A DNA stretch of 49,783 nt from Candidatus Pacearchaeota archaeon CG06_land_8_20_14_3_00_35_12 (GTDB lineage: Archaea; Nanobdellota; Nanobdellia; Pacearchaeales; PEVX01), in the NCBI GenBank assembly GCA_002780285.1, contig PEVX01000019.1, positions 1 through 49,783 of the forward strand. The letters run 5' to 3'. Both the position numbers and the translations under genes were made by a program. This document shows positions 1 through 49,783 of the stretch, one piece after another (position 1 is the stretch's first letter; each line of letters begins with the position of its first letter). The notes under the pieces were generated by a model. That model ran no database searches and was not told the DNA's origin. It saw only the letters and a list, made by a program, of their open reading frames with translations.

Positions 1-1719
1 TTCAAGAGTTGTGTTTATATCATTCTCATCAGGAACATCTATCTTCTGAAGAACAACAAAATAATTCCTTCTTGCTTTGGAATCATTGATGTATGCAGAA
101 GCATCATTCAGATTGAAGACATTTCCTTGCTCTGCTTTTTGCACTGCTGCATTCAGCTGATAATCTGAAACATAGCCCTGATATGTTTCACGGAGCTGGA
201 TTGTTAATTCTTCAGCATCACCTGTTTTTCCAAGAAGGTATGCCAAGTCAATTGCTTTCTGCAATGCCACGAAACCATAAAACTGATTTGTTCCATCAAT
301 TTCTCCTTTTGAATAGGTATAATCATCAACAATAGTTTTGAAGGCTAATTTCGCCCTGTCATAATTATCAGCAATATTTTCAGGAAGAATTGTATCCCGA
401 ATAGTTACTTTAGAAATTTTTATCTTTGTTCCTGCGACAGTCACTTCTTGGTTTGCTGGAATAAAGAAAAGATTATTCCATTTAGTTTTTAATTCTGCTT
501 TCAAATTTGTTTCATCAATGGTTTTTTTGGCTGTTTTCAGCCTTTCAACAGCACGGTCAATATCTATGAATCTTTTTTCAACATCAACAATATTTTTCGT
601 ATTCATCGCAATTGCGTAAATCTGCTTGTCATCAACTCCAAAATATGCCAAGTAAACATTTGAAGAAACATTGCTTCCAACAGTATAATTTCCTTTTATG
701 CCATTTACTTCAAGTTCAATTGCAAAAGCGTCTTTTCCAAGCTCATACTGTTTTCCTCCGCAATTTATCCTCACATATTGCTGGAAAAATTTAGAGGTTA
801 TTTTTTCAACCTTGCAGCCAGAGCCTGCTATTAGTGTCTTGCCTTCTGTGACAACAACTTCATTGCCATCAACATACAAATAAGCTTTTGGTTTTGGATA
901 AGTTATATCATCTAATTTTAATTTTACTCCGCCAGAACAAAAAGACCCTATGTAAATTGGCTCTGTCTCCTGTCCAAGATTAAGTGTTCTCCTGAAAACT
1001 AAATTCCTATTTGTTCCCGTAGTTCCTGAATAAACTCCTATTTCAGCCTTGTCTGCCTGAACATTAAATGCCCTAACAAAGCCTTTTCCACCCCAGAAGG
1101 CATAATCTTGAATGTTATTTTCAAAATCATCCTCATTCTCAAAAATAGGAAGCGCTTTTTCTGTATCAAAAACTCCAAAACTTTTTTGATAATCATAATA
1201 GATTTTCGTACTAAGATTAAGATTGACATTCTGAGGCATCTTTGATTCAATTGGCTGTTTCTTCAGATTTACAACAAGCCATCCCAAATTTTCAAAACCT
1301 GGAGCTCCTGAAGTGTTAAATCCGATTTCACCAGAAGCATATTTTCTTGCAGGATAGAAATTTATTCCAGTAATTTGGTCTGTTGATTTGAATCCAACAG
1401 GAATTATTTTATCAATGTAAGGAACTTGGATAAGTGGATTTATCTTTAATCCTATTAATTTGCAGAAAACCGGGACATTTTGTTCTTCGAGCAAATCAGA
1501 ACGGACAACTGCCGGCTCGCATGAGCCTGGCTCAATCATAACAAAAAAATCCTGCTCTGATTTGCATAAATCCTCCTGCGTGGCTCCGCCAAAAAGATAG
1601 GATGGAAATTCGTTTGATGTTGTTTCATCCTGCGCAATTGCAAAGCTTGCTGACATGCCTGCAAGCATTCCTACAAGTAGTAAAATCAACAATATTTTTG
1701 TTGTATGCTCTTTTTTCAT
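1..1719 (-). CDS. Secreted hypothetical protein, C-terminus cut by the window edge (573 codons visible)
   Basis: Absent from the ORF track because it runs off the window. Manual translation of the minus strand from the ATG at 1719-1717 gives MKKEHTTKILLILLLVGMLAGMSASFAIAQDETTSNEFPSYLFGG... The upstream ~760 nt (1719 down to 961) were checked codon by codon and the rest translated by eye with no stop, ending in frame at position 1 (...TTLE). Sec-type signal peptide (basic n-region, hydrophobic core, A-x-A). Confidence 0.7.
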   Translation of the reverse strand, partial: MKKEHTTKILLILLLVGMLAGMSASFAIAQDETTSNEFPSYLFGGATQEDLCKSEQDFFVMIEPGSCEPAVVRSDLLEEQNVPVFCKLIGLKINPLIQVPYIDKIIPVGFKSTDQITGINFYPARKYASGEIGFNTSGAPGFENLGWLVVNLKKQPIESKMPQNVNLNLSTKIYYDYQKSFGVFDTEKALPIFENEDDFENNIQDYAFWGGKGFVRAFNVQADKAEIGVYSGTTGTNRNLVFRRTLNLGQETEPIYIGSFCSGGVKLKLDDITYPKPKAYLYVDGNEVVVTEGKTLIAGSGCKVEKITSKFFQQYVRINCGGKQYELGKDAFAIELEVNGIKGNYTVGSNVSSNVYLAYFGVDDKQIYAIAMNTKNIVDVEKRFIDIDRAVERLKTAKKTIDETNLKAELKTKWNNLFFIPANQEVTVAGTKIKISKVTIRDTILPENIADNYDRAKLAFKTIVDDYTYSKGEIDGTNQFYGFVALQKAIDLAYLLGKTGDAEELTIQLRETYQGYVSDYQLNAAVQKAEQGNVFNLNDASAYINDSKARRNYFVVLQKIDVPDENDINTTLE

Positions 1720-1737
1720 TTTTTAATTTTTTAAAAT

Positions 1738-3606
1738 TCAGCTTAAATCGGGCGGATTCAATTCTGAATTTTGAATTAAATTGTAAACCTGCTGCAAGTC
1801 ATTAATGTTTTTTGGAATGCTGAATGAATTTATATGAAATAAAATATTCTTTGAATTTCTTAATTCCTCTTCATAAATTGTAACATTTACTTTTCCTCCG
1901 CCAACAGGAACCTCTGAAAGAGTCATTGCAGAGCTATTCAGGGGAAAGCATTGTTGTTTTGTTATTCCAAATACTCCTGCAACGCCGTCTGCAGGAACAT
2001 TTACGCATTGCTCTGTTTGCTGAGCAGGAATTGAAATGTTTCCTTGATTAAAAACAGTTATGCTGAACTCATAATCTCCTGGCTCTAATTGAATTGTTTT
2101 TTGGTCAGGCCAAACAGAAATTGTTGAGTATTCTCCTGAAAGGCTTCTTGCACTAATCAAAATCTTATTTTGAGCCTGCTGATCAAAAGACAATGATAGA
2201 TTGTAAAGTTTCTGCATCAAGACAGCTGCAATAAATTCCTGGTTTGAGGAAATTTGATATTTTGTCTCTGAGAATCCAGGAGCCTGCGCCACAATAAATC
2301 CATTAACGCACTGAGGAAAAAGATCTGAGAGAACAGCCTCATTTTCTGAGATTGATGTTTTTCCAATAGAACAGATAGTATTCAAACATTTGAAGCTTAT
2401 GTCTGCTTCAACAGGATTTCCTTCTGAATCATAAGTATAAACAGTCGCGTTCTGAACTCGTGCATTGCAGATTTCTGGAAGAGAAGTTGCAACCTGTTCT
2501 GGAACTGTCGCATTTTTAGGCTTGTTTTTTTCAATAATTACAACATATGGAAATTGAAATAATTCTCCTGTTTTGTTGGAAATTACCTGGACAAGAACCG
2601 GAAATTTCATTGAATAAACAAAATTATAGTTAATATAGCAAAAGCCAAGAACATTAAGCCCTGCCTGAGTTCCGACAGGATCTGCTCTCATAACTCCATT
2701 TTGAGAAGGATATACTTCAAAAGTTGTTGGCCAAGATGGATTGTATTTCACTGAAACAGCATCATCAAAATTTTGTCCAGTATTAAAAACAAAATATTTT
2801 CTTACATCATTTCCAAGAGTATAATATGTTCCTTTTGCTTTCAAAGTGATAAAATTCTGCTGCAAGGCATTTTTAATAGTACTTGAAACATTCTCAACAT
2901 CCCAGATTTTAGGCACGCATGAAATTTCAAAATTATTTGTCGGCGCATACATGGCAATTACATCAACAGAATAATTTTCGAAGAACAGCTGCTGCTGTTC
3001 AGAATCATAGATTTTCCTGGATTCCTTGAATAATTTACCATAATCGCTTGTAATCTGAACACTATGCAATTGAATTCTGCGAGAAACTCCATTAAAGCTT
3101 ACTGTGATTGGATAATTCAGTGAAATTATGACTGAATTGTCATTTATCTTTGATTTTATAGTGACATTGTCTGATTTTGTGATATTATATCCCTGGTCTT
3201 CAAATGAAGAAAAATCCGCGCAGTCCAAAAAAGTATCTGAAACATAGGTCTCAAGCTCTTTTTGCATATTTTCTATTGTTGGAATCTGCTCTTTCTGAAG
3301 ATTATTTCCAGAAACATAAAACCAGTATGGCACTTCAATCCCAAGGAAATTAAACTTGTTTGAGAATGGAGCGTATTCTGAAGAAGGGTCTGTTTCTGGC
3401 TGTTCAATGTATCCTGCCTGCTCTCCAAGAACAGAAAGCCCGTCCTGAGCCCTGGCGCTTATACAACCAGTAAAATAGTCCTCAACACTTTTTATTTCAG
3501 AAGGCAAAGCCACTGGAAGCTTTGAAACATAATTGAAAATCAAAACTCCTGCAACAATAAGAATTGCAATAATAATAAACAAAGTAACCTGTGCTCTTTT
3601 ATTCAT
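1738..3606 (-). CDS. Large surface protein with class III (prepilin-like) signal peptide
   Basis: The track ORF 1738..3735 would overlap the tRNA at 3727-3841. The internal start at 3606 gives MNKRA|QVTLFIIIAILIVAGVLIFNYV, matching the N-K-[KR]-[GA]+hydrophobic helix motif of 11 other proteins in the window. The remaining ~600 aa are hydrophilic and N/S/T-rich. Confidence 0.65.
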   Translation of the reverse strand: MNKRAQVTLFIIIAILIVAGVLIFNYVSKLPVALPSEIKSVEDYFTGCISARAQDGLSVLGEQAGYIEQPETDPSSEYAPFSNKFNFLGIEVPYWFYVSGNNLQKEQIPTIENMQKELETYVSDTFLDCADFSSFEDQGYNITKSDNVTIKSKINDNSVIISLNYPITVSFNGVSRRIQLHSVQITSDYGKLFKESRKIYDSEQQQLFFENYSVDVIAMYAPTNNFEISCVPKIWDVENVSSTIKNALQQNFITLKAKGTYYTLGNDVRKYFVFNTGQNFDDAVSVKYNPSWPTTFEVYPSQNGVMRADPVGTQAGLNVLGFCYINYNFVYSMKFPVLVQVISNKTGELFQFPYVVIIEKNKPKNATVPEQVATSLPEICNARVQNATVYTYDSEGNPVEADISFKCLNTICSIGKTSISENEAVLSDLFPQCVNGFIVAQAPGFSETKYQISSNQEFIAAVLMQKLYNLSLSFDQQAQNKILISARSLSGEYSTISVWPDQKTIQLEPGDYEFSITVFNQGNISIPAQQTEQCVNVPADGVAGVFGITKQQCFPLNSSAMTLSEVPVGGGKVNVTIYEEELRNSKNILFHINSFSIPKNINDLQQVYNLIQNSELNPPDLS

Positions 3607-3726
3607 TTTTCTTTCCAACTTTTCACTAATAAAGAAAGCTCGCATTTCTAGTATTTCCCCTCTTAATTTTATGTTTTTAAAGAAGGAAAAAGCATATATA
3701 AATTTAATTAAAGAATAAGTGAAAAA

Positions 3727-3841
3727 TGGGCCCAAGCGGGATCGAACCGCTGATCTTCTCCATATTGAGTTTTTTTCTTCCCAGGGCTTCTTCCTAAGAA
3801 GGCCTCGTCAAGGAGACGTCGTACCACTAGACCATAGGCCC
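3727..3841 (-). tRNA. tRNA-Val(GAC) with a ~43-nt intron in or next to the anticodon loop
   Basis: Minus strand reads GGGCCTA TG GTCT AGTGGTA CGAC G TCTCC TTGACGA [intron GGCCTTCTTAGGAAGAAGCCC...CTCAATAT] GGAGA AGATC AGCGG TTCGATC CCGCT TGGGCCC A. Acceptor, T-arm and anticodon stem pair correctly only once the insert is removed. The exact splice boundary is not resolved. Confidence 0.8.
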
Positions 3842-3847
3842 AATAAG

Positions 3848-3971
3848 CCTCAGGCTAAAAGCCTCAGGAGGTGCTTGAAAATCTTTAGATTTTCGGCAAC
3901 TTAAAAATGTTTTGCATTTTTATGTGATTTGAACCCTTGTTCAAATTCCTCAGGCTAAAAGCCTCAGGAGG
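3848..3971. repeat. Exact 24-nt direct repeat (two copies, offset exactly 100 nt) duplicating the tRNA-Thr 3' end plus trailer
   Basis: cctcaggctaaaagcctcaggagg occurs at 3848-3871 and 3948-3971. Copy 2 overlaps the 3' T-stem/acceptor strand of tRNA-Thr (3960-3971) plus 12 nt of trailer. Degenerate similarity continues into the T-loop (ttgaa at 3875-3879 and 3975-3979). Confidence 0.9.
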
Positions 3972-4033
3972 GATTTGAACCCCCGACCCTCTGTTTACAA
4001 AACAGATGCTCTAGCCAACTGAGCTACTGAGGC
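3960..4033 (-). tRNA. tRNA-Thr(TGT)
   Basis: Minus strand reads GCCTCAG TA GCTC AGTTGGCTA GAGC A TCTGT TTTGTAA ACAGA GGGTC GGGGG TTCAAAT CCCTC CTGAGGC T. Clean cloverleaf with anticodon UGU. Confidence 0.9.
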
Positions 4034-4080
4034 ATAGTGAGAAGACAAAAAAAGTGCTTATAAAATTTGCTATAAAAGAA

Positions 4081-4614
4081 TTAAATTTTCCTTTGTTTTT
4101 CAAAAACTCTGATTTCACAAAGAGACAATGGATAAACTTTCTTTAATTTTTTCTGAAGCTCATACTGGAATTTTCCAATCAGAACATCTGACAAAAGATC
4201 ATCAGAAACCTTGTCTTTTGCGGCAGCGCAGATTAATTCTTTGCATTGCTCTCTCAGGGCATTTCTCACGCTTCTATGAACTTTTTTTCTAGTAATTAAA
4301 AAAGTCTTTATTCTTAATCTGTTGTCATCTTTTGAACTGCAAACAAAGGAATCCTCAACGTAAGATATGCCTGGCCTCATCATCATTCTGATATAAGATA
4401 AAAATAAATTAAGGGCATAAAATTTTCCAACTAACTTATCTCCTTCTTTTACAACAAGAAGTTTTGCTTCAAGGCTTCTTCCCTTAAGGAATCTCGTCAG
4501 ATCAATTTTCAGAGTTCTTCCAATTATTTCACTTTCTGATTTTGCCATCAGAGAAGTTACAAAATTTATCTGCGGAACTTCAACTTCAAAAGATTTTTTC
4601 TTTAGAACTGCCAT
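4081..4614 (-). CDS. rps3ae: 30S ribosomal protein S3Ae (eS1)
   Basis: MAVLKKKSFEVEVPQ...LRIKTFLITRKKVHRS... fits the S3Ae family in length and motifs. The start at 4614 sits 1 nt after the L44e stop (TAA-A-ATG junction). The upstream extension in the track would overlap L44e. Confidence 0.8.
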   Translation of the reverse strand: MAVLKKKSFEVEVPQINFVTSLMAKSESEIIGRTLKIDLTRFLKGRSLEAKLLVVKEGDKLVGKFYALNLFLSYIRMMMRPGISYVEDSFVCSSKDDNRLRIKTFLITRKKVHRSVRNALREQCKELICAAAKDKVSDDLLSDVLIGKFQYELQKKLKKVYPLSLCEIRVFEKQRKI

Positions 4615-4615
4615 T

Positions 4616-4957
4616 TTATTTGTGTTTATTTGATTCAATCTCTGTTTTCTTATCTTCAATAGAAATTTTGCTTGTTCTTATTCCCTGCGCCTGCATTACA
4701 GATTTATTGCAGACAGGGCAAGTGTACATTAAATTTGTTTTCTTTGTAGTTTTTGTTTTTCTTTTAAATTTTGCTGGTTTACTTCCCCATCTTCCAAGAT
4801 TTCCATAGCCAATTCCAAGCCCTCTTTTCTTTGCTCTTGAAATTGAGCCTCTTTTCTGGGAGCTTCTTTTCTTTCCAGAGCTAACTAAAGAGACTTTTTG
4901 ATCTGTATGCTTCTTGCAGTATGGGCAATATCTTTTGATTTTTTTTGGAAATCTCAT
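4616..4957 (-). CDS. rpl44e: 50S ribosomal protein L44e (eL42)
   Basis: MRFPKKIKRYCPYCKKHTDQKV...YTCPVCNKS. Zinc-ribbon CxxC...CxxC and basic composition typical of L44e. Confidence 0.85.
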   Translation of the reverse strand: MRFPKKIKRYCPYCKKHTDQKVSLVSSGKKRSSQKRGSISRAKKRGLGIGYGNLGRWGSKPAKFKRKTKTTKKTNLMYTCPVCNKSVMQAQGIRTSKISIEDKKTEIESNKHK

Positions 4958-4974
4958 TCTAATTTAATATTGAT

Positions 4975-5532
4975 TTATTCTTGCAGGATGATTTCTGCTT
5001 TCCCTTCAGCAGTCAGAATTGAAACAATTTCTTTTGGTAAATTAACAATTTGTCCAGCAGTGAAGGGGCCTAAAGCATTACCATCGACATCAAGAAATTC
5101 CTCGATATCCTGTTTTAATCGGACAAGTTGATTTTTTAAACTTTTCTCTTTCTCACCGTTGAGAATTTTCTTTAATGTTAATTCATTTTCAGAGATTTTC
5201 TTGGTTATTGTCTCGAAAAAGTCGCGCTCATGGGAGAGCATATTTTCAGCATCTCTCTTGCTAATGCCTGTTTTTGCTGCAAGAAAGGCAAGCTCAATTA
5301 TTTTCCTTTCTCGTCTTGAAAGAATTTCCCGCAATATCGAATTTGCATTATCCACCTGCTTTTTCAGCTTTTGGATTGTTTCTGAGAAAGTATCGCTGTC
5401 TTTCGCAACAAGCTCTTTTTTATCATGTAAATATGCAGCTACCTCTGACAGAAAATTTGCCTGGATTGGCTGAAGCTGCTCATTATACTTTTCTTTTCTC
5501 AAGATCTCGTAAATTTCAGCATAGGTTATCAT
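4975..5532 (-). CDS. GINS subunit (Gins51/Sld5-like) DNA replication protein
   Basis: 185 aa. N-terminal ITYAEIYEILRKEKYNEQLQPIQANFLSEVAAYL and central ILSRRERKIIELA resemble the archaeal Gins51 A-domain, followed by a small C-terminal B-domain. By-eye call. Confidence 0.5.
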   Translation of the reverse strand: MITYAEIYEILRKEKYNEQLQPIQANFLSEVAAYLHDKKELVAKDSDTFSETIQKLKKQVDNANSILREILSRRERKIIELAFLAAKTGISKRDAENMLSHERDFFETITKKISENELTLKKILNGEKEKSLKNQLVRLKQDIEEFLDVDGNALGPFTAGQIVNLPKEIVSILTAEGKAEIILQE

Positions 5533-5622
5533 TTTATTTTTAAAATAACAAAAGAAACAAAAATTCTGTTTTTATAAAGTTATTTATAATTTTTTATATA
5601 ATTCAAAAAAGAAAAAACAAAT

Positions 5623-6867
5623 TTACTCTTTTACAAATTTCATCACATCCTTGCCATAGATTTTTCCAATACTTCCCCTCAGAGAATCTTTTTCTGAGAA
5701 ATGCTCTGTCTCGTCCTTTCCAAGCCCATAAACTAATATTGGAACTGCATCTGAAGAATGCGCTTTCAAAACGCAAGGGACTGCATGATCAGCAGTAACA
5801 ACAATTTTGATTTTATCTTTTGCAGCAACTTGTCTTAGGAATGAAAAAAAATCTCTATCGAGAATTTCAATCATTTTTTTCTTCTCTTCTGGCTTATTGT
5901 CATGGCCAGGAACATCTGTTTCCTTGAAATGAAGATAAAAATAATCATAATTCCTTAACTTTTTCTGAATAATTTTTTTTGAAAATTGAATTGCAGTGTT
6001 CAATCCAGCGTATAAATTTTCATATGTGCTTGCTTTCATTTCAGGATATTTGAAAGAGAATATATCCATTCCCAACAGCTGCGCAATGCCAATTTCAAGA
6101 GGCATATAAACAATCGCAGCCCATTTTCCATCTAATTTTTGTATTGCTGGAATTGAAGAGCCAGCATCTCTTGTAAGAATGATGTTAGCTGGCAAAAGTT
6201 TGTGCTTTACTCTTTGCAGGTTTACTGGATGATATGCAAGAACAGAATAACTTTTTTCTATAAATTGATTTAATACATTTGCAGAATATGCTGAATTTTC
6301 GTCATCATCATCTAGAGTTCTTGAGTAATGCAATGTATCATAAAGATTGTATGTTCCTTTGATTGGATATGCTGGGTCTGTATTTGTAATATTATCTGAC
6401 AATCCGCCTCTAAATACCAGAACTCCCCTATGCTGTATTGTATTCTTGAATAAAAATCTTACAGGCAGTCTAACTTTTGAATTTATTGCTTTGGCAAGAA
6501 TTGTTGCTTCTTTAGTTGACAATGTTCTTCCTGCTCTTCTATCAATAATTTTTCCTTCACGAATATTATTTATTGTTGCAAAATTAGTTCTTAATGCCAG
6601 ATCCCCTTCCTGCAACCTTATTCCAGCGCCGATTGCTTCAAGAGGACCTCTCATTGCAAACAATTTACTGTATCCAAAAATAGAGGCCAAGGCATTGTCT
6701 GATTCTGGAGCAACATCTTCTTTTACAGGAATCATTCTTCCAAGTTTGCCCTGCTGCGTAAACCAGTCAAGATTTGGAGTATGAGCAGATTCGAGAGGAG
6801 TTTTTCCTTTTAATTGCTCGCAAGGCCTATCACCTATTCCATCAAGAATAACAAATATTGTTTTCAT
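5623..6867 (-). CDS. apgM: 2,3-bisphosphoglycerate-independent phosphoglycerate mutase, archaeal type
   Basis: MKTIFVILDGIGDRPCEQLKGKTPLESAHTPNLDW..., ...VVTADHAVPC... Metalloenzyme-superfamily motifs and ~410 aa length typical of ApgM. Confidence 0.85.
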   Translation of the reverse strand: MKTIFVILDGIGDRPCEQLKGKTPLESAHTPNLDWFTQQGKLGRMIPVKEDVAPESDNALASIFGYSKLFAMRGPLEAIGAGIRLQEGDLALRTNFATINNIREGKIIDRRAGRTLSTKEATILAKAINSKVRLPVRFLFKNTIQHRGVLVFRGGLSDNITNTDPAYPIKGTYNLYDTLHYSRTLDDDDENSAYSANVLNQFIEKSYSVLAYHPVNLQRVKHKLLPANIILTRDAGSSIPAIQKLDGKWAAIVYMPLEIGIAQLLGMDIFSFKYPEMKASTYENLYAGLNTAIQFSKKIIQKKLRNYDYFYLHFKETDVPGHDNKPEEKKKMIEILDRDFFSFLRQVAAKDKIKIVVTADHAVPCVLKAHSSDAVPILVYGLGKDETEHFSEKDSLRGSIGKIYGKDVMKFVKE

Positions 6868-6981
6868 TTTTATTTAATTAAATATGCTTCTGCAAGTTAT
6901 AAATTTTTTTATATTACAGAACAATTTAAACATCTTTATAAATCTTTGAAAACCCATTATTTCAATAGAGATAGGAGAAAA

Positions 6982-8100
6982 ATGTTCAAATTCCTTAAAG
7001 AAAAAATTAAATCATGGTTTAGCAAGAGCTCTGAGAAAATAGAAGAGGAGGAAAAGAAGGAAGAGGTTGAGGGGAAAAAAGAGATTGAAAAAGAAATGAA
7101 GAAAGAGCTTGTTAAGGAGAAAAAAGAGATTAAAGAGGAAGTAAAAGAAAAAGAGATTTCAAAAGAAGAGGGGAAAAAAGAGGAAAAAAAAGTTGAGGAA
7201 GAGGTTGAGGAGAAAAAAGAGAGCATTTTTGACAAATTAAAAAAAACATTCACTTCTGTAAAATTAAATGAAGAGCATTTTGAAAAAATATTTGAGGAAT
7301 TGGAGATTGTTTTGATAGAAAACAGCGTTGCAATGGAAGTTATTGAAGATATTAAAAAAGAAATGAAGAAAGAACTTTTAGATCATCCTGTTGAAAGAAA
7401 AAAGATTGAAGATGAAATTAAAGAGGCCTTGAAAAGAAGCATTGATGGAATTTTAGTAGAATCATATGATTTGATTGAAAAAATCAAGGAAGAAGTTAAA
7501 AAAGAAAAACCATACAAGGTTGTGTTTTTCGGGATAAATGGGAGCGGAAAAACAACAAGCATTGCAAAAATCGGATGGCTTTTGAAAAAAAATAATATTT
7601 CCTGCGTGCTTGCTGCAGCAGATACATTCAGAGCAGCATCGATGGAACAATTGTCAATACACGCATCTAATCTGGGGATTGAAATGATAAAACATGCCTA
7701 TGGGGCAGACCCTGCGGCAGTGGCTTATGATGCAATCAAGCATGCAAAGGCTGAGAATATTGATGTTGTGCTGATAGACACTGCAGGAAGAATGCATTCT
7801 AATGTAAATTTAATGACTGAAATGGAAAAAATTTGCCGAATTGCAAAGCCGAACTTGAAAATTTTTGTTGGAGAGGCAATTACAGGAAATGACGCAACAG
7901 AGCAGGCAAAAATTTTCAATGGGAAAATTGGCATAGATGGGATAATTCTTACAAAATCTGATGTTGATGAGCAGGGCGGGGCAATTATTTCTGTGAGCCA
8001 TGTCACAAAAAAACCCATTTTCTACCTCGGCATGGGCCAGGAATACAAAGATTTTGAACGATTTGACAAAGATAAAATAATAAAACTGCTGGGATTCTGA
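6982..8100 (+). CDS. ftsY: Signal recognition particle receptor FtsY
   Basis: The ATG at 6982 is preceded by ataggagaaaa. Lys/Glu-rich acidic A-domain, then an NG domain with FFGINGSGKTTSIAK, DTAGR and TKSDVD. The track ORF start at 6814 overlaps the apgM 5' end. Confidence 0.9.
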   Translation: MFKFLKEKIKSWFSKSSEKIEEEEKKEEVEGKKEIEKEMKKELVKEKKEIKEEVKEKEISKEEGKKEEKKVEEEVEEKKESIFDKLKKTFTSVKLNEEHFEKIFEELEIVLIENSVAMEVIEDIKKEMKKELLDHPVERKKIEDEIKEALKRSIDGILVESYDLIEKIKEEVKKEKPYKVVFFGINGSGKTTSIAKIGWLLKKNNISCVLAAADTFRAASMEQLSIHASNLGIEMIKHAYGADPAAVAYDAIKHAKAENIDVVLIDTAGRMHSNVNLMTEMEKICRIAKPNLKIFVGEAITGNDATEQAKIFNGKIGIDGIILTKSDVDEQGGAIISVSHVTKKPIFYLGMGQEYKDFERFDKDKIIKLLGF

Positions 8101-8149
8101 ATAAACTTATAAACCGTTAAAATTTGAATTTTATATAAAGAAGGGCAAA

Positions 8150-9568
8150 ATGGTTTTGGAAAAACTTGGGGGGATTTTTAAGAACGCATTAAATAAGATA
8201 ACTAATGCGATTTTTGTAGATAAGAAGCTCGTTGAGGAAGTTGTAAAGGAAATACAAACTGCGCTGCTTTCAGCAGATGTTGATAGGCAGCTTGTGCTTC
8301 AGCTAAGTGAAAAAATACGAGAGCTTGCATTAAATGAAAAGATAAAAAATGTTGAGAAAAAAGAGCAATTAATCGCTTTGATTCATGATGAGCTTGTAAA
8401 AATTCTTGGCGGAGAAAAGAAAGAGCTTCAAATTGTAAAAGGAAAACAGGCAAGAATTATGTTTGTAGGTCTTTACGGAAATGGAAAAACAACTGCGATT
8501 GGAAAGCTTGCAAATTACTACAGCAAAAGGGGATTGAAATGCTGTGTTGTTGGATTGGATGTTCACAGACCGGCAGCCCCAGAGCAGTTGGAACAGCTTG
8601 CAGAAAGGGCAAAAATAACTGCATTCATAGACAAGAAAGAGAAGAATCCTGAAAAAATATGGAAAAACATTGAAGAAAAAATTAGCAAGTTTGATTTAAT
8701 TTTGGTTGATACTGCGGGCAGAGATGTTTTAAGCGATGAATTAATTATAGAATTGAAAAAATTAAATTCTTTAATCAATCCACAATATTCAATTCTTGTA
8801 ATGGCTGCAGATATAGGCCAAGCCGCAAGAAAACAGGTAGAAGGTTTTGTTAAGGCTATAAAAATTGATGGAGTTATAATCACAAGGATGGATGGAACAG
8901 CAAAAGGTGGCGGGGCATTGGTTGCATGCCAAGAGGCAAAGGCGCCTGTTTTGTATATTGGAACAGGCGAAAAATTGCAGGATATTGAAACTTTCAATCC
9001 AGAAGCATTTGTTTCAAGAATTCTTGGAATGGGTGATCTTGCGACTCTTATGGAAAAAGTCAGAACTGCTGTTTCAGAACAGGAGATTAAAAAAACAAAG
9101 AGAATTTCTGAAAAATTTACCTTGCTTGACTTGTATGAACAGCTTGAATCAATGTCTAAAATAGGCCCTTTGGGAAAAATTGCAGAATTAATCCCTGGCT
9201 TTGGAGGAATGAAGGCAAAATTGCCTGAAAATATGCTTCAGGTTCAGGAGGAAAAATTAAAACACTGGAGATATGCAATTCAGAGCATGACCAAGGCTGA
9301 AATAGATGAGCCAGAGAAGATTCATGATACAAGAATCTCAAGAATTGCAAAAGGGGCGGGAATTTCTGCTTCTGAAGTGCGTGAACTTATAAAACAGTAT
9401 AAATTATTGAAAGATTTAATAGGGCCAGGCGGAATGAATACAGCAGAAGGTGAAGAAGGGCAGGAAATTGGAGAGGCAAATCTAAACCAGATAAAAGGCA
9501 TGGGTATAAGCCAAAAAAAGCTCCAAAAACTTGCAAAGCGCTTTGGTAGAAGAATTCCTGGATTATAG
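8150..9568 (+). CDS. srp54: Signal recognition particle 54 kDa protein
   Basis: GLYGNGKTTAIGKLA, DTAGRD and TRMDGTAKGGGAL G-domain motifs, plus a Met-containing M-domain (LGMGDLATLMEKV...). Confidence 0.92.
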   Translation: MVLEKLGGIFKNALNKITNAIFVDKKLVEEVVKEIQTALLSADVDRQLVLQLSEKIRELALNEKIKNVEKKEQLIALIHDELVKILGGEKKELQIVKGKQARIMFVGLYGNGKTTAIGKLANYYSKRGLKCCVVGLDVHRPAAPEQLEQLAERAKITAFIDKKEKNPEKIWKNIEEKISKFDLILVDTAGRDVLSDELIIELKKLNSLINPQYSILVMAADIGQAARKQVEGFVKAIKIDGVIITRMDGTAKGGGALVACQEAKAPVLYIGTGEKLQDIETFNPEAFVSRILGMGDLATLMEKVRTAVSEQEIKKTKRISEKFTLLDLYEQLESMSKIGPLGKIAELIPGFGGMKAKLPENMLQVQEEKLKHWRYAIQSMTKAEIDEPEKIHDTRISRIAKGAGISASEVRELIKQYKLLKDLIGPGGMNTAEGEEGQEIGEANLNQIKGMGISQKKLQKLAKRFGRRIPGL

Positions 9569-9692
9569 GCTGTAAAAAGGCAAATTTAGGCATATTTTAA
9601 GCATTTTCTCTGAAAAGAAGGATAAAATTTATTAACGAGAATACACTCTAAAATAATGCCTTTTTAAAAAGAGGAAAGGAAACAGATTTTGA

Positions 9693-11831
9693 ATGGTTAG
9701 AAGAGCTCAGGTTACTCATGTCCGCAAAAGAACAGGAGATATAATCCCTTTTAAGGATGAAAAAATTCAGATTGCAATAGAAAAAGCGATGAAAGCTGTT
9801 GATTTCTCAGAATCTCAGAGAGCCAAGGAGGCTGAAAAACTTACAGAACAGGTAATTGAAAGGATTAATGCAAGAACTTCGGAATTTGAAAGAAACATTC
9901 CAAATATAGAACAAATTCAAGATATAGTTGAGGAAAGTTTAATTGCAAGCCCTTATGAACGAGTTGCAAAAGCATACATGCTTTATAGAAAATCTAGACA
10001 GGAAGCCAGAGCTTTGAAACAGTTTTTCAATATTCGTGATGATTTGAAGTTTGGAGTGAATGCAATTAAGGTTTTGGAAGAAAGATATTTGCTAAAAGAT
10101 TCAGAAGGAAAGATAATTGAAACTCCAACTCAACTTTTTTCAAGAGTCAGTCATGCAATTGCTTCTATTGAGGAAAGATATGGAAAAAGCAAACAAGAAA
10201 TTGCGAAGCTTGAGCATGAGTTTTTTGAATTGATGAAAAATTTAGAATTTTTGCCAAATTCTCCCACTCTAATGAATGCAGGAACAAATTTAGGACAATT
10301 ATCTGCCTGCTTTGTTCTGCCAATTGAAGACAGCCTTGAATCAATTTTTACGACTTTGAAAAATATGGCAGTTATACAGCAATCAGGAGGAGGCACAGGA
10401 TTTTCATTTTCAAATATACGTCCAGAAGGAGACATTGTAAAATCAACGCATGGAATAGCATCTGGTCCTGTTTCATTTTTAAAGATTTTTGATGCAACAA
10501 CAGATGTCATTAAGCAAGGCGGTAAAAGAAGAGGCGCAAACATGGGGATTTTACACTGCACTCATCCAGACATAAAAAAATTTATTGTTGCAAAACGTGA
10601 CATCTCAAAACTTACAAATTTTAATATTTCTGTAGCTGTTACTGATGATTTCATGAAAGCTGTAGAAAAAAAGAAATCTTTTTCTTTAATCAATCCAAGA
10701 AGCAAGAAAGCTTCGGAAATTGTTTCTGCTTCGGAAATTTTCAATGAAATTGTAAAAAGTTCATGGCTTACTGGAGACCCGGGGATGATTTTTATTGATG
10801 AAATTAACAGGAAACATGTGCTGCCAGAAATGCAAATTGAAGCTACAAATCCTTGTGGAGAAGTTCCGCTTATTGCGCATGAATCTTGTAATTTAGGTTC
10901 TATTAATCTGGCAAAAATGCTGAAAGATAGAACGGAAAAAGGTAAAAAAACTGTGGAAATTGATTTTGAAAGATTGAAAAAAACTATTCGTCTAGCGATA
11001 AGATTTCTGGATAATGTGATAGATGCAAACAAATATCCTCTGCAGGAAATTGAAAATATCACAAAAGCAAACAGAAAGATTGGGCTTGGAGTTATGGGCT
11101 TTTCAGATATGCTGATTAAATTAGAAATTCCCTATGATTCAAAAGAGGCATTAAAAATTGGAGAGAAAGTCATTTCGTTCATAAGCAATGAGGCAAGAAA
11201 AGTTTCTTGTGAATTAGGAAAAGAAAAGGGAAGCTTTTCAAATTTAAATCAAAGCACCTTTAAAAGCAAATTTAAGACAATGAGAAATGCTACTGTAACA
11301 ACAATCGCGCCTACAGGAACAATAAGCATAATTGCTGGATGTTCATCAGGAATAGAGCCATTATTTGCCGTTGCATTTGTTAGAGAAGTTATGGAGGGAA
11401 AGAAGCTTATTGAAGTCAATCCAAATTTTCAGGTTGCTTCAGTAAAAGAGAATTTTTATTCAGAAGAGATGATTAAAAAAATAACTCAAACTGGAAGTGT
11501 TCAAGAAATAAAACAGATTCCTACAGAATTCAGAAAAATTTTCAAAACAGCATTAGATATCAGGGCAGAATGGCATGTAAAAATGCAGGCAGAATTCCAA
11601 AGGTACGTAGACAATGCCGTGAGCAAGACAGTCAATTTGACAGAAAAAGCAACTCCAAAAGATATTGCAAAAATATTTTTGCTCGCATACAAACTTGGAT
11701 GCAAAGGCATTACAATTTATAGATATGGAAGCAAGCCGGAGCAGGTTCTTTATCTGGGAACAAAAAGCAAGCCGATAACAGCAAAAGTACATTATAGCGG
11801 CGGATGCGCCGGCGGAATATGCCCTCTGTAA
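9693..11831 (+). CDS. nrdJ: Adenosylcobalamin-dependent (class II) ribonucleotide reductase with N-terminal ATP-cone
   Basis: ATP-cone (VRKRTGDIIPFKDEKIQIAIEKA), active-site NPCGEVPL, LSACFVLPIEDS, and a C-terminal Cys pair (GGCAGGICPL). Confidence 0.85.
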   Translation: MVRRAQVTHVRKRTGDIIPFKDEKIQIAIEKAMKAVDFSESQRAKEAEKLTEQVIERINARTSEFERNIPNIEQIQDIVEESLIASPYERVAKAYMLYRKSRQEARALKQFFNIRDDLKFGVNAIKVLEERYLLKDSEGKIIETPTQLFSRVSHAIASIEERYGKSKQEIAKLEHEFFELMKNLEFLPNSPTLMNAGTNLGQLSACFVLPIEDSLESIFTTLKNMAVIQQSGGGTGFSFSNIRPEGDIVKSTHGIASGPVSFLKIFDATTDVIKQGGKRRGANMGILHCTHPDIKKFIVAKRDISKLTNFNISVAVTDDFMKAVEKKKSFSLINPRSKKASEIVSASEIFNEIVKSSWLTGDPGMIFIDEINRKHVLPEMQIEATNPCGEVPLIAHESCNLGSINLAKMLKDRTEKGKKTVEIDFERLKKTIRLAIRFLDNVIDANKYPLQEIENITKANRKIGLGVMGFSDMLIKLEIPYDSKEALKIGEKVISFISNEARKVSCELGKEKGSFSNLNQSTFKSKFKTMRNATVTTIAPTGTISIIAGCSSGIEPLFAVAFVREVMEGKKLIEVNPNFQVASVKENFYSEEMIKKITQTGSVQEIKQIPTEFRKIFKTALDIRAEWHVKMQAEFQRYVDNAVSKTVNLTEKATPKDIAKIFLLAYKLGCKGITIYRYGSKPEQVLYLGTKSKPITAKVHYSGGCAGGICPL

Positions 11832-11832
11832 A

Positions 11833-12111
11833 ATGAATATATATTTTTTAACAGGAGGAATAATTCTTGGATTTTTAATCGCTTATTTTTTCTCAGGCAA
11901 AAAAGAAGGAGATAAAGGAAGATTAAAACCCATAATAATTAAAACAAAAAATTGCAAAATTCATCTGCATCACTGGCTTTTATCAGCAATAATCCTTCTG
12001 ATTCTTTTGTATGCTAAATTCTACAATGATTTTATTTATGGATTTTTAATAGGCCTTGTAATAGAAGGGCTGGCATACAAGGATTTTTACATGATTATTA
12101 AAAGAAATTAA
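11833..12111 (+). CDS. Small membrane protein (about 3 TM), unknown function
   Basis: ORF starts 1 nt after the nrdJ stop. Hydrophobic segments GGIILGFLIAYFF, LLSAIILLILLY, FIYGFLIGLVIEGL. Confidence 0.45.
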   Translation: MNIYFLTGGIILGFLIAYFFSGKKEGDKGRLKPIIIKTKNCKIHLHHWLLSAIILLILLYAKFYNDFIYGFLIGLVIEGLAYKDFYMIIKRN

Positions 12112-12118
12112 AAAATTT

Positions 12119-12445
12119 TCAGACCAGGCTGAAGAAAGCCTTCTGCGCCAGGAATACTGCGCATACAAATGAAATAATCCCTGCAGAAGGGATGATTGCA
12201 AAATAAAAAAGAATCATTATGACTCCTACCGCCAGATCAAGAATGCTGACAATGTCTGTTATGAACATTGCCCCTTTTATGATTAAATAAAGCGCGAATC
12301 CAAGGATAAGTGCCTTGGGGATTGCTATTTTTAGCCCTAAAAGCAAAAAAAACACTGCCACAGCCATATCTGCAGCCCCCAATATTTTTATCATTCTGTT
12401 AAAAATGGGGAGAGATTTATAAACATTCTTTTTTTCTCTTAACAA
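12119..12445 (-). CDS. Small membrane protein (3-4 TM), unknown function
   Basis: 108-aa ORF, strongly hydrophobic (AVAVFFLLLGLKIAIP, LILGFALYLIIKGAMFI, VGVIMILFYFAII). Confidence 0.45.
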   Translation of the reverse strand: MLREKKNVYKSLPIFNRMIKILGAADMAVAVFFLLLGLKIAIPKALILGFALYLIIKGAMFITDIVSILDLAVGVIMILFYFAIIPSAGIISFVCAVFLAQKAFFSLV

Positions 12446-12449
12446 TAAA

Positions 12450-13061
12450 ATGCAAAAAATAATAGGTAGAGGAGCAGAAGCAATTTTGATTCATAAAGAT
12501 GGCAGTCTGATAAAAAGAAGAATCAGGAAAGGATATAGAATTAAATTCTTAGATGAAAAATTAAGAAAATTCAGAACAAGAAGTGAGGCGAAATTAATTT
12601 CAAAGGCTTCTTCAGAAATTGCGGTTCCTAAAATTTTCAAAGTTGATGATAAAAATTATGAGATTAAAATGGATTTTATAGATGGAAAAATTCTTAGCAT
12701 GAATCTAGATAAATTGCCATTGCAAAAATCCCTTAAAATCTGCGAGAAAATTGGAAAAAATATGGCCAGAATACATGATTTAGACTTAATTCATGGAGAT
12801 TTAACAACTTCAAATATGATTTTAAATAAAGAAGAGATTTTTTTCATTGATTTTGGATTGGGCTTTCATTCCAAAAGAATTGAAGATAAGGCTGTCGATT
12901 TGCATTTATTAAAACAGGCTCTTGAAAGCAAGCATTTTAAAAATTTTAAAGAATATTTCAACGCTGTTTTGAAAGGATATGAATTTTCAAGCAATATGAA
13001 AAAAGTTTTAGAACAGTTTAAAAAAGTTGAATCAAGAGGAAGATACAGGGGAAAACACTAA
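12450..13061 (+). CDS. bud32: Bud32/PRPK atypical kinase (KEOPS subunit)
   Basis: IGRGAEAIL glycine loop, HGDLTTSNMIL catalytic loop, IDFGL, EDKAVDLHLL. About 200 aa, typical of archaeal Bud32. Confidence 0.85.
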   Translation: MQKIIGRGAEAILIHKDGSLIKRRIRKGYRIKFLDEKLRKFRTRSEAKLISKASSEIAVPKIFKVDDKNYEIKMDFIDGKILSMNLDKLPLQKSLKICEKIGKNMARIHDLDLIHGDLTTSNMILNKEEIFFIDFGLGFHSKRIEDKAVDLHLLKQALESKHFKNFKEYFNAVLKGYEFSSNMKKVLEQFKKVESRGRYRGKH

Positions 13062-13097
13062 AAAGTTTTATAAGCAAAAAAAAGATAATCAGAATAT

Positions 13098-13170
13098 AGC
13101 CCCATCGTACAGCGGTCAAGTATGCTGGCCTTTGGAGCCAGCGACCTCGGTTCGAATCCGAGTGGGGCTA
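13098..13170 (+). tRNA. tRNA-Gln(TTG)
   Basis: AGCCCCA TC GTAC AGCGGTCAA GTAT G CTGGC CTTTGGA GCCAG CGAC CTCGG TTCGAAT CCGAG TGGGGCT A. Cloverleaf with anticodon UUG. Confidence 0.85.
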
Positions 13171-13239
13171 TTTATCAATAAAGATTTTCCAACAACAAGG
13201 TTTAAAAACAAAAATTAATTCAAAAACAAATCAATAAAA

Positions 13240-13659
13240 ATGGCAACATTATATGGTAGAGGAAAAGGAAAGGCAGGATCACATCCTCCAGAGAAGAGAA
13301 AGCCTCTTTGGATGAAGAGAGATGCCAAAGAAATTCAAGAATTAATAGTAGAACTTTCAAAAGAAAATGAGCCTCCAAAAATAGGATTAATCTTGAGAGA
13401 CAATTATGGTGTTCCTTCTATAAAGGTTGCAACTGGAAAAACAATATCCCAAATCCTGAAAGAAGAGAAAAAAGAAGCTAAAATTCCTTATGATTTGGCA
13501 AATTTAGTAAAAAAAGCTACAAAACTTGAAAAACATTTTGAGAAAAACAAACAGGACAAGACTGCTAAAAGAGGCCTTCAACTCACAAAAGCAAAAATAT
13601 TAAGACTTGCAAAATATTATAAGAGGAAGAAAAAGATTCCTGCTGATTGGACATTTTAA
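13240..13659 (+). CDS. rps15: 30S ribosomal protein S15 (uS15/S13e)
   Basis: MATLYGRGKGKAGSHPP... N-terminal S13e-type extension, and a C-terminal S15 helical domain (LQLTKAKILRLAKYYK). Confidence 0.85.
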   Translation: MATLYGRGKGKAGSHPPEKRKPLWMKRDAKEIQELIVELSKENEPPKIGLILRDNYGVPSIKVATGKTISQILKEEKKEAKIPYDLANLVKKATKLEKHFEKNKQDKTAKRGLQLTKAKILRLAKYYKRKKKIPADWTF

Positions 13660-13694
13660 TTTTAAATTAGTTTAAATTTTTAAAAAGAGGATAA

Positions 13695-15068
13695 ATGGAG
13701 CTTAATTCATCAATTGAAAAATCTGTTGAAAAATTCAAAAAGATTTCTGAAGATCATTTCATAAAAATAATAAGTCATTTGGATACAGATGGAATAACCT
13801 CTGCCGCTATTCTTGCAAAAGCTCTTCAGAGAGAAGATATAAAATTTTCAATCACAATTGTAAGGCAGTTAGAAACAGAACTTTTGAAAGAAATTATGAA
13901 AAATTCTTTTGGAAAAAAAGAAGCATTATTTTTTCTTGACCTTGGCACCTCATTTATTGAAATATTGAACAACTGCTCAAACCCAGTTTTTATTTTAGAT
14001 CATCATCAGTTTGATGAGCTCCCAGAAATTAACGAAACAATCGAATTCATAAATTCAAGGAGTTTTGGCGAAGAATTAACAGCCTCAGGACTTACTTTTT
14101 TCTTTTCTAAAAAAATGAATGAGCAAAATTCTGATGCTCCTCTTGCAATCCTTGGCGTAGTTGGGGATATGCAGGATAGGGACATAAGTAAAATGAATAA
14201 TCTGATTTTAAATGATAATGATGAAAGGATAAAAATAAAAAGGGGCTTGAAAATTTTTTCTGCAGCAAGGCCAGTTCACAAAGCACTTGAATTTGGTTCA
14301 GATATTTTTATTCCAGGAGTGACTGGAAATTCTATTGGCGCATGGAACATGCTTCGTGAAATTGATATAAAAGTAAAAAATGACAAGGGCTATAGAACGC
14401 TGCTGGATTTGGATTCTGAAGAAATTTCTAGATTAGTTACTGCAATAGTTTTGCGGAGGCTTGATTTAAACAGCATAGACGCAGAGGCAGATGAAATAAT
14501 AGGAAATATCTATACCATAAAAATATTCAATCATTTTGAGGATGCACGAGAATTAAGCACGTTGATAAATGCCTGTGGAAGACTTGGGCAAAGCGATGTC
14601 GCTCTTGGATTATGTCTTGGCTCTAAAACTGACAAAACAAAGGCTGAAGAAATATATAATAAATATAAGCATTCCATAATCAAGGCATTGACATGGGTTT
14701 CAAGCGCTAAAAAAATAGAAGGTGATGAATATGTAATAATTAATGCCAAGGACAATATTCCAGATACATTAATTGGTACAATTGTTTCTATAAATGCCTC
14801 CTCTTTTCTTTATCCAAAAGGAACAATTCTTATAGGGATGGCCGAAAGAAGTGATGGCAAGATCAAAGTCTCAATGAGAATCAGAGGCAAGGGGGAAAAA
14901 GCAAATCTGAGGGAAATTCTTTCAGACATATCAAAAAAAATAGATGTAGAGGATTTTGGGGGACATGAGTCCGCTGCAGGCTGTCTTATTCCAAAGGCAA
15001 AGGAAGAGCTGTTCATAGAAACCTTAAAACAGGAATTAGATATCAAAAAAATTAAGATTACAGCATAA
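13695..15068 (+). CDS. RecJ/Cdc45-like DHH-family phosphoesterase (GAN-like nuclease)
   Basis: DHH-type motifs HLDTDGITSAAILAKAL and LDHHQ, and DHHA1 motif GGHESAAGC. Located downstream of S15. Confidence 0.7.
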   Translation: MELNSSIEKSVEKFKKISEDHFIKIISHLDTDGITSAAILAKALQREDIKFSITIVRQLETELLKEIMKNSFGKKEALFFLDLGTSFIEILNNCSNPVFILDHHQFDELPEINETIEFINSRSFGEELTASGLTFFFSKKMNEQNSDAPLAILGVVGDMQDRDISKMNNLILNDNDERIKIKRGLKIFSAARPVHKALEFGSDIFIPGVTGNSIGAWNMLREIDIKVKNDKGYRTLLDLDSEEISRLVTAIVLRRLDLNSIDAEADEIIGNIYTIKIFNHFEDARELSTLINACGRLGQSDVALGLCLGSKTDKTKAEEIYNKYKHSIIKALTWVSSAKKIEGDEYVIINAKDNIPDTLIGTIVSINASSFLYPKGTILIGMAERSDGKIKVSMRIRGKGEKANLREILSDISKKIDVEDFGGHESAAGCLIPKAKEELFIETLKQELDIKKIKITA

Positions 15069-15127
15069 ACAGTTCTGAAAAAGGTTTTTAAAGCTGAAAT
15101 TTTAACTCTTTAATAAACACCATTAAA

Positions 15128-15322
15128 ATGACAAGGAGAAAAGAAATGAGGATTACTGAAAGCAGATTCATTAGAGTCAGATGTCCAAAATGTGAAAAAG
15201 AGCAGATCATATTTGGAAAAGCTACAAGCAAGACAAAATGCCTTAAATGTGGAAAGATTCTCGTTGAACCAACAGGTGGAAAAGCTAAAATTAGATGCAG
15301 AGTACTTGAAGTATTAAATTAA
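15128..15322 (+). CDS. rps27e: 30S ribosomal protein S27e
   Basis: RFIRVRCPKCEKEQIIFGKATSKTKCLKCGKILVEPTGGKA, a C4 zinc ribbon typical of S27e. The true start may be the ATG at 15146, preceded by aggaga. Confidence 0.85.
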   Translation: MTRRKEMRITESRFIRVRCPKCEKEQIIFGKATSKTKCLKCGKILVEPTGGKAKIRCRVLEVLN

Positions 15323-15343
15323 ATAATTCTAAAAACTAAGGGC

Positions 15344-16087
15344 ATGGTAAAAAAAGAATTTCCTGATGAAGAAGAGATTGTTTTCTGTACTGTAGACAAG
15401 ATACTTGGAACAAGCATATTTGTAAAACTCGACGATTATGAAGATAAAGAGGCAGTCATTCACATAAGTGAAATTGCACCAGGAAGAATCAGAAATATTA
15501 GAGATTATGTTGTTCCAAATAAGAAAATTGCATGCAAAGTTCTTGCAGTAGACGCAGCAAGCGGAAAAATTGACTTGTCTTTGAGAAGAGTTACGGCAAA
15601 GGAAAAAAAAGATTTGTTTGAAGAGCATAAAAAAGAGAAAGATTCTGCAGCGGTTTTAAAAATATGGGCTGAACAAGCGCAATTAAACTTTCAAGAGATA
15701 ACTGAAAAAATCCTGGCTAAATTTGAAAAACTGTCTTTATTCCTTCAAGATATAAAAGAAGATCCTGAAAAACTAAAACAACTTTCAATAAATAAAAAAC
15801 AGGAGGAAATCCTGCTTCAGCTCATAAAAGAGCGTGTTAAATCAAAAAAAATAGAGCTTAAAAAGAAAATTTCACTTTCATCAAAGGCAGAAAATGGAAT
15901 TGTGCTGATTAAAAACCTCCTCAAGCTTACCAAACCCGCTAAAGTGACTTATCTTTCATCCCCTTTTTATCTTTTAGAGATTGAAGCTGGAGACTATAAG
16001 GAAGCAAACCGTCTTCTTGAAGAAAAAATAAAGATTCTGAAAGAAAACGCAAAACAAAAGTCTGTAGAAATCGAAATTTTAGAATAA
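15344..16087 (+). CDS. eif2a: Translation initiation factor aIF2 alpha subunit
   Basis: N-terminal S1 domain (FPDEEEIVFCTVDKILGTSIFVKLDDY...AVIHISEIAPGRIRNIRDYV) directly after S27e, the conserved archaeal gene order. Confidence 0.85.
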   Translation: MVKKEFPDEEEIVFCTVDKILGTSIFVKLDDYEDKEAVIHISEIAPGRIRNIRDYVVPNKKIACKVLAVDAASGKIDLSLRRVTAKEKKDLFEEHKKEKDSAAVLKIWAEQAQLNFQEITEKILAKFEKLSLFLQDIKEDPEKLKQLSINKKQEEILLQLIKERVKSKKIELKKKISLSSKAENGIVLIKNLLKLTKPAKVTYLSSPFYLLEIEAGDYKEANRLLEEKIKILKENAKQKSVEIEILE

Positions 16088-16106
16088 ATTTTATAAAAAG
16101 AGAAAA

Positions 16107-16811
16107 ATGATAAAAGCAAAATTTTTTTCAGAAATTGAAAAAATTAACAAACCCACAATAATAAGCGCTTTTCCAACAATTGGATTTTCTGGAAAGGCAT
16201 GCATTGATAAATTAGTTGAATTAACAAATTCCAAACTTCTTGCACAGTTTGATATTGAGAAACTGCCAATAGTTTTTGTATCAAAGGGAAAAATAGAGTA
16301 TCCTTCAATAAAATTATATCATAAAAAGAACAAGAAAGAGAATATTCTTTTTTTAACTGCAGATTATCAGCCCCATGAGAGAAATCATTCGGATTTTGCA
16401 GAATATGTAATAAAAATGTTCAAGAAAATAAATGCAAAACAGCTGATAATTGTTGGGGAAATCCCCCAAACAACAAAAAAAATGCGCGAGGTAAGATTAG
16501 AGATTCATCCTAAAAAAAGCTCTGATTTGAATGAAAAAATCCCAATTATGGGCTTTAATGCCGCACTCATTTCTTCTGCATTTCAGAATAAAATTCCAAT
16601 AAGTATGATTTTGAAGGAATCAAAACCGAATGTTCTTGATATAAGATTTGTAAGAGATAGCATCAAAGAATTAAGCAAAAAATTAGGCCTTGGAATAAAT
16701 TTGAATAAGCTTGAAAAGGAATATTTGAAAGAAATGAGTAAGATAAAGGAAATTTCATTAAAAGATGCAGAACAGATCATAGCAAAAGATAGCACTGGCT
16801 ATATTGGATAA
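16107..16811 (+). CDS. PAC2-family (COG1938-like) proteasome assembly chaperone-like protein
   Basis: TIISAFPTIGFSGKACIDKLVE...ILFLTADYQP...QLIIVGEI matches the PAC2 pattern. Position after S27e and aIF2-alpha is the conserved archaeal neighbourhood. Confidence 0.5.
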   Translation: MIKAKFFSEIEKINKPTIISAFPTIGFSGKACIDKLVELTNSKLLAQFDIEKLPIVFVSKGKIEYPSIKLYHKKNKKENILFLTADYQPHERNHSDFAEYVIKMFKKINAKQLIIVGEIPQTTKKMREVRLEIHPKKSSDLNEKIPIMGFNAALISSAFQNKIPISMILKESKPNVLDIRFVRDSIKELSKKLGLGINLNKLEKEYLKEMSKIKEISLKDAEQIIAKDSTGYIG

Positions 16812-16815
16812 AAAA

Positions 16816-18042
16816 CTAGAATAATTTTTTCTGAACTGCTAAAGAGGCAATTCCATAAACACCATCATATCCTGGTTTGACAGAAATATTGCCCTTCCTA
16901 TTTGCGATAATCAATTCAGCAATTTTTTCATTTGATACGCTGACAATTTTTTCCTTTTCTACTTCAAGAAGAATAGACAGCTCTGAACCAAAAACTTCAA
17001 TGAGTTTATTATAAATTTGCCAGTTTTTAATAGATGAGATCATTCCTCCGTTTGCGATAACTAATAGTTCCTGCAACGGAAGAATCTTGTAAAAAGGCTT
17101 TGCATTTGATGGTTTGAATCCTCGAGGCATATTTGCAAGCTGTTCAACACGGTTATCAACACCAATTACAAGTTTTTTCTTGCAGATAGGACAAATTCTA
17201 TTTAATTTTTTTGATTCTTCAGGGGAACATGAAAAATTGCAGAGCCTGTGCCCATCCCAATGATATTTTCCATAGGCGGGGTCTACTTCAATTGTTCCGT
17301 TTATTTCATTTTTTCTTATTGCGTCAATCAATTTATGATATTCCAATTCTTCGCTCGATAAATTAAAAATCGTGGCTTCTCTTCCAATTCTAAAAGGCCA
17401 AAAAGAATGGGCGTCTGAAAAGCTCAGGATGGTTTTTTCATTTAATTCTGAAAGTCTCCAATTCATTTCAGGATCAGAAGACATCCCTGTTTCAATCGCA
17501 TGAATTTTGTTTGATTTTTCATGAAATGCTTCTTTCAAAGAATCGAATCCAGACATGCTGCCAAAAATTCCGAACCATGGTGTCCATGCGTGAGCAGGGA
17601 TTATTTCAATTCTTTCATCAATTTTCTGCATTTCTTCAACAAGCTCGGGGCAGGTTATTTTGAAAATGGGTCTTCCATCATAGTCTATTCTGCCTTTTTT
17701 TAAGAAATAAGCGGTTATTTGAGAAACTACTTGAAGAGATGGAGCAAGCAGAACCAAATGCACTCTGCGGCCTTTATCTGCATCAGTATAAATCAGCGAG
17801 ATTTCTGTTGATAAAATAAAAGGAAAATTTGTTTTTGTTTTAAGAATGCCTTTCTCATTTTCTTCAGAAAGATTTTCCTGAATTTCTTTCAGCCACAAAG
17901 GATGTGTAAAGTCTCCTGTTCCAAGCAAATTCAATCCTTTTATTCTCGCCCACTTTTCCAGATTTGCAATGGTCAGATTCTTGCTTGTCGCCCTGCTGAA
18001 TCTTCCGTGAATATGCAAATCAGCAACAATGCCTTTTATCAT
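16816..18042 (-). CDS. PHP-domain plus zinc-ribbon nuclease, endonuclease Q (EndoQ)-like
   Basis: N-terminal ADLHIHGRFSRATS PHP motif, later AHAWTPWFG, and a Cys cluster HRLCNFSC...ICPICKKKL. About 410 aa, as for archaeal EndoQ/COG1379. Confidence 0.55.
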   Translation of the reverse strand: MIKGIVADLHIHGRFSRATSKNLTIANLEKWARIKGLNLLGTGDFTHPLWLKEIQENLSEENEKGILKTKTNFPFILSTEISLIYTDADKGRRVHLVLLAPSLQVVSQITAYFLKKGRIDYDGRPIFKITCPELVEEMQKIDERIEIIPAHAWTPWFGIFGSMSGFDSLKEAFHEKSNKIHAIETGMSSDPEMNWRLSELNEKTILSFSDAHSFWPFRIGREATIFNLSSEELEYHKLIDAIRKNEINGTIEVDPAYGKYHWDGHRLCNFSCSPEESKKLNRICPICKKKLVIGVDNRVEQLANMPRGFKPSNAKPFYKILPLQELLVIANGGMISSIKNWQIYNKLIEVFGSELSILLEVEKEKIVSVSNEKIAELIIANRKGNISVKPGYDGVYGIASLAVQKKLF

Positions 18043-18096
18043 CTATGTTTCTCGATTAAGAACTTTTTAAATTTATTCAGAAAAATAAAGAAAGAA

Positions 18097-19026
18097 TCAT
18101 GCTGGAAGAATGCTTATTGTTTTATCGCGGCTTTCCCGGTATTTATACTGTAAAATTATTTTTATAGGTGTTGGATAACTCTCGCTTAACGCAGAAATAT
18201 CTTTTTCGCAGCTTATTTGCCCAATCCTTGCATTTCCTGAAAGAGCCTGTATGCTGTTATAAGGTGCCTGTTCAGAAATAAGATTGCAGGATAGCCCTTG
18301 TTCAGCAGTTGTAACTGCAATTTTAACTACATCTTTTTTAAGCATCTCATTAATATCACTAGTCTGTAATTTGCTGCAATCAGCATCACTGGAATAAACT
18401 TCGCCCGCTGTGCCTTTGTTTTGAATGGTAAATTTGATCAGTAATTTATTTCCAACAATCTGTTCTGTCATGCTTGAAATTTGAATTGGAGCTGCTGAAT
18501 TGGAATTGGCAGCAATCTTTTCTCCAGTTATATTGCAAATAGTATTTCCTTTTCCAATGCAAAGCGAAGTTTCAATAGTTGTTGCATAATCATAGCAAGA
18601 GGTCAATACGAAATGCTGTGAAAAAGGATTTATTAAAGATGAAGTAAATTTTGCATTTTCTGCAAAAGAAAGCCTTTCACTTCCACCACTAAAAACATTT
18701 GATTTCCTTGGAAGAAGGGCTGAATTCTGTTTTTCTAAAACAATTCCTTGAAAATTTCCACTTACCCCGCTTAGGAACAATCTTGCTTTTCCTGCAGCTA
18801 TATCCTGCCCGCCACTGTTGTTCAAATCAACATATATTTTGAAAGGCTGATTTACAACGGCCTGAGTTGGTGGTGCGCTTTCAACAAAAGAGATGCTTAA
18901 TCCAAAAGAAGAAACGTTTGTTGGCTTTGTTCCGCCAGGCATCTGACAACCGTCAGCTCCAATCATTAAAAAAGCCAGCAAGATAATTGCTAAGAGAACA
19001 TAGTTTGAAATTCCTCTTTTATTCAT
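18097..19026 (-). CDS. Secreted or pilin-like surface protein (class III-like signal; GADGCQMPGG motif)
   Basis: MNKRG|ISNYVLLAIILLAFLMIGADGCQMPGG... The rest is hydrophilic and Cys-containing. Paralog of the next gene. Confidence 0.6.
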   Translation of the reverse strand: MNKRGISNYVLLAIILLAFLMIGADGCQMPGGTKPTNVSSFGLSISFVESAPPTQAVVNQPFKIYVDLNNSGGQDIAAGKARLFLSGVSGNFQGIVLEKQNSALLPRKSNVFSGGSERLSFAENAKFTSSLINPFSQHFVLTSCYDYATTIETSLCIGKGNTICNITGEKIAANSNSAAPIQISSMTEQIVGNKLLIKFTIQNKGTAGEVYSSDADCSKLQTSDINEMLKKDVVKIAVTTAEQGLSCNLISEQAPYNSIQALSGNARIGQISCEKDISALSESYPTPIKIILQYKYRESRDKTISILPA

Positions 19027-19037
19027 TTTTCCTCTTT

Positions 19038-19934
19038 TCAGCTTGGAAGTGTTTTTATTACAAAATTGAATTCACTTAAATCTTCAACTCCATAATTGAG
19101 CTGAATAATCAAAGGATAAATCACCTGTTCCTGCGTCGATAAATAAGCAAGCGCAGAGCAACTTATAAGTTTTTCGTTTTTAATTTCAAAATAACCCTTG
19201 GCATTAACGCATTCTACGTCTAAGGGGGGCATTGTGATAGAAAAAAGAGATATATTTTCAGTTCTAAAATCTGAAGAAAATATCTTTACATTTTGCTGTT
19301 TTGAAAATTTTATCGAAAAGTCTGCACTGTAGGCATTTTGTTTTGGGTGGATTGTCTTAGTGATAGCTGCAGATATTACTGCAGGAGTTTGTGTTAATGA
19401 AAGAGTTTCTGTTTCAGGGATTGGAACCTGAACATTTGCGGTCATTTTAGGCTGTTCGATATATCTTGCGCTAACAAAAAGTTTTGCTGGAGTATCTAGA
19501 GGAATGTCAATATAAGTATAGGGCCCAAAATAAAAAGTGTTTGAAGAAGGTTGCAGAGTTTTAGTTGTTTTGATTCCAGTACTTTGTTGAGTTACTTCTG
19601 CAGAAGTGAGAGTTTGTGTCTTGCAATCTCCTTCTTCTCCAGGAATTCCTCCGAAAGATTCAGCTATATTGTCCCTAACGCAAATCATGACGCTTTTTGA
19701 TTCCTCATTATAATTTAAAACATTTAATTTGACATAAAATTCATCTCCAACTTGAATCGTTTTGCCTGAAACGATATTTCCAACCCCGCCTTCAAGAGAG
19801 AAATCTATTCCTTTTCCGCTTGTCCCTGTTCTGCCCCCAGGCATAGTACATCCATCAGCTCCTAATACAAGCAAGGATAATGCAATTAATGAAATTAGCA
19901 ATAAGCTGCTGTTTACCTCTTTTTTAGATTTCAT
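19038..19934 (-). CDS. Secreted surface protein, paralog of 18097-19026 (GADGCTMPGG motif)
   Basis: The ATG at 19934 gives MKSKKEVNSSLLLISLIALSLLVLGADGCTMPGGRTG... It shares the post-helix GADGC[QT]MPGG motif with its neighbour. Confidence 0.6.
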   Translation of the reverse strand: MKSKKEVNSSLLLISLIALSLLVLGADGCTMPGGRTGTSGKGIDFSLEGGVGNIVSGKTIQVGDEFYVKLNVLNYNEESKSVMICVRDNIAESFGGIPGEEGDCKTQTLTSAEVTQQSTGIKTTKTLQPSSNTFYFGPYTYIDIPLDTPAKLFVSARYIEQPKMTANVQVPIPETETLSLTQTPAVISAAITKTIHPKQNAYSADFSIKFSKQQNVKIFSSDFRTENISLFSITMPPLDVECVNAKGYFEIKNEKLISCSALAYLSTQEQVIYPLIIQLNYGVEDLSEFNFVIKTLPS

Positions 19935-19975
19935 TTTGGTTATTTTAAATAGCAAATAGAATATTTAAATTTTCT

Positions 19976-21148
19976 TCATTGGGCTACTGAAAGCGCTGTG
20001 CTGAAATCTTTTGTAGTTGTATAATTGATGTCTATTTGTATGGGTTTGGAAGATTCTGATTTTAATTCCTCAACAATCATAAAATTACAGTTAAAACTGA
20101 ATGTGTCTTTCTCAGTGGCATAATTCTTAAGCAATTCCTGAATGTCAATATTTTGTATCTGTATAACACTTTTTTCTTTATCGCTTTGAATGAAATTTTC
20201 GCAGCTTACAGGCAAAAGGCTTGTAATTTTTATTGAATTTATTCTTTTCAAATCAAAATCTTTTTGTTTCTTGAATATTATTCTGAAATCTTGGCCTTCG
20301 CTGAAGGGCTGATTTCCAGGCAAATCCAAAGAGACTAAATATGGCAACACTTCTGAGTCTGGTTTTATAGTATATGTTATTTGTTCTTTGGTTCCTGCAA
20401 GACTTTCAGGAGAAACAGAGATGTTGCTGTTTAATGTAACTTTTGTAGTTCTTTCGATTTCAATAATCAGGTTCTTTCCAGATACTGTTTCTTTTGTCGC
20501 AGTCGAATCATTGCAATAAATTGGCGCTGTTTTGGTGATTGTGCTTTGTTTAAAAAGCGCGCTTTTTTTATTGTTAAAAATAGTAGTATCTATTGGAGAA
20601 TCTTTGCTTCCAAGATAGCATTGAGGCGTTAAATTTATCTCCTCTTCATAAGGATTTATGACTGTCAAATTCTCACGCATGGAAAAAGGTTTTTCTGAAT
20701 GATAAATTGTTTGAGGAAAATTTAGCTGAATTGTTGTCAGTTTTGGCTGTTTTTGCTGTTGTCCTGCAACACATTCTGGATTAAAAGCACACTTCAGTTG
20801 CGACCAACCTTGTGACCAACCAGACTTATAAGCGGTTGTTACTGTTGCTGCTCTTGCTTCTAAATCACCATAGAATGTTGGATTTGCAGAATTAATAGCC
20901 ATGACTGCTATTAATCCGATTAAAATTCCGATTAAAAGACCGAGACCTTTTGCTTTTCCTGCAACAGCAGTTGCAATCAACCATGCTGGTAAAAAAATGA
21001 TAGTAAAGAAAATGGCTTTTACTATTACGTTAGTCTTCCAAAATGCAGATGAAGTAAAAGCAATAATTACAATCGCAATTATAATCCCTAGAAGGAGAAT
21101 GATGTTAAAACCAGGGCCCTTTTCCTCTTTTTCGTTTTCTTCAGGCAT
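19976..21148 (-). CDS. Membrane protein (3 N-terminal TM) with a large extracytoplasmic domain
   Basis: The ATG at 21148 follows the upstream stop as TAA-A-ATG (the track start at 21157 is TTG). TM segments FNIILLLGIIIAIVIIAF, AIFFTIIFLPAWLIATAV, LGLLIGILIGLIAVMAI. Confidence 0.6.
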   Translation of the reverse strand: MPEENEKEEKGPGFNIILLLGIIIAIVIIAFTSSAFWKTNVIVKAIFFTIIFLPAWLIATAVAGKAKGLGLLIGILIGLIAVMAINSANPTFYGDLEARAATVTTAYKSGWSQGWSQLKCAFNPECVAGQQQKQPKLTTIQLNFPQTIYHSEKPFSMRENLTVINPYEEEINLTPQCYLGSKDSPIDTTIFNNKKSALFKQSTITKTAPIYCNDSTATKETVSGKNLIIEIERTTKVTLNSNISVSPESLAGTKEQITYTIKPDSEVLPYLVSLDLPGNQPFSEGQDFRIIFKKQKDFDLKRINSIKITSLLPVSCENFIQSDKEKSVIQIQNIDIQELLKNYATEKDTFSFNCNFMIVEELKSESSKPIQIDINYTTTKDFSTALSVAQ

Positions 21149-21149
21149 T

Positions 21150-22259
21150 TTATTCAAACTGGAAGATTAATGAATTAATTGTAAATGTTTTTTTAGGAAC
21201 AAGAAGAATTGTATTTTGTCCGCTTCTGATATACTGATTAAGAACAATTCTGTATTCTGGTGAATTTGTGCTTGCGCCAATCTTAAATCCATTGAAGTAC
21301 ACATCAAATTGCTTTGATTCAATTGTTGGAAAAATTAAATAGAGCACTGCATTGTTTGTTCCATTTCTAACGCTTTCAATCTGTTCATTATTTAATGCAA
21401 TATAGAAAAGAGGATACTGCTTGTCTTTTGTCGTTATGCTTAGACTAATATTCTTAATATAAAGATTCCCAGAGCTTGAAAATGTCAAATTGTTTTCTTT
21501 CTGAATCTTATCTGTCAAGTCGATTACAGCTTCATCGCAGACAGACTTATTGAGCTCTGTTTCTCCATTCCAAATCACTTTCAAAGCATCATCTGAAAAA
21601 CAATCTGTCTCAAATCTAAGGCTGGCACTTTTAATATCTGATAGATTTTGGTCTACATCTATCTTTTTGGTAATGGTATCCTGAGTGACAAAATAAACTT
21701 CTTTGACAATCACTGAATTTATGTCAAAACTGCTGATTTGCCATGGAAACCATGGGAATGAAGGCACTATTTTCAAAGTATTTGTTTTGTTCAAAATATT
21801 GTTTGGAATTGAAGCTAGAAAGTAGCCCTCTTTTGAAGCGCTTTTAATTTTTTTTCCGTTTACGTAAATGTCAAAGGTTCCAAAGGCTTTTGCAACAGAA
21901 ACAAAAATTTTGGATTCTTTTATCTTGTCATGGAGAGAAAATTGTTTTTCTATTGGCTTTTGAATCCACCAGCTTCTTTCAATTGTTTGAGGCAGAACAA
22001 CAAGTGGAAAATCCAGGCTTTCATAACTGAATAATTCAATTGGCTGAAGAGAATAGTTTACGAATTCCTGAGGAACGAGCAATCCCGGAGTTATATTCAA
22101 GATTGTAGTTATATTGTGCACTGGATTGCAATCTGGCAAGTCAGGCAGAATCTCGCATCTTTGGTCTAAAGGCAGAGCTACAAGATATGCCACTATGAAA
22201 AGTCCTATTGCCAACAAAAGCAAAATCAGCTTGCCCTGCGCTTTTTTATTTGATAGCAT
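21150..22259 (-). CDS. Surface protein with class III (prepilin-like) signal peptide
   Basis: MLSNKKA|QGKLILLLLAIGLFIVAYLVALP, then about 330 hydrophilic residues. Confidence 0.6.
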   Translation of the reverse strand: MLSNKKAQGKLILLLLAIGLFIVAYLVALPLDQRCEILPDLPDCNPVHNITTILNITPGLLVPQEFVNYSLQPIELFSYESLDFPLVVLPQTIERSWWIQKPIEKQFSLHDKIKESKIFVSVAKAFGTFDIYVNGKKIKSASKEGYFLASIPNNILNKTNTLKIVPSFPWFPWQISSFDINSVIVKEVYFVTQDTITKKIDVDQNLSDIKSASLRFETDCFSDDALKVIWNGETELNKSVCDEAVIDLTDKIQKENNLTFSSSGNLYIKNISLSITTKDKQYPLFYIALNNEQIESVRNGTNNAVLYLIFPTIESKQFDVYFNGFKIGASTNSPEYRIVLNQYIRSGQNTILLVPKKTFTINSLIFQFE

Positions 22260-22374
22260 TTTTACAAATCCTCTTATTTCTATTATTAGGAATATATTTT
22301 AGAGGCATATAAACTTTTCGCCAAAAAGTTTATTTAAGCGCTTTTCTTCACCATATCAGCAAAGGTGATTTAGC

Positions 22375-22485
22375 ATGGCAGAATATGCATTTCAGCAGCA
22401 GAGAAAAAGCAAAAGAGATATGAAAAGAAAAAGAAGAATCCGTGTCTATAAAAAAGGCGGGCCCAGAAGAACAATCAAGCTCTGA
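22375..22485 (+). CDS. Possible 36-aa highly basic small protein (below track cutoff)
   Basis: The ATG at 22375 is preceded by aaaggtgatttagc (AGGTGA Shine-Dalgarno-like, 5-nt spacer). Translation is MAEYAFQQQRKSKRDMKRKRRIRVYKKGGPRRTIKL. Its 3' end overlaps the convergent reductase gene by 11 nt. Confidence 0.3.
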   Translation: MAEYAFQQQRKSKRDMKRKRRIRVYKKGGPRRTIKL

Positions 22486-23641
22486 TTGCCTTGAATAACA
22501 GAGAAAGAAATCGCAGATTAAGCAGATTGGGCAGTAACCAAAAAAAGTTAATGTTTTTTGAGAGCTCATCTCTTGCTCCGATTAATTTTTTGTTCTTTTT
22601 AATCAATTCAAGCAGAAAATCAACATCATCGTCTGAAATTTTTGATAAAGCTCTGCTGATTAAAGCATGCATTTTAAGTTCATTGCTCAGTCCAGAAAGT
22701 CTTTTTGCATATTCTTCAGCATTTTTGTTCTTAGAGATGACAGATTCTAAGATTTTGGCTGCCCTAAAAAGCGGAACAATCCCGCCATAGGTCGTTGCTT
22801 TTACTTGGGCTGCTGAATCACCAAGAAGGAAGACATTATTTTGACCATAGATGATAGATTTATTCCAGATTGGAATTTTCTCTTGTTCTATTTTAAATAT
22901 TTTTTTTGTGCCAAGCATTTTTAGGATCATCTTAAACTTTTGACTGAGTAATTCTTTAGATTTTGGAATAGTCGAAGTGTAAGAAACAGTAAGATGATTT
23001 TTGTAGGGGAAAAGCCAGACAAGATCTTTGGAAGAAATGTCAATATAGGCAGTCCAAAGAGATTTTTGCATTTTTTTGTCTGTCATAATTTCTGCCTGTA
23101 TTGCGTTTTTAACTTCAATTTTATTTCCAAGTTTTCTTGAAATTATGCTTTCAGCTCCAGAAGCATCAATCAAAAAATCTGCTGAAAGAGTTTTTTTTCC
23201 ATTTAGAGCAATAATTAATCTCTTATTTTTATAAGAAAAATTAGAGAAATTTGCCTTTAGGAATTTAGCACCATTTTTCATGGCTTTTGAGAGAAGAATA
23301 TGTCTCAGTTTTTTGGGGTTTATCACAATTTCTGGTGATTCCAGATTTAATTGTACGTTATTGTGCTTTGAAACTATCAGAGCTTTTGGAATTTTATTAA
23401 CAATAACTTTCCTATTAAATGATTCAGTCCTAAATATTGGATTGATGCTGAAAAAGCTTGAAGTTAAAAGCCTAAGGCATTTTCTTTCTACGGATTTTGG
23501 GTTTTTATCAATAATAAGAACATCAAAATTCTTTGAGAGTAGATATGCCGCAAAACTTCCTGCAAAACCGCTGCCAACAATGACAACATTTTTTCTTTTC
23601 ATGCGGCTTGCAAAATCAAAAAGACTTATAAATTTATTCAA
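22475..23641 (-). CDS. FAD-dependent geranylgeranyl reductase family oxidoreductase
   Basis: Rossmann motif VVIVGSGFAGSFAAYLL...DVLIIDKN and LLGDSAAQVKATTYGGI (GDAAG-like motif of GGR). The start may be the MKRKN codon at 23602. Confidence 0.7.
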   Translation of the reverse strand: MNKFISLFDFASRMKRKNVVIVGSGFAGSFAAYLLSKNFDVLIIDKNPKSVERKCLRLLTSSFFSINPIFRTESFNRKVIVNKIPKALIVSKHNNVQLNLESPEIVINPKKLRHILLSKAMKNGAKFLKANFSNFSYKNKRLIIALNGKKTLSADFLIDASGAESIISRKLGNKIEVKNAIQAEIMTDKKMQKSLWTAYIDISSKDLVWLFPYKNHLTVSYTSTIPKSKELLSQKFKMILKMLGTKKIFKIEQEKIPIWNKSIIYGQNNVFLLGDSAAQVKATTYGGIVPLFRAAKILESVISKNKNAEEYAKRLSGLSNELKMHALISRALSKISDDDVDFLLELIKKNKKLIGARDELSKNINFFWLLPNLLNLRFLSLLFKAIRA

Positions 23642-23653
23642 TCTTTTTAAAAG

Positions 23654-24535
23654 ATGATAGACATTACAAGCGCATTGCTTATTGCATTAAGCCTCATTTA
23701 TGGTGGAATTGCAATTTATCAAGACATAAAAAAAAGAGAAGTTTCAAATTGGGTAAATTTCAGCTTCATAGCTCTGCTTTTTTTCGTGCTTTTATTTGAA
23801 TCAATAATAAAATTGGAATTTTACCCTATTTTAATCTGCCTCATAGCATTGGGAATTTATTTTGGAATGGCAAATTTATTCTATTATGGAAGAATTTTTG
23901 CAGGAGGTGATGCAAAACTGCTCATGGGCTTGGGAATTGCAGTCAGTTCAATCTCAATAACTGCACTTAATTTTCCAGCTTTTTTTAATACGCTTCTCTC
24001 ATTTATGGCAAACATCTTATTTTTAGGTTCTATATATGGGCTCGGCTATTCTCTTGTTCTTTATCTAACATACAAAGACAAAAAAAGAATTAAAAGATTA
24101 AGTGAAGAAATCAAAAATAAAAATAAAAAGATTTACACTACAGCACTAATATTCTCTTTGATTTTTATAGCACTATCGATTCTACTGAAAAATATTTATT
24201 TTTTCGTTCTTGCCATTTTAATCTTCATTTCTTCAAAACTTCTGATTTCATTAAAGGTGATTGAAAATTGCTGCCTGGTAAAAGCAATTCCTGTTTCACA
24301 ATTAAGAGAGGGAGACTGGCTCAGTATACCGTTTAAAATAAAAGGAAAAAAAGAGATTATTCCAACATGGGATGGGCTAACAAATAAAGATATTGAAAGA
24401 TTAAAGAAATACGAGAAAGGTAAAAAGATACTCATAAAAGAAGGCCTGCCCTTCACGCCAGTGATTGTTTCTGCATTTATTGTTTATCTTATTTGGGGCA
24501 ATTTATTATATTTGATAGTTTTATTAATGGCTTAA
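23654..24535 (+). CDS. A24-family prepilin/preflagellin peptidase (PibD/FlaK/EppA-like)
   Basis: Polytopic membrane protein. First catalytic Asp context GGIAIYQDIKKREVSNW, second IFAGGDAKLLMGLG (GxGD type). Extra soluble C-terminal region of about 80 aa. Confidence 0.8.
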   Translation: MIDITSALLIALSLIYGGIAIYQDIKKREVSNWVNFSFIALLFFVLLFESIIKLEFYPILICLIALGIYFGMANLFYYGRIFAGGDAKLLMGLGIAVSSISITALNFPAFFNTLLSFMANILFLGSIYGLGYSLVLYLTYKDKKRIKRLSEEIKNKNKKIYTTALIFSLIFIALSILLKNIYFFVLAILIFISSKLLISLKVIENCCLVKAIPVSQLREGDWLSIPFKIKGKKEIIPTWDGLTNKDIERLKKYEKGKKILIKEGLPFTPVIVSAFIVYLIWGNLLYLIVLLMA

Positions 24536-24538
24536 AAA

Positions 24539-25117
24539 TCAAGGTATCCTTCTGCCAATAAGGCTTTTCATCTGCCGCATCTCTTCATCTTCTTTCTTTT
24601 TCTCTATTTTTTGTTTTTTGGCAGATTCATCAGCAATTTTTTTAGTAATTTTCTTCTTGATTTTTTCTGTCTCTTCTGTGACAAGCTTAATTGATTCTTT
24701 TTTTGCTTCGTCCCTTATCTTATTTCCAATCTCTTCTAATTTTTTTGGTTCAACTTGTTTTCTTTCCCATTCTGCCGAGACAGGATTGTCGTCATAGCTT
24801 GGAATCAAATTTATATAAAAATGTGGTAGTCTTTGTCCTGCTGATTTTCCCTCACAAGCATAAATATTGATGCCTGTTGCTTTCATTACCTTTTTAATAA
24901 TTCCGGAAAGAAGTTTTGCTAATTTAAAAAGAAAGACTAAAACATCATCAGGTATTTGGTCAAGAGTTTCATAGTGCGTCCTGGGCATTAGTATTACATG
25001 CCCTTCTGATGCGGGATTTATGTCAAGAATAGCAAGAACTGTTTTATCTTCATAGATTTTTATTGTTGGAAGGCTTCCATCAATTATCTGGCAAAAAACG
25101 CATTTTTCTTCAGCCAT
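24539..25117 (-). CDS. HIT-family protein with degenerate histidine triad and Lys/Glu-rich C-terminal tail
   Basis: CVFCQIIDGSLPT...NPASEGHVILMPRTHYETLDQIPDD is classic HIT, but the triad position reads LPHFYINLIP instead of HxHxHxx (checked against the DNA). Confidence 0.7.
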   Translation of the reverse strand: MAEEKCVFCQIIDGSLPTIKIYEDKTVLAILDINPASEGHVILMPRTHYETLDQIPDDVLVFLFKLAKLLSGIIKKVMKATGINIYACEGKSAGQRLPHFYINLIPSYDDNPVSAEWERKQVEPKKLEEIGNKIRDEAKKESIKLVTEETEKIKKKITKKIADESAKKQKIEKKKEDEEMRQMKSLIGRRIP

Positions 25118-25210
25118 TTTAGATTATTGCTTTTAATTATAAAACAGGGGGTTTTAAAAACTATGCGAAAAATTACAAAATTTTAAAAAACATAGATACT
25201 AAATAAAAGC

Positions 25211-25363
25211 ATGACATACATATGCACAAACTGCAATTTTAAATTCAAATTGAAAAGCGAAAGTTCAGAGCATCCAAAAAGATGTCCCTATTGCTCTAAA
25301 GAAAATACAGTAATAAGCGATGATGAAGGGATGATAAAAGACGTAGAGGATTTGTTAAAATAA
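25211..25363 (+). CDS. 50-aa zinc-ribbon protein (below track cutoff)
   Basis: MTYICTNCNFKFKLKSESSEHPKRCPYCSKENTVISDDEGMIKDVEDLLK. CxxC...CxxC, open from ATG 25211 to TAA 25361-25363. Confidence 0.5.
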   Translation: MTYICTNCNFKFKLKSESSEHPKRCPYCSKENTVISDDEGMIKDVEDLLK

Positions 25364-25368
25364 AGATT

Positions 25369-25641
25369 TTATCCTAAAGCGCGCCGCATTTCCAAAACTT
25401 CTGTAGAAGAAACCTGCTCGACTGCACTCAATTCATCCTCAAGAAGATCTAAGCCTTTTTCTTCTGGCCAACCAAAAATTATAATTACTGCTTTTAATCC
25501 AAAAGCAATAGGCTCTATTTCTATAGAATGAATTTTTGCGCCAGTTTTTTCAAGAACTTGCTTTGCGTCTTCCTCAATTTTTTTCAAATCACTCTCGGGA
25601 GATTCAGGCATTATTTTTATTTTTACAGCCATTAATGCCAT
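25369..25641 (-). CDS. ef1b: Elongation factor aEF-1 beta
   Basis: MALMAVKIKIMPESPESDLKKIEEDAKQ...IEPIAFGLKAVIIIFGWPEEKG, typical of aEF-1beta at about 90 aa. Confidence 0.85.
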   Translation of the reverse strand: MALMAVKIKIMPESPESDLKKIEEDAKQVLEKTGAKIHSIEIEPIAFGLKAVIIIFGWPEEKGLDLLEDELSAVEQVSSTEVLEMRRALG

Positions 25642-25646
25642 TTTAA

Positions 25647-25799
25647 TCAGGGCCCCTCAAAACCGCACTTACATTTATACTGAACAGAAAGTTTCTTGCA
25701 CTTATTGCATCTTGCTATTTCAACCTTGCATTTAGGGCATGGAAATTTTGAGCCGTTTTTTTCAATCATTTCTTTGCATGATAAGCATTTCATTTTCAT
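25647..25799 (-). CDS. Zn-ribbon protein (COG2888-like) upstream of aEF-1beta
   Basis: MKMKCLSCKEMIEKNGSKFPCPKCKVEIARCNKCKKLSVQYKCKCGFEGP, multiple CxxC pairs. The conserved archaeal pairing with aEF-1beta supports it. The longer track ORF (to 25937) overlaps tRNA-Arg and is rejected. Confidence 0.65.
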   Translation of the reverse strand: MKMKCLSCKEMIEKNGSKFPCPKCKVEIARCNKCKKLSVQYKCKCGFEGP

Positions 25800-25849
25800 A
25801 AGAATTTGATGAAGATTGTTTATAAAGTTTCTTATCAACAAATGCCAAA

Positions 25850-25921
25850 TGCCCCTACGAAGATTCGAACTCCGATCACAACCTCCGCAAGGTCGTATTC
25901 TATCCGTTGAACTATAGGGGC
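25850..25921 (-). tRNA. tRNA-Arg(GCG)
   Basis: Minus strand reads GCCCCTA TA GTTC AACGGATA GAAT A CGACC TTGCGGA GGTTG TGAT CGGAG TTCGAAT CTTCG TAGGGGC A. Cloverleaf with anticodon GCG. Confidence 0.85.
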
Positions 25922-25963
25922 AACTAAGCTGATACAAAAAGAAAAACTTGTGGGCTTTAAATC

Positions 25964-26962
25964 TTATTCTTTAGGCTCGTTGTCAACCAGGCCGCCTTTT
26001 GTGACAAAGAAAACAGTTTCATTCTCAGGCAGGTTTGGACTGTCAATGAGTTTTGCAACACGTGAATCTTTTTTGCTTTTTCTCAAATAAATTCTGTAAG
26101 TTGATGCATGGCCAACAATATGCCCGCCAATTGCTCGAGTAGGATCTCCGAACATCATTGCAGGATCGGCCATCACCTGATTTGTCACATAAACAGCAAG
26201 ATTGAACTGCTCTGCCATCCTCATTAAGTTATGCAGATATCTGTTGATTTTTTGCTGCCTGTCTGCAAGCATTCCTCTTCCTGCAAATTCCGCCCGGAAA
26301 TGCGCAGTCAAACTGTCAATAATAACAATCCTTATTGGCTCGCCATTTCTGATTAATTCTCCTACTTTGTCAAGAAGAAGTATTTGATGGTCGCTGTTAA
26401 ATGCTCTTGCGACAAAAACATTTTTTAGTGCCAATGCAGGATCAGCGCCAATTCCTTCTGACATTTGCCTGATTCTCTCAGGCCTGAAAGTCCCTTCTGT
26501 ATCAATATAAACTGCTTTACCCTCTGCTCCTCCTCTTTCTTTTGGCAATTGAACATTTACAGCAAGCGCATGAGCTAATTGTGTTTTTCCGCTTCCAAAC
26601 GCGCCGTAGGCTTCTGTAATAGCCTTTGTTTCAACCCCTCTCCCACCCAGAAGATTATCCAAATTTTTGCTGCCCGTTGTGATGCATAAAATTGCCTGTC
26701 TTTTTTTCTCAAATTCAGAAGCATCTTGAAATGCAAGATTAAGCATTTTTCTTGCAGCAATAATTGCCTTTCTCGCGATATTTTCGCTTAAATCAGAAAC
26801 ATGGCTTAAATCAGAAGGCGTTAAAACAGCAATGCTCATTAAATCAGTCATGCCTGCAGCCTCTAATTTTGCGGCAATAATTGGCCCCACTCCGGGCAGA
26901 TCAGTAATCTTGTATTCTTTTGAAAGAGAATCTTCAGCTTTCTTGGTTTCTTTCTCAGCCAT
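25964..26962 (-). CDS. radA: DNA repair and recombination protein RadA
   Basis: N-terminal HhH (LPGVGPIIAAKLEAAGMTDLMSIA), Walker A GAFGSGKTQLAH, and Walker B-like VIIDSLTAHFR. Confidence 0.92.
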   Translation of the reverse strand: MAEKETKKAEDSLSKEYKITDLPGVGPIIAAKLEAAGMTDLMSIAVLTPSDLSHVSDLSENIARKAIIAARKMLNLAFQDASEFEKKRQAILCITTGSKNLDNLLGGRGVETKAITEAYGAFGSGKTQLAHALAVNVQLPKERGGAEGKAVYIDTEGTFRPERIRQMSEGIGADPALALKNVFVARAFNSDHQILLLDKVGELIRNGEPIRIVIIDSLTAHFRAEFAGRGMLADRQQKINRYLHNLMRMAEQFNLAVYVTNQVMADPAMMFGDPTRAIGGHIVGHASTYRIYLRKSKKDSRVAKLIDSPNLPENETVFFVTKGGLVDNEPKE

Positions 26963-27045
26963 AAACCCAAGAACTTGGGTTTGTTTATAAACATTATTTC
27001 AATTTGAAATATACAAAAAATCAACTACTTTGTTTTATTCCTCAA

Positions 27046-27519
27046 TCAAAATAATTTAGAAAGGATTTTCAGCGGCAAGATTAGGATTATGCATATGAAG
27101 ATTACTATTATAAACAAAACATTTTCCATGATGCTTCCAGTTCTTACTGGTCCTTGACTTGATTTTTTAGAAGGCCACCAGAATCTGACTCCATCAATTG
27201 TAAAAGAATCAAGCATTAAATGAAGAGTGTATCCAAAGAAAATTGGAAGTGCAATGCTTGGAATAAAAAATAGAAAGGGAAGTGAGAGCGCAAGGCAAAA
27301 AGTCATGCTATGGAATATTCCTCTATGCTTTGAGATGCTTAAATCAGGCGCAGGGTCTATTTTGTTCGTTTTTTTAGTTATGAATGATGTTGCAGAATCT
27401 ATGTCTGGCAAAATTGTTGCTGCAAAAAATAAAACTGTGAAAAGAAGTTTATCTTGGATAAAGGGGAGAATTATCAGTGCAACAAGCAATGCAAAAACTA
27501 AATGGGTTCGATGCATCAT
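27046..27519 (-). CDS. Membrane-bound metal-dependent hydrolase (DUF457/YdjM-like)
   Basis: MMHRTHLVFALLVALII...LPDIDS...HRGIFHS...LHLMLDSFT. His/Asp pattern and 4 TM typical of the family. Confidence 0.5.
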   Translation of the reverse strand: MMHRTHLVFALLVALIILPFIQDKLLFTVLFFAATILPDIDSATSFITKKTNKIDPAPDLSISKHRGIFHSMTFCLALSLPFLFFIPSIALPIFFGYTLHLMLDSFTIDGVRFWWPSKKSSQGPVRTGSIMENVLFIIVIFICIILILPLKILSKLF

Positions 27520-27529
27520 TTTCCATTAA

Positions 27530-28522
27530 TCATGCAGATAGTTGTTTAATCAGTTCATCTGGATTTGCTTCCTGCAAATCTGAGATTATCATTTCTGGAT
27601 CATTAAAAAGCTTGTTTAGTCGCACACGGCCAGAGACAAAAAAATCTTTTCCCAAAAGTTCTAATTTTTTTTGAGTCAAAAAAGCAGAATCCTTTAATTT
27701 TGAAATATCTCCTTTTTCTATATTCAATAATTGAGAAATTGCATCATCAAAAAGAACTGAGCGAATGTTGTCAGTTCCATCATCAAAAACAACAGTCATT
27801 ATTGCCTTATACTGTGGGATTACATTTCCGTGTGTTGAACAATAAAAATGCTCGCCTTGCTGTACAATCTTAATATTGCATTCAGGGCAAGTTGTAAAGA
27901 ATCTTGGTTCAAAAAATCTGATTAAGGTTGCATTTGCTCTTATCCGTTCATTTATTTGAGCTTCGGCAATTGGTTTTTGAATACCATCATTTAATTGAGA
28001 AAGCATTTGGTTTGAAGCAGATTCAGAAATGGTGAGTTTTACATCACTCTTTGAAATATTTGAGGTTGAGCTCAGATGAAGCTCCTTTTCTCCCAAGCCC
28101 CGCACAGAAGCAGCATTTATTTCAACGACATCTCCTTCCCCAATCTCTTTTTTTTCAATTAATGAAATATGATTTGTGTCCCAAAGAACAACGCGTATGC
28201 TTCCTGTTTCATCTGCGACTCTTAAAACTCCGATTTTCCCTTCGCGTTCTCCTTTTTTGAAATTTCTTACTGGCTCTATCTTCAGAATTTTTCCAAGCAC
28301 GTTTGCTTTTCTTAAGCCCATAAGGAGCTCAGAAATTTTCATTCTTTGATTTTCAAAATTAACACCTAATTCTGCCGCAACAATCTGTGCAGCGCCTTCT
28401 TTGCTGATAAGTCCAGATAGTTTTGCCCTTTTTGCGTCAATTCTTCTTTCAAGCTCTTCTTTTGTAAGTGAGGAAAGTCTAGAAATTCTTTCGAGAAGCT
28501 GATCATAATTTGCCTGAATCAT
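27530..28522 (-). CDS. Replication protein A (RPA)-like ssDNA-binding protein with OB folds and zinc ribbon
   Basis: MIQANYDQLLERISRLSSLTKEELERRIDAKRAKLSGLISKEGAAQIVAAELGV N-terminal domain. OB-fold region (GKILKIEPVRNFKKGEREGKIGVLRVADETGSIRVVLWD). Zinc ribbon CPECN...YCSTHG. The start could instead be further upstream (track start 28543 is TTG). Confidence 0.7.
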   Translation of the reverse strand: MIQANYDQLLERISRLSSLTKEELERRIDAKRAKLSGLISKEGAAQIVAAELGVNFENQRMKISELLMGLRKANVLGKILKIEPVRNFKKGEREGKIGVLRVADETGSIRVVLWDTNHISLIEKKEIGEGDVVEINAASVRGLGEKELHLSSTSNISKSDVKLTISESASNQMLSQLNDGIQKPIAEAQINERIRANATLIRFFEPRFFTTCPECNIKIVQQGEHFYCSTHGNVIPQYKAIMTVVFDDGTDNIRSVLFDDAISQLLNIEKGDISKLKDSAFLTQKKLELLGKDFFVSGRVRLNKLFNDPEMIISDLQEANPDELIKQLSA

Positions 28523-28592
28523 ACTGTAAAAAACCATAAACAATTTATAAAGTTTCTGTCACTGCAAAAAACAATTCCTATAAGTTATATGA

Positions 28593-29342
28593 TTAGTTTA
28601 TTTTCAATGCAACAGCCATAAAAATCGGGGCATACCTGATAGAACTAACATCAGCAAAAAGATAATTTCTTGTTGTTGAAAAATTCAAAAGTAGATAACC
28701 CGAGCTAATAGATTTGTCAGAAACTATCCATCTGTCTGAATTCATTGAAATGCAGTTCAGAATATCATCTTTTGATTTGCATTCATTTATTTTTGAATTG
28801 ATTTTTGAATAAATTTCTGGAAAATCAGTAAAGTTAATTCTGATTTCTGTCAGATTGATTGAAAAACTTGGATTGTAGGAATAATTCAATTCAAAATCTC
28901 CTTCATTGCCATAAAATGTCAGATTTTTAGTATCTGCATTCATTTTCAAGATTTGATTATCCAATATTGGCTTGTAATCTGGAGAAATTTTCAGAAATTC
29001 AATAAACTTTCCATTTATTTGTTCTATTTTTGGGTTGCAATTATCATTCCAAATAACATGATTGTTATATATCTCGCAAGAATCATCAAAAACCGCGGCT
29101 TTTAAGGCTATTTGCTGAAATGTCTGCTGAAGTGAGATAAAAGAATGGTCTGTCGTATAAATTTGATCTGTTGTTTTGTTTAGATTGAGCTCCTGAACTT
29201 TCTGTGGAATCTCTATGCTGACTAAATTTTTCTTTTGCTCATTAGAAAAAACTACAATAACATAGATAGAAATGACTAAAAAAGTCAAAAACAGGCCAAT
29301 TGCAAAATAATGCCCTTTTTTGTTAGTCTTAAGGTTTTTCAT
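28593..29342 (-). CDS. Pilin-like protein with class III signal peptide (5th gene of a five-gene string)
   Basis: MKNLKTNKKG|HYFAIGLFLTFLVISIYVIVVF. TAA-A-ATG junction with the upstream gene. Confidence 0.6.
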   Translation of the reverse strand: MKNLKTNKKGHYFAIGLFLTFLVISIYVIVVFSNEQKKNLVSIEIPQKVQELNLNKTTDQIYTTDHSFISLQQTFQQIALKAAVFDDSCEIYNNHVIWNDNCNPKIEQINGKFIEFLKISPDYKPILDNQILKMNADTKNLTFYGNEGDFELNYSYNPSFSINLTEIRINFTDFPEIYSKINSKINECKSKDDILNCISMNSDRWIVSDKSISSGYLLLNFSTTRNYLFADVSSIRYAPIFMAVALKIN

Positions 29343-29343
29343 T

Positions 29344-29847
29344 TTATTTGTTAGGTTTTTCTATTCCAAAATTTATTGTTGCATTTTGATTAATGGAAAG
29401 AGGCAAGTATAAAATCAATTGAGATTCTTTTTTTGCAGAATATGCTGTTGAAACAACAGTTATTTTGTTGGTGCAATCAACATAAAAACCATAAAGTGCA
29501 TAATTTTCATAAACAGAATCAAAAATTTTCTTTGTTTCTGTTTCTAATAGCGGAACATAAGAGCTATCAATACAGGCAAGCTTGATTAAATTCGACATTG
29601 TCAGATTCTCATTTTTTCCATTTATTGCAACCTGCACAGGAGTTTCTAAATAACCTTGCAAAGTGACTAATGCCTCGGATTTTGTCAAAGAACTGATTGT
29701 TTCAGGAGAGATATTTTTGAAAACAAGACTTGGTGCAATTATCAGGAAAAAAGCTGCAAGTAAGATTCCTATAAAGATGGTAACAAAAAGATAAGTGAAT
29801 ACTTTACCTATTGCTCCTTTTTTGTTTTTTAATAAATTGCTTGTCAT
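29344..29847 (-). CDS. Pilin-like protein with class III signal peptide
   Basis: MTSNLLKNKKG|AIGKVFTYLFVTIFIGILLAAFFLII. TAA-A-ATG junctions on both sides. Confidence 0.6.
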   Translation of the reverse strand: MTSNLLKNKKGAIGKVFTYLFVTIFIGILLAAFFLIIAPSLVFKNISPETISSLTKSEALVTLQGYLETPVQVAINGKNENLTMSNLIKLACIDSSYVPLLETETKKIFDSVYENYALYGFYVDCTNKITVVSTAYSAKKESQLILYLPLSINQNATINFGIEKPNK

Positions 29848-29848
29848 T

Positions 29849-30358
29849 TTACATCAAATTTTTTTCTATTTTCAAAATATCTACATTCAAATCAAGAATA
29901 AAAGATGTATTTGTTGAATTTAGAAGATAGTATTTGTACTGCCGGCAAACTGGAAAATTAGTAATTTTTGTGCCTTTTTTCATTGCGGCACATAATGGCA
30001 ATACGTCTGTATTTCCCCATGAAAGTTCATTGATTTTTGACTGTGAGGAATTGTAAAGAACAGCAGAGATATAAAAATCCTTTTTCTGTTCTGCTGAAAA
30101 ACCAATGCATTTTTCAAAAATATCTATATTTAAATTGGATTCAACAAGATAAAGTTTATCTTGCATTTGAGTTGTTATGCATTTTACAAATCTATCAGAA
30201 ATAGCTGAGGCTTCTATATCGCGAACATCATAAGGCCTTGAATAAACAAAAGTTACAACCAAAACAATTGAGCCAGCTACAACAAGAAGCAAGAATATTC
30301 TATAAAACCATAGAATAATTTCTGCTCCAAGCGCGGCTTTTTTGTTTTGAAATATCAT
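29849..30358 (-). CDS. Pilin-like protein with class III signal peptide
   Basis: MIFQNKKA|ALGAEIILWFYRIFLLLVVAGSIVLVV (Glu at +5 if cleaved after KKA). TAA-A-ATG junctions. Confidence 0.6.
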   Translation of the reverse strand: MIFQNKKAALGAEIILWFYRIFLLLVVAGSIVLVVTFVYSRPYDVRDIEASAISDRFVKCITTQMQDKLYLVESNLNIDIFEKCIGFSAEQKKDFYISAVLYNSSQSKINELSWGNTDVLPLCAAMKKGTKITNFPVCRQYKYYLLNSTNTSFILDLNVDILKIEKNLM

Positions 30359-30359
30359 T

Positions 30360-30764
30360 TTAGATTTTGCAGATGATTATTGAAGGAAGTTTAACTTTAA
30401 GAGTGGATTTTTCTCCCTCTGTTCCCTGAGCAATTTGTGGAGAGGGAGATGAAGGAACTCCTTGTTCGCAATTTACAGGCAATATAGAAAAGAAAGAATA
30501 GCTTTTTTTGTCTACAAAAACATCTTTTTCTCCGAAAGTTATTGCAAATGGAGAAGTTATCCTGAATGTTGTTCCTGAACCGCTGAAATCTATGCTTAAT
30601 GCAAGCTCTTTTGTAAGCGCCTGCTGCTTGATTAAATTATTTTTTGCTGCATTGTTTACGAATAAGATCAATGATGAAAAAATAAAAATGATGAAAATTA
30701 ATTGGAATATCACATTATAAAGTTCTTCCTGCCCTTTTTTATTTTCAAGAAATTTTCTTTTCAT
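30360..30764 (-). CDS. Pilin-like protein with class III signal peptide
   Basis: MKRKFLENKKG|QEELYNVIFQLIFIIFIFSSLILFV. Confidence 0.6.
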   Translation of the reverse strand: MKRKFLENKKGQEELYNVIFQLIFIIFIFSSLILFVNNAAKNNLIKQQALTKELALSIDFSGSGTTFRITSPFAITFGEKDVFVDKKSYSFFSILPVNCEQGVPSSPSPQIAQGTEGEKSTLKVKLPSIIICKI

Positions 30765-30782
30765 TTTTAATTGATAAAATGT

Positions 30783-31688
30783 TTATGGAATGCTCTTTAT
30801 ATTGCCACATTTCTCATATAATTCAGTAGGAGTGTAAGGAACTAAATTCAGAATATAACAGCCCTCCAAATTTCCGTTGCAGTATGCAGACGCCATCACC
30901 CCTTGCATATGCTGAGAAAAAAGCTGAACTGGAAGGAGAACCATTCCAAACCTCAATAATCCCTTAGTTAAAGTTCCAATTCCCGCTCCCTTGAAAAGAA
31001 GTATATTCCCGCCCTCAAGACCAAGAGCAAGAGCAAGGTCTTTTTTTAGGGGCTCCCAAAAATCTTGTCCTTTTATTCCCATAAAAATCACGGCATAATC
31101 CTGTGAGGTTTTGACATATGGATCGATTGCTGTTTGAGTTGAGAGAGCAACACCTTTTTGATTTGCAAAATATTCACTATAATTAACATTCTTTCCAGGA
31201 ACGGGGGTAGTATCTAAATATTTTAGAAGATTAACTTGGGGTGTTTGTTGGCTTATTGATTTATCAAAATGAATAATAGAACAGATTAAGCAGGTAGTTT
31301 TGGGATTAAATCCAACAGAGGTCAGTTCAATCCATGCGCCTTCAGAAAGAAAATTATATTTTCCCTCTCCAAGCATCCACCAGCAATCATATAATGCTCC
31401 CGTAATTTCCTTATTTATCTGTGCTTCATTTGCTGTTTCAATTGAAATATTTTGGGTCTTGCATTTTAAGGGCATTTCCTTGAAGACATATTCTGTTCCT
31501 GGAATTTTATTTAATACTGGGAATTCTCCTGACTTTGCAATAACAGAGGCGTGGCATGTTTCTTTTGTGACTGTGTTTATGAATAGATATCTAAGCGGGC
31601 CTAAAAATGCAAAAACTACAAGCAATGCTGCGACGCTAATAATAATCCCGATTAAAACTTCTCTCTGTATACCTCTTTTATTCATCAT
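30783..31688 (-). CDS. Pilin-like protein with class III signal peptide (first gene of the string)
   Basis: The internal start at 31688 gives MMNKRG|IQREVLIGIIISVAALLVVFAF. The track start at 31727 would leave only 15 nt to the divergent gene. Confidence 0.6.
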   Translation of the reverse strand: MMNKRGIQREVLIGIIISVAALLVVFAFLGPLRYLFINTVTKETCHASVIAKSGEFPVLNKIPGTEYVFKEMPLKCKTQNISIETANEAQINKEITGALYDCWWMLGEGKYNFLSEGAWIELTSVGFNPKTTCLICSIIHFDKSISQQTPQVNLLKYLDTTPVPGKNVNYSEYFANQKGVALSTQTAIDPYVKTSQDYAVIFMGIKGQDFWEPLKKDLALALGLEGGNILLFKGAGIGTLTKGLLRFGMVLLPVQLFSQHMQGVMASAYCNGNLEGCYILNLVPYTPTELYEKCGNIKSIP

Positions 31689-31742
31689 ATAGATAAGAGA
31701 AGAATAATAATTATAAAGCTTTTGCAATTTTGAACTTTTAGG

Positions 31743-33284
31743 ATGTTGTCAAAAATCAGTAAAAAAACCGCAAAAGGGCTTGCAGCTCTTGCAATTACTA
31801 CTGGACTTGTGGGAATTTTAGCTTCGCCTTCAAAAAGCGAAACAAAAGATGTTTTTGTTTCTGAACAATATTTAATAGACGTTGATAGCCCAAGAAAATA
31901 TCTTGGGCCGCTGCCAAAAGTTGGAGTTACAATTGAAATTGAAGGAGAAACCCAGCCAAACTGGTATGAGTTCATTTTTTCTTTTTATACAGATGGATGG
32001 GATAAAAAGAAGAACAGAATAAATGATTTTTATAATATTGATGTGCAAAGCTATCTTGATTTGGTTTATCCAAAACCAATGGATATTCCTGCTGATGTGA
32101 GGCAGAGAAGTCAGGTTCTTGATGTTGTAACAAAAAAAGGATTGAGCGGGCAAATGAAGCAGCTTTATCCGTTAAAAGATGCTCCATTTGCAAAAGCAAC
32201 AATTGATATTGGAAATTTCCTGGTAGACAGGGGAGAAGAAGTGCTTTTATGGAGCTTTGGCGGCCCGTTGCTTCCTGGAGCGGCAACGCTTACAAGAAAA
32301 CAAGGGCTTGAAAAAATAGTTCAGTTTATTATTGATACTGAAAATATTCCAAGAAGAGATGTTTTAATGCTGCTTGAACAAGACAATGAGATTGCAAATA
32401 TAAAATGGAATGTAGTTGATGAACTCGGAGCTAAAATTACTCCTGCAACACAAATTTATGTTCCTTTTATCTTCAGAAGTGAAAAAGAAAAGAAGTTTTG
32501 GGCTTTAATAAATTTGACAATAAAAAGAGAAACATTGGTTTCTAATTCCGACCAGGGGGTTGTTCGAAATGCTGTTTTTGAAATTGATTTAAACAAACCA
32601 TTGAAACAAATAACATATGATGATGTTAAAAATTATATTTTGCAGGAAAAGGCTGATAGGATATCAAAAATATATTCTGCTGAAAGAAATTTCGGGGAAG
32701 GAGAGTTGGATGCGTTAAAAATCTCAAGCTCAAACATAGATAATTCCCCAAGAAAGGAAAGAATTGCATTGGCGGTAAGAGAAGAAAGAAGAATAGAAAA
32801 GGGCTTTGATGAGAATTTTTATATTCCCCATTGGAGTTATGATTTCTATATTTTTCCAGGAGTTGGAAAAGAAGTAGGGCCAATTTTAAAGGATTCTGTG
32901 GATTGTGTTACCATCAATAAAATAGAAGGTTCTATTCCTATGCCAAAAAGCATTGATGTTTTGGTTGGCGATTTCAATGATGATTGGAATAATGATATTT
33001 TGGTTTCTTATGAGGGATTTTATTTTGGAGAAGGCGATAATTACAATACATTTCAATTTTTTAATCTTTATTTGAATGAAAGAGACAGATTTAAACGAAT
33101 TCAGGTTGGAGAATGGGATTTATTGACATATGCGCCAAAGATCGGGGGAAAAAAATGGAAAATGCTTGTAAATGGTATGAAAGAAAAAAACATTGAAAAA
33201 ATAAAAAAAGCGATTAAAGAAGAGATGAGTTCAAAGGCAGGCAATCCTGAAGAATATAAAATAATTTATAAGAAAAAAATCTGA
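31743..33284 (+). CDS. Secreted hypothetical protein (signal or class III-like N-terminus; one FG-GAP/VCBS-like segment)
   Basis: MLSKISKKTAKG|LAALAITTGLVGILASPSKSE. Later LVGDFNDDWNNDILVSY resembles an FG-GAP-type repeat. It is the only plus-strand gene between the two pilin operons. Confidence 0.5.
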   Translation: MLSKISKKTAKGLAALAITTGLVGILASPSKSETKDVFVSEQYLIDVDSPRKYLGPLPKVGVTIEIEGETQPNWYEFIFSFYTDGWDKKKNRINDFYNIDVQSYLDLVYPKPMDIPADVRQRSQVLDVVTKKGLSGQMKQLYPLKDAPFAKATIDIGNFLVDRGEEVLLWSFGGPLLPGAATLTRKQGLEKIVQFIIDTENIPRRDVLMLLEQDNEIANIKWNVVDELGAKITPATQIYVPFIFRSEKEKKFWALINLTIKRETLVSNSDQGVVRNAVFEIDLNKPLKQITYDDVKNYILQEKADRISKIYSAERNFGEGELDALKISSSNIDNSPRKERIALAVREERRIEKGFDENFYIPHWSYDFYIFPGVGKEVGPILKDSVDCVTINKIEGSIPMPKSIDVLVGDFNDDWNNDILVSYEGFYFGEGDNYNTFQFFNLYLNERDRFKRIQVGEWDLLTYAPKIGGKKWKMLVNGMKEKNIEKIKKAIKEEMSSKAGNPEEYKIIYKKKI

Positions 33285-33386
33285 TTAAAAAACTCCAAGT
33301 CTTGTTAAAATCAGTTTAATTGCAAAAGCAATAAGTATTGCAAAAGCAACCCATACAGCAATTTTTATAATTTGGTCAAGCGTCAT
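33285..33386 (-). CDS. Possible 33-aa single-TM peptide at the operon end (below track cutoff)
   Basis: MTLDQIIKIAVWVAFAILIAFAIKLILTRLGVF. The ATG at 33386 lies 6 nt after the stop of the pilin-GH73 gene. Confidence 0.35.
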   Translation of the reverse strand: MTLDQIIKIAVWVAFAILIAFAIKLILTRLGVF

Positions 33387-33392
33387 TTTTGT

Positions 33393-34424
33393 TTATGCCA
33401 CTGCTGTTCCAGTAGCAGGGGATAAATAAATATTGCTTGCAACTGCAACTTTGATAACTCCTTCTGCCCAGTTTGCATCTGATGCATAAATACATGGTTT
33501 TCCTGCGTATGGCCCGCTGCATCCGGAAATCGCAAAAATCATTTGCTGGGGATCGTCTTTGTATTTCATAGCTTCGGTATATGCTGGGAGAGTTGAGATT
33601 ATACGCACAAAATCATTCACTGATTCGCATTGATCATGATATCTTTTAAATTCAGCTCCTCCTCTTGGTTTTCCACCAACAGTGCTGTATTCTGCAGACG
33701 GAACCCAATAACTAGTTCCAGCAGGCCCTGTTCCTTTAATTCCAAAAAGATTATACGCATAGGTTCCATCAAGGGGATTTTTTCCGCTTGCCAACCCGCT
33801 TGTTCCTCCTGCGCTTTCATGAACAGCAACGCCAATAATTACTTCAACAGGAACTCCTGAACTTGCAGAAGCATCGAGAATGCATTGTCCTAATCCTGCG
33901 AGAGCGGGATATTTTTTCTGAAGATATTCATCTAATTGTGTTTTTGAAGGGCGGTATGCTTTATATTCCCCAACAGGAGTCCCGCCAATATTATAATCTT
34001 TTTCTTCATTCAGCGCAACCAAGTAAAAATATTTTCCTTTTGGGGCAATTTGTTCTATAAATGGAAGTCCGCCTTTTAACAACGGCTTTGTAAGCTCTTT
34101 GCAAACAGTTTTTTCATTAGAGCAATCTGCTTTTCCAAATGAATCTGGGCAAATGCAAATTTTATTTCCTTCGCTCGAAAGCCACCAGCCTTGCGGGGTA
34201 TAAAGATACAAGAGTACACTATCTCCAATGTTCGAGGAATCTAAAGAATTGAACATTTCATCAAGTCTTGCGCTTGCTTGCTCTTTCTGTAGTTGCTGGC
34301 CATTCCAACAACTTGCCATAAAAGAAAATGCCCAAAAAAGCATCAATACAACTATGGCTCCGATTATTAAATCAAAAATAAATTCAAGCAAGGCAAATCC
34401 TCTTTTATTTTGCTTAAGTAACAT
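33393..34424 (-). CDS. Pilin-like N-terminus fused to a GH73/FlgJ-type peptidoglycan N-acetylglucosaminidase domain
   Basis: N-terminus MLLKQNKRG|FALLEFIFDLIIGAIVVLMLFWAF (checked against the DNA). C-terminal SSGVPVEVIIGVAVHESAGGTS...YNLFGIKGTG...SAEYSTVGGKPRGGAEFKRYHDQCESVNDFVRII...YASDANWAEGV matches the glucosaminidase-domain motifs as recalled for E. coli FlgJ (GVP..ILAQAALESGWG, YNLFG[IV]K, TTEYE...FRVY..., YATDP.Y). Confidence 0.8.
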   Translation of the reverse strand: MLLKQNKRGFALLEFIFDLIIGAIVVLMLFWAFSFMASCWNGQQLQKEQASARLDEMFNSLDSSNIGDSVLLYLYTPQGWWLSSEGNKICICPDSFGKADCSNEKTVCKELTKPLLKGGLPFIEQIAPKGKYFYLVALNEEKDYNIGGTPVGEYKAYRPSKTQLDEYLQKKYPALAGLGQCILDASASSGVPVEVIIGVAVHESAGGTSGLASGKNPLDGTYAYNLFGIKGTGPAGTSYWVPSAEYSTVGGKPRGGAEFKRYHDQCESVNDFVRIISTLPAYTEAMKYKDDPQQMIFAISGCSGPYAGKPCIYASDANWAEGVIKVAVASNIYLSPATGTAVA

Positions 34425-34469
34425 CAGAAATTAAAAGAAATCTCTTATTTAAAACTTATTTTTACAATT

Positions 34470-34661
34470 TTATGGCTGTGTTACATTAGTTGCCTTCCAT
34501 GCTCCGAAAATCTCTTTTATCTTGTTCAGGAGGTCTGGAAAAATATGCTGGCCGGTTGCCACCTGCCAGAAAATAAGAGTTATAACAAGGACTAAAACCA
34601 CGATAATAATTATGACAAGAGTATCGACAGGAAGCCCCTGCGCTTTTTTTCTTGAAAGCAT
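34470..34661 (-). CDS. Small pilin (63 aa) with class III signal peptide
   Basis: The ATG at 34661 gives MLSRKKA|QGLPVDTLVIIIIVVLVLVITLIFWQ... The track start at 34685 would overlap the upstream gene. Confidence 0.6.
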   Translation of the reverse strand: MLSRKKAQGLPVDTLVIIIIVVLVLVITLIFWQVATGQHIFPDLLNKIKEIFGAWKATNVTQP

Positions 34662-34675
34662 TTTAGAAAAGCAGA

Positions 34676-35017
34676 TCATGCACAAGTTATTACTGCATCA
34701 CAGATAGAGCCTAAAATTTGCTTGCATGTTTTAGAAACTGCTTTTCCTGTTGCAGTGTCCAAAACACTTACTTTCATGCAGCAGGCTGCCTCTTTAGATG
34801 TCAAAAATGCAGAATCACAATAAGCCTTGGCATCTGCATCAGTCATTGTCCCTGCGCCAAAAAAGCCAGCTATTCTTGGCCACACATTGCTCCATCCTAC
34901 TGTAAATCCAAAAATTAAAAAAACCATGACTAAAACAGCGAGAATAATTATTATAATTGTTGTAACATTAATTTCCTGTGCTTTCTTTTCTTTCAAGAAA
35001 CTTGAAATATTTTTCAT
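34676..35017 (-). CDS. Small pilin (113 aa) with class III signal peptide, Cys-rich globular part
   Basis: MKNISSFLKEKKA|QEINVTTIIIIILAVLVMVFLIFGF..., then 6 Cys in about 60 aa. Confidence 0.6.
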   Translation of the reverse strand: MKNISSFLKEKKAQEINVTTIIIIILAVLVMVFLIFGFTVGWSNVWPRIAGFFGAGTMTDADAKAYCDSAFLTSKEAACCMKVSVLDTATGKAVSKTCKQILGSICDAVITCA

Positions 35018-35082
35018 TTTTTCCTCTTTTATTAATGGATTATAATGGGATATGTTATTTTTAAAGATTTCTTTTTAGCCTC

Positions 35083-35949
35083 TTAAGCAGCAGGAGTTGT
35101 CGTTGGAGTTATCGTGCTTGAAACAAGATGCGTCGCAAGCTTCAAATATTCCACGCATCCTTTTCCAACTCCGCCTGTCTCACTTGTACATGAAATATTA
35201 GCATAATTTGGCAGAACTTTTTCCTGTATTGAGGAATTAAAAAAACAAAAAGGATTAATATGCAGGCTTGCTTTGCCTCCGAACACTGGATAGGCATAAA
35301 CCACAATAGCTTGTTTTTTTGTTGTTTCCCATGAATTTTGACATATTTGCGCATCTGTTAATGTTCCAGTAGCCAAAGATTCAATCACTTCAAAATGAAG
35401 ATGATCTTTTTGGACGAATGCAATTGTATCTCCTGCTTTTACAGGTTGTTTTTCTTTCACTTTGATTTTCAGTCCATCCAGATGAATATATCTTGTCCAA
35501 AAACCACCATGAGAGATTAAAACAATTCCGCCACTGTCTGTAAATGGATCAACATCCTCAACTGTTCCATCAGCTGCTGCAAAAACTGCTCTTCCTTTAG
35601 GAGCAGGAATATCTAGCCCCGCATGGCATCTGCTTGAATCATCTTTTGTAGTTTTTGTTTTGGAGGGAACAGTCTGTCGCAAAGCAAAACATGAACTAAT
35701 ATAAAGAGTAGGTGAATCAACAGGCCATAACAAACTGCCACTGATTCTTTCTCCTGTTGATCCTATTGGCAAATTTTCTGGGGAGATTAACTGATAATTC
35801 GCCGGCTCTTTGCTGTAGGTGTCTCCGCCAAGGTTGTTAATAAGATCTGAAAGATAGGGCTTTGCTTGCCATATGGCCCAAATAGTTATCGATATGACTG
35901 CCAATACAATAATTATTGTAGCAATTGTTGCTATGCCTTCTTCTGCCAT
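35083..35949 (-). CDS. M23/LytM-family peptidoglycan endopeptidase with N-terminal membrane anchor
   Basis: HxxxD (CHAGLDIPAP), GRAVFAAADGTVEDV, GGIVLISHGGFWTRYIHLDGLKIKVKEKQPVKAGDTIAF, HxH (DHLHFEV). N-terminal helix IATIATIIIVLAVISITIWAIW. Confidence 0.8.
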   Translation of the reverse strand: MAEEGIATIATIIIVLAVISITIWAIWQAKPYLSDLINNLGGDTYSKEPANYQLISPENLPIGSTGERISGSLLWPVDSPTLYISSCFALRQTVPSKTKTTKDDSSRCHAGLDIPAPKGRAVFAAADGTVEDVDPFTDSGGIVLISHGGFWTRYIHLDGLKIKVKEKQPVKAGDTIAFVQKDHLHFEVIESLATGTLTDAQICQNSWETTKKQAIVVYAYPVFGGKASLHINPFCFFNSSIQEKVLPNYANISCTSETGGVGKGCVEYLKLATHLVSSTITPTTTPAA

Positions 35950-35966
35950 TTTATTTTAAATTAAGT

Positions 35967-36131
35967 TTACTTCCCAAATCTCAAAAAATCAGCGAATTTG
36001 TCAATAATGTTAAATCCCTTAACTCTTGCAAGATAAATAAACCAAATCATCAGCGCAAGAACTGCAAGAACAATAATCCATAATGCAATCTCATTCCATG
36101 CAAGCTGCCCTCTTTTATTCTTTATTTTCAT
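35967..36131 (-). CDS. 54-aa pilin with class III signal peptide (below track cutoff); candidate major pilin
   Basis: Manual translation gives MKIKNKRG|QLAWNEIALWIIVLAVLALMIWFIYLARVKGFNIIDKFADFLRFGK. Open from ATG 36131 to TAA 35969-35967, immediately downstream of the platform gene. Confidence 0.6.
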   Translation of the reverse strand: MKIKNKRGQLAWNEIALWIIVLAVLALMIWFIYLARVKGFNIIDKFADFLRFGK

Positions 36132-36162
36132 TTTGTTTTAACAGATTATCTGAATTTAAATT

Positions 36163-38310
36163 TTATGCAACTGCAGCAGAAACAGCAATTCCTGCGAGAA
36201 CAGTCAAAGCAACAATCGCAATCAAAGATATCACAATATATAATCCGATTCCTGTATAGAGATTTTTTGAAATTTCATAATCTTCTCCGAGTTCATCAAC
36301 TCCTGATTCCACAGATACTAAAGTTCTTGTCAATATGAAAATTATTTCAATAATATAAACTCCAACAGCAAGCTGCAGCCAATAAGGTGGAATCATTTTG
36401 CTTATGTCCATAATCTGAGTAATATTTGATACACTTCCAATTCCTGCGAACTGAGCCTCTCCTGAAACCTCTCCTGTTACAAACATTGTCTGCAGTTTGT
36501 TCACAATAGTAGTTATCATTGACGCAAGCCCAACAACAATTCCTGCAAGCACAGGCGCAAGGAATGTCATGTTTGACTTCATTCCAGACACTACATCTGC
36601 TAGCAAATCTCTCAATCTTTCATTTACTTTATGAATATTTTTTACATACTCGCTTATTGACATTAACGCACGAGCTGCAACCTGCAGCCCTTTTTTTACA
36701 GATTCTACAAGAATCTGCATGCTTGTTCTTATCAATGATGATGGAAAATAAATTATTGCGCCTCTTTGCTTGTTGAATATTGATTCTTCTACAGACATTC
36801 CTGTGCTTTGTATATTCGCATTCACTAATGAAAAAAATCTGGCTGTTGGCGTGCCTCTTAATGAGCTTGCGACTCTGCCAAATGCAATTTCAGCAGGCAA
36901 TCCATCACCTAAACGGTTTCCCAATTGGAACAAAGATGATGCAAATTCTGTTTCTAGCATTTTTGTCTGCTCTCGAGTTTTAATTAATTTTTTTGTTTTG
37001 GATCTGTACGCAATCGCAAAGAAAAGCGCGATAGATATTGGAATGAACAGGCTTAATAGCAAAGCCATAGGGCCGAAAGGGCCTGCTGTAACTCCTGAAA
37101 TTGTCTTGTAATCAAAAAATTTCATGTCTTGCAGGAAAGTAATTCCAAATTGCGCAAAAGAATAATCTTTTTTTATAAACAATGGAATTAAACCTATAAT
37201 AAAAAAAGGAATTGCAATGAAAAAGGCTTTTACATAATGTGATTTGCTTTTGTAATGTCCGTAATCTGGATTTAGTTCAAGCATTTCTGTTTCACCATAT
37301 CCGCCTGGGCGTTTTGCAAGAGCGCTAGAAGTAAGATAAAAAACAAAAAATGGAATAAGAATATTAAAAAGAAGAATGACATGCCACCATTTTATCGCGC
37401 CTTGAAGCAAAACAGATGCCAAAGGAAGCAAAGCAATTGCAAGTGTAGGCAAAACAATTCCAAGCATATAGATATTTGTCAGCGGATTTTTTACATCGTG
37501 GGCATAATGAAGCATTTTTTCATAAACTCCGTCAAGAATGACTGTTAGAGATTTTTCAAGAATCAGTATTCTATTCTCGTCGCTTGGCTCATAAAGGCTT
37601 GATTCAATCAAATGAAAAGCTTCTACGAATTCAATGCTGTAGTCTCTCCATGTTTCAAGATAAGCATCAAGAGCATCTTTTACAGTAGAATATTTTCCTG
37701 TTTCAACATTCCAAAATATCTTTTTTAAATCAAGTGCGAGCGGAGGCTGCAAATGCTGAGAAGCAAATTTAATTGCAAGCTCTAAATTTGAAGAATGACG
37801 CATGTGAATTACAATATAAAGAATGCAGGGCACCATTTGTGAGCTTGCCTTCAGTCTCCATCTCTGGGCAAACCTGGCCGGCAGATTGTAAGTGTAATAA
37901 TAAACAAAAACACAGATGACAAGCATCAGAAAAACAGCCAATGCTGAAAAAATTCCTGTTGCAAACCATATTCCAAGTATCAAAAGCAGAGAAGACACCA
38001 ATGTTACAACCAAAGCCAAAATTGAAAAAGCTGCTGCATCGCTCGGAGTGATATCAAGATGGGCGGTCTGCAGAGATTCTGAAAATTTTTTCTCGTCTTT
38101 TTCATTTATGCGCAATTTAAATGCTTTTCCAATGTTTTTGCACAATCTTTCATAAAAAGACAAAGTTGGCTGGGTTTCTTTTTTGAATTTCATATATTCC
38201 TGAGTATATCCAGAATCTTCTGCAATATCTGTATGCACTTGCCTTTCTATCTTCGCGCCGTATCTTTCTAATATATCTGATACTCTATCATCACTTTTTT
38301 TATTTGCCAT
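36163..38310 (-). CDS. Polytopic pilus platform protein (FlaJ/TadC/PilC family, two T2SS-F-like repeats)
   Basis: 715 aa and many TM helices. Two cytoplasmic helical modules resemble T2SS-F domains (LELAIKFASQHLQPPLALDLKKIFWNVETGKYSTVKDAL... and LFQLGNRLGDGLPAEIAFGRVASSLRGTPTARFFSLVNANIQSTGMSVEESI...). Directly downstream of the ATPase. Confidence 0.7.
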   Translation of the reverse strand: MANKKSDDRVSDILERYGAKIERQVHTDIAEDSGYTQEYMKFKKETQPTLSFYERLCKNIGKAFKLRINEKDEKKFSESLQTAHLDITPSDAAAFSILALVVTLVSSLLLILGIWFATGIFSALAVFLMLVICVFVYYYTYNLPARFAQRWRLKASSQMVPCILYIVIHMRHSSNLELAIKFASQHLQPPLALDLKKIFWNVETGKYSTVKDALDAYLETWRDYSIEFVEAFHLIESSLYEPSDENRILILEKSLTVILDGVYEKMLHYAHDVKNPLTNIYMLGIVLPTLAIALLPLASVLLQGAIKWWHVILLFNILIPFFVFYLTSSALAKRPGGYGETEMLELNPDYGHYKSKSHYVKAFFIAIPFFIIGLIPLFIKKDYSFAQFGITFLQDMKFFDYKTISGVTAGPFGPMALLLSLFIPISIALFFAIAYRSKTKKLIKTREQTKMLETEFASSLFQLGNRLGDGLPAEIAFGRVASSLRGTPTARFFSLVNANIQSTGMSVEESIFNKQRGAIIYFPSSLIRTSMQILVESVKKGLQVAARALMSISEYVKNIHKVNERLRDLLADVVSGMKSNMTFLAPVLAGIVVGLASMITTIVNKLQTMFVTGEVSGEAQFAGIGSVSNITQIMDISKMIPPYWLQLAVGVYIIEIIFILTRTLVSVESGVDELGEDYEISKNLYTGIGLYIVISLIAIVALTVLAGIAVSAAVA

Positions 38311-38348
38311 TTCACCCCTTATTTATACTAATTTAATATTTTAATTTA

Positions 38349-40643
38349 TTAATCTACTCTGGCCCTTTTTATTTCATCCTTGAGCCATTTCTGCCATCTA
38401 GGCAGGACTTCCTTGCTTAAAGGAACACCAATTTCTTCGCGAATAGAAGATGATATCTGATGAAATACTGAATTTGATTTTACAACAAAAGGAGCTTCTA
38501 AAAGTTCTGGAATCTTGGCTTTAATTGAAGCATTCAACAATTCTTCTTTTATTTTTGCTCTTAATAAAATATTATCCCACAGAGCATCCCAATTTCCAGC
38601 CCAGCCTTTTACATTAGAGGCAATATCTTTCAAAACATCTGACTCTCCAACCATTAATTCATCTGTTGCTTCAAGCTCGTCTTTTTCAATATTATATGTT
38701 AGCAAATCTGCAAAACCTCTTTCTTCAAAAGGGTCTTTTGTCCAATGTTTCCTGACTTCTGTGATTTGCAGCATTCTTCTCCAAGAATGCATTCCATCGG
38801 GGCTTTTTATTGGATTTGCAACAGCGATGATGTCTGTTGCTTTGAATGAAGTTACTGGAACATTCAAATCATTTACAACTCTGTCAAAAATCGCATATGG
38901 TGAAGCCCCATGAATTGTTCCTGCAACAACATTTGCCAATGCTCCTACTCTCATTGCTTCGTATAAAGCACGAGCTTCTTCACTTCTAACCTCTCCAACA
39001 ATCAAACATGAATCACCCAAACGCAGAGATGTTCTGATTCCTTCATCAGCTGGAACCTCTGTTGTTGCTTTCAACAATGCTGCTCTGACTTTCATTCTCA
39101 CGATATCATAATTTAATTTTCTAATTGCTTCTACAGGAAGTTCTAAAGTATCTTCAACAGTTATTATGCGATATTTTGGCATTATTTCAAGCATAAGGCT
39201 TCCAAGCAATGATGTTTTTCCAGAACTTCTTGTTCCTGCAATCAACATTGTTCTTGAACCATCTACTAAAAAACTCAGCAGTCCTGCCGCGAGAGGATTT
39301 ATCATTCTTTGTTTTATGAATAATGGAAGAGTCCATGGCTTATCACGATGTCTTCTAATAGCATATGCCAATCCGTCGGGTGCAAGTGGCTGCTGCATTA
39401 CTGCAATTCTTGCCCTTACCCTAGATAAAATTAAATCCGTATCGAGAACAGGATTTGCTTCATCCAAAGGACGTCCAGAAATCATTCTGAATTTTGCGGC
39501 CCATCCATCAACATCCTGAATGCTTGAGATTATATTTGTAGAACACTCATCAAAATCCTGATGCCTTACAAAAATTGGGGTTTGTCCCACTGGAGAATTT
39601 ATTACTATGTCCTGCAGTCTCTCATCTTGCAGAAGAACTTCAATCAAACCAAAGCCAATGGTATGTCGCACTAAAATTGTTGCAAGTCTTGTTAATTGTT
39701 TATATGTTAAAGTTTTTTTCTTGCTCTCACTCAATTCTGTCAGTAAATCTCTGGATATATTGAAAAAAACATTTCTTATTCTTTCAGGATCTGTAAATTC
39801 TTCTGCTTTTGGCTGATGTTCTGTTAAAACCTCTCTGGCGAGATTCAATAAGGTCGCCTCATCATCTGAAAGTACAAATTCTTGAGGAATCAAATGATAA
39901 ATTGGAACAATGCTGTTAGGAACTTTGAAAATAGTGACTGTGCTTTTATCAACTCCTTCTCCAATGACATATTCATCAAGAAGTTGAGCTTCTGGAGGAA
40001 TTGAAGCCATCAATCTTGTAAATGTAAAATTAGGAACAGATATCGGTCTGAACAATTTCTTATACAGTTCGCGATTTCCTACATGCAAACCTTCAATTTC
40101 CTGCATTACAGACTTCAAAATTCTTGTTTCTGCAAGCATAGACGCAATTTTTTCAAGAAGTCTAATATAGCGAGTCTCGCAAGAGGCACACTCATCAGGC
40201 ATTTTCTCTGCATTTATCCGTTCATCACGCAATAATCTCTTTGTTTCAACATAACAGCCAATAGGGTCTTGTTTCAACAAAAGCAAAACAAGATATCTCA
40301 GAGAATCATATCTTTGAGGCAGGCATCGCTGGCATTCTAATGTTAATTCTGAAACAGAAAGAACTTTTTCCTGCTTCAGGAGATAATTATAAAGCTGGGC
40401 AATTTCAAAAAGCATAGAAATCTGCTGCAGGTCATATGAATAATTTTGATTATGCTGCACAAAAACAATCCTTGAAACAGTTGGGGATTCAAGCAAAGCG
40501 TCGACAGTGCGGGCCATGCATACTGCTGAATCTGCAAGAGATGGAACAAATGGGGCACCAATGTAATTGATATACATAACTTCCTGCCCGGCTTCACGGA
40601 TTATTTCATAATTATAGATGGCAGTTTCTGGTTTGAAGATCAT
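38349..40643 (-). CDS. Type IV pilus/archaellum-type secretion ATPase (FlaI/PilB/GspE/VirB11 superfamily) with a long N-terminal region
   Basis: Walker A AGTRSSGKTSLL, Asp box IITVEDTLELP, Walker B CLIVGEVRSEEARALYEAMRVG, His box VAGTIHGASP. About 450 aa precede the ATPase core. Confidence 0.85.
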   Translation of the reverse strand: MIFKPETAIYNYEIIREAGQEVMYINYIGAPFVPSLADSAVCMARTVDALLESPTVSRIVFVQHNQNYSYDLQQISMLFEIAQLYNYLLKQEKVLSVSELTLECQRCLPQRYDSLRYLVLLLLKQDPIGCYVETKRLLRDERINAEKMPDECASCETRYIRLLEKIASMLAETRILKSVMQEIEGLHVGNRELYKKLFRPISVPNFTFTRLMASIPPEAQLLDEYVIGEGVDKSTVTIFKVPNSIVPIYHLIPQEFVLSDDEATLLNLAREVLTEHQPKAEEFTDPERIRNVFFNISRDLLTELSESKKKTLTYKQLTRLATILVRHTIGFGLIEVLLQDERLQDIVINSPVGQTPIFVRHQDFDECSTNIISSIQDVDGWAAKFRMISGRPLDEANPVLDTDLILSRVRARIAVMQQPLAPDGLAYAIRRHRDKPWTLPLFIKQRMINPLAAGLLSFLVDGSRTMLIAGTRSSGKTSLLGSLMLEIMPKYRIITVEDTLELPVEAIRKLNYDIVRMKVRAALLKATTEVPADEGIRTSLRLGDSCLIVGEVRSEEARALYEAMRVGALANVVAGTIHGASPYAIFDRVVNDLNVPVTSFKATDIIAVANPIKSPDGMHSWRRMLQITEVRKHWTKDPFEERGFADLLTYNIEKDELEATDELMVGESDVLKDIASNVKGWAGNWDALWDNILLRAKIKEELLNASIKAKIPELLEAPFVVKSNSVFHQISSSIREEIGVPLSKEVLPRWQKWLKDEIKRARVD

Positions 40644-40787
40644 TTTCTCTTTTTTGCTCTTTTTGCAGGGGCAAGTAGAAAAAGAAAAATTTGATTAAAT
40701 AGTTTTCGTTTTTCTTTATTCATTGGAAGAGCAAATATTTTAAACCTATTTTTCTTCTTAAAGTAAGAATATAAACAAGAGGTGAAA
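40644..40787. promoter_or_regulatory. Divergent intergenic region between the pilus operon and the coiled-coil genes (putative promoters, SD)
   Basis: AT-rich 144 nt. TATA-like aatattttaaac lies about 45-55 nt upstream of the plus-strand ATG. GAGGTGA at 40779-40785 lies 2 nt before the ATG at 40788. No experimental support. Confidence 0.3.
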
Positions 40788-41189
40788 ATGGCTGAAGAAG
40801 TTGCTTCTACTGCAGATTTTGCTTACATTGTAAACGCAAAACTAAATGGTGTTGAGGAAAAAACAGATATGCTTAGAGAAAAGATTCTTGCTCTTGATGA
40901 GACTTTTTTCGCTCAGGAAGAAAAGTTTAATAAAGAAATAAATTTAATCAAAGAAGATATAAAACAAATAAAAGAGGAGCTTTTGAGCGTTTCCGAAGGG
41001 CTTCAAGGCATTTTAAGAGAAATAACCAATCTCTCGCGCAAGGAAGAAGTCCGCGCAATTGAAAGGATGGTAAAAATGTGGGAGCCTCTTAAATTTGTCA
41101 AAGCTGATGAAGTAAAAGAAATGATAGAAGAAGCATTGGAAAAAAATAAACCTGAGGAAAAAAATATTCAGCATACACATATTGGTTAA
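40788..41189 (+). CDS. Coiled-coil protein, unknown function
   Basis: The ATG at 40788 follows GAGGTGA (the track start is GTG at 40782). Heptad-like, E/K-rich sequence (LREKILALDETFFAQEEKFNKEINLIKEDIKQIKEELLSV). Confidence 0.5.
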   Translation: MAEEVASTADFAYIVNAKLNGVEEKTDMLREKILALDETFFAQEEKFNKEINLIKEDIKQIKEELLSVSEGLQGILREITNLSRKEEVRAIERMVKMWEPLKFVKADEVKEMIEEALEKNKPEEKNIQHTHIG

Positions 41190-41201
41190 AACAAATGAAA
41201 A

Positions 41202-41867
41202 ATGGCAAATCAGAGTTTAATTGATTATATTGTTGGAATGCAGGCTGCGGGCATGAGCGACAGCGAAATAATTTCCAGGCTCAAAGATGAGGGCTATACT
41301 GCAAAAGACATTAATGATTCATTAAATCAATCAAAAGTTAAGATGGCAATTTCAGCAGGAGGACAAGAGGAAGAAGAGATGCAGCCTTCAATAACAGAGC
41401 AAGAAATACCAGTTCCATCTCCTCAGGCACAACCAATGCCGAGAGAAAGAAAAGCTCAAGTACAGCAACCACAATATGAAGAAGCATATCCAACATATCA
41501 ATATCCAGAAGCACAGGCAATGCCCGCCGCACCACCTCAAAAAGCAGATACAGAATATATTCAGGAAATTACAGAAGAAATAATAAATGAAAAATGGAGG
41601 GATTTTAGGAAAAAAATAGGCCCAATAGAAGAGTTCAAATCAGATGTTGAAAAAAGAATAGCTGTTGTTGAGGATAAGATTATAAAAATTGAAGAGATGA
41701 TGGATAAAATGCAAATAAGCATTCTTGGAAAAATTCAGGAATACGGAAGAAGTATTGAATCTGTAGGTTCAGAAGTTAGGGCGATTGAAGGCAATATCAG
41801 CAGGATGATAAGCCCTCTTGTTTCAAATATTAAAGAATTAAAAAAAGAAAAGCCAAAAAAAGCTTAG
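41202..41867 (+). CDS. Three-part protein: small N-terminal helical domain, Pro/Gln-rich linker, C-terminal coiled coil
   Basis: MANQSLIDYIVGMQAAGMSDSEIISRLKDEGYTAKDINDSL, then QPSITEQEIPVPSPQAQPMPRERKAQVQQPQYEEAYPTYQYPEAQAMPAAPPQ, then a coiled coil. Confidence 0.5.
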   Translation: MANQSLIDYIVGMQAAGMSDSEIISRLKDEGYTAKDINDSLNQSKVKMAISAGGQEEEEMQPSITEQEIPVPSPQAQPMPRERKAQVQQPQYEEAYPTYQYPEAQAMPAAPPQKADTEYIQEITEEIINEKWRDFRKKIGPIEEFKSDVEKRIAVVEDKIIKIEEMMDKMQISILGKIQEYGRSIESVGSEVRAIEGNISRMISPLVSNIKELKKEKPKKA

Positions 41868-41892
41868 ACATTCTAAATATTTTATTTTGTTT

Positions 41893-42402
41893 CTATTTTG
41901 ACTTAATTAGTATCCAGGTTACAATCATTGCAAGAACTAAAAGCAATAGTGTTCCAAAAACACTCGGATAAAAAACAACATCCTTCAAAGTTATTAAAAA
42001 AGGAACTCCTCCTGTTGCGGTTCTGCCTGGAAGATATGGCCTCAAAACAGGTCCTAAGACCTGAGATGCAGAAATTACAAAAGTTATAAGTAACAAAGCA
42101 AAGAACGTCCATGCGAGACCGGGATTCATGACTGCTTCAAGCTTTCCTGCGGTAAATCCTCCGAGAAGCAGTAGAAAAAATATTGTGACTAAAAAGACTA
42201 CAAACCACGGAGTTATTAAAGCAACATATTTTTGAGCTGCAGGAACAATTACGAAAAGCAAGGCAATAATAAAACTTGCAATTACCTGTAATGCTTCATT
42301 TGAACCGAGAAGCAAAGTCCTCTTAAAAATTGTATAAACTAGTATGAAAACAAGTATGAAAACCGCTACAGGTACAATATAGCTCATTAATGTCAATACC
42401 AT
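41893..42402 (-). CDS. Membrane protein, paralog 3 of a tandem family
   Basis: IVPVAVFILVFILVYTIFKRTLLLGSNEALQVIASFIIALLFV aligns with the N-terminal regions of 42437-42982 and 43185-43712. Confidence 0.55.
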   Translation of the reverse strand: MVLTLMSYIVPVAVFILVFILVYTIFKRTLLLGSNEALQVIASFIIALLFVIVPAAQKYVALITPWFVVFLVTIFFLLLLGGFTAGKLEAVMNPGLAWTFFALLLITFVISASQVLGPVLRPYLPGRTATGGVPFLITLKDVVFYPSVFGTLLLLVLAMIVTWILIKSK

Positions 42403-42436
42403 TAAAAATTTAAAAGGAAAGAGTATTTAATTTTTA

Positions 42437-42982
42437 CTAAACTTCTTTTTGCAAGAAATGTCCAATTTTGTCAACCCAATTCGTCTCTTTCTTTGGAAAG
42501 ACGGCAATAAGAAGCAGGGCAATCACTACATAGAGAAGAAGCATTTGAGGTGAAAGCAAGAATGCCTGAATATCAAAACCTGCTGCAGGAACATAGTCTT
42601 TCATTACATTTGTAACAATTATTGAAAAAATTACTATTGCTGTTGTTATGAAAATAAGCATAAACCACATCTTGTTTTTCTCTGGATTCAAAACAAATCC
42701 AAACAAGATTAACAATACCAAAAGAATTGAAACGCCAATAGCCATATTGGAAAAAAGTTTTGAGGTTACAGCTATCGCTTGCGGACTTCTGATTGTGAAA
42801 AAAGAAAGAACTATCGCGATTACTGCATTTAATCCCTGCCGGTTCTTCCCAAAAATTCCTGCTTTATCGAGAATGCCATAGAATACAAGAAAAAAAAGCA
42901 TGAAAGGCATTATTACATTGAAAACGCCCATTGATTCCCATTGAACCAAAACTTCCTCAAATGAAAAAAATCCTACTGCCAT
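42437..42982 (-). CDS. Membrane protein, paralog 2 of a tandem family
   Basis: IMPFMLFFLVFYGILDKAGIFGKNRQGLNAVIAIVLSFF, compared with ILPFLLIFTVVYAILEKSEILGKGKRQINAIVSLVIGLI in the upstream gene. Confidence 0.55.
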   Translation of the reverse strand: MAVGFFSFEEVLVQWESMGVFNVIMPFMLFFLVFYGILDKAGIFGKNRQGLNAVIAIVLSFFTIRSPQAIAVTSKLFSNMAIGVSILLVLLILFGFVLNPEKNKMWFMLIFITTAIVIFSIIVTNVMKDYVPAAGFDIQAFLLSPQMLLLYVVIALLLIAVFPKKETNWVDKIGHFLQKEV

Positions 42983-43007
42983 TTTATTTTTAATTTAAAT
43001 TATTTAA

Positions 43008-43183
43008 TTACCAACCGCCTTCTTTACCCATTTTTTAATTAAAGTCCTCCTCGTCCGCCATTCATTTTAATGTGTATCCATTTTATTTATCCGCCACCTT
43101 TCATTTTAATTAAAGTTTTCCTCCGCCTTTCATTTTATGCCTTTTGCCCTCCTTTCATTTTATGCCTTTTGCCCTCCTTTCAT
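43008..43183 (-). repeat. Degenerate tandem-repeat array forming a ladder of seven 4-8 codon mini-ORFs
   Basis: Two perfect 25-nt units (cctttcattttatgccttttgccct at 43126-43150 and 43151-43175), plus degenerate copies down to about 43010. The minus strand reads TAA-A-ATG AAA GGA GGG CAA AAG GCA TAA-A-ATG ... The peptides are MKGGQKA (x2), MKGGGKL, MKGGG, MDTH, MNGGRGGL, MGKEGGW. Confidence 0.85.
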
Positions 43184-43184
43184 T

Positions 43185-43712
43185 TTAATCAGCGCCCCCA
43201 GTTGAGGGTTTTTTCTCTCCGCCACTTGTAACTGCAATTGAAATTGCAGTTACGATTATTCCAAACATAATTACAGATTGCCAAAAATCACTTGCTCCAG
43301 GAGTTCCTAGATTTGTTGCAAACCATTCGAATCCTCCAACAGCCCATATTACAGAAACAATCAAAGTTATGCCTAATAATATTCCAAAGGCGATCCTCAT
43401 TCCAGGGCCAAGTCCACCCTTCTCTCCTCCGCCAATAAATCCAAACATCAGCATAAAAAGCAATAAAATTACAACAACTACAGAGATTACTGGAATTAAT
43501 CTTGTTATAACCCCAACAGCATATGGAACTCCAACTACAATCAGCCCAATAACCAAAGAAACAATAGCATTAATCTGCCTCTTGCCTTTTCCGAGGATTT
43601 CTGATTTTTCAAGAATAGCATAAACAACGGTAAATATCAGCAAAAATGGGAGAATTACTTGTGAGAAGAAAGGATGTGCGAATATTCCAAGCTGTGCTTG
43701 TTCACCTGCCAT
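43185..43712 (-). CDS. Membrane protein, paralog 1 of a tandem family (Gly-rich loop and tail)
   Basis: MAGEQAQLGIFAHPFFSQVILPFLLIFTVVYAILEKSEILGKGKRQINAIVSLVIGLIVVG... About 5 TM. C-terminus ...SGGEKKPSTGGAD. Confidence 0.55.
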   Translation of the reverse strand: MAGEQAQLGIFAHPFFSQVILPFLLIFTVVYAILEKSEILGKGKRQINAIVSLVIGLIVVGVPYAVGVITRLIPVISVVVVILLLFMLMFGFIGGGEKGGLGPGMRIAFGILLGITLIVSVIWAVGGFEWFATNLGTPGASDFWQSVIMFGIIVTAISIAVTSGGEKKPSTGGAD

Positions 43713-43728
43713 TTTTAAAGTAAAAGAT

Positions 43729-44007
43729 TTAGATTATCTCGTCTGATTCTTCTGAAGATGCTGATGGAATTGCGGCCTTGCTTATAATTACAACATCACC
43801 AACAGATTTTACAAATTGGTGCGGCACAATAATTCCTCTTGCCCCTCCAAGAAATGAAGAAACATTGCTTTCTCTTGCAACTCTCATTCTCCAACTTTCG
43901 ATTTTGTTGTCGAGAAGATTAGCCTCTTCAATCTCTCCGAAAAATTCACCTGAGTCTGTAAACACCTTCATACCAATCATTTCACTTATTTTTTTTATTT
44001 TTAACAT
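43729..44007 (-). CDS. PRC-barrel domain protein
   Basis: GMKVFTDSGEFFGEIEEANLLDNKIESWRMRV...GGARGIIVPHQFVKSVGDVVIIS fits the PRC-barrel pattern at about 90 aa. Confidence 0.6.
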   Translation of the reverse strand: MLKIKKISEMIGMKVFTDSGEFFGEIEEANLLDNKIESWRMRVARESNVSSFLGGARGIIVPHQFVKSVGDVVIISKAAIPSASSEESDEII

Positions 44008-44143
44008 TTTTCAAAAAACAAAGTTGTTTAAATTAATATTTTCGAAGGAGAGGTCATTTATATATTTTTTCATTGACTTTAGAGTATGTTCAATAAAGAA
44101 AGATTTATAAAAAAAGGGGATTGTTTAAATGAATAATTAAAAA

Positions 44144-44866
44144 ATGAAGATAAATAAGCAAGAAATAATCTACCTGATTGCTTCTGCCATTTTGATAGGC
44201 TACATTGTTTCATTTAATGAACTTCTAACACAGGCTGTTCAGTCCTGGATTATCTGGTTAAATCTCACTATTGCGGCTTTTGTGATTGTTGCAGTCAATG
44301 TTTTTGCGAAAAAGCTTGCTGCCTGGAAAAAGGGGTGCGAATTAGAAATGAAATTATGGACATTCAGGAGATTTTGGTTTCCAGAAAGAATGAAATTTCC
44401 ATTTCTTTTTCCAATATGGTTTGTTCTGCCTTTAATCATAACCTGGCTAAGTACGGGAAGATTATGGTGGCTTGCGATTCTTGTATTTGAAGCAGAGCCA
44501 ACATTTTCTAGAGTAAGAGAAAGATGGACAGAACTTACAGAGTGGGATCTTGCTCTTTTTGCTGCTGCGGGAGTTTATGCAAATATTGTCCTTGCAGTCA
44601 TATTCAAGGCTTTTGGAGCTCAGCAGTTTGCAATGCTTAGTGCGTGGTTTGCTTTTTTCTGTCTGATTCCAATAGGAAATTTGGATGGGGCAAAAATTTT
44701 CTTTGGGGGAGATAATGGCAGATTATTTTGGATTTTCAGCATCGCCCTGACAGCAATTGCATTGATTTTGCTCAGTGTTGCAAGCATAATCTCAACAATT
44801 CTTGCGGCAATAGTTGGCGCTTTCGTTGTTATGCTTCTTTATTATTTGTTTGTAGAAAGAAAATAA
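44144..44866 (+). CDS. M50 (site-2 protease)-like membrane protein lacking the HExxH motif; probable pseudoprotease
   Basis: The M50-like C-terminal motif FCLIPIGNLDGAKIFFG is present. The position expected for HExxH reads FAKKLAAWKKG. I see no histidine anywhere in the 240-aa translation. Confidence 0.4.
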   Translation: MKINKQEIIYLIASAILIGYIVSFNELLTQAVQSWIIWLNLTIAAFVIVAVNVFAKKLAAWKKGCELEMKLWTFRRFWFPERMKFPFLFPIWFVLPLIITWLSTGRLWWLAILVFEAEPTFSRVRERWTELTEWDLALFAAAGVYANIVLAVIFKAFGAQQFAMLSAWFAFFCLIPIGNLDGAKIFFGGDNGRLFWIFSIALTAIALILLSVASIISTILAAIVGAFVVMLLYYLFVERK

Positions 44867-44876
44867 TTTAAAATTT

Positions 44877-45659
44877 TTATTTTTGCGCTTTAATTTCAAA
44901 TTGTTTATCATATATTTCTATATCTGCCATAGGCAGTTTTGCTGTTGCACTAGTAGGAAAATTATTCTCATCAAGATAAACATAGCCCAAGATAGACTTT
45001 TCAGAAGAAACTGTAAGTTTCCATTCTCCACCATATTTTTCTGCACGGATGTAATATGGAGAAATATTGCCGTGAAATAAAACATCTATTTTTTTAACGC
45101 CTTCTTCAATATTCTCTGAAAGATAAGAAGTTATTGCTGTTGGAAAATCATAGACTATTTGATTATCACTTAATTTAAATGATTTTTTAAATGGTTTGAT
45201 AAAAATAGATAATGGAAAAGGCAAAACTGCTGTTTCTTCATAATATATGTTCTTAATAGGAAAAGAAAAAAGGGCTCTGCCATTTCCCAAAACAGTGTTC
45301 CATTCACTCCATACGGGTTTTCCAGAGTTTGCAGCAAATTCTGTTTTGATATATTTGTTTTGCTCTTTTTGCTTGGAGTTCTTGTTTTCTGACAAGAATT
45401 TAAATTCAATTCTAGCATTTCCATTGCCAGGATAAGAAGTCAATGATTCAACACAATTAGAATTTTGGAAAAAACTAAGAAATTTATAATTAACTGTCCA
45501 TTTGCGATTATTAAACTGGCTTAAAACCCGCTCTATTTTTTTAGTTTTTACTGTTTCAGAATTAGAAATCGTCTGTTCGAGCCCGCTTGTTTTCGCCGGA
45601 AGAAGCAAGAGAGAGGACAATATTCCCCCATATAGCAGGCTCTTAAAAATCTTTTTCAT
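44877..45659 (-). CDS. Secreted hypothetical protein
   Basis: The ATG at 45659 gives MKKIFKSLLYGGILSSLLLLPAKTSG|LEQ (Sec-type signal). The track extension upstream is hydrophobic and Cys-rich, and unlikely to be real. Confidence 0.5.
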   Translation of the reverse strand: MKKIFKSLLYGGILSSLLLLPAKTSGLEQTISNSETVKTKKIERVLSQFNNRKWTVNYKFLSFFQNSNCVESLTSYPGNGNARIEFKFLSENKNSKQKEQNKYIKTEFAANSGKPVWSEWNTVLGNGRALFSFPIKNIYYEETAVLPFPLSIFIKPFKKSFKLSDNQIVYDFPTAITSYLSENIEEGVKKIDVLFHGNISPYYIRAEKYGGEWKLTVSSEKSILGYVYLDENNFPTSATAKLPMADIEIYDKQFEIKAQK

Positions 45660-45720
45660 TTTTCTTTCACAACAATAATGTATAAAAAGATTATTGCAGA
45701 CAAATAAAATTGTTAAAATG

Positions 45721-47274
45721 CTACAGAATATCACTCCGAGGGAATATCAAAAGAAAATTCTTGAAACTGCCGAAAAGAAAAATACTCTTGTAATACTTCC
45801 AACAGGTATTGGCAAAACATTGATTGCATTGATGCTTGCAATAAAAAGAATAGAGCTTTTTCCAAGAGAAAAGATTCTCTTTCTGGCCCCAACAAGGCCT
45901 CTTGCACAACAGCACTTAAAATCGTTTGAAAAGCATTTGCCTGAGATTTATGCTGATATGCAGCTATTTACAGGAAAAGTTAGTCCAGAAAAAAGAAAAG
46001 AAATATGGCAAAAAGCAGATATTATCTTTAGCACACCACAAACTATCGCAAATGATTTGAAAAATGGCTCTTACTCGCTTGAAAATGCATCTTTATTGAT
46101 AGAAGATGAAGCCCATAGATGTCTAAAAAATTATGATTATGTTTTTGTTGCTCAAGAATTCAAAAAACAGGCCAAGCATGCCAGAATTTTAGGGTTGACT
46201 GCAAGTCCTGGCTCTGAGCATTCAAAGATAAAGGAAATTTGTAATAATTTGGGAATAGAAGCGATTGAAATAAGAACTCGAGAGAGCAAAGATGTAGAGC
46301 AATATGTTCAAAAGCTTCAAACTGAGATTGTAAAGGTGGAATTTCCACAAGAGTTCGAAAAAATTAGAAAGCCCTTACAGGAAATTGTAAGAAGAAAAAT
46401 TGAAGAATTAAAAAATAGGAAACTTTTATTCCAGCCTCCGACAAAAAAGAATCTGATTGAGCTTCAGGGGAGAATAATAAGACAAATCACTGCTGGAAAC
46501 AAAAACTTTAATATTTTGGCAGGTGCTTCTGCCTGCGCGCAGGCAATAAAACTATATTATGCTCTTGAATTGCTTGAAACTCAAACCCTTGAATCATTCA
46601 GAAGATATCTTCGGGATATTTTTGAACAGGCAACAAAGGGGAAGAGCAGAGCAGTAAAACAATTAGTAAAACAAAGAGAATTTAATTCTGCATACATTTC
46701 TACAAACGAATTTCTTGCAAAAAACATTGAGCATCCAAAACTAAAAAAAACAGTGGAACTGATTTCAGATGAAAAAATAAAATTTGACAAATTTAGAGCG
46801 ATTGTTTTTTCACAATATAGAGAAACTGTAATCAATATTTGCAGAGAATTAAACAAAATTTCTGATATTAAGGCCAGAGTATTTGTAGGGCAGGCCAATA
46901 AGGATAAAGGGGGATTAACGCAAGACGAGCAACAGCAAATAATTCATGAGTTTTCAAATGGAGACATAAATATTCTTTGCGCTACAAGCATTGGTGAAGA
47001 AGGTTTGGACTTGCCTGAAGTGAATCTTGTTCTTTTTTATGAACCTGTCCCTTCTGAGATAAGAAAAATCCAGAGAGCAGGAAGAACCGCCCGTTTAATG
47101 CCTGGCAAAATCATCATTTTAATAACAAAAAACACAAGAGATGAAGGAAATTACTGGGCTGCGTTTCATAAAGAAAAAAGAATGCATCGAGCAATATCTG
47201 AGTTGAATAAAAGCTTTGAAAAAAATCTGGAAAAGGAGCAAAAGCAATTGGATTTCTTTAAAAATAATCAATGA
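45721..47274 (+). CDS. Hef/FANCM/Mph1-type SF2 helicase (helicase half of Hef; no nuclease domain)
   Basis: REYQKKILE...LVILPTGIGKTLIA (motif I), IEDEAHRC (DEAH), SIGEEGLDLPEVNLVLFYEP, QRAGRTAR (motif VI). The start is either 45694 or 45721. Confidence 0.75.
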   Translation, partial: LQNITPREYQKKILETAEKKNTLVILPTGIGKTLIALMLAIKRIELFPREKILFLAPTRPLAQQHLKSFEKHLPEIYADMQLFTGKVSPEKRKEIWQKADIIFSTPQTIANDLKNGSYSLENASLLIEDEAHRCLKNYDYVFVAQEFKKQAKHARILGLTASPGSEHSKIKEICNNLGIEAIEIRTRESKDVEQYVQKLQTEIVKVEFPQEFEKIRKPLQEIVRRKIEELKNRKLLFQPPTKKNLIELQGRIIRQITAGNKNFNILAGASACAQAIKLYYALELLETQTLESFRRYLRDIFEQATKGKSRAVKQLVKQREFNSAYISTNEFLAKNIEHPKLKKTVELISDEKIKFDKFRAIVFSQYRETVINICRELNKISDIKARVFVGQANKDKGGLTQDEQQQIIHEFSNGDINILCATSIGEEGLDLPEVNLVLFYEPVPSEIRKIQRAGRTARLMPGKIIILITKNTRDEGNYWAAFHKEKRMHRAISELNKSFEKNLEKEQKQLDFFKNNQ

Positions 47275-47316
47275 AGCATAACAATCCTTAAATCCTAATA
47301 AGTCTGCTAAATCAAG

Positions 47317-47895
47317 ATGGTTAGAACAAGGCCTACATGGAATGAACAATTTCTGGAAATTGCATATGTTGTTGCGAAAAGGGCAACTTGTTTAAGACGG
47401 GGATTTGGAGCGGTTATTGTCAATCCAAAAACTCATCAAATAATTAGCACAGGATACTGTGGAAATGCATCAGGAATAAAAGATTGCATAGATTTAGGAA
47501 AATGCTACAGAGACATGATTGGAGCGCCTTCTGGAGTTCTATATGATTTGTGTAATAGCATTCATGCAGAAGAAAATGCAATAATGCAGGCAGGAAAAGA
47601 AAGATGCTTGGGAAATGTGATTTATGTTACTGGAATTGATTTTACAGAAGAAAATAATCTTTTTTATGGAAAACCTTGCTATAAGTGCGAATCAAAAATA
47701 ATAACTGCCGGATTAGAAGAGATAATTTTCTTCAATAAAAATTGTAAAAAGATAAAAGATATCAAGGAAGAGAATATTATGAAATTAAAAGTTGCTGACG
47801 TTATTATTGGAAGGAAAAACAATCCTTTTGAAAATCAAGAAAAGCAGGTAACAATACTTAAGGAAAAAGGACTTCAATTTAAAGAATCACAATAA
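47317..47895 (+). CDS. dCMP deaminase (ComEB-type cytidine/deoxycytidylate deaminase)
   Basis: WNEQFLEIAYVVAKRATC, zinc motifs HAEENA and PCYKC. Confidence 0.8.
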   Translation: MVRTRPTWNEQFLEIAYVVAKRATCLRRGFGAVIVNPKTHQIISTGYCGNASGIKDCIDLGKCYRDMIGAPSGVLYDLCNSIHAEENAIMQAGKERCLGNVIYVTGIDFTEENNLFYGKPCYKCESKIITAGLEEIIFFNKNCKKIKDIKEENIMKLKVADVIIGRKNNPFENQEKQVTILKEKGLQFKESQ

Positions 47896-47929
47896 AAAGC
47901 CTTATTAATTCGCTTTGAATTTCTATCTT

Positions 47930-48562
47930 ATGAAAATTTTAGTTGATTCTAGGGAAAAGAACAGTCTTGTTCTCGCAGAACTCTCAGAACTTGGAGCAGA
48001 AACAGAAATAAAACAATTAGTGGTTGCTGACTACATTATCGGAGAGATTGCAATCGAAAGAAAAGCGATATCAGATTTTATTTCTTCAATGATTAACAAA
48101 AGATTAGTAAGACAGCTTGAAGAAATGAAACAGTTCAAAAAATCCATTCTAATAATTGAAGGCTATGACAACAAGAATATTTACAGCACAGGTGTTCATG
48201 AAAATGCCATCCGTGGAATGATTCTCGCTATCTTGCTTGATTTTGAAACTCCAATAATTTTCACAAAAAATGAGGAAGATACTGCAAAATATCTGACAGT
48301 GCTGGCAAAAAGGCTTGAAAGAGGACCAAAAGAGATAAGCCTAAGAGCAAAAAAAAGAATTTTCAGCGCAAAAGAACAGCAACAAATAATTCTAGAGGGC
48401 TTTCCAGGGATAGGGCCTTCTCTTGCAAAAGCAATGCTTAAAAAATTTGGCTCGATACAAAAAATAATTAATGCGAGCTTAGAAGAACTTAAGGAAATTA
48501 AAAAACTCGATGAGAAAAAAGCCAAAATAATCAAAGAATTGATTGAAAGGAGATATTATTGA
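47930..48562 (+). CDS. ERCC4/XPF-type nuclease with C-terminal (HhH)2 (nuclease half of Hef)
   Basis: ILVDSREK...VADYIIGEIAIERKAISDFISS (the GDY/ERK ERCC4 motif, as ADY here), and C-terminal GFPGIGPSLAKAMLKKFGSIQKIINASLEELKEI. The ATG at 47930 is preferred over the TTG at 47915. Confidence 0.75.
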   Translation: MKILVDSREKNSLVLAELSELGAETEIKQLVVADYIIGEIAIERKAISDFISSMINKRLVRQLEEMKQFKKSILIIEGYDNKNIYSTGVHENAIRGMILAILLDFETPIIFTKNEEDTAKYLTVLAKRLERGPKEISLRAKKRIFSAKEQQQIILEGFPGIGPSLAKAMLKKFGSIQKIINASLEELKEIKKLDEKKAKIIKELIERRYY

Positions 48563-49092
48563 TCTAAATTTAAATCTTCATAAACAGGGCCGTTTGGAGT
48601 GAGTGTGGATTTCTTTAATTTTATTTCATCAACAACAAATTGGATAGATTTTAGGGGAATCTTCTTGATTTGCTCAACAAAAAATTTCTTATCTTTTACA
48701 AATTTAACTCTTGCCAGGGTGACGTGGCTTTCAAATCGCTCATTTTTATTTATTCCAATCTTCTTAAGTTCAGAATCGAGAGTATTGTGAATTTCTTTAA
48801 ACTTGTCAGAGGGCTCTAAAGAAACCCAAACAACACGAATGAAATTTTCGTCTGGAAAAAAACCGACATTGCTGATATGCGCTTCAAATTTTTGAAATTT
48901 TATTTTTTCAATAGCTTCTTTTACCTTGAAAAGTTCATTCTCTGAAATTTCTCCTAGAAAACGCAAAGTTAAATGTAAAATGTCAGGATTAACTAAAAGA
49001 AGCTTACAGTTTTCTTTAGGCAATTTTTCTTGAACTTGTTTAAGCTCTTTTTTAACTTCATTTGGCAAATCAATTGCAATAAAGCTGCGCAT
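48556..49092 (-). CDS. thpR: RNA 2',3'-cyclic phosphodiesterase (ThpR/LigT 2H family)
   Basis: MRSFIAIDLP..., with two HxTx motifs (LHLTLRFLG and SHVTLARV). Confidence 0.8.
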   Translation of the reverse strand: MRSFIAIDLPNEVKKELKQVQEKLPKENCKLLLVNPDILHLTLRFLGEISENELFKVKEAIEKIKFQKFEAHISNVGFFPDENFIRVVWVSLEPSDKFKEIHNTLDSELKKIGINKNERFESHVTLARVKFVKDKKFFVEQIKKIPLKSIQFVVDEIKLKKSTLTPNGPVYEDLNLDQ

Positions 49093-49093
49093 T

Positions 49094-49699
49094 TTAATGA
49101 TGAATTAATTTATTTTTTGCAGTTATTATTTTTATTTTATCTTTTTCTGCTTCTTTCTTTGTCAATCCTAAAAGAATAAAGCATCCAATCAAAGCTAAAA
49201 TTCCAACTGCAATAAAAACGGGTGGAAATCCAAACTTAAAGGCTAAAATAGAGCCAAAAAAAGCTGCGGCTGCTGTTCCTAATCCAACAGAGCTGCTATA
49301 GATTGACCATTCCCAACCTCTTTGTTTCTTACTAAGATTTGCTGCAAACAATGAAAACCATGCAGGATTTGCAAGTCCTGAACCAATGCCAGCTAACAAT
49401 GATGCAAAATAAATATAATTAACATTTGTTGCAAAAAAATAAATAAATGGAACAACAGATATAAAAAAAGTTCCGCAAATTGCCATGGCATAACTGTGTT
49501 TTGGCTGGGCATAATATGCAAAAAAAAGCTGGAGGATGCATCTTACAAGCAGGGTTATTGTTGTTGCAATTCCAACTGCAGCAATACTCCCGCCGACAAG
49601 ATTGTCTTTGATAAAAATTGCCATTATTGGTGCAATCAAACCAAAACCTGTCAAAACAAAAATATCTGAGAAAATTAGCAATTTGAGTATTCTGTTCAT
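49094..49699 (-). CDS. Six-TM MFS-like membrane protein (half-size)
   Basis: 201 aa, six hydrophobic helices, MFS-like loop LSKKQRGWEWSIYSS. There is no second six-helix half in the ORF. Confidence 0.4.
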   Translation of the reverse strand: MNRILKLLIFSDIFVLTGFGLIAPIMAIFIKDNLVGGSIAAVGIATTITLLVRCILQLFFAYYAQPKHSYAMAICGTFFISVVPFIYFFATNVNYIYFASLLAGIGSGLANPAWFSLFAANLSKKQRGWEWSIYSSSVGLGTAAAAFFGSILAFKFGFPPVFIAVGILALIGCFILLGLTKKEAEKDKIKIITAKNKLIHH

Positions 49700-49783
49700 T
49701 TTTCCTCTTCTTTTGAAAATTCTTCTATTATTTTAATGCCTGTTTTAATTGTTATATTGTTTATATCCTTTAAAGGATTTATC

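Follow-up and report, generated by a model that had tools for sequence, protein, structure and literature searches.

We identified, in an archaeal type IV filament locus, a modular minor pilin whose relatives carry heads from five mutually unrelated wall-cutting families. This arrangement suggests a pilus made for acting on bacteria. The first 150 residues of this protein are a conserved minor-pilin module that holds the same locus position across the clade. In the window (the whole stretch of 49,783 nucleotides analysed), a DPANN archaeon of the Pacearchaeota/Woesearchaeota group has its core type IV filament (TFF) locus. The products are a Flp-sized pilin with about nine other pilin-like proteins, an ATPase resembling TadA/FlaI and a polytopic membrane protein of platform type, and at least nine ORFs have class III-type signals. 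We consider it fairly probable that the modular pilin, probably displayed at the tip, carries a putative murein hydrolase to bacterial walls and that the filament thereby breaches or grips the sacculus. The original prediction, a pilus operon with built-in peptidoglycan hydrolases, was partly confirmed as a whole, and the comparative evidence makes the putative display of the enzyme on a pilin considerably stronger.

The 343-aa modular minor pilin (33393..34424, minus strand) begins with a class III signal (KRG↓FALLEF) in a pilin module (residues 1-150; alpha-1 helix, beta-sheet and four conserved cysteines), followed by a linker and a head (residues 163-334). The predicted fusion to a GH73 domain was confirmed, as the head matched PF01832 (3.4e-13; 50.8 bits, cutoff 30.2) and the family shows no variation at the catalytic Glu203 (HES) or in the YASD motif. 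An AF2 model based on a 146-sequence alignment (mean pLDDT 78.7; N-module blocks mostly 77-98) placed a helix (residues 10-63) and strands (residues 69-147) in the N-module, which a short low-confidence linker joins to a GH73 fold. The top Foldseek matches were the GH73 enzymes LytB, AtlE and FlgJ (probability 0.93-0.98), and no PDB pilin was returned for the N-module in this whole-model search, which was dominated by the GH73 head. Among solved structures and NCBIfam models, FlgJ proteins were again the nearest matches of the head, which we regard as a putative GH73 N-acetylglucosaminidase.

The pilin module matched an ORF downstream of the platform gene in approximately 60 of the 80 genome loci; where the match was stronger, the ORF lay 2-5 kb downstream and in the same orientation. 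Across 1.84 billion representatives, an exhaustive HMM search returned 1176 members of the family. Among the best 150 of these, 56 were at least 230 aa long ("long" relatives). The Pfam heads of these 56 proteins were SLT (14), Amidase_2 (5), Glucosaminidase (5), 3D (4) and VanY/M15 (2), with no other Pfam domain among them; all five families are murein-cleaving, and murein is the only substrate common to them. Catalytic signatures are kept in all five (SLT and GH73 retain ES, Amidase_2 its Zn ligands and VanY the LAS motif); conservation of the catalytic residues is at least 90% in the four larger families, and both VanY sequences have identical ones. Identity between N-modules was 79% for a bare and an SLT-bearing pilin, 58% for GH73 and SLT and 41% for VanY and Amidase_2. 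Different heads, or none, thus sit on closely related pilin scaffolds, and heads have therefore been repeatedly gained, lost and swapped, which would mean selection for 'any bond in murein'. Bare pilins make up roughly 63% of the family representatives, and a further 17% or so have heads of no recognised domain; a recognisable murein hydrolase head is the minority state, found in 12 of the 80 genome loci. No peptidoglycan-binding modules were detected in the heads. Overall, a pilin family at a fixed position with five swapped heads supports the original suggestion of a pilin-borne murein hydrolase that would act on bacterial walls.

The eight minus-strand ORFs originally assigned to the operon (33.3-40.6 kb) were all verified, together with their coordinates and short gaps. 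The 764-aa secretion/assembly ATPase (38349..40643, minus strand) belongs to the TadA/CpaF/FlaI/archaeal GspE family, with matches to Pfam T2SSE (2.7e-14) and NCBIfam TadA (7e-36) and FlaI (1.2e-35), the best PDB matches being archaeal GspE (2OAP, 3.4e-25), CpaF (2.8e-22) and FlaI (4e-14); the Walker motifs originally quoted are all present in its sequence. Next to it lies the gene of a 715-aa protein (36163..38310, minus strand), which we infer to be a putative platform protein from its approximately nine hydrophobic segments and from its linkage to an ATPase homologue in 57 of 84 related loci. The two T2SS-F-like repeats originally read into this protein were not recovered: Pfam and NCBIfam gave no T2SSF match, a PDB profile search gave no match, hhalign detected no internal repeat, and none of the Pfam, NCBIfam and PDB-profile searches produced a sequence tie to FlaJ, TadC or T2SSF. 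Relatives of the platform protein, 53-64% identical, occur in at least 398 GTDB species genomes, and the 80 platform loci listed belong to Pacearchaeota, Woesearchaeota, Nanoarchaeota or unclassified archaeal MAGs, with one labelled Parvarchaeum.

The three short pilins predicted from the window (54, 113 and 63-71 aa) all carry class III-type signals (KRG↓Q or KKA↓Q) that precede a hydrophobic helix. The 54-aa Flp-sized pilin (35967..36131, minus strand; KRG↓QLAWNEI...) is a candidate major subunit with a homologue in 23 of 80 loci, likewise right after the platform gene, and the 113-aa pilin (34676..35017, minus strand; KKA↓QEINVTTIIII...) has one in 45 of 80 loci with the order unchanged. 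The third pilin (34470..34685, minus strand; KKA↓QGLPVDTLVIII...) measures 71 aa from a TTG start, 69 aa in public assemblies and 63 aa from the Met originally chosen; phmmer found a homologue in 10 of 80 loci, and pilins of about 60 aa fill its slot in syntenic loci. The locus is larger than first described, because beyond the genes at 33285-40643 pilin-like genes go on for another 5 kb to position 28593, ending at the RPA gene. These five further genes (28593..31727, minus strand; approximately 301, 134, 169, 167 and 249 aa) each encode a KRG, KKG or KKA signal and a hydrophobic helix, and a 314-aa ORF of the set has homologues in 55 of 80 loci. The order of about 300, 115, 150, 150-170 and 260 aa, then RPA and RadA, recurs in loci L001, L003, L004, L006, L013, L024 and L027. 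A class III signal (prepilin) peptidase (23654..24535, plus strand; Pfam Peptidase_A24, 5.1e-8; NCBIfam FlaK, 4.2e-5) has a homologue within 10 kb of the platform gene in 28 of 80 loci. The 33-aa hydrophobic ORF (33285..33386, minus strand), originally counted as an operon member, is a doubtful gene that is called in some assemblies of the same organism and is not conserved (homologue in 1 of 80 related loci).

The predicted M23 metallo-endopeptidase, a membrane-anchored protein of 288 aa (35083..35949, minus strand), was confirmed by its PF01551 domain (1e-17; 64.5 bits, cutoff 28.7) and by the motifs HAGLD, YIHLD and HLHFEV, in which HxxxD, the catalytic His and HxH, and with them all metal and catalytic histidines, are kept. 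Its best NCBIfam matches were the murein endopeptidases Pgp3, MepM and ShyA. The N-terminus (MAEEG-IATI...) is without a K/R-G/A pilin signal, and the protein looks like a signal-anchored membrane protein and not pilin-like. It had no close homologue in a 5.8-billion-protein database and is unrelated to the protein of about 200 aa that occupies the same slot in other loci. The M23 enzyme is a lineage-specific addition, and it is its gene position that suggests a coupling to the pilus. The proposed complementary pair of glycosidase and endopeptidase therefore exists here but is not general, as M23 was found in 0 of 84 other loci.

As originally stated, archaeal markers flank the operon on both sides, with S3Ae, GINS51, aIF2-alpha, RadA, RPA and aEF-1beta on the left and Hef helicase and XPF nuclease on the right; the contig is archaeal, from the Pacearchaeota/Woesearchaeota (DPANN). 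GC content is even along the window (0.31-0.37), and synteny extends to a closed 0.71-Mb Pacearchaeota genome (L027). The exact gene order of the locus was assembled independently in at least eight metagenomes or samples, and a chimeric assembly is therefore excluded.

In the mechanism that we favour, the N-terminal 150 residues would act as the pilin module for processing, presumably by the class III signal peptidase, and for building into the filament, where the modular pilin would most likely sit at the tip, by analogy with bacterial modular pilins. The C-terminus would be a murein hydrolase, here a GH73 N-acetylglucosaminidase and in sister lineages with the same scaffold an SLT or 3D lytic transglycosylase, an Amidase_2 or a VanY/M15 peptidase. 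The filament would thus present a peptidoglycan-cutting (and binding) head outside the cell. Where it touches a bacterial host or prey, it may open the sacculus locally or hold on to it. The membrane-anchored M23 enzyme, which appears to replace the usual second operon gene in this lineage, may add cleavage of peptide cross-links at the cell surface. The likely substrate is a bacterial wall because archaea in general, and those of the Pacearchaeota/Woesearchaeota group (PMC8204110), are not known to synthesise murein.

An alternative explanation is scavenging, in which the pilus-borne hydrolase digests free or dead-cell peptidoglycan and so supplies an auxotrophic archaeon with amino sugars and amino acids, without breaching a living host wall. 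The minimal metabolism of Pacearchaeota, the proposal that peptidoglycan of dead bacteria serves as an amino acid source (PMC11537232) and the lack of a membrane-damaging toxin gene in the locus are consistent with this. However, we find it rather unlikely, as feeding would be better served by a diffusible secreted enzyme than by a single copy fixed to a filament, the locus has no linked genes for uptake or catabolism, and the heads, devoid of binding modules, are attached to a pilin, a type of protein that usually functions in contact and retraction. That the hydrolase folds are mere peptidoglycan-binding lectins anchoring the archaeon to a bacterial surface, with catalysis irrelevant, is improbable given the conservation of catalytic residues across the head families and of every metal and catalytic histidine in the M23 enzyme of the window, even though the modular pilins characterised to date are adhesins, for example with vWA or lectin modules (PMC8179133), and inactive M23/LytM binder domains are common in bacteria (NCBIfam EnvC, NlpD and ActS matches).

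Dedicated wall hydrolases within filament operons are the rule in bacteria, and the GH73 head is closest to FlgJ, which would fit remodelling of the cell's own wall to let the filament through, as with FlgJ, VirB1 and BfpH. We nevertheless regard such a role as extremely unlikely: murein synthesis is not known in this archaeal group, most family members are headless while the machinery is the same, a pseudomurein wall without MurNAc and D-amino acids would offer no substrate for the Amidase_2, VanY and M23 heads, and an own-wall enzyme would make little sense as part of a pilin that departs from the cell surface. A T2SS-like pseudopilus, acting as a secretion piston with the fusion as a membrane-retained pseudopilin or cleaved to a soluble bacteriolysin, also appears very unlikely. 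T2SS and type IV pili are homologous, a retraction ATPase is absent, and the large number of minor pilin-like genes, together with one very short pilin, is reminiscent of pseudopilin sets; on the other hand, a monoderm archaeon would need no secretin or other T2SS-specific component and none is present, the locus encodes no separate substrates for secretion, and the four conserved cysteines and the conserved module argue that the pilin module is itself structural. This explanation differs from tip display on a filament solely in how the enzyme is delivered.

Murein hydrolases of DPANN archaea, mentioned in the original prediction, have indeed been noted before (PMC8204110, PMC9723730, PMC12352652), those of Pacearchaeota and Woesearchaeota with bacterial hosts proposed (PMC8204110, PMC9723730, PMC11537232) and a possible bacterial host also in PMC12352652. 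New here are the pilin fusion and its operon context, and no description of a murein hydrolase on an archaeal pilin was found in the literature searched; a recent census of archaeal TFF systems (bioRxiv 10.64898/2026.04.22.720090) does not mention hydrolase-bearing pilins. Similar to the S. sanguinis modular pilins PilB (vWA) and PilC (lectin; Raynaud et al. 2021, PMC8179133), the fusion joins a small N-terminal pilin module with a class III signal through a short linker to a C-terminal functional module, with presumed tip display and a 'carrier plus swappable effector' logic in both. However, those proteins are bacterial, have an N_methyl motif and are mostly adhesins, whereas the carrier here is an archaeal pilin family with four conserved cysteines and recognisable heads that are all murein hydrolases. 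None of the 264 architectures in the PMC8179133 catalogue holds the InterPro ids of SLT, the lysozyme-like superfamily, Amidase_2, GH73, 3D or VanY, and M23 occurs once, in a multi-domain entry where it precedes the pilin motif.

Archaeal peptidoglycan hydrolases (PGHs) can kill bacteria (PMC12352652). The weaponised PGHs Woldo and Danwoldo of Halogranum, with the survey of Strock et al. (2025, PMC12352652), and the large Pacearchaeota and Woesearchaeota SLT proteins (Castelle et al. 2021, PMC8204110) likewise place murein-cleaving domains of bacterial origin in murein-less archaea; they are prominent in Nanoarchaeota, are read as acting on bacteria, and have the M23 and GH73 families in common with the present locus. 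They are either soluble enzymes exported by Sec/Tat that contain peptidoglycan-binding domains or extracellular giants of up to 3000 aa, whereas the proteins described here bear a class III signal, lack a binding domain and are predicted subunits encoded within a filament operon. FlgJ, VirB1, BfpH and PilT (R64 thin pilus) similarly couple a murein hydrolase, genetically and physically, to a filament or needle for local cleavage, but the sacculus cut by FlgJ, VirB1 and BfpH is that of the producer. The closest functional analogy is provided by phage virion and tail-tip hydrolases, which cut another's wall at the tip of a fibre but are not pilins; neither these nor the bacterial enzymes share homology with the fusion past the catalytic domain.

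Likeness to archaeal Epd-like and bacterial Tad (Flp) type IV filament systems includes an ATPase nearest TadA/CpaF, archaeal GspE and FlaI, the presence of a Peptidase_A24 and the very short Flp-sized pilin of 54 aa. Methanococcus Epd pilins have Q at +1, like this pilin. Compared to those systems, the platform consists of one protein of 715 aa in which a T2SSF signature is undetectable, and the set of minor pilins is unusually large. Possible accessory components are encoded in a conserved neighbour block (40782..44007, both strands), with two soluble proteins on the plus strand and three membrane proteins of about 170 aa and a PRC-barrel protein (PRC, 1.1e-5) on the minus strand. Each has a homologue near the platform gene in 45-50 of 80 loci, and the same block adjoins the platform gene in L001 and L003.

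The 343-aa GH73 protein (33393-34424) joins a class III-type signal (KRG/F by motif inspection), followed by a hydrophobic helix, to a hydrolase domain with its catalytic residues kept, in agreement with the pilin-glucosaminidase fusion that the original prediction had proposed. The GH73 domain (residues 163-334) matched PF01832 (3.4e-13; 50.8 bits vs a cutoff of 30.2), Glu203 aligns with the catalytic Glu of FlgJ, a YASD motif is present, and E203, Y313 and D316 were invariant in the family alignment. By HMM match, fold and catalytic motif, the protein is a predicted N-acetylglucosaminidase. The final AlphaFold2 model was built from a 146-sequence alignment (a 5-sequence alignment gave a pLDDT of 53.6 and was not used) and had a mean pLDDT of 78.7, with per-10-residue values of mostly 77-98 in the N-terminal module. 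In the model, a long helix (residues 10-63) packs on a beta-sheet (69-147) in the ‘lollipop’ topology of pilins, and a low-confidence linker (150-155) leads to the helical domain at residues 163-334. The protein would accordingly combine a modelled N-terminal pilin module with a distinct, linker-grafted C-terminal module, the arrangement of a modular type IV pilin. In a Foldseek search of the PDB with the whole model, the GH73 enzymes LytB, AtlE and FlgJ ranked first (probability 0.93-0.98), with modest E-values (7e-3 to 0.1) that are partly due to a poorly modelled 50-residue loop of the C-terminal domain. The same search retrieved no solved pilin for the N-terminal module, for which the signal motif and the topology, and not a structural match, are the grounds for a pilin fold. 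A Pfam scan found no PG_binding, LysM or SH3 domain. The protein thus falls outside the Woldo type of secreted modular archaeal peptidoglycan hydrolase, which is described as having a Sec/Tat signal and a peptidoglycan-binding domain besides its catalytic domain (PMC12352652), whereas the signal here is of class III type.

[quoted passage not shown] For the 764-aa protein (38349-40643, minus strand), the proposed identity as a secretion ATPase agreed with all matches, namely Pfam T2SSE (2.7e-14), TadA (7e-36) and FlaI (1.2e-35) in NCBIfam and, among solved structures, Archaeoglobus GspE 2OAP (best, 3.4e-25), CpaF (2.8e-22) and FlaI. The locus therefore has the GspE/TadA/FlaI-superfamily secretion ATPase of an archaeal type IV filament. 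The two T2SSF-like repeats ascribed to the 715-aa membrane protein could not be recovered, as it had no T2SSF match in Pfam or NCBIfam, no PDB profile match and no internal repeat in an hhalign self-comparison. We treat it as a putative platform because it has ~9 hydrophobic segments and is linked to the ATPase, which it adjoins in most related loci. Motif inspection bore out the short pilins, whose ORFs begin with [KR][GA]-type class III signals (KRG/Q, KKA/Q, KKA/Q) followed by a hydrophobic helix; at least nine ORFs carry class III motifs, including KRG/Q, KKA/Q, KRG/F, KRG/I and KKG/Q. The predicted 33-aa transmembrane peptide exists as an ORF but is not conserved among related loci. The block at 40782-44007, beside the ATPase gene, has plus-strand genes for two soluble proteins of 135 and 221 aa and minus-strand genes for three membrane proteins of ~170 aa and a PRC-barrel protein of 92 aa. 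Homologues of each lie near the platform in 45-50 of the 80 related loci, and the proteins may be accessory components of the filament system that have yet to be characterised.

A 513-aa ORF with a signal-like N-terminus (31743-33284) lies on the plus strand amid the pilin operon; it had no Pfam or NCBIfam match, and a homologue was absent from all 80 related loci. Differing, unrelated secreted or lipoprotein-like ORFs occur on the opposite strand at variable positions in related loci, such as ORFs of 200-270 aa right behind the platform, or of 680-725 aa in three of the loci (L014, L042 and L044). A second minus-strand cluster (18097-22259) encodes four large proteins of 305-393 aa: two have clear pilin-like signals (MNKRG/ISNY..., NKKA/QGKL...), one has a lipoprotein-like N-terminus and one a long hydrophobic N-terminus, and one protein of the cluster gave a weak CARDB match. 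A single oxidoreductase gene stands between the cluster and the prepilin peptidase gene. This cluster is almost organism-specific, with homologues in 0-1 of 80 loci. The ATPase-matching ORF upstream of the platform, elsewhere ~760 aa, is 1482 aa long in L062 and 1823 aa in L018, which suggests that the ATPase is fused to an adjacent gene product or contains an insertion such as an intein.

The GH73 protein belongs to a larger family defined by its pilin module. Over its full length it has only a handful of close homologues (~35% identity), all in syntenic loci with the order platform, ~55-aa pilin, ~200-aa membrane protein, ~120-aa pilin, ~60-aa pilin and GH73 protein, followed by five more pilin-like genes, RPA and RadA. 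A family HMM matched an ORF in ~60 of the 80 genome loci, in every case only through the N-terminal ~150 residues, and where the match was stronger the ORF lay in the slot of the GH73 protein. Conserved in this module are the signal, an ‘LQAKGTL’ motif, P-x-G-W and four cysteines. The cysteines are found in all members of the alignment as CxC...C...C (window residues 90, 92, 101 and 108) and could form two disulfides or a metal site; they are unusual for a protein of a presumably anaerobic, low-GC archaeon.

The C-terminal domain, or head, carried by this module differs between loci. Across the 80 best-matching loci, out of at least 398 in all, GH73 heads were found in the window and in six related loci (L001-L005 and L024), SLT lytic transglycosylase heads in L006, L021, L027, L035 and L064, 3D-domain heads in L025 and L029, and Amidase_2 heads in L014 and L042; other members had a C-terminal domain without a family match or no head. 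A word-indexed search with the pilin-module profile gave four matches, and an exhaustive HMM search was needed: among 1.84 billion representative proteins it recovered 1176 members, 128 of them at E <= 1e-10. The best 150 of these 1176 representatives were bimodal in length, with 94 bare modules (~120-230 aa) and 56 proteins of 230-420 aa. Pfam assigned SLT to 14 of the long members, Amidase_2 to 5, Glucosaminidase to 5, 3D to 4 and VanY/Peptidase_M15 to 2, with no other family at E <= 1e-3, and the catalytic signatures were kept in every one of these five head families. Heads without a Pfam match made up 26 of the 150 listed representatives (~17%), or 26 of the 56 long members; when ten such representatives were rescanned to E = 0.5, the VanY case alone was resolved. 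The Pfam-negative heads are 100-200 aa long and form many small clusters (carried by representatives P0042, P0066, P0069, P0091, P0059, P0070, P0100, P0079 and P0076, and at genome loci L007, L009, L023, L050 and others); some may be new modules that act on walls or serve in adhesion. Closely related scaffolds bear interleaved head types, as in the pairs P0027 and P0029 (bare and SLT; 79% identity of the N-terminal module), L024 and L064 (GH73 and SLT; 58%), P0030 and L004 (SLT and GH73; 57%) and P0126 and L042 (VanY and Amidase_2; 41%), indicating that heads have been gained, lost and exchanged many times. SLT-like domains were also seen on other pilin-like or membrane-anchored N-termini outside this family (L070:15298-16119; L048:12153-13619), so that hydrolases have been recruited on more than one carrier at the same locus.

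The second hydrolase of the operon (288 aa; 35083-35949, minus strand) was confirmed as an M23 peptidase by PF01551 (1e-17; 64.5 bits vs a cutoff of 28.7) and by its HxxxD (H108-AGL-D112), YIH (catalytic His) and HxH (H-L-H-FEV) motifs, so that both enzymes score above their HMM cutoffs with zinc-binding or catalytic motifs intact. Its N-terminus (MAEEG-IATIATIII) has no basic residue before the cleavage site and looks signal-anchored rather than pilin-like. An M23 domain was present in none of 84 other related loci, and a word-indexed search of a 5.8-billion-protein index returned no homologue other than the protein itself. Divergent orthology with the ~200-aa membrane protein usually found in this slot was considered and rejected, given 16-20% identity and no match to an HMM of the slot protein. 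Together, these observations point to a recent, lineage-specific replacement, which is predicted to bring peptide cleavage to the cell surface as a second activity. The complementary glycosidase-endopeptidase pair put forward in the original prediction thus exists in this organism without being the usual arrangement: in related loci, GH73 was found with the filament genes and M23 was not. Usually, a single minor pilin bears a single hydrolase head.

A chimeric assembly or bacterial contamination was also considered. The archaeal markers predicted on both sides of the operon were found (RadA, RPA, aIF2-alpha, aEF-1beta, GINS51, the GINS-associated nuclease, S3Ae, S15/S13e, SRP54/FtsY and a split Hef/XPF), and GC content was even across the window (0.31-0.37). 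The order ATPase, platform, 54 aa, M23, 113 aa, 69 aa and GH73 was identical on 19 contigs, of which the eight listed occurrences came from different JGI and ENA samples (at least eight samples). Homologues of the platform with 53-64% identity occur in at least 398 GTDB species genomes, and the 80 platform loci listed, including one in a closed 0.71-Mb Pacearchaeota genome, are all labelled Pacearchaeota, Woesearchaeota, Nanoarchaeota or unclassified archaeon, except for one Parvarchaeum. Even GC, flanking archaeal markers, the repeated contig order and synteny in the 80 archaeal loci rule out a chimera or bacterial contamination.

The five head families have unrelated folds and act on GlcNAc-MurNAc, MurNAc-GlcNAc and MurNAc-L-Ala bonds and on the peptide stem. 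To our knowledge, murein is the only polymer that holds all of these bonds, and Amidase_2, VanY/M15 and M23 act on its MurNAc-peptide part, which is not known from any other polymer. From this knowledge of the families, we infer that murein is the common target of the heads. Chitin, N-glycans and pseudomurein, considered for GH73 and SLT, were rejected as a common target as they offer no MurNAc-peptide to Amidase_2, VanY/M15 or M23. Housekeeping remodelling of the producer’s own wall, in the manner of FlgJ, VirB1 or BfpH, is unlikely: most orthologous pilins lack any hydrolase, pseudomurein would be no substrate for amidase, VanY or M23 heads, and archaea of the Pacearchaeota/Woesearchaeota group are not known to make murein (PMC8204110). 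Alternatively, the filament might serve to digest detrital wall material, act purely in adhesion or work as a secretion pseudopilus.

We propose that the prepilin peptidase would cleave the GH73 pilin after KRG, leaving F10 as its first residue, and that the pilin module would then enter a filament assembled by the ATPase and platform. The head-bearing subunit would most likely sit at the tip, since the shaft of a filament has little room for a bulky head, a placement also argued for bacterial modular pilins (PMC8179133). There, the head may bind and cut bacterial peptidoglycan at the contact point. That such a filament, tipped with interchangeable hydrolases, is a contact-dependent drill through the wall of living bacteria, with a head repertoire that tracks host wall chemistry, is a tentative reading to which we give serious weight while leaning slightly against it. 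If true, a molecular mechanism would for the first time be at hand for cross-domain episymbiosis of archaea on bacteria or for their predation on them, and the head repertoire (glycosidase, lytic transglycosylase, amidase, peptidase and ~17% Pfam-negative) would be a determinant of host range. Few uncultured archaea are as abundant as Pacearchaeota and Woesearchaeota. Every cultivated DPANN archaeon to date is reported to live on another archaeon (PMC11291902). A murein hydrolase as the only recognisable cargo of a conserved pilus subunit would be direct genomic evidence that many Pacearchaeota and Woesearchaeota lineages physically engage bacteria, and the filament locus would name the apparatus. 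As a testable handle, head type might be used to predict host wall chemotype. The ~26 Pfam-negative head clusters are candidates for new wall-active enzymes.

Murein hydrolases have been noted in DPANN before, as the original prediction had pointed out: large SLT proteins in Pacearchaeota and Woesearchaeota (PMC8204110), GH23 genes and ‘vampiristic’ Woesearchaeota (PMC9723730) and peptidoglycan hydrolases in 5% of archaeal genomes, prominently in Nanoarchaeota, of which M23 and GH73 examples kill bacteria (PMC12352652). The latter survey was concerned with Sec/Tat signals and with domains that bind peptidoglycan, and left pilins aside. None of the five hydrolase domains was found C-terminal to the pilin motif in the catalogue of 264 bacterial modular-pilin architectures (PMC8179133), and a 2026 census of archaeal type IV filaments makes no mention of peptidoglycan or hydrolases. 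Within the literature searched (a survey of peptidoglycan hydrolases, DPANN genomics, a study of chimney Pacearchaeota, the filament census and the modular-pilin paper), no description of an archaeal pilin-hydrolase fusion was found, and the original prediction likewise knew of no described system with such an architecture. The fusion, its fixed place in a DPANN filament locus and the swapping among five families thus appear undescribed there. We rate the fusion as a joining of two known kinds, modular pilin and archaeal peptidoglycan hydrolase, and not as a categorically new system. With it, the principle of the modular pilin reaches into Archaea and comes to include cargo that is enzymatic and wall-degrading.

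Some minor features were also recorded. A tRNA-Arg gene (GCG; 25849-25922) overlaps the first third of a 96-aa zinc-finger ORF (25647-25937), and the start of this HVO_2753-like protein is probably an internal Met. At 45694-48562, Hef is encoded in two parts, a helicase gene and an ERCC4 nuclease gene, which flank a dCMP deaminase gene. In the related locus L003, RadA (15208-17673; 821 aa) contains an intein that is missing from the 332-aa RadA of the window.

What the first reader, a model, noticed from the sequence alone, without database searches (positions are those of the whole stretch)
33393..34424. GH73 (FlgJ/LytD-type) glucosaminidase fused to a bacterial-style type IV pilin N-terminus (KRG|FALLEF, Glu at +5)
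The N-terminus MLLKQNKRG FALLEFIFDLIIGAIVVLMLFW reproduces the bacterial type IV pilin or pseudopilin consensus G|F-T-L-[IL]-E, including the Glu5 that is a hallmark of filament-incorporated subunits. A Cys-rich middle region of about 130 aa follows, then a C-terminal glucosaminidase domain. That domain retains both acidic residues in the conserved contexts (AVHESAGG and SAEYS) along with YNLFGIKG, FKRY and YASD. A murein glycosidase built as a pilin subunit would be presented on or at the tip of the filament. I do not recall this enzyme-on-pilus design being described for archaea.
Basis: partly seen in the sequence, partly recalled or inferred. Interest (0 to 1): 0.85.

Follow-up and report, generated by a model that had tools for sequence, protein, structure and literature searches.

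The report
Archaeal pilin-like carrier of murein hydrolases
A tiny Pacearchaeota-type archaeon encodes, inside its pilus gene cluster, a pilin-like protein ending in an enzyme that cuts bacterial cell wall; related genomes carry other wall-cutting enzymes on the same carrier at the same spot, which suggests a pilus-linked tool for attacking bacteria.

Summary
ORF 33393-34424 (-) encodes 343 aa in three parts. First comes a prepilin-type leader (NKRG|FALLEF). Then comes a 56-residue helix plus a four-Cys beta head. Last is a GH73 domain (Pfam E 3.4e-13) with both catalytic Glu residues aligned to Salmonella FlgJ.

The gene is not an assembly artefact. It sits in a conserved Pacearchaeota type IV filament locus with an ATPase, a 715-aa membrane protein, about nine other NK[KR][GA] prepilin-like genes and an M23 peptidase. 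An A24 prepilin peptidase lies 9 kb away.

The new finding is that the first 160 residues are a widespread carrier module. It has 693 relatives among cluster representatives. In the best 150, the only recognisable fused domains are murein hydrolases: SLT, GH73, VanY/M15, 3D and Amidase_2. In syntenic loci the head is exchanged at a fixed junction.

The most likely function is a pilin-like subunit that displays a murein hydrolase on or beside a pilus to breach a bacterial partner's wall. Cleavage, filament incorporation and enzyme activity remain untested. Structure search did not link the head to any solved pilin. I found no description of this in the searchable literature. It is a new variant of known kinds: bacterial modular pilins and archaeal peptidoglycan hydrolases.

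The parts
33393..34424 (-). Whole gene: pilin-like carrier fused to a GH73 murein hydrolase (343 aa)
   Evidence: ORF listing. Identical protein P0001 is on record on 9 contigs. Coordinates checked by translation.
34398..34424 (-). Leader MLLKQNKRG (res 1-9), a predicted class III (prepilin) signal with cleavage after Gly9
   Evidence: The N-K-[KR]-[GA] leader is shared by 12 window ORFs and by 132 of 150 family members. It aligns with the RNKKG leader of the Geobacter PilA precursor at marginal E 0.018. Cleavage itself is inferred.
34236..34397 (-). Alpha-1 helix FALLEF...NSLDS (res 10-63): hydrophobic N-terminal half with Glu at +5 and Asp at +9, amphipathic C-terminal half
   Evidence: The AF2 model of res 1-160 has pLDDT 90.3 with a helix at 8-63. 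Glu at +5 is found in 50 and at +6 in 34 of 132 relatives.
33984..34235 (-). Beta-rich head of the carrier module (res 64-147) with conserved P77, W80, C90, C92, C101, C108
   Evidence: Eight predicted strands at high confidence. The listed columns are nearly invariant. There is no Pfam family for it and no significant Foldseek match.
33882..33983 (-). Linker and junction (res 148-181). The carrier-to-effector boundary lies here
   Evidence: pLDDT is low after about res 150. BLAST alignments between GH73-type and SLT-type relatives stop at about res 168-171.
33444..33881 (-). GH73 (Glucosaminidase, PF01832) catalytic domain, res 182-327. Catalytic E203 is the codon at 33816-33818 and E245 at 33690-33692. 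YASD Tyr313
38349..40643 (-). Secretion/assembly ATPase (764 aa) of the FlaI/TadA/VirB11 class
   Evidence: Pfam T2SSE E 2.7e-14. NCBIfam partial matches to TadA-family and FlaI models, E 7e-36 and 1.2e-35, both below equivalog cut-offs.
36163..38310 (-). 715-aa polytopic membrane protein, the presumed platform protein
   Evidence: It is adjacent to the ATPase. It is 60-62% identical in syntenic loci. More than 4,400 homologues exist, many labelled Ca. Pacearchaeota, and three are named 'Flp pilus assembly protein TadB' by JGI. No Pfam or PDB match was found, so the role is inferred.
35967..36131 (-). 54-aa helix-only prepilin-like protein (KNKRG|QLAWNE), a candidate filament subunit
   Evidence: It is conserved in L001 and L005.
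35083..35949 (-). M23 metallopeptidase (288 aa) with an N-terminal hydrophobic helix, a second murein hydrolase in the same gene run
   Evidence: Pfam Peptidase_M23 E 1e-17. HAGLD and HLH motifs are intact. In L008 the same slot holds an M15/VanY peptidase.
34676..35017 (-). 113-aa prepilin-like protein (KEKKA|QEINV) with a Cys-rich C-terminus
34470..34661 (-). 63-aa prepilin-like protein (SRKKA|QGLPV)
28593..31685 (-). Five further prepilin-like genes (300, 134, 169, 167 and 249 aa), each with an NK[KR][GA] leader, conserved in syntenic loci
   Evidence: Orthology by BLAST: the roughly 300-aa gene gives E 1e-28 to 1e-53 in four loci.
23654..24535 (+). A24 type IV prepilin peptidase (293 aa), the predicted processing enzyme
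   Evidence: Pfam Peptidase_A24 E 5.1e-8, 33.7 bits against a 26.5 cut-off. Weak archaeal A24 C-terminal domain hits. The same A24 plus HIT gene pair lies near the locus in L010 and L011.

Best explanation
The gene encodes a modular, pilin-like surface protein of a Pacearchaeota-type DPANN archaeon (small-celled archaea thought to live as symbionts).

Shown here:
- It has three parts: a prepilin-type leader and hydrophobic helix, a conserved four-Cys beta head (together the 'carrier'), and a GH73 murein glycosidase with an intact active site.
- It sits in a conserved type IV filament locus, next to an M23 murein endopeptidase.
- The carrier is a large family whose only recognisable fusion partners are murein hydrolases.
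- The hydrolase head is exchanged at a fixed junction in orthologous loci.

Inferred:
- The precursor inserts into the membrane through its helix, and the A24 peptidase encoded 9 kb away cuts after Gly9.
- The ATPase and platform machinery lifts the mature protein, with the small helix-only pilins, into a pilus or short pseudopilus. Because of its bulky head it would be a minor or tip subunit.
- On contact with a bacterium, GH73 cuts the glycan strands (E203/E245) while M23 cuts the peptide cross-links.
- This locally breaches the partner's sacculus for attachment, access or feeding.
- Head swapping (SLT, GH73, amidase, DD-peptidase, 3D) would adapt the tool to different wall chemistries or inhibitors.
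For: GH73 identity and catalytic residues.

Leader: the NK[KR][GA] motif is shared by 12 window ORFs, 9 of them in the locus. It is found in 132 of 150 relatives, and Glu is the modal residue at +5 and +6.

Machinery: A24 prepilin peptidase is in the window and recurs near the locus in L010 and L011. ATPase.

Structure of the carrier: pLDDT 90.3, with a helix at 8-63 starting at the predicted cleavage site, then a beta head. The best three PDB sequence hits of the carrier profile are type IV pilin precursors (Geobacter PilA), but only at E 0.018-0.09.

Carrier family: 693 relatives at E<=1e-3. In the best 150 the Pfam hits at E<=1e-3 are SLT 21, Glucosaminidase 9, VanY/M15 6, 3D 4, Amidase_2 3, Phage_lysozyme2 1, plus one DUF5715 on a VanY/M15-type protein. 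By C-terminal BLAST cluster, 44 of the 99 proteins of at least 200 aa fall in groups whose representative carries a recognisable hydrolase.

Orthologous slot: the flanking genes are orthologous in the window, L001, L006, L005 and L008. The slot holds GH73 (window, L001, L003), SLT (L006), Amidase_2 (L005) or a bare carrier (L008).

Junction: the SLT-type protein P0021 is 57% identical to the GH73-type P0003 and P0005 over the carrier only, and the alignment ends at res 168-171.

Second hydrolase slot: M23 in the window and M15 in L008.

Target: amidase and DD-peptidase heads act on the peptide stem of murein, which argues that the target is bacterial peptidoglycan (established enzymology).

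Organism: every locus with informative neighbours is archaeal and labelled relatives are Ca. Pacearchaeota.

Precedents: bacterial modular pilins (PMC8179133); archaeal peptidoglycan hydrolases that kill bacteria (PMC12352652); murein transglycosylases in Pacearchaeota and Woesearchaeota read as signs of bacterial hosts (PMC8204110; PMC9723730).
Against: There is no experimental evidence for cleavage, filament incorporation or enzyme activity.

Foldseek finds no significant match of the carrier model to any solved pilin or archaellin (best E 0.22, generic beta sandwiches). The pilin assignment therefore rests on the leader, the helix, the overall architecture and the gene context.

The bacterial prepilin HMMs (PF07963, TIGR02532) do not hit the protein. 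Glu +5 is absent from the four closest homologues.

The same leader also occurs on large proteins outside the locus, 622 and 369 aa. It may therefore serve general surface anchoring rather than mark filament subunits.

The platform protein could not be tied to FlaJ/TadC by Pfam or PDB searches.

The M23 protein's N-terminus lacks the Lys/Arg at -2.

Whether this organism lacks a murein wall of its own was not tested.
Confidence: 0.55

Rival explanations
1. Membrane-anchored or bindosome-like ectoenzyme. The N-terminal helix, cleaved or not, simply holds the hydrolase at the archaeal surface, perhaps in a non-filamentous assembly built by the same machinery. This would resemble the Sulfolobus sugar-binding proteins that carry class III signals. 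The enzyme would act on bacterial wall at the contact zone without being a pilus subunit.
For: The same NK[KR][GA] leader is on 12 ORFs, including 622-aa and 369-aa proteins outside the locus. The carrier has no structural match to solved pilins. There is precedent for non-pilin class III substrates and the bindosome (PMC3387779). The M23 neighbour has only a plain hydrophobic N-terminus.
Against: The carrier is a conserved fold of about 150 residues with a 56-residue helix, far more than an anchor needs. It occupies a fixed slot among small pilin genes in a conserved filament locus. Glu is enriched at +5/+6, a residue linked to subunit packing in bacterial pilins (established knowledge).
Confidence: 0.25
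2. Secretion substrate. The filament machinery works like a type II secretion pseudopilus, or the linker is cut after export, so that a soluble GH73 is released into the surroundings as a diffusible bacteriolysin.
For: The linker at about res 148-165 is poorly ordered. Secreted archaeal peptidoglycan hydrolases that kill bacteria exist, including a PF01832 enzyme (PMC12352652).
Against: Those known secreted enzymes use Sec or Tat signals and carry wall-binding domains. Here there is no wall-binding domain and the hydrolase is always fused to the helix-bearing carrier. A diffusible enzyme would be costly for an ultra-small cell (inference).
Confidence: 0.1
3. Self-directed remodelling enzyme. 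Like FlgJ or the specialised lytic transglycosylases of bacterial secretion and pilus systems, it opens the producer's own wall so that the filament can pass.
For: GH73 and SLT enzymes do this job in bacterial flagella and pili (established knowledge). The best PDB and NCBIfam similarities are to FlgJ. The gene sits inside the filament locus.
Against: The producer is an archaeon, and no murein synthesis gene is in the 50-kb window. Published surveys treat murein hydrolases in Pacearchaeota and Woesearchaeota as directed at bacteria. Rapid exchange among five hydrolase classes at one slot suits a variable external target better than a fixed housekeeping task.
Confidence: 0.05
4. The target is a glycan other than murein. 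The GH73-like domain would cut chitin, an archaeal surface glycan or pseudomurein of an archaeal host.
For: Activity was not measured. The protein scores far below all NCBIfam equivalog cut-offs. All cultivated DPANN archaea have archaeal hosts (PMC11291902 abstract).
Against: Both catalytic Glu residues and the YATD-type Tyr of murein-active GH73 enzymes are kept. The sister heads (Amidase_2, VanY/M15) and the neighbouring M23 act on the murein peptide stem.
Confidence: 0.05

Closest known systems
Bacterial modular type IV pilins (Streptococcus sanguinis PilB and PilC; survey of more than 1,200 modular pilins in Raynaud et al. 2021, PMC8179133)
   Same: [quoted passage not shown] The design is proposed to present that module at the filament tip, and predicted peptidase modules (S74, M26) are already listed there.
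   Different: Those proteins are bacterial and are defined by the IPR012902 methylation motif, which is not detected here. Neither the GH73 signature (IPR002901) nor the lysozyme-like superfamily (IPR023346) was found in the supplementary architecture lists held as text. Here the host is an archaeon, the carrier head is a distinct four-Cys fold, and the partners are, as far as recognisable, only murein hydrolases.
[quoted passage not shown]
   Same: These are archaeal non-pilin functional proteins exported with a prepilin-type signal. They are processed by the prepilin peptidase and depend on pilus-assembly homologues (PMC3387779; PMC4858521).
   Different: The cargo there is a solute-binding protein for uptake, not a lytic enzyme. 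No conserved carrier head with swappable C-terminal domains is described.
FlgJ and other GH73 N-acetylglucosaminidases (Salmonella FlgJ 5DN4/5DN5, Sphingomonas FlgJ 2ZYC, S. aureus AtlE 4PI7, Listeria Auto 3FI7)
   Same: The catalytic fold and the ES...EY...YATD-type residues are shared. FlgJ is also physically tied to a filament-building machine.
   Different: The protein scores 38.6 bits against a 193-bit FlgJ equivalog cut-off. It has no rod-capping domain. The producer has no known murein, so the target is presumably foreign.
Secreted archaeal peptidoglycan hydrolases that kill bacteria (Halogranum Woldo and Danwoldo; Strock et al. 2025, PMC12352652)
   Same: These are archaeal enzymes aimed at bacterial murein, and Danwoldo carries the same Pfam domain PF01832.
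   Different: They are haloarchaeal, use a Tat signal, and pair the catalytic domain with peptidoglycan-binding domains. Only Sec and Tat signals are reported for the archaeal enzymes in that survey, and the words pilin and pili do not occur in the paper.
Large murein transglycosylase (GH23/SLT) proteins of Pacearchaeota and Woesearchaeota (Castelle et al. 2021, PMC8204110; Vigneron et al. 2022, PMC9723730)
   Same: They occur in the same lineages and prompt the same inference: murein-degrading surface proteins hint at bacterial hosts or prey.
   Different: Those are proteins of up to about 3,000 aa. Neither paper contains the words pilin or pili, so no link to a pilin-like carrier or a filament locus is made. 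Here the proteins are 300-420 aa on a defined carrier at a fixed locus position.
Myxococcus xanthus Kil system (Tad-like apparatus for contact-dependent prey killing; Seef et al. 2021, PMC8460266)
   Same: A Tad/archaeal-type filament machine is required for killing on contact, with local degradation of prey peptidoglycan.
   Different: That system is bacterial and its wall-degrading effector is still unknown. Here the candidate effector is written into a pilin-like subunit, but no killing has been observed.

Membership tests
GH73 / Pfam Glucosaminidase (PF01832) | Profile match above the curated gathering score | tested here: met
   50.8 bits against a 30.2 cut-off, E 3.4e-13, res 182-327.
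GH73 / Pfam Glucosaminidase (PF01832) | Catalytic general-acid Glu in the ES motif | tested here: met
   E203 in AVHES aligns with the ES of Salmonella FlgJ and is invariant in 13 of 13 family members.
GH73 / Pfam Glucosaminidase (PF01832) | Second acidic residue (EY motif) and conserved Tyr of the YATD motif | tested here: met
   E245 in SAEY aligns with the TTEY of FlgJ and is at least 90% conserved. Y313 is invariant.
GH73 / Pfam Glucosaminidase (PF01832) | Hydrolysis of the murein glycan backbone | not testable with these tools
   This needs recombinant enzyme and sacculi.
FlgJ (NCBIfam TIGR02541 equivalog) | Whole-protein score above the equivalog cut-off, plus the N-terminal rod-binding domain | tested here: not met
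   38.6 bits against a 193 cut-off, and the match covers the hydrolase part only.
Bacterial type IV pilin / pseudopilin (PF07963 N_methyl, TIGR02532 GFxxxE) | Match to the prepilin cleavage/methylation motif models | tested here: not met
   No hit was listed at E<=0.01 in Pfam or at E<=10 in NCBIfam. For comparison, a neighbour gene in the archaeal locus L007 does pass both models.
Bacterial type IV pilin / pseudopilin (PF07963 N_methyl, TIGR02532 GFxxxE) | Gly at -1, hydrophobic +1, Glu at +5, and at least 20 hydrophobic residues | tested here: met
   KRG|FALLEFIFDLIIGAIVVLMLFW is read directly from the sequence. Glu is the modal residue at +5 across the family but is absent from the four nearest homologues.
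Archaeal class III (prepilin/prearchaellin) signal peptide | Positively charged residue at -2, Gly or Ala at -1, then a hydrophobic helix (criteria in PMC3387779) | tested here: met
   Arg at -2 and Gly at -1. The criteria are quoted. The same motif occurs in 12 window ORFs and in 132 of 150 relatives.
Archaeal class III (prepilin/prearchaellin) signal peptide | A cognate A24 prepilin peptidase is encoded by the genome | tested here: met
   Window 23654-24535, PF01478 at 33.7 bits against a 26.5 cut-off, with weak archaeal A24 C-terminal domain hits.
Archaeal class III (prepilin/prearchaellin) signal peptide | Actual cleavage after Gly9 | not testable with these tools
   This needs N-terminal sequencing or an in vitro peptidase assay.
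Type IV pilin fold | Long N-terminal alpha-1 helix carrying a globular beta-rich head | tested here: met
   AF2 model with pLDDT 90.3 and pTM 0.75: helix at 8-63, then eight strands at 69-147.
Type IV pilin fold | Detectable similarity to a solved pilin or archaellin | tested here: inconclusive
   Foldseek gives best E 0.22 and no pilin in the top 50. Profile against PDB sequences: the top three hits are Geobacter PilA precursors at E 0.018-0.09, and archaellins score E 0.15-1.2.
Type IV filament (archaeal pilus/Tad-like) system | Assembly ATPase of the FlaI/TadA/VirB11 class in the locus | tested here: met
   PF00437 E 2.7e-14. TadA-family and FlaI partial matches at E about 1e-35.
Type IV filament (archaeal pilus/Tad-like) system | FlaJ/TadC/PilC-type platform protein | tested here: inconclusive
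   The 715-aa polytopic protein next to the ATPase has no Pfam or PDB match. JGI names three homologues 'Flp pilus assembly protein TadB'.
Type IV filament (archaeal pilus/Tad-like) system | Several pilin-like genes with class III signals clustered with the machinery | tested here: met
   Nine such genes lie between 28.6 and 36.1 kb, and they are conserved in syntenic loci.
Type IV filament (archaeal pilus/Tad-like) system | Incorporation of this protein into a filament | not testable with these tools
   This needs filament purification, cryo-EM or labelling.
Modular pilin, as defined by Raynaud et al. 2021 | [quoted passage not shown] | tested here: not met
   The extra domain (GH73) is present, but the models corresponding to the IPR012902 motif (PF07963, TIGR02532) give no hit. 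The design is the same but formal membership fails.

The most novel reading that the evidence does not exclude
The conserved Pacearchaeota filament locus would be a dedicated organelle for breaching bacterial walls, a 'lytic pilus'. Its pilin-like carrier would display interchangeable murein-hydrolase heads (GH73, SLT, amidase, DD-peptidase, 3D), helped by M23/M15 peptidases. This would give the first concrete molecular mechanism and marker for DPANN archaea that live on or prey on bacteria rather than on archaea. The exchange of heads would record an arms race with the wall chemistry of their bacterial partners.
Probability: 0.4. Interest if true: 0.9.

Novelty: new variant of a known kind. 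Interest (0 to 1): 0.75.

Why it matters
Pacearchaeota and Woesearchaeota are among the most abundant uncultivated archaea. Their hosts are unknown. All cultivated DPANN archaea have archaeal hosts (PMC11291902). The idea that some live on bacteria rests on scattered murein-hydrolase genes.

This finding turns that hint into a defined, testable system:
- a conserved filament locus;
- a recognisable carrier module of about 150 residues, with 693 relatives among cluster representatives;
- a fixed slot where five classes of murein hydrolase are exchanged.

It offers three practical things. The carrier is a search handle for finding such archaea and for predicting partner wall types from the head domain. 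The proteins are small and soluble-domain constructs can be made for biochemistry. The carrier is also a target for labelling in enrichment cultures.

It would extend the 'modular pilin' principle from bacteria to archaea and from adhesion to enzymatic attack. It also supplies a candidate answer to what a Tad-like contact-killing machine might carry, which is still unknown for the Myxococcus Kil system.

Tried and rejected
1. Glu +5 as chance. From the four closest homologues alone I first judged Glu +5 to be an accident of this one sequence. The family-wide analysis overturned this: Glu is modal at +5/+6.

2. Full-length AF2 model from a 5-sequence alignment. Confidence was too low to use (pLDDT 53.6), beyond showing the helix, strands and GH73 order. 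It was replaced by a carrier-only model built on 52 sequences.

3. Foldseek of the carrier against PDB. No significant hit and no pilins, so I make no structural homology claim.

4. The search for homologous proteins with the carrier profile. It returned only 5 proteins because of its word index, so the census rests on the best 150 of the exhaustive search.

5. Platform protein. Single-sequence and 5-sequence-profile searches of PDB, and Pfam at E<=10, gave nothing. Only source names and position support the role.

6. Frameshift or assembly chimera. Rejected: the identical protein is on 9 contigs and the same architecture appears in independent assemblies.

7. Carrier family borrowed from bacteria, or contigs that are really from Candidate Phyla Radiation (ultra-small) bacteria. 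Rejected for every locus with informative neighbours. These carry RadA, RPA, Kae1, aEF-1 beta, eIF-1A or Archease.

8. Prior description. No match turned up in searches combining DPANN, Pacearchaeota and Woesearchaeota with pilin, peptidoglycan, hydrolase and transglycosylase terms, nor in a 2026 preprint census of archaeal type IV filament systems. Absence from this library is not proof of absence.
Full report
**What is there.** The minus-strand ORF 33393..34424 encodes 343 aa beginning MLLKQNKRGFALLEFIFDLIIGAIVVLMLFW. The intergenic 45 nt upstream are AT-rich, with a TTTTAAATA about 20-27 nt before the ATG. That is compatible with an archaeal TATA element, though this is an inference.

Pfam places a Glucosaminidase (GH73) domain at residues 182-327 (E 3.4e-13, above the gathering score). 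NCBIfam gives only partial, sub-threshold matches to FlgJ, GsmA and related hydrolases. phmmer against PDB aligns AVHES/E203 and SAEY/E245 with the ES and EY motifs of Salmonella FlgJ. In 13 family members E203 and Y313 are invariant and E245 is at least 90% conserved. Even a poor full-length model retrieves FlgJ, AtlE, Auto and other GH73 structures. The enzyme half of the finding is therefore solid at the sequence level.

**The organism and the locus.** The window is archaeal. It carries RadA, RPA, ribosomal proteins S3Ae and S13/S15, GINS, aIF2-alpha, PAC2 and an intron-containing tRNA. The only named genome with a GH73-type relative is a Ca. Pacearchaeota genome assembled from a metagenome. 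Dozens of 52-64% identical homologues of the neighbouring membrane protein are labelled Ca. Pacearchaeota.

The gene is the last in a co-directional run:
- ATPase of the FlaI/TadA/VirB11 class (38349-40643);
- 715-aa polytopic membrane protein (36163-38310);
- 54-aa helix-only prepilin-like protein;
- M23 peptidase with intact HxxxD and HxH motifs;
- 113-aa and 63-aa prepilin-like proteins;
- the GH73 protein.

Five more prepilin-like genes follow at 28.6-31.7 kb. An A24 prepilin peptidase lies at 23654-24535. Twelve ORFs of the window start with N-K-[KR]-[GA] followed by a hydrophobic helix. Sec-type signals also occur in the window, for example at 31743-33284 and 44877-45734, so this leader is a distinct class and not the default.

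**Is the N-terminus a pilin signal?** Published criteria say that a positive charge at -2 marks archaeal prepilin-peptidase substrates, and that Glu +5 is nearly universal in bacterial pilins but often absent in archaea (PMC3387779). This protein has both: R at -2, G at -1 and E at +5.

The four closest homologues lack Glu +5. In the wider family, however, Glu is the modal residue at +5 (50 of 132) and at +6 (34 of 132). The bacterial prepilin HMMs do not hit the protein. Curiously, a neighbour gene in another archaeal locus of the family (L007, archaeal by a Kae1 equivalog) does pass them, with GKKA|FTLIEMLIV.

A carrier-only AlphaFold model built on 52 sequences is confident (pLDDT 90.3, pTM 0.75). 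It shows a helix from residue 8 to 63, beginning at the predicted cleavage site, followed by eight strands. This is the overall shape of a type IV pilin. Foldseek finds no significant match to solved pilins. The profile-to-PDB sequence hits to Geobacter PilA precursors are only marginal (E 0.018-0.09). I therefore call it pilin-like on the basis of signal, architecture and context, not on demonstrated homology of the head.

**The main new result.** A profile of residues 1-156 searched against 1.84 billion cluster representatives finds 693 proteins at E<=1e-3 and 83 at E<=1e-10. Of the best 150, 51 are shorter than 200 aa (bare carriers) and 83 are at least 260 aa.

Scanning all 150 against Pfam gives, at E<=1e-3, only murein hydrolases: SLT 21, Glucosaminidase 9, VanY/Peptidase_M15 6, 3D 4, Amidase_2 3 and Phage_lysozyme2 1. 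There is also one DUF5715, a family that in the one case checked (P0060) matches within the VanY/M15 region. Clustering of the C-terminal parts agrees: 22 SLT, 9 GH73, 5 3D, 5 VanY/M15 and 3 Amidase_2. Two 10-member groups and a number of singletons have no Pfam match. Conserved carrier positions are A50, P77, W80 and four Cys. No Pfam family covers the carrier.

**Head exchange at an orthologous slot.** The flanking genes of the window are orthologous to those in L001, L006, L005 and L008. The membrane protein is 60-62% identical, and the downstream gene of about 300 aa gives E 1e-28 to 1e-53. In that slot:
- the window, L001 and L003 have carrier-GH73;
- L006 has carrier-SLT;
- L005 has carrier-Amidase_2;
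- L008 has a bare carrier.

L010 (VanY/M15) and L011 (unassigned head) show the same neighbourhood with RPA, RadA, HIT and A24.

The SLT-type protein P0021 is 57% identical to the GH73-type P0003 and P0005 across the carrier, and the alignment stops at residues 168-171. This is domain replacement at a defined junction. A second slot, just after the small helix-only pilin, holds M23 in the window and an M15/VanY peptidase in L008.

**Interpretation.** The most economical reading is a pilin-like carrier that places a murein hydrolase on, at the tip of, or beside a type IV filament, with a murein endopeptidase alongside. It would act on the wall of a bacterial partner.

The target is inferred to be true murein because the sister heads and neighbours include enzymes specific for the peptide stem (amidase, DD-peptidases, M23). 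It is inferred to be foreign because the producer is an archaeon of a lineage for which murein hydrolases have already been read as signs of bacterial hosts.

The steps not shown are cleavage, extraction into a filament, position within the filament, catalytic activity and the identity of the partner. The chief rival is that the helix merely anchors the enzyme at the cell surface, perhaps in a bindosome-like assembly. This rival is favoured by the use of the same leader on large proteins elsewhere in the window and by the lack of structural matches to pilins. Release as a soluble lysin, self-directed wall remodelling and a non-murein substrate are less likely, for the reasons given under rival explanations.

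**Relation to what is known.** Bacterial modular pilins share the design, including predicted peptidase modules (PMC8179133). Neither the GH73 signature (IPR002901) nor the lysozyme-like superfamily (IPR023346) was found in the supplementary architecture lists held as text, and those proteins are defined by a motif not detected here.

Archaeal murein hydrolases that kill bacteria are established, including a PF01832 enzyme, but that enzyme carries a Tat signal and wall-binding domains (PMC12352652). Large SLT proteins of Pacearchaeota and Woesearchaeota are described in papers that never mention pilins or pili. A 2026 preprint census of archaeal type IV filament systems mentions neither hydrolases nor peptidoglycan. 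The Myxococcus Kil Tad-like machine kills on contact with local wall degradation, and its effector is unknown.

I found no description of a pilin-like carrier family with exchangeable murein-hydrolase heads in archaea. The library is incomplete, so this is not proof of novelty.

**Verdict.** The finding is broader than reported. I rate it a new variant of known kinds, with interest 0.75.

Noticed in passing
window 35083-35949 (-): An M23 metallopeptidase (Pfam E 1e-17; HAGLD and HLH motifs intact) with an N-terminal hydrophobic helix lies in the same gene run as the GH73 protein. In L008 the equivalent slot holds an M15/VanY peptidase. In L001, L003, L005 and L006 the protein in that slot has no Pfam match above noise.
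   Followed up: partly
window 1738-3606, 18097-19026, 21150-22259 (all -): Three larger proteins outside the filament locus (622, 309 and 369 aa) carry the same N-K-[KR]-[GA] plus helix leader. The 309-aa protein, and the neighbouring 305-aa protein at 19038-19955, also have a lipobox-like [IL]GADGC just after the helix.
   Followed up: no
L007 7296-8105 (+): An archaeal contig (Kae1 equivalog above cut-off) encodes a 269-aa protein with a genuine bacterial-type prepilin motif, GKKA|FTLIEMLIV. It passes TIGR02532 and PF07963 and also carries DUF1559. It lies directly upstream of a carrier-family gene.
   Followed up: partly
window 36163-38310 (-): The 715-aa polytopic membrane protein next to the ATPase has no Pfam or PDB match. 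Even so, it is one of the best conserved genes of the locus, with more than 4,400 homologues at 52-64% identity, many labelled Ca. Pacearchaeota. JGI calls a few 'Flp pilus assembly protein TadB'.
   Followed up: partly
window 38349-40643 (-): The assembly ATPase is 764 aa, but the T2SSE core matches only residues 412-588. Roughly 300 N-terminal residues are unassigned.
   Followed up: no
window 35967-36131 (-): A 54-aa helix-only prepilin-like protein ends in DFLRFGK. The same C-terminal motif (DFLRFGR) is in the 59-aa protein at the same position in L001. It is a candidate major subunit resembling Flp or Geobacter-type short pilins.
   Followed up: partly
window 3727-3841 (-): Rfam reports a 115-nt tRNA match that ARAGORN did not report. 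It is presumably an intron-containing archaeal tRNA.
   Followed up: no
window 31743-33284 (+): A 513-aa gene with a Sec-like signal and no Pfam match, on the opposite strand, interrupts the adjacency between the carrier gene and the roughly 300-aa gene that is seen in L001, L005, L006 and L008.
   Followed up: no
L003 15208-17673; L011 5052-7913: Related contigs carry inteins in RadA (L003) and in RtcB (L011). The window's RadA (25964-26962) has none.
   Followed up: no
window 23654-24535 (+) and 24539-25117 (-): The A24 prepilin peptidase is paired with a HIT-family gene. The same pair recurs near the filament locus in L010 and L011.
   Followed up: partly
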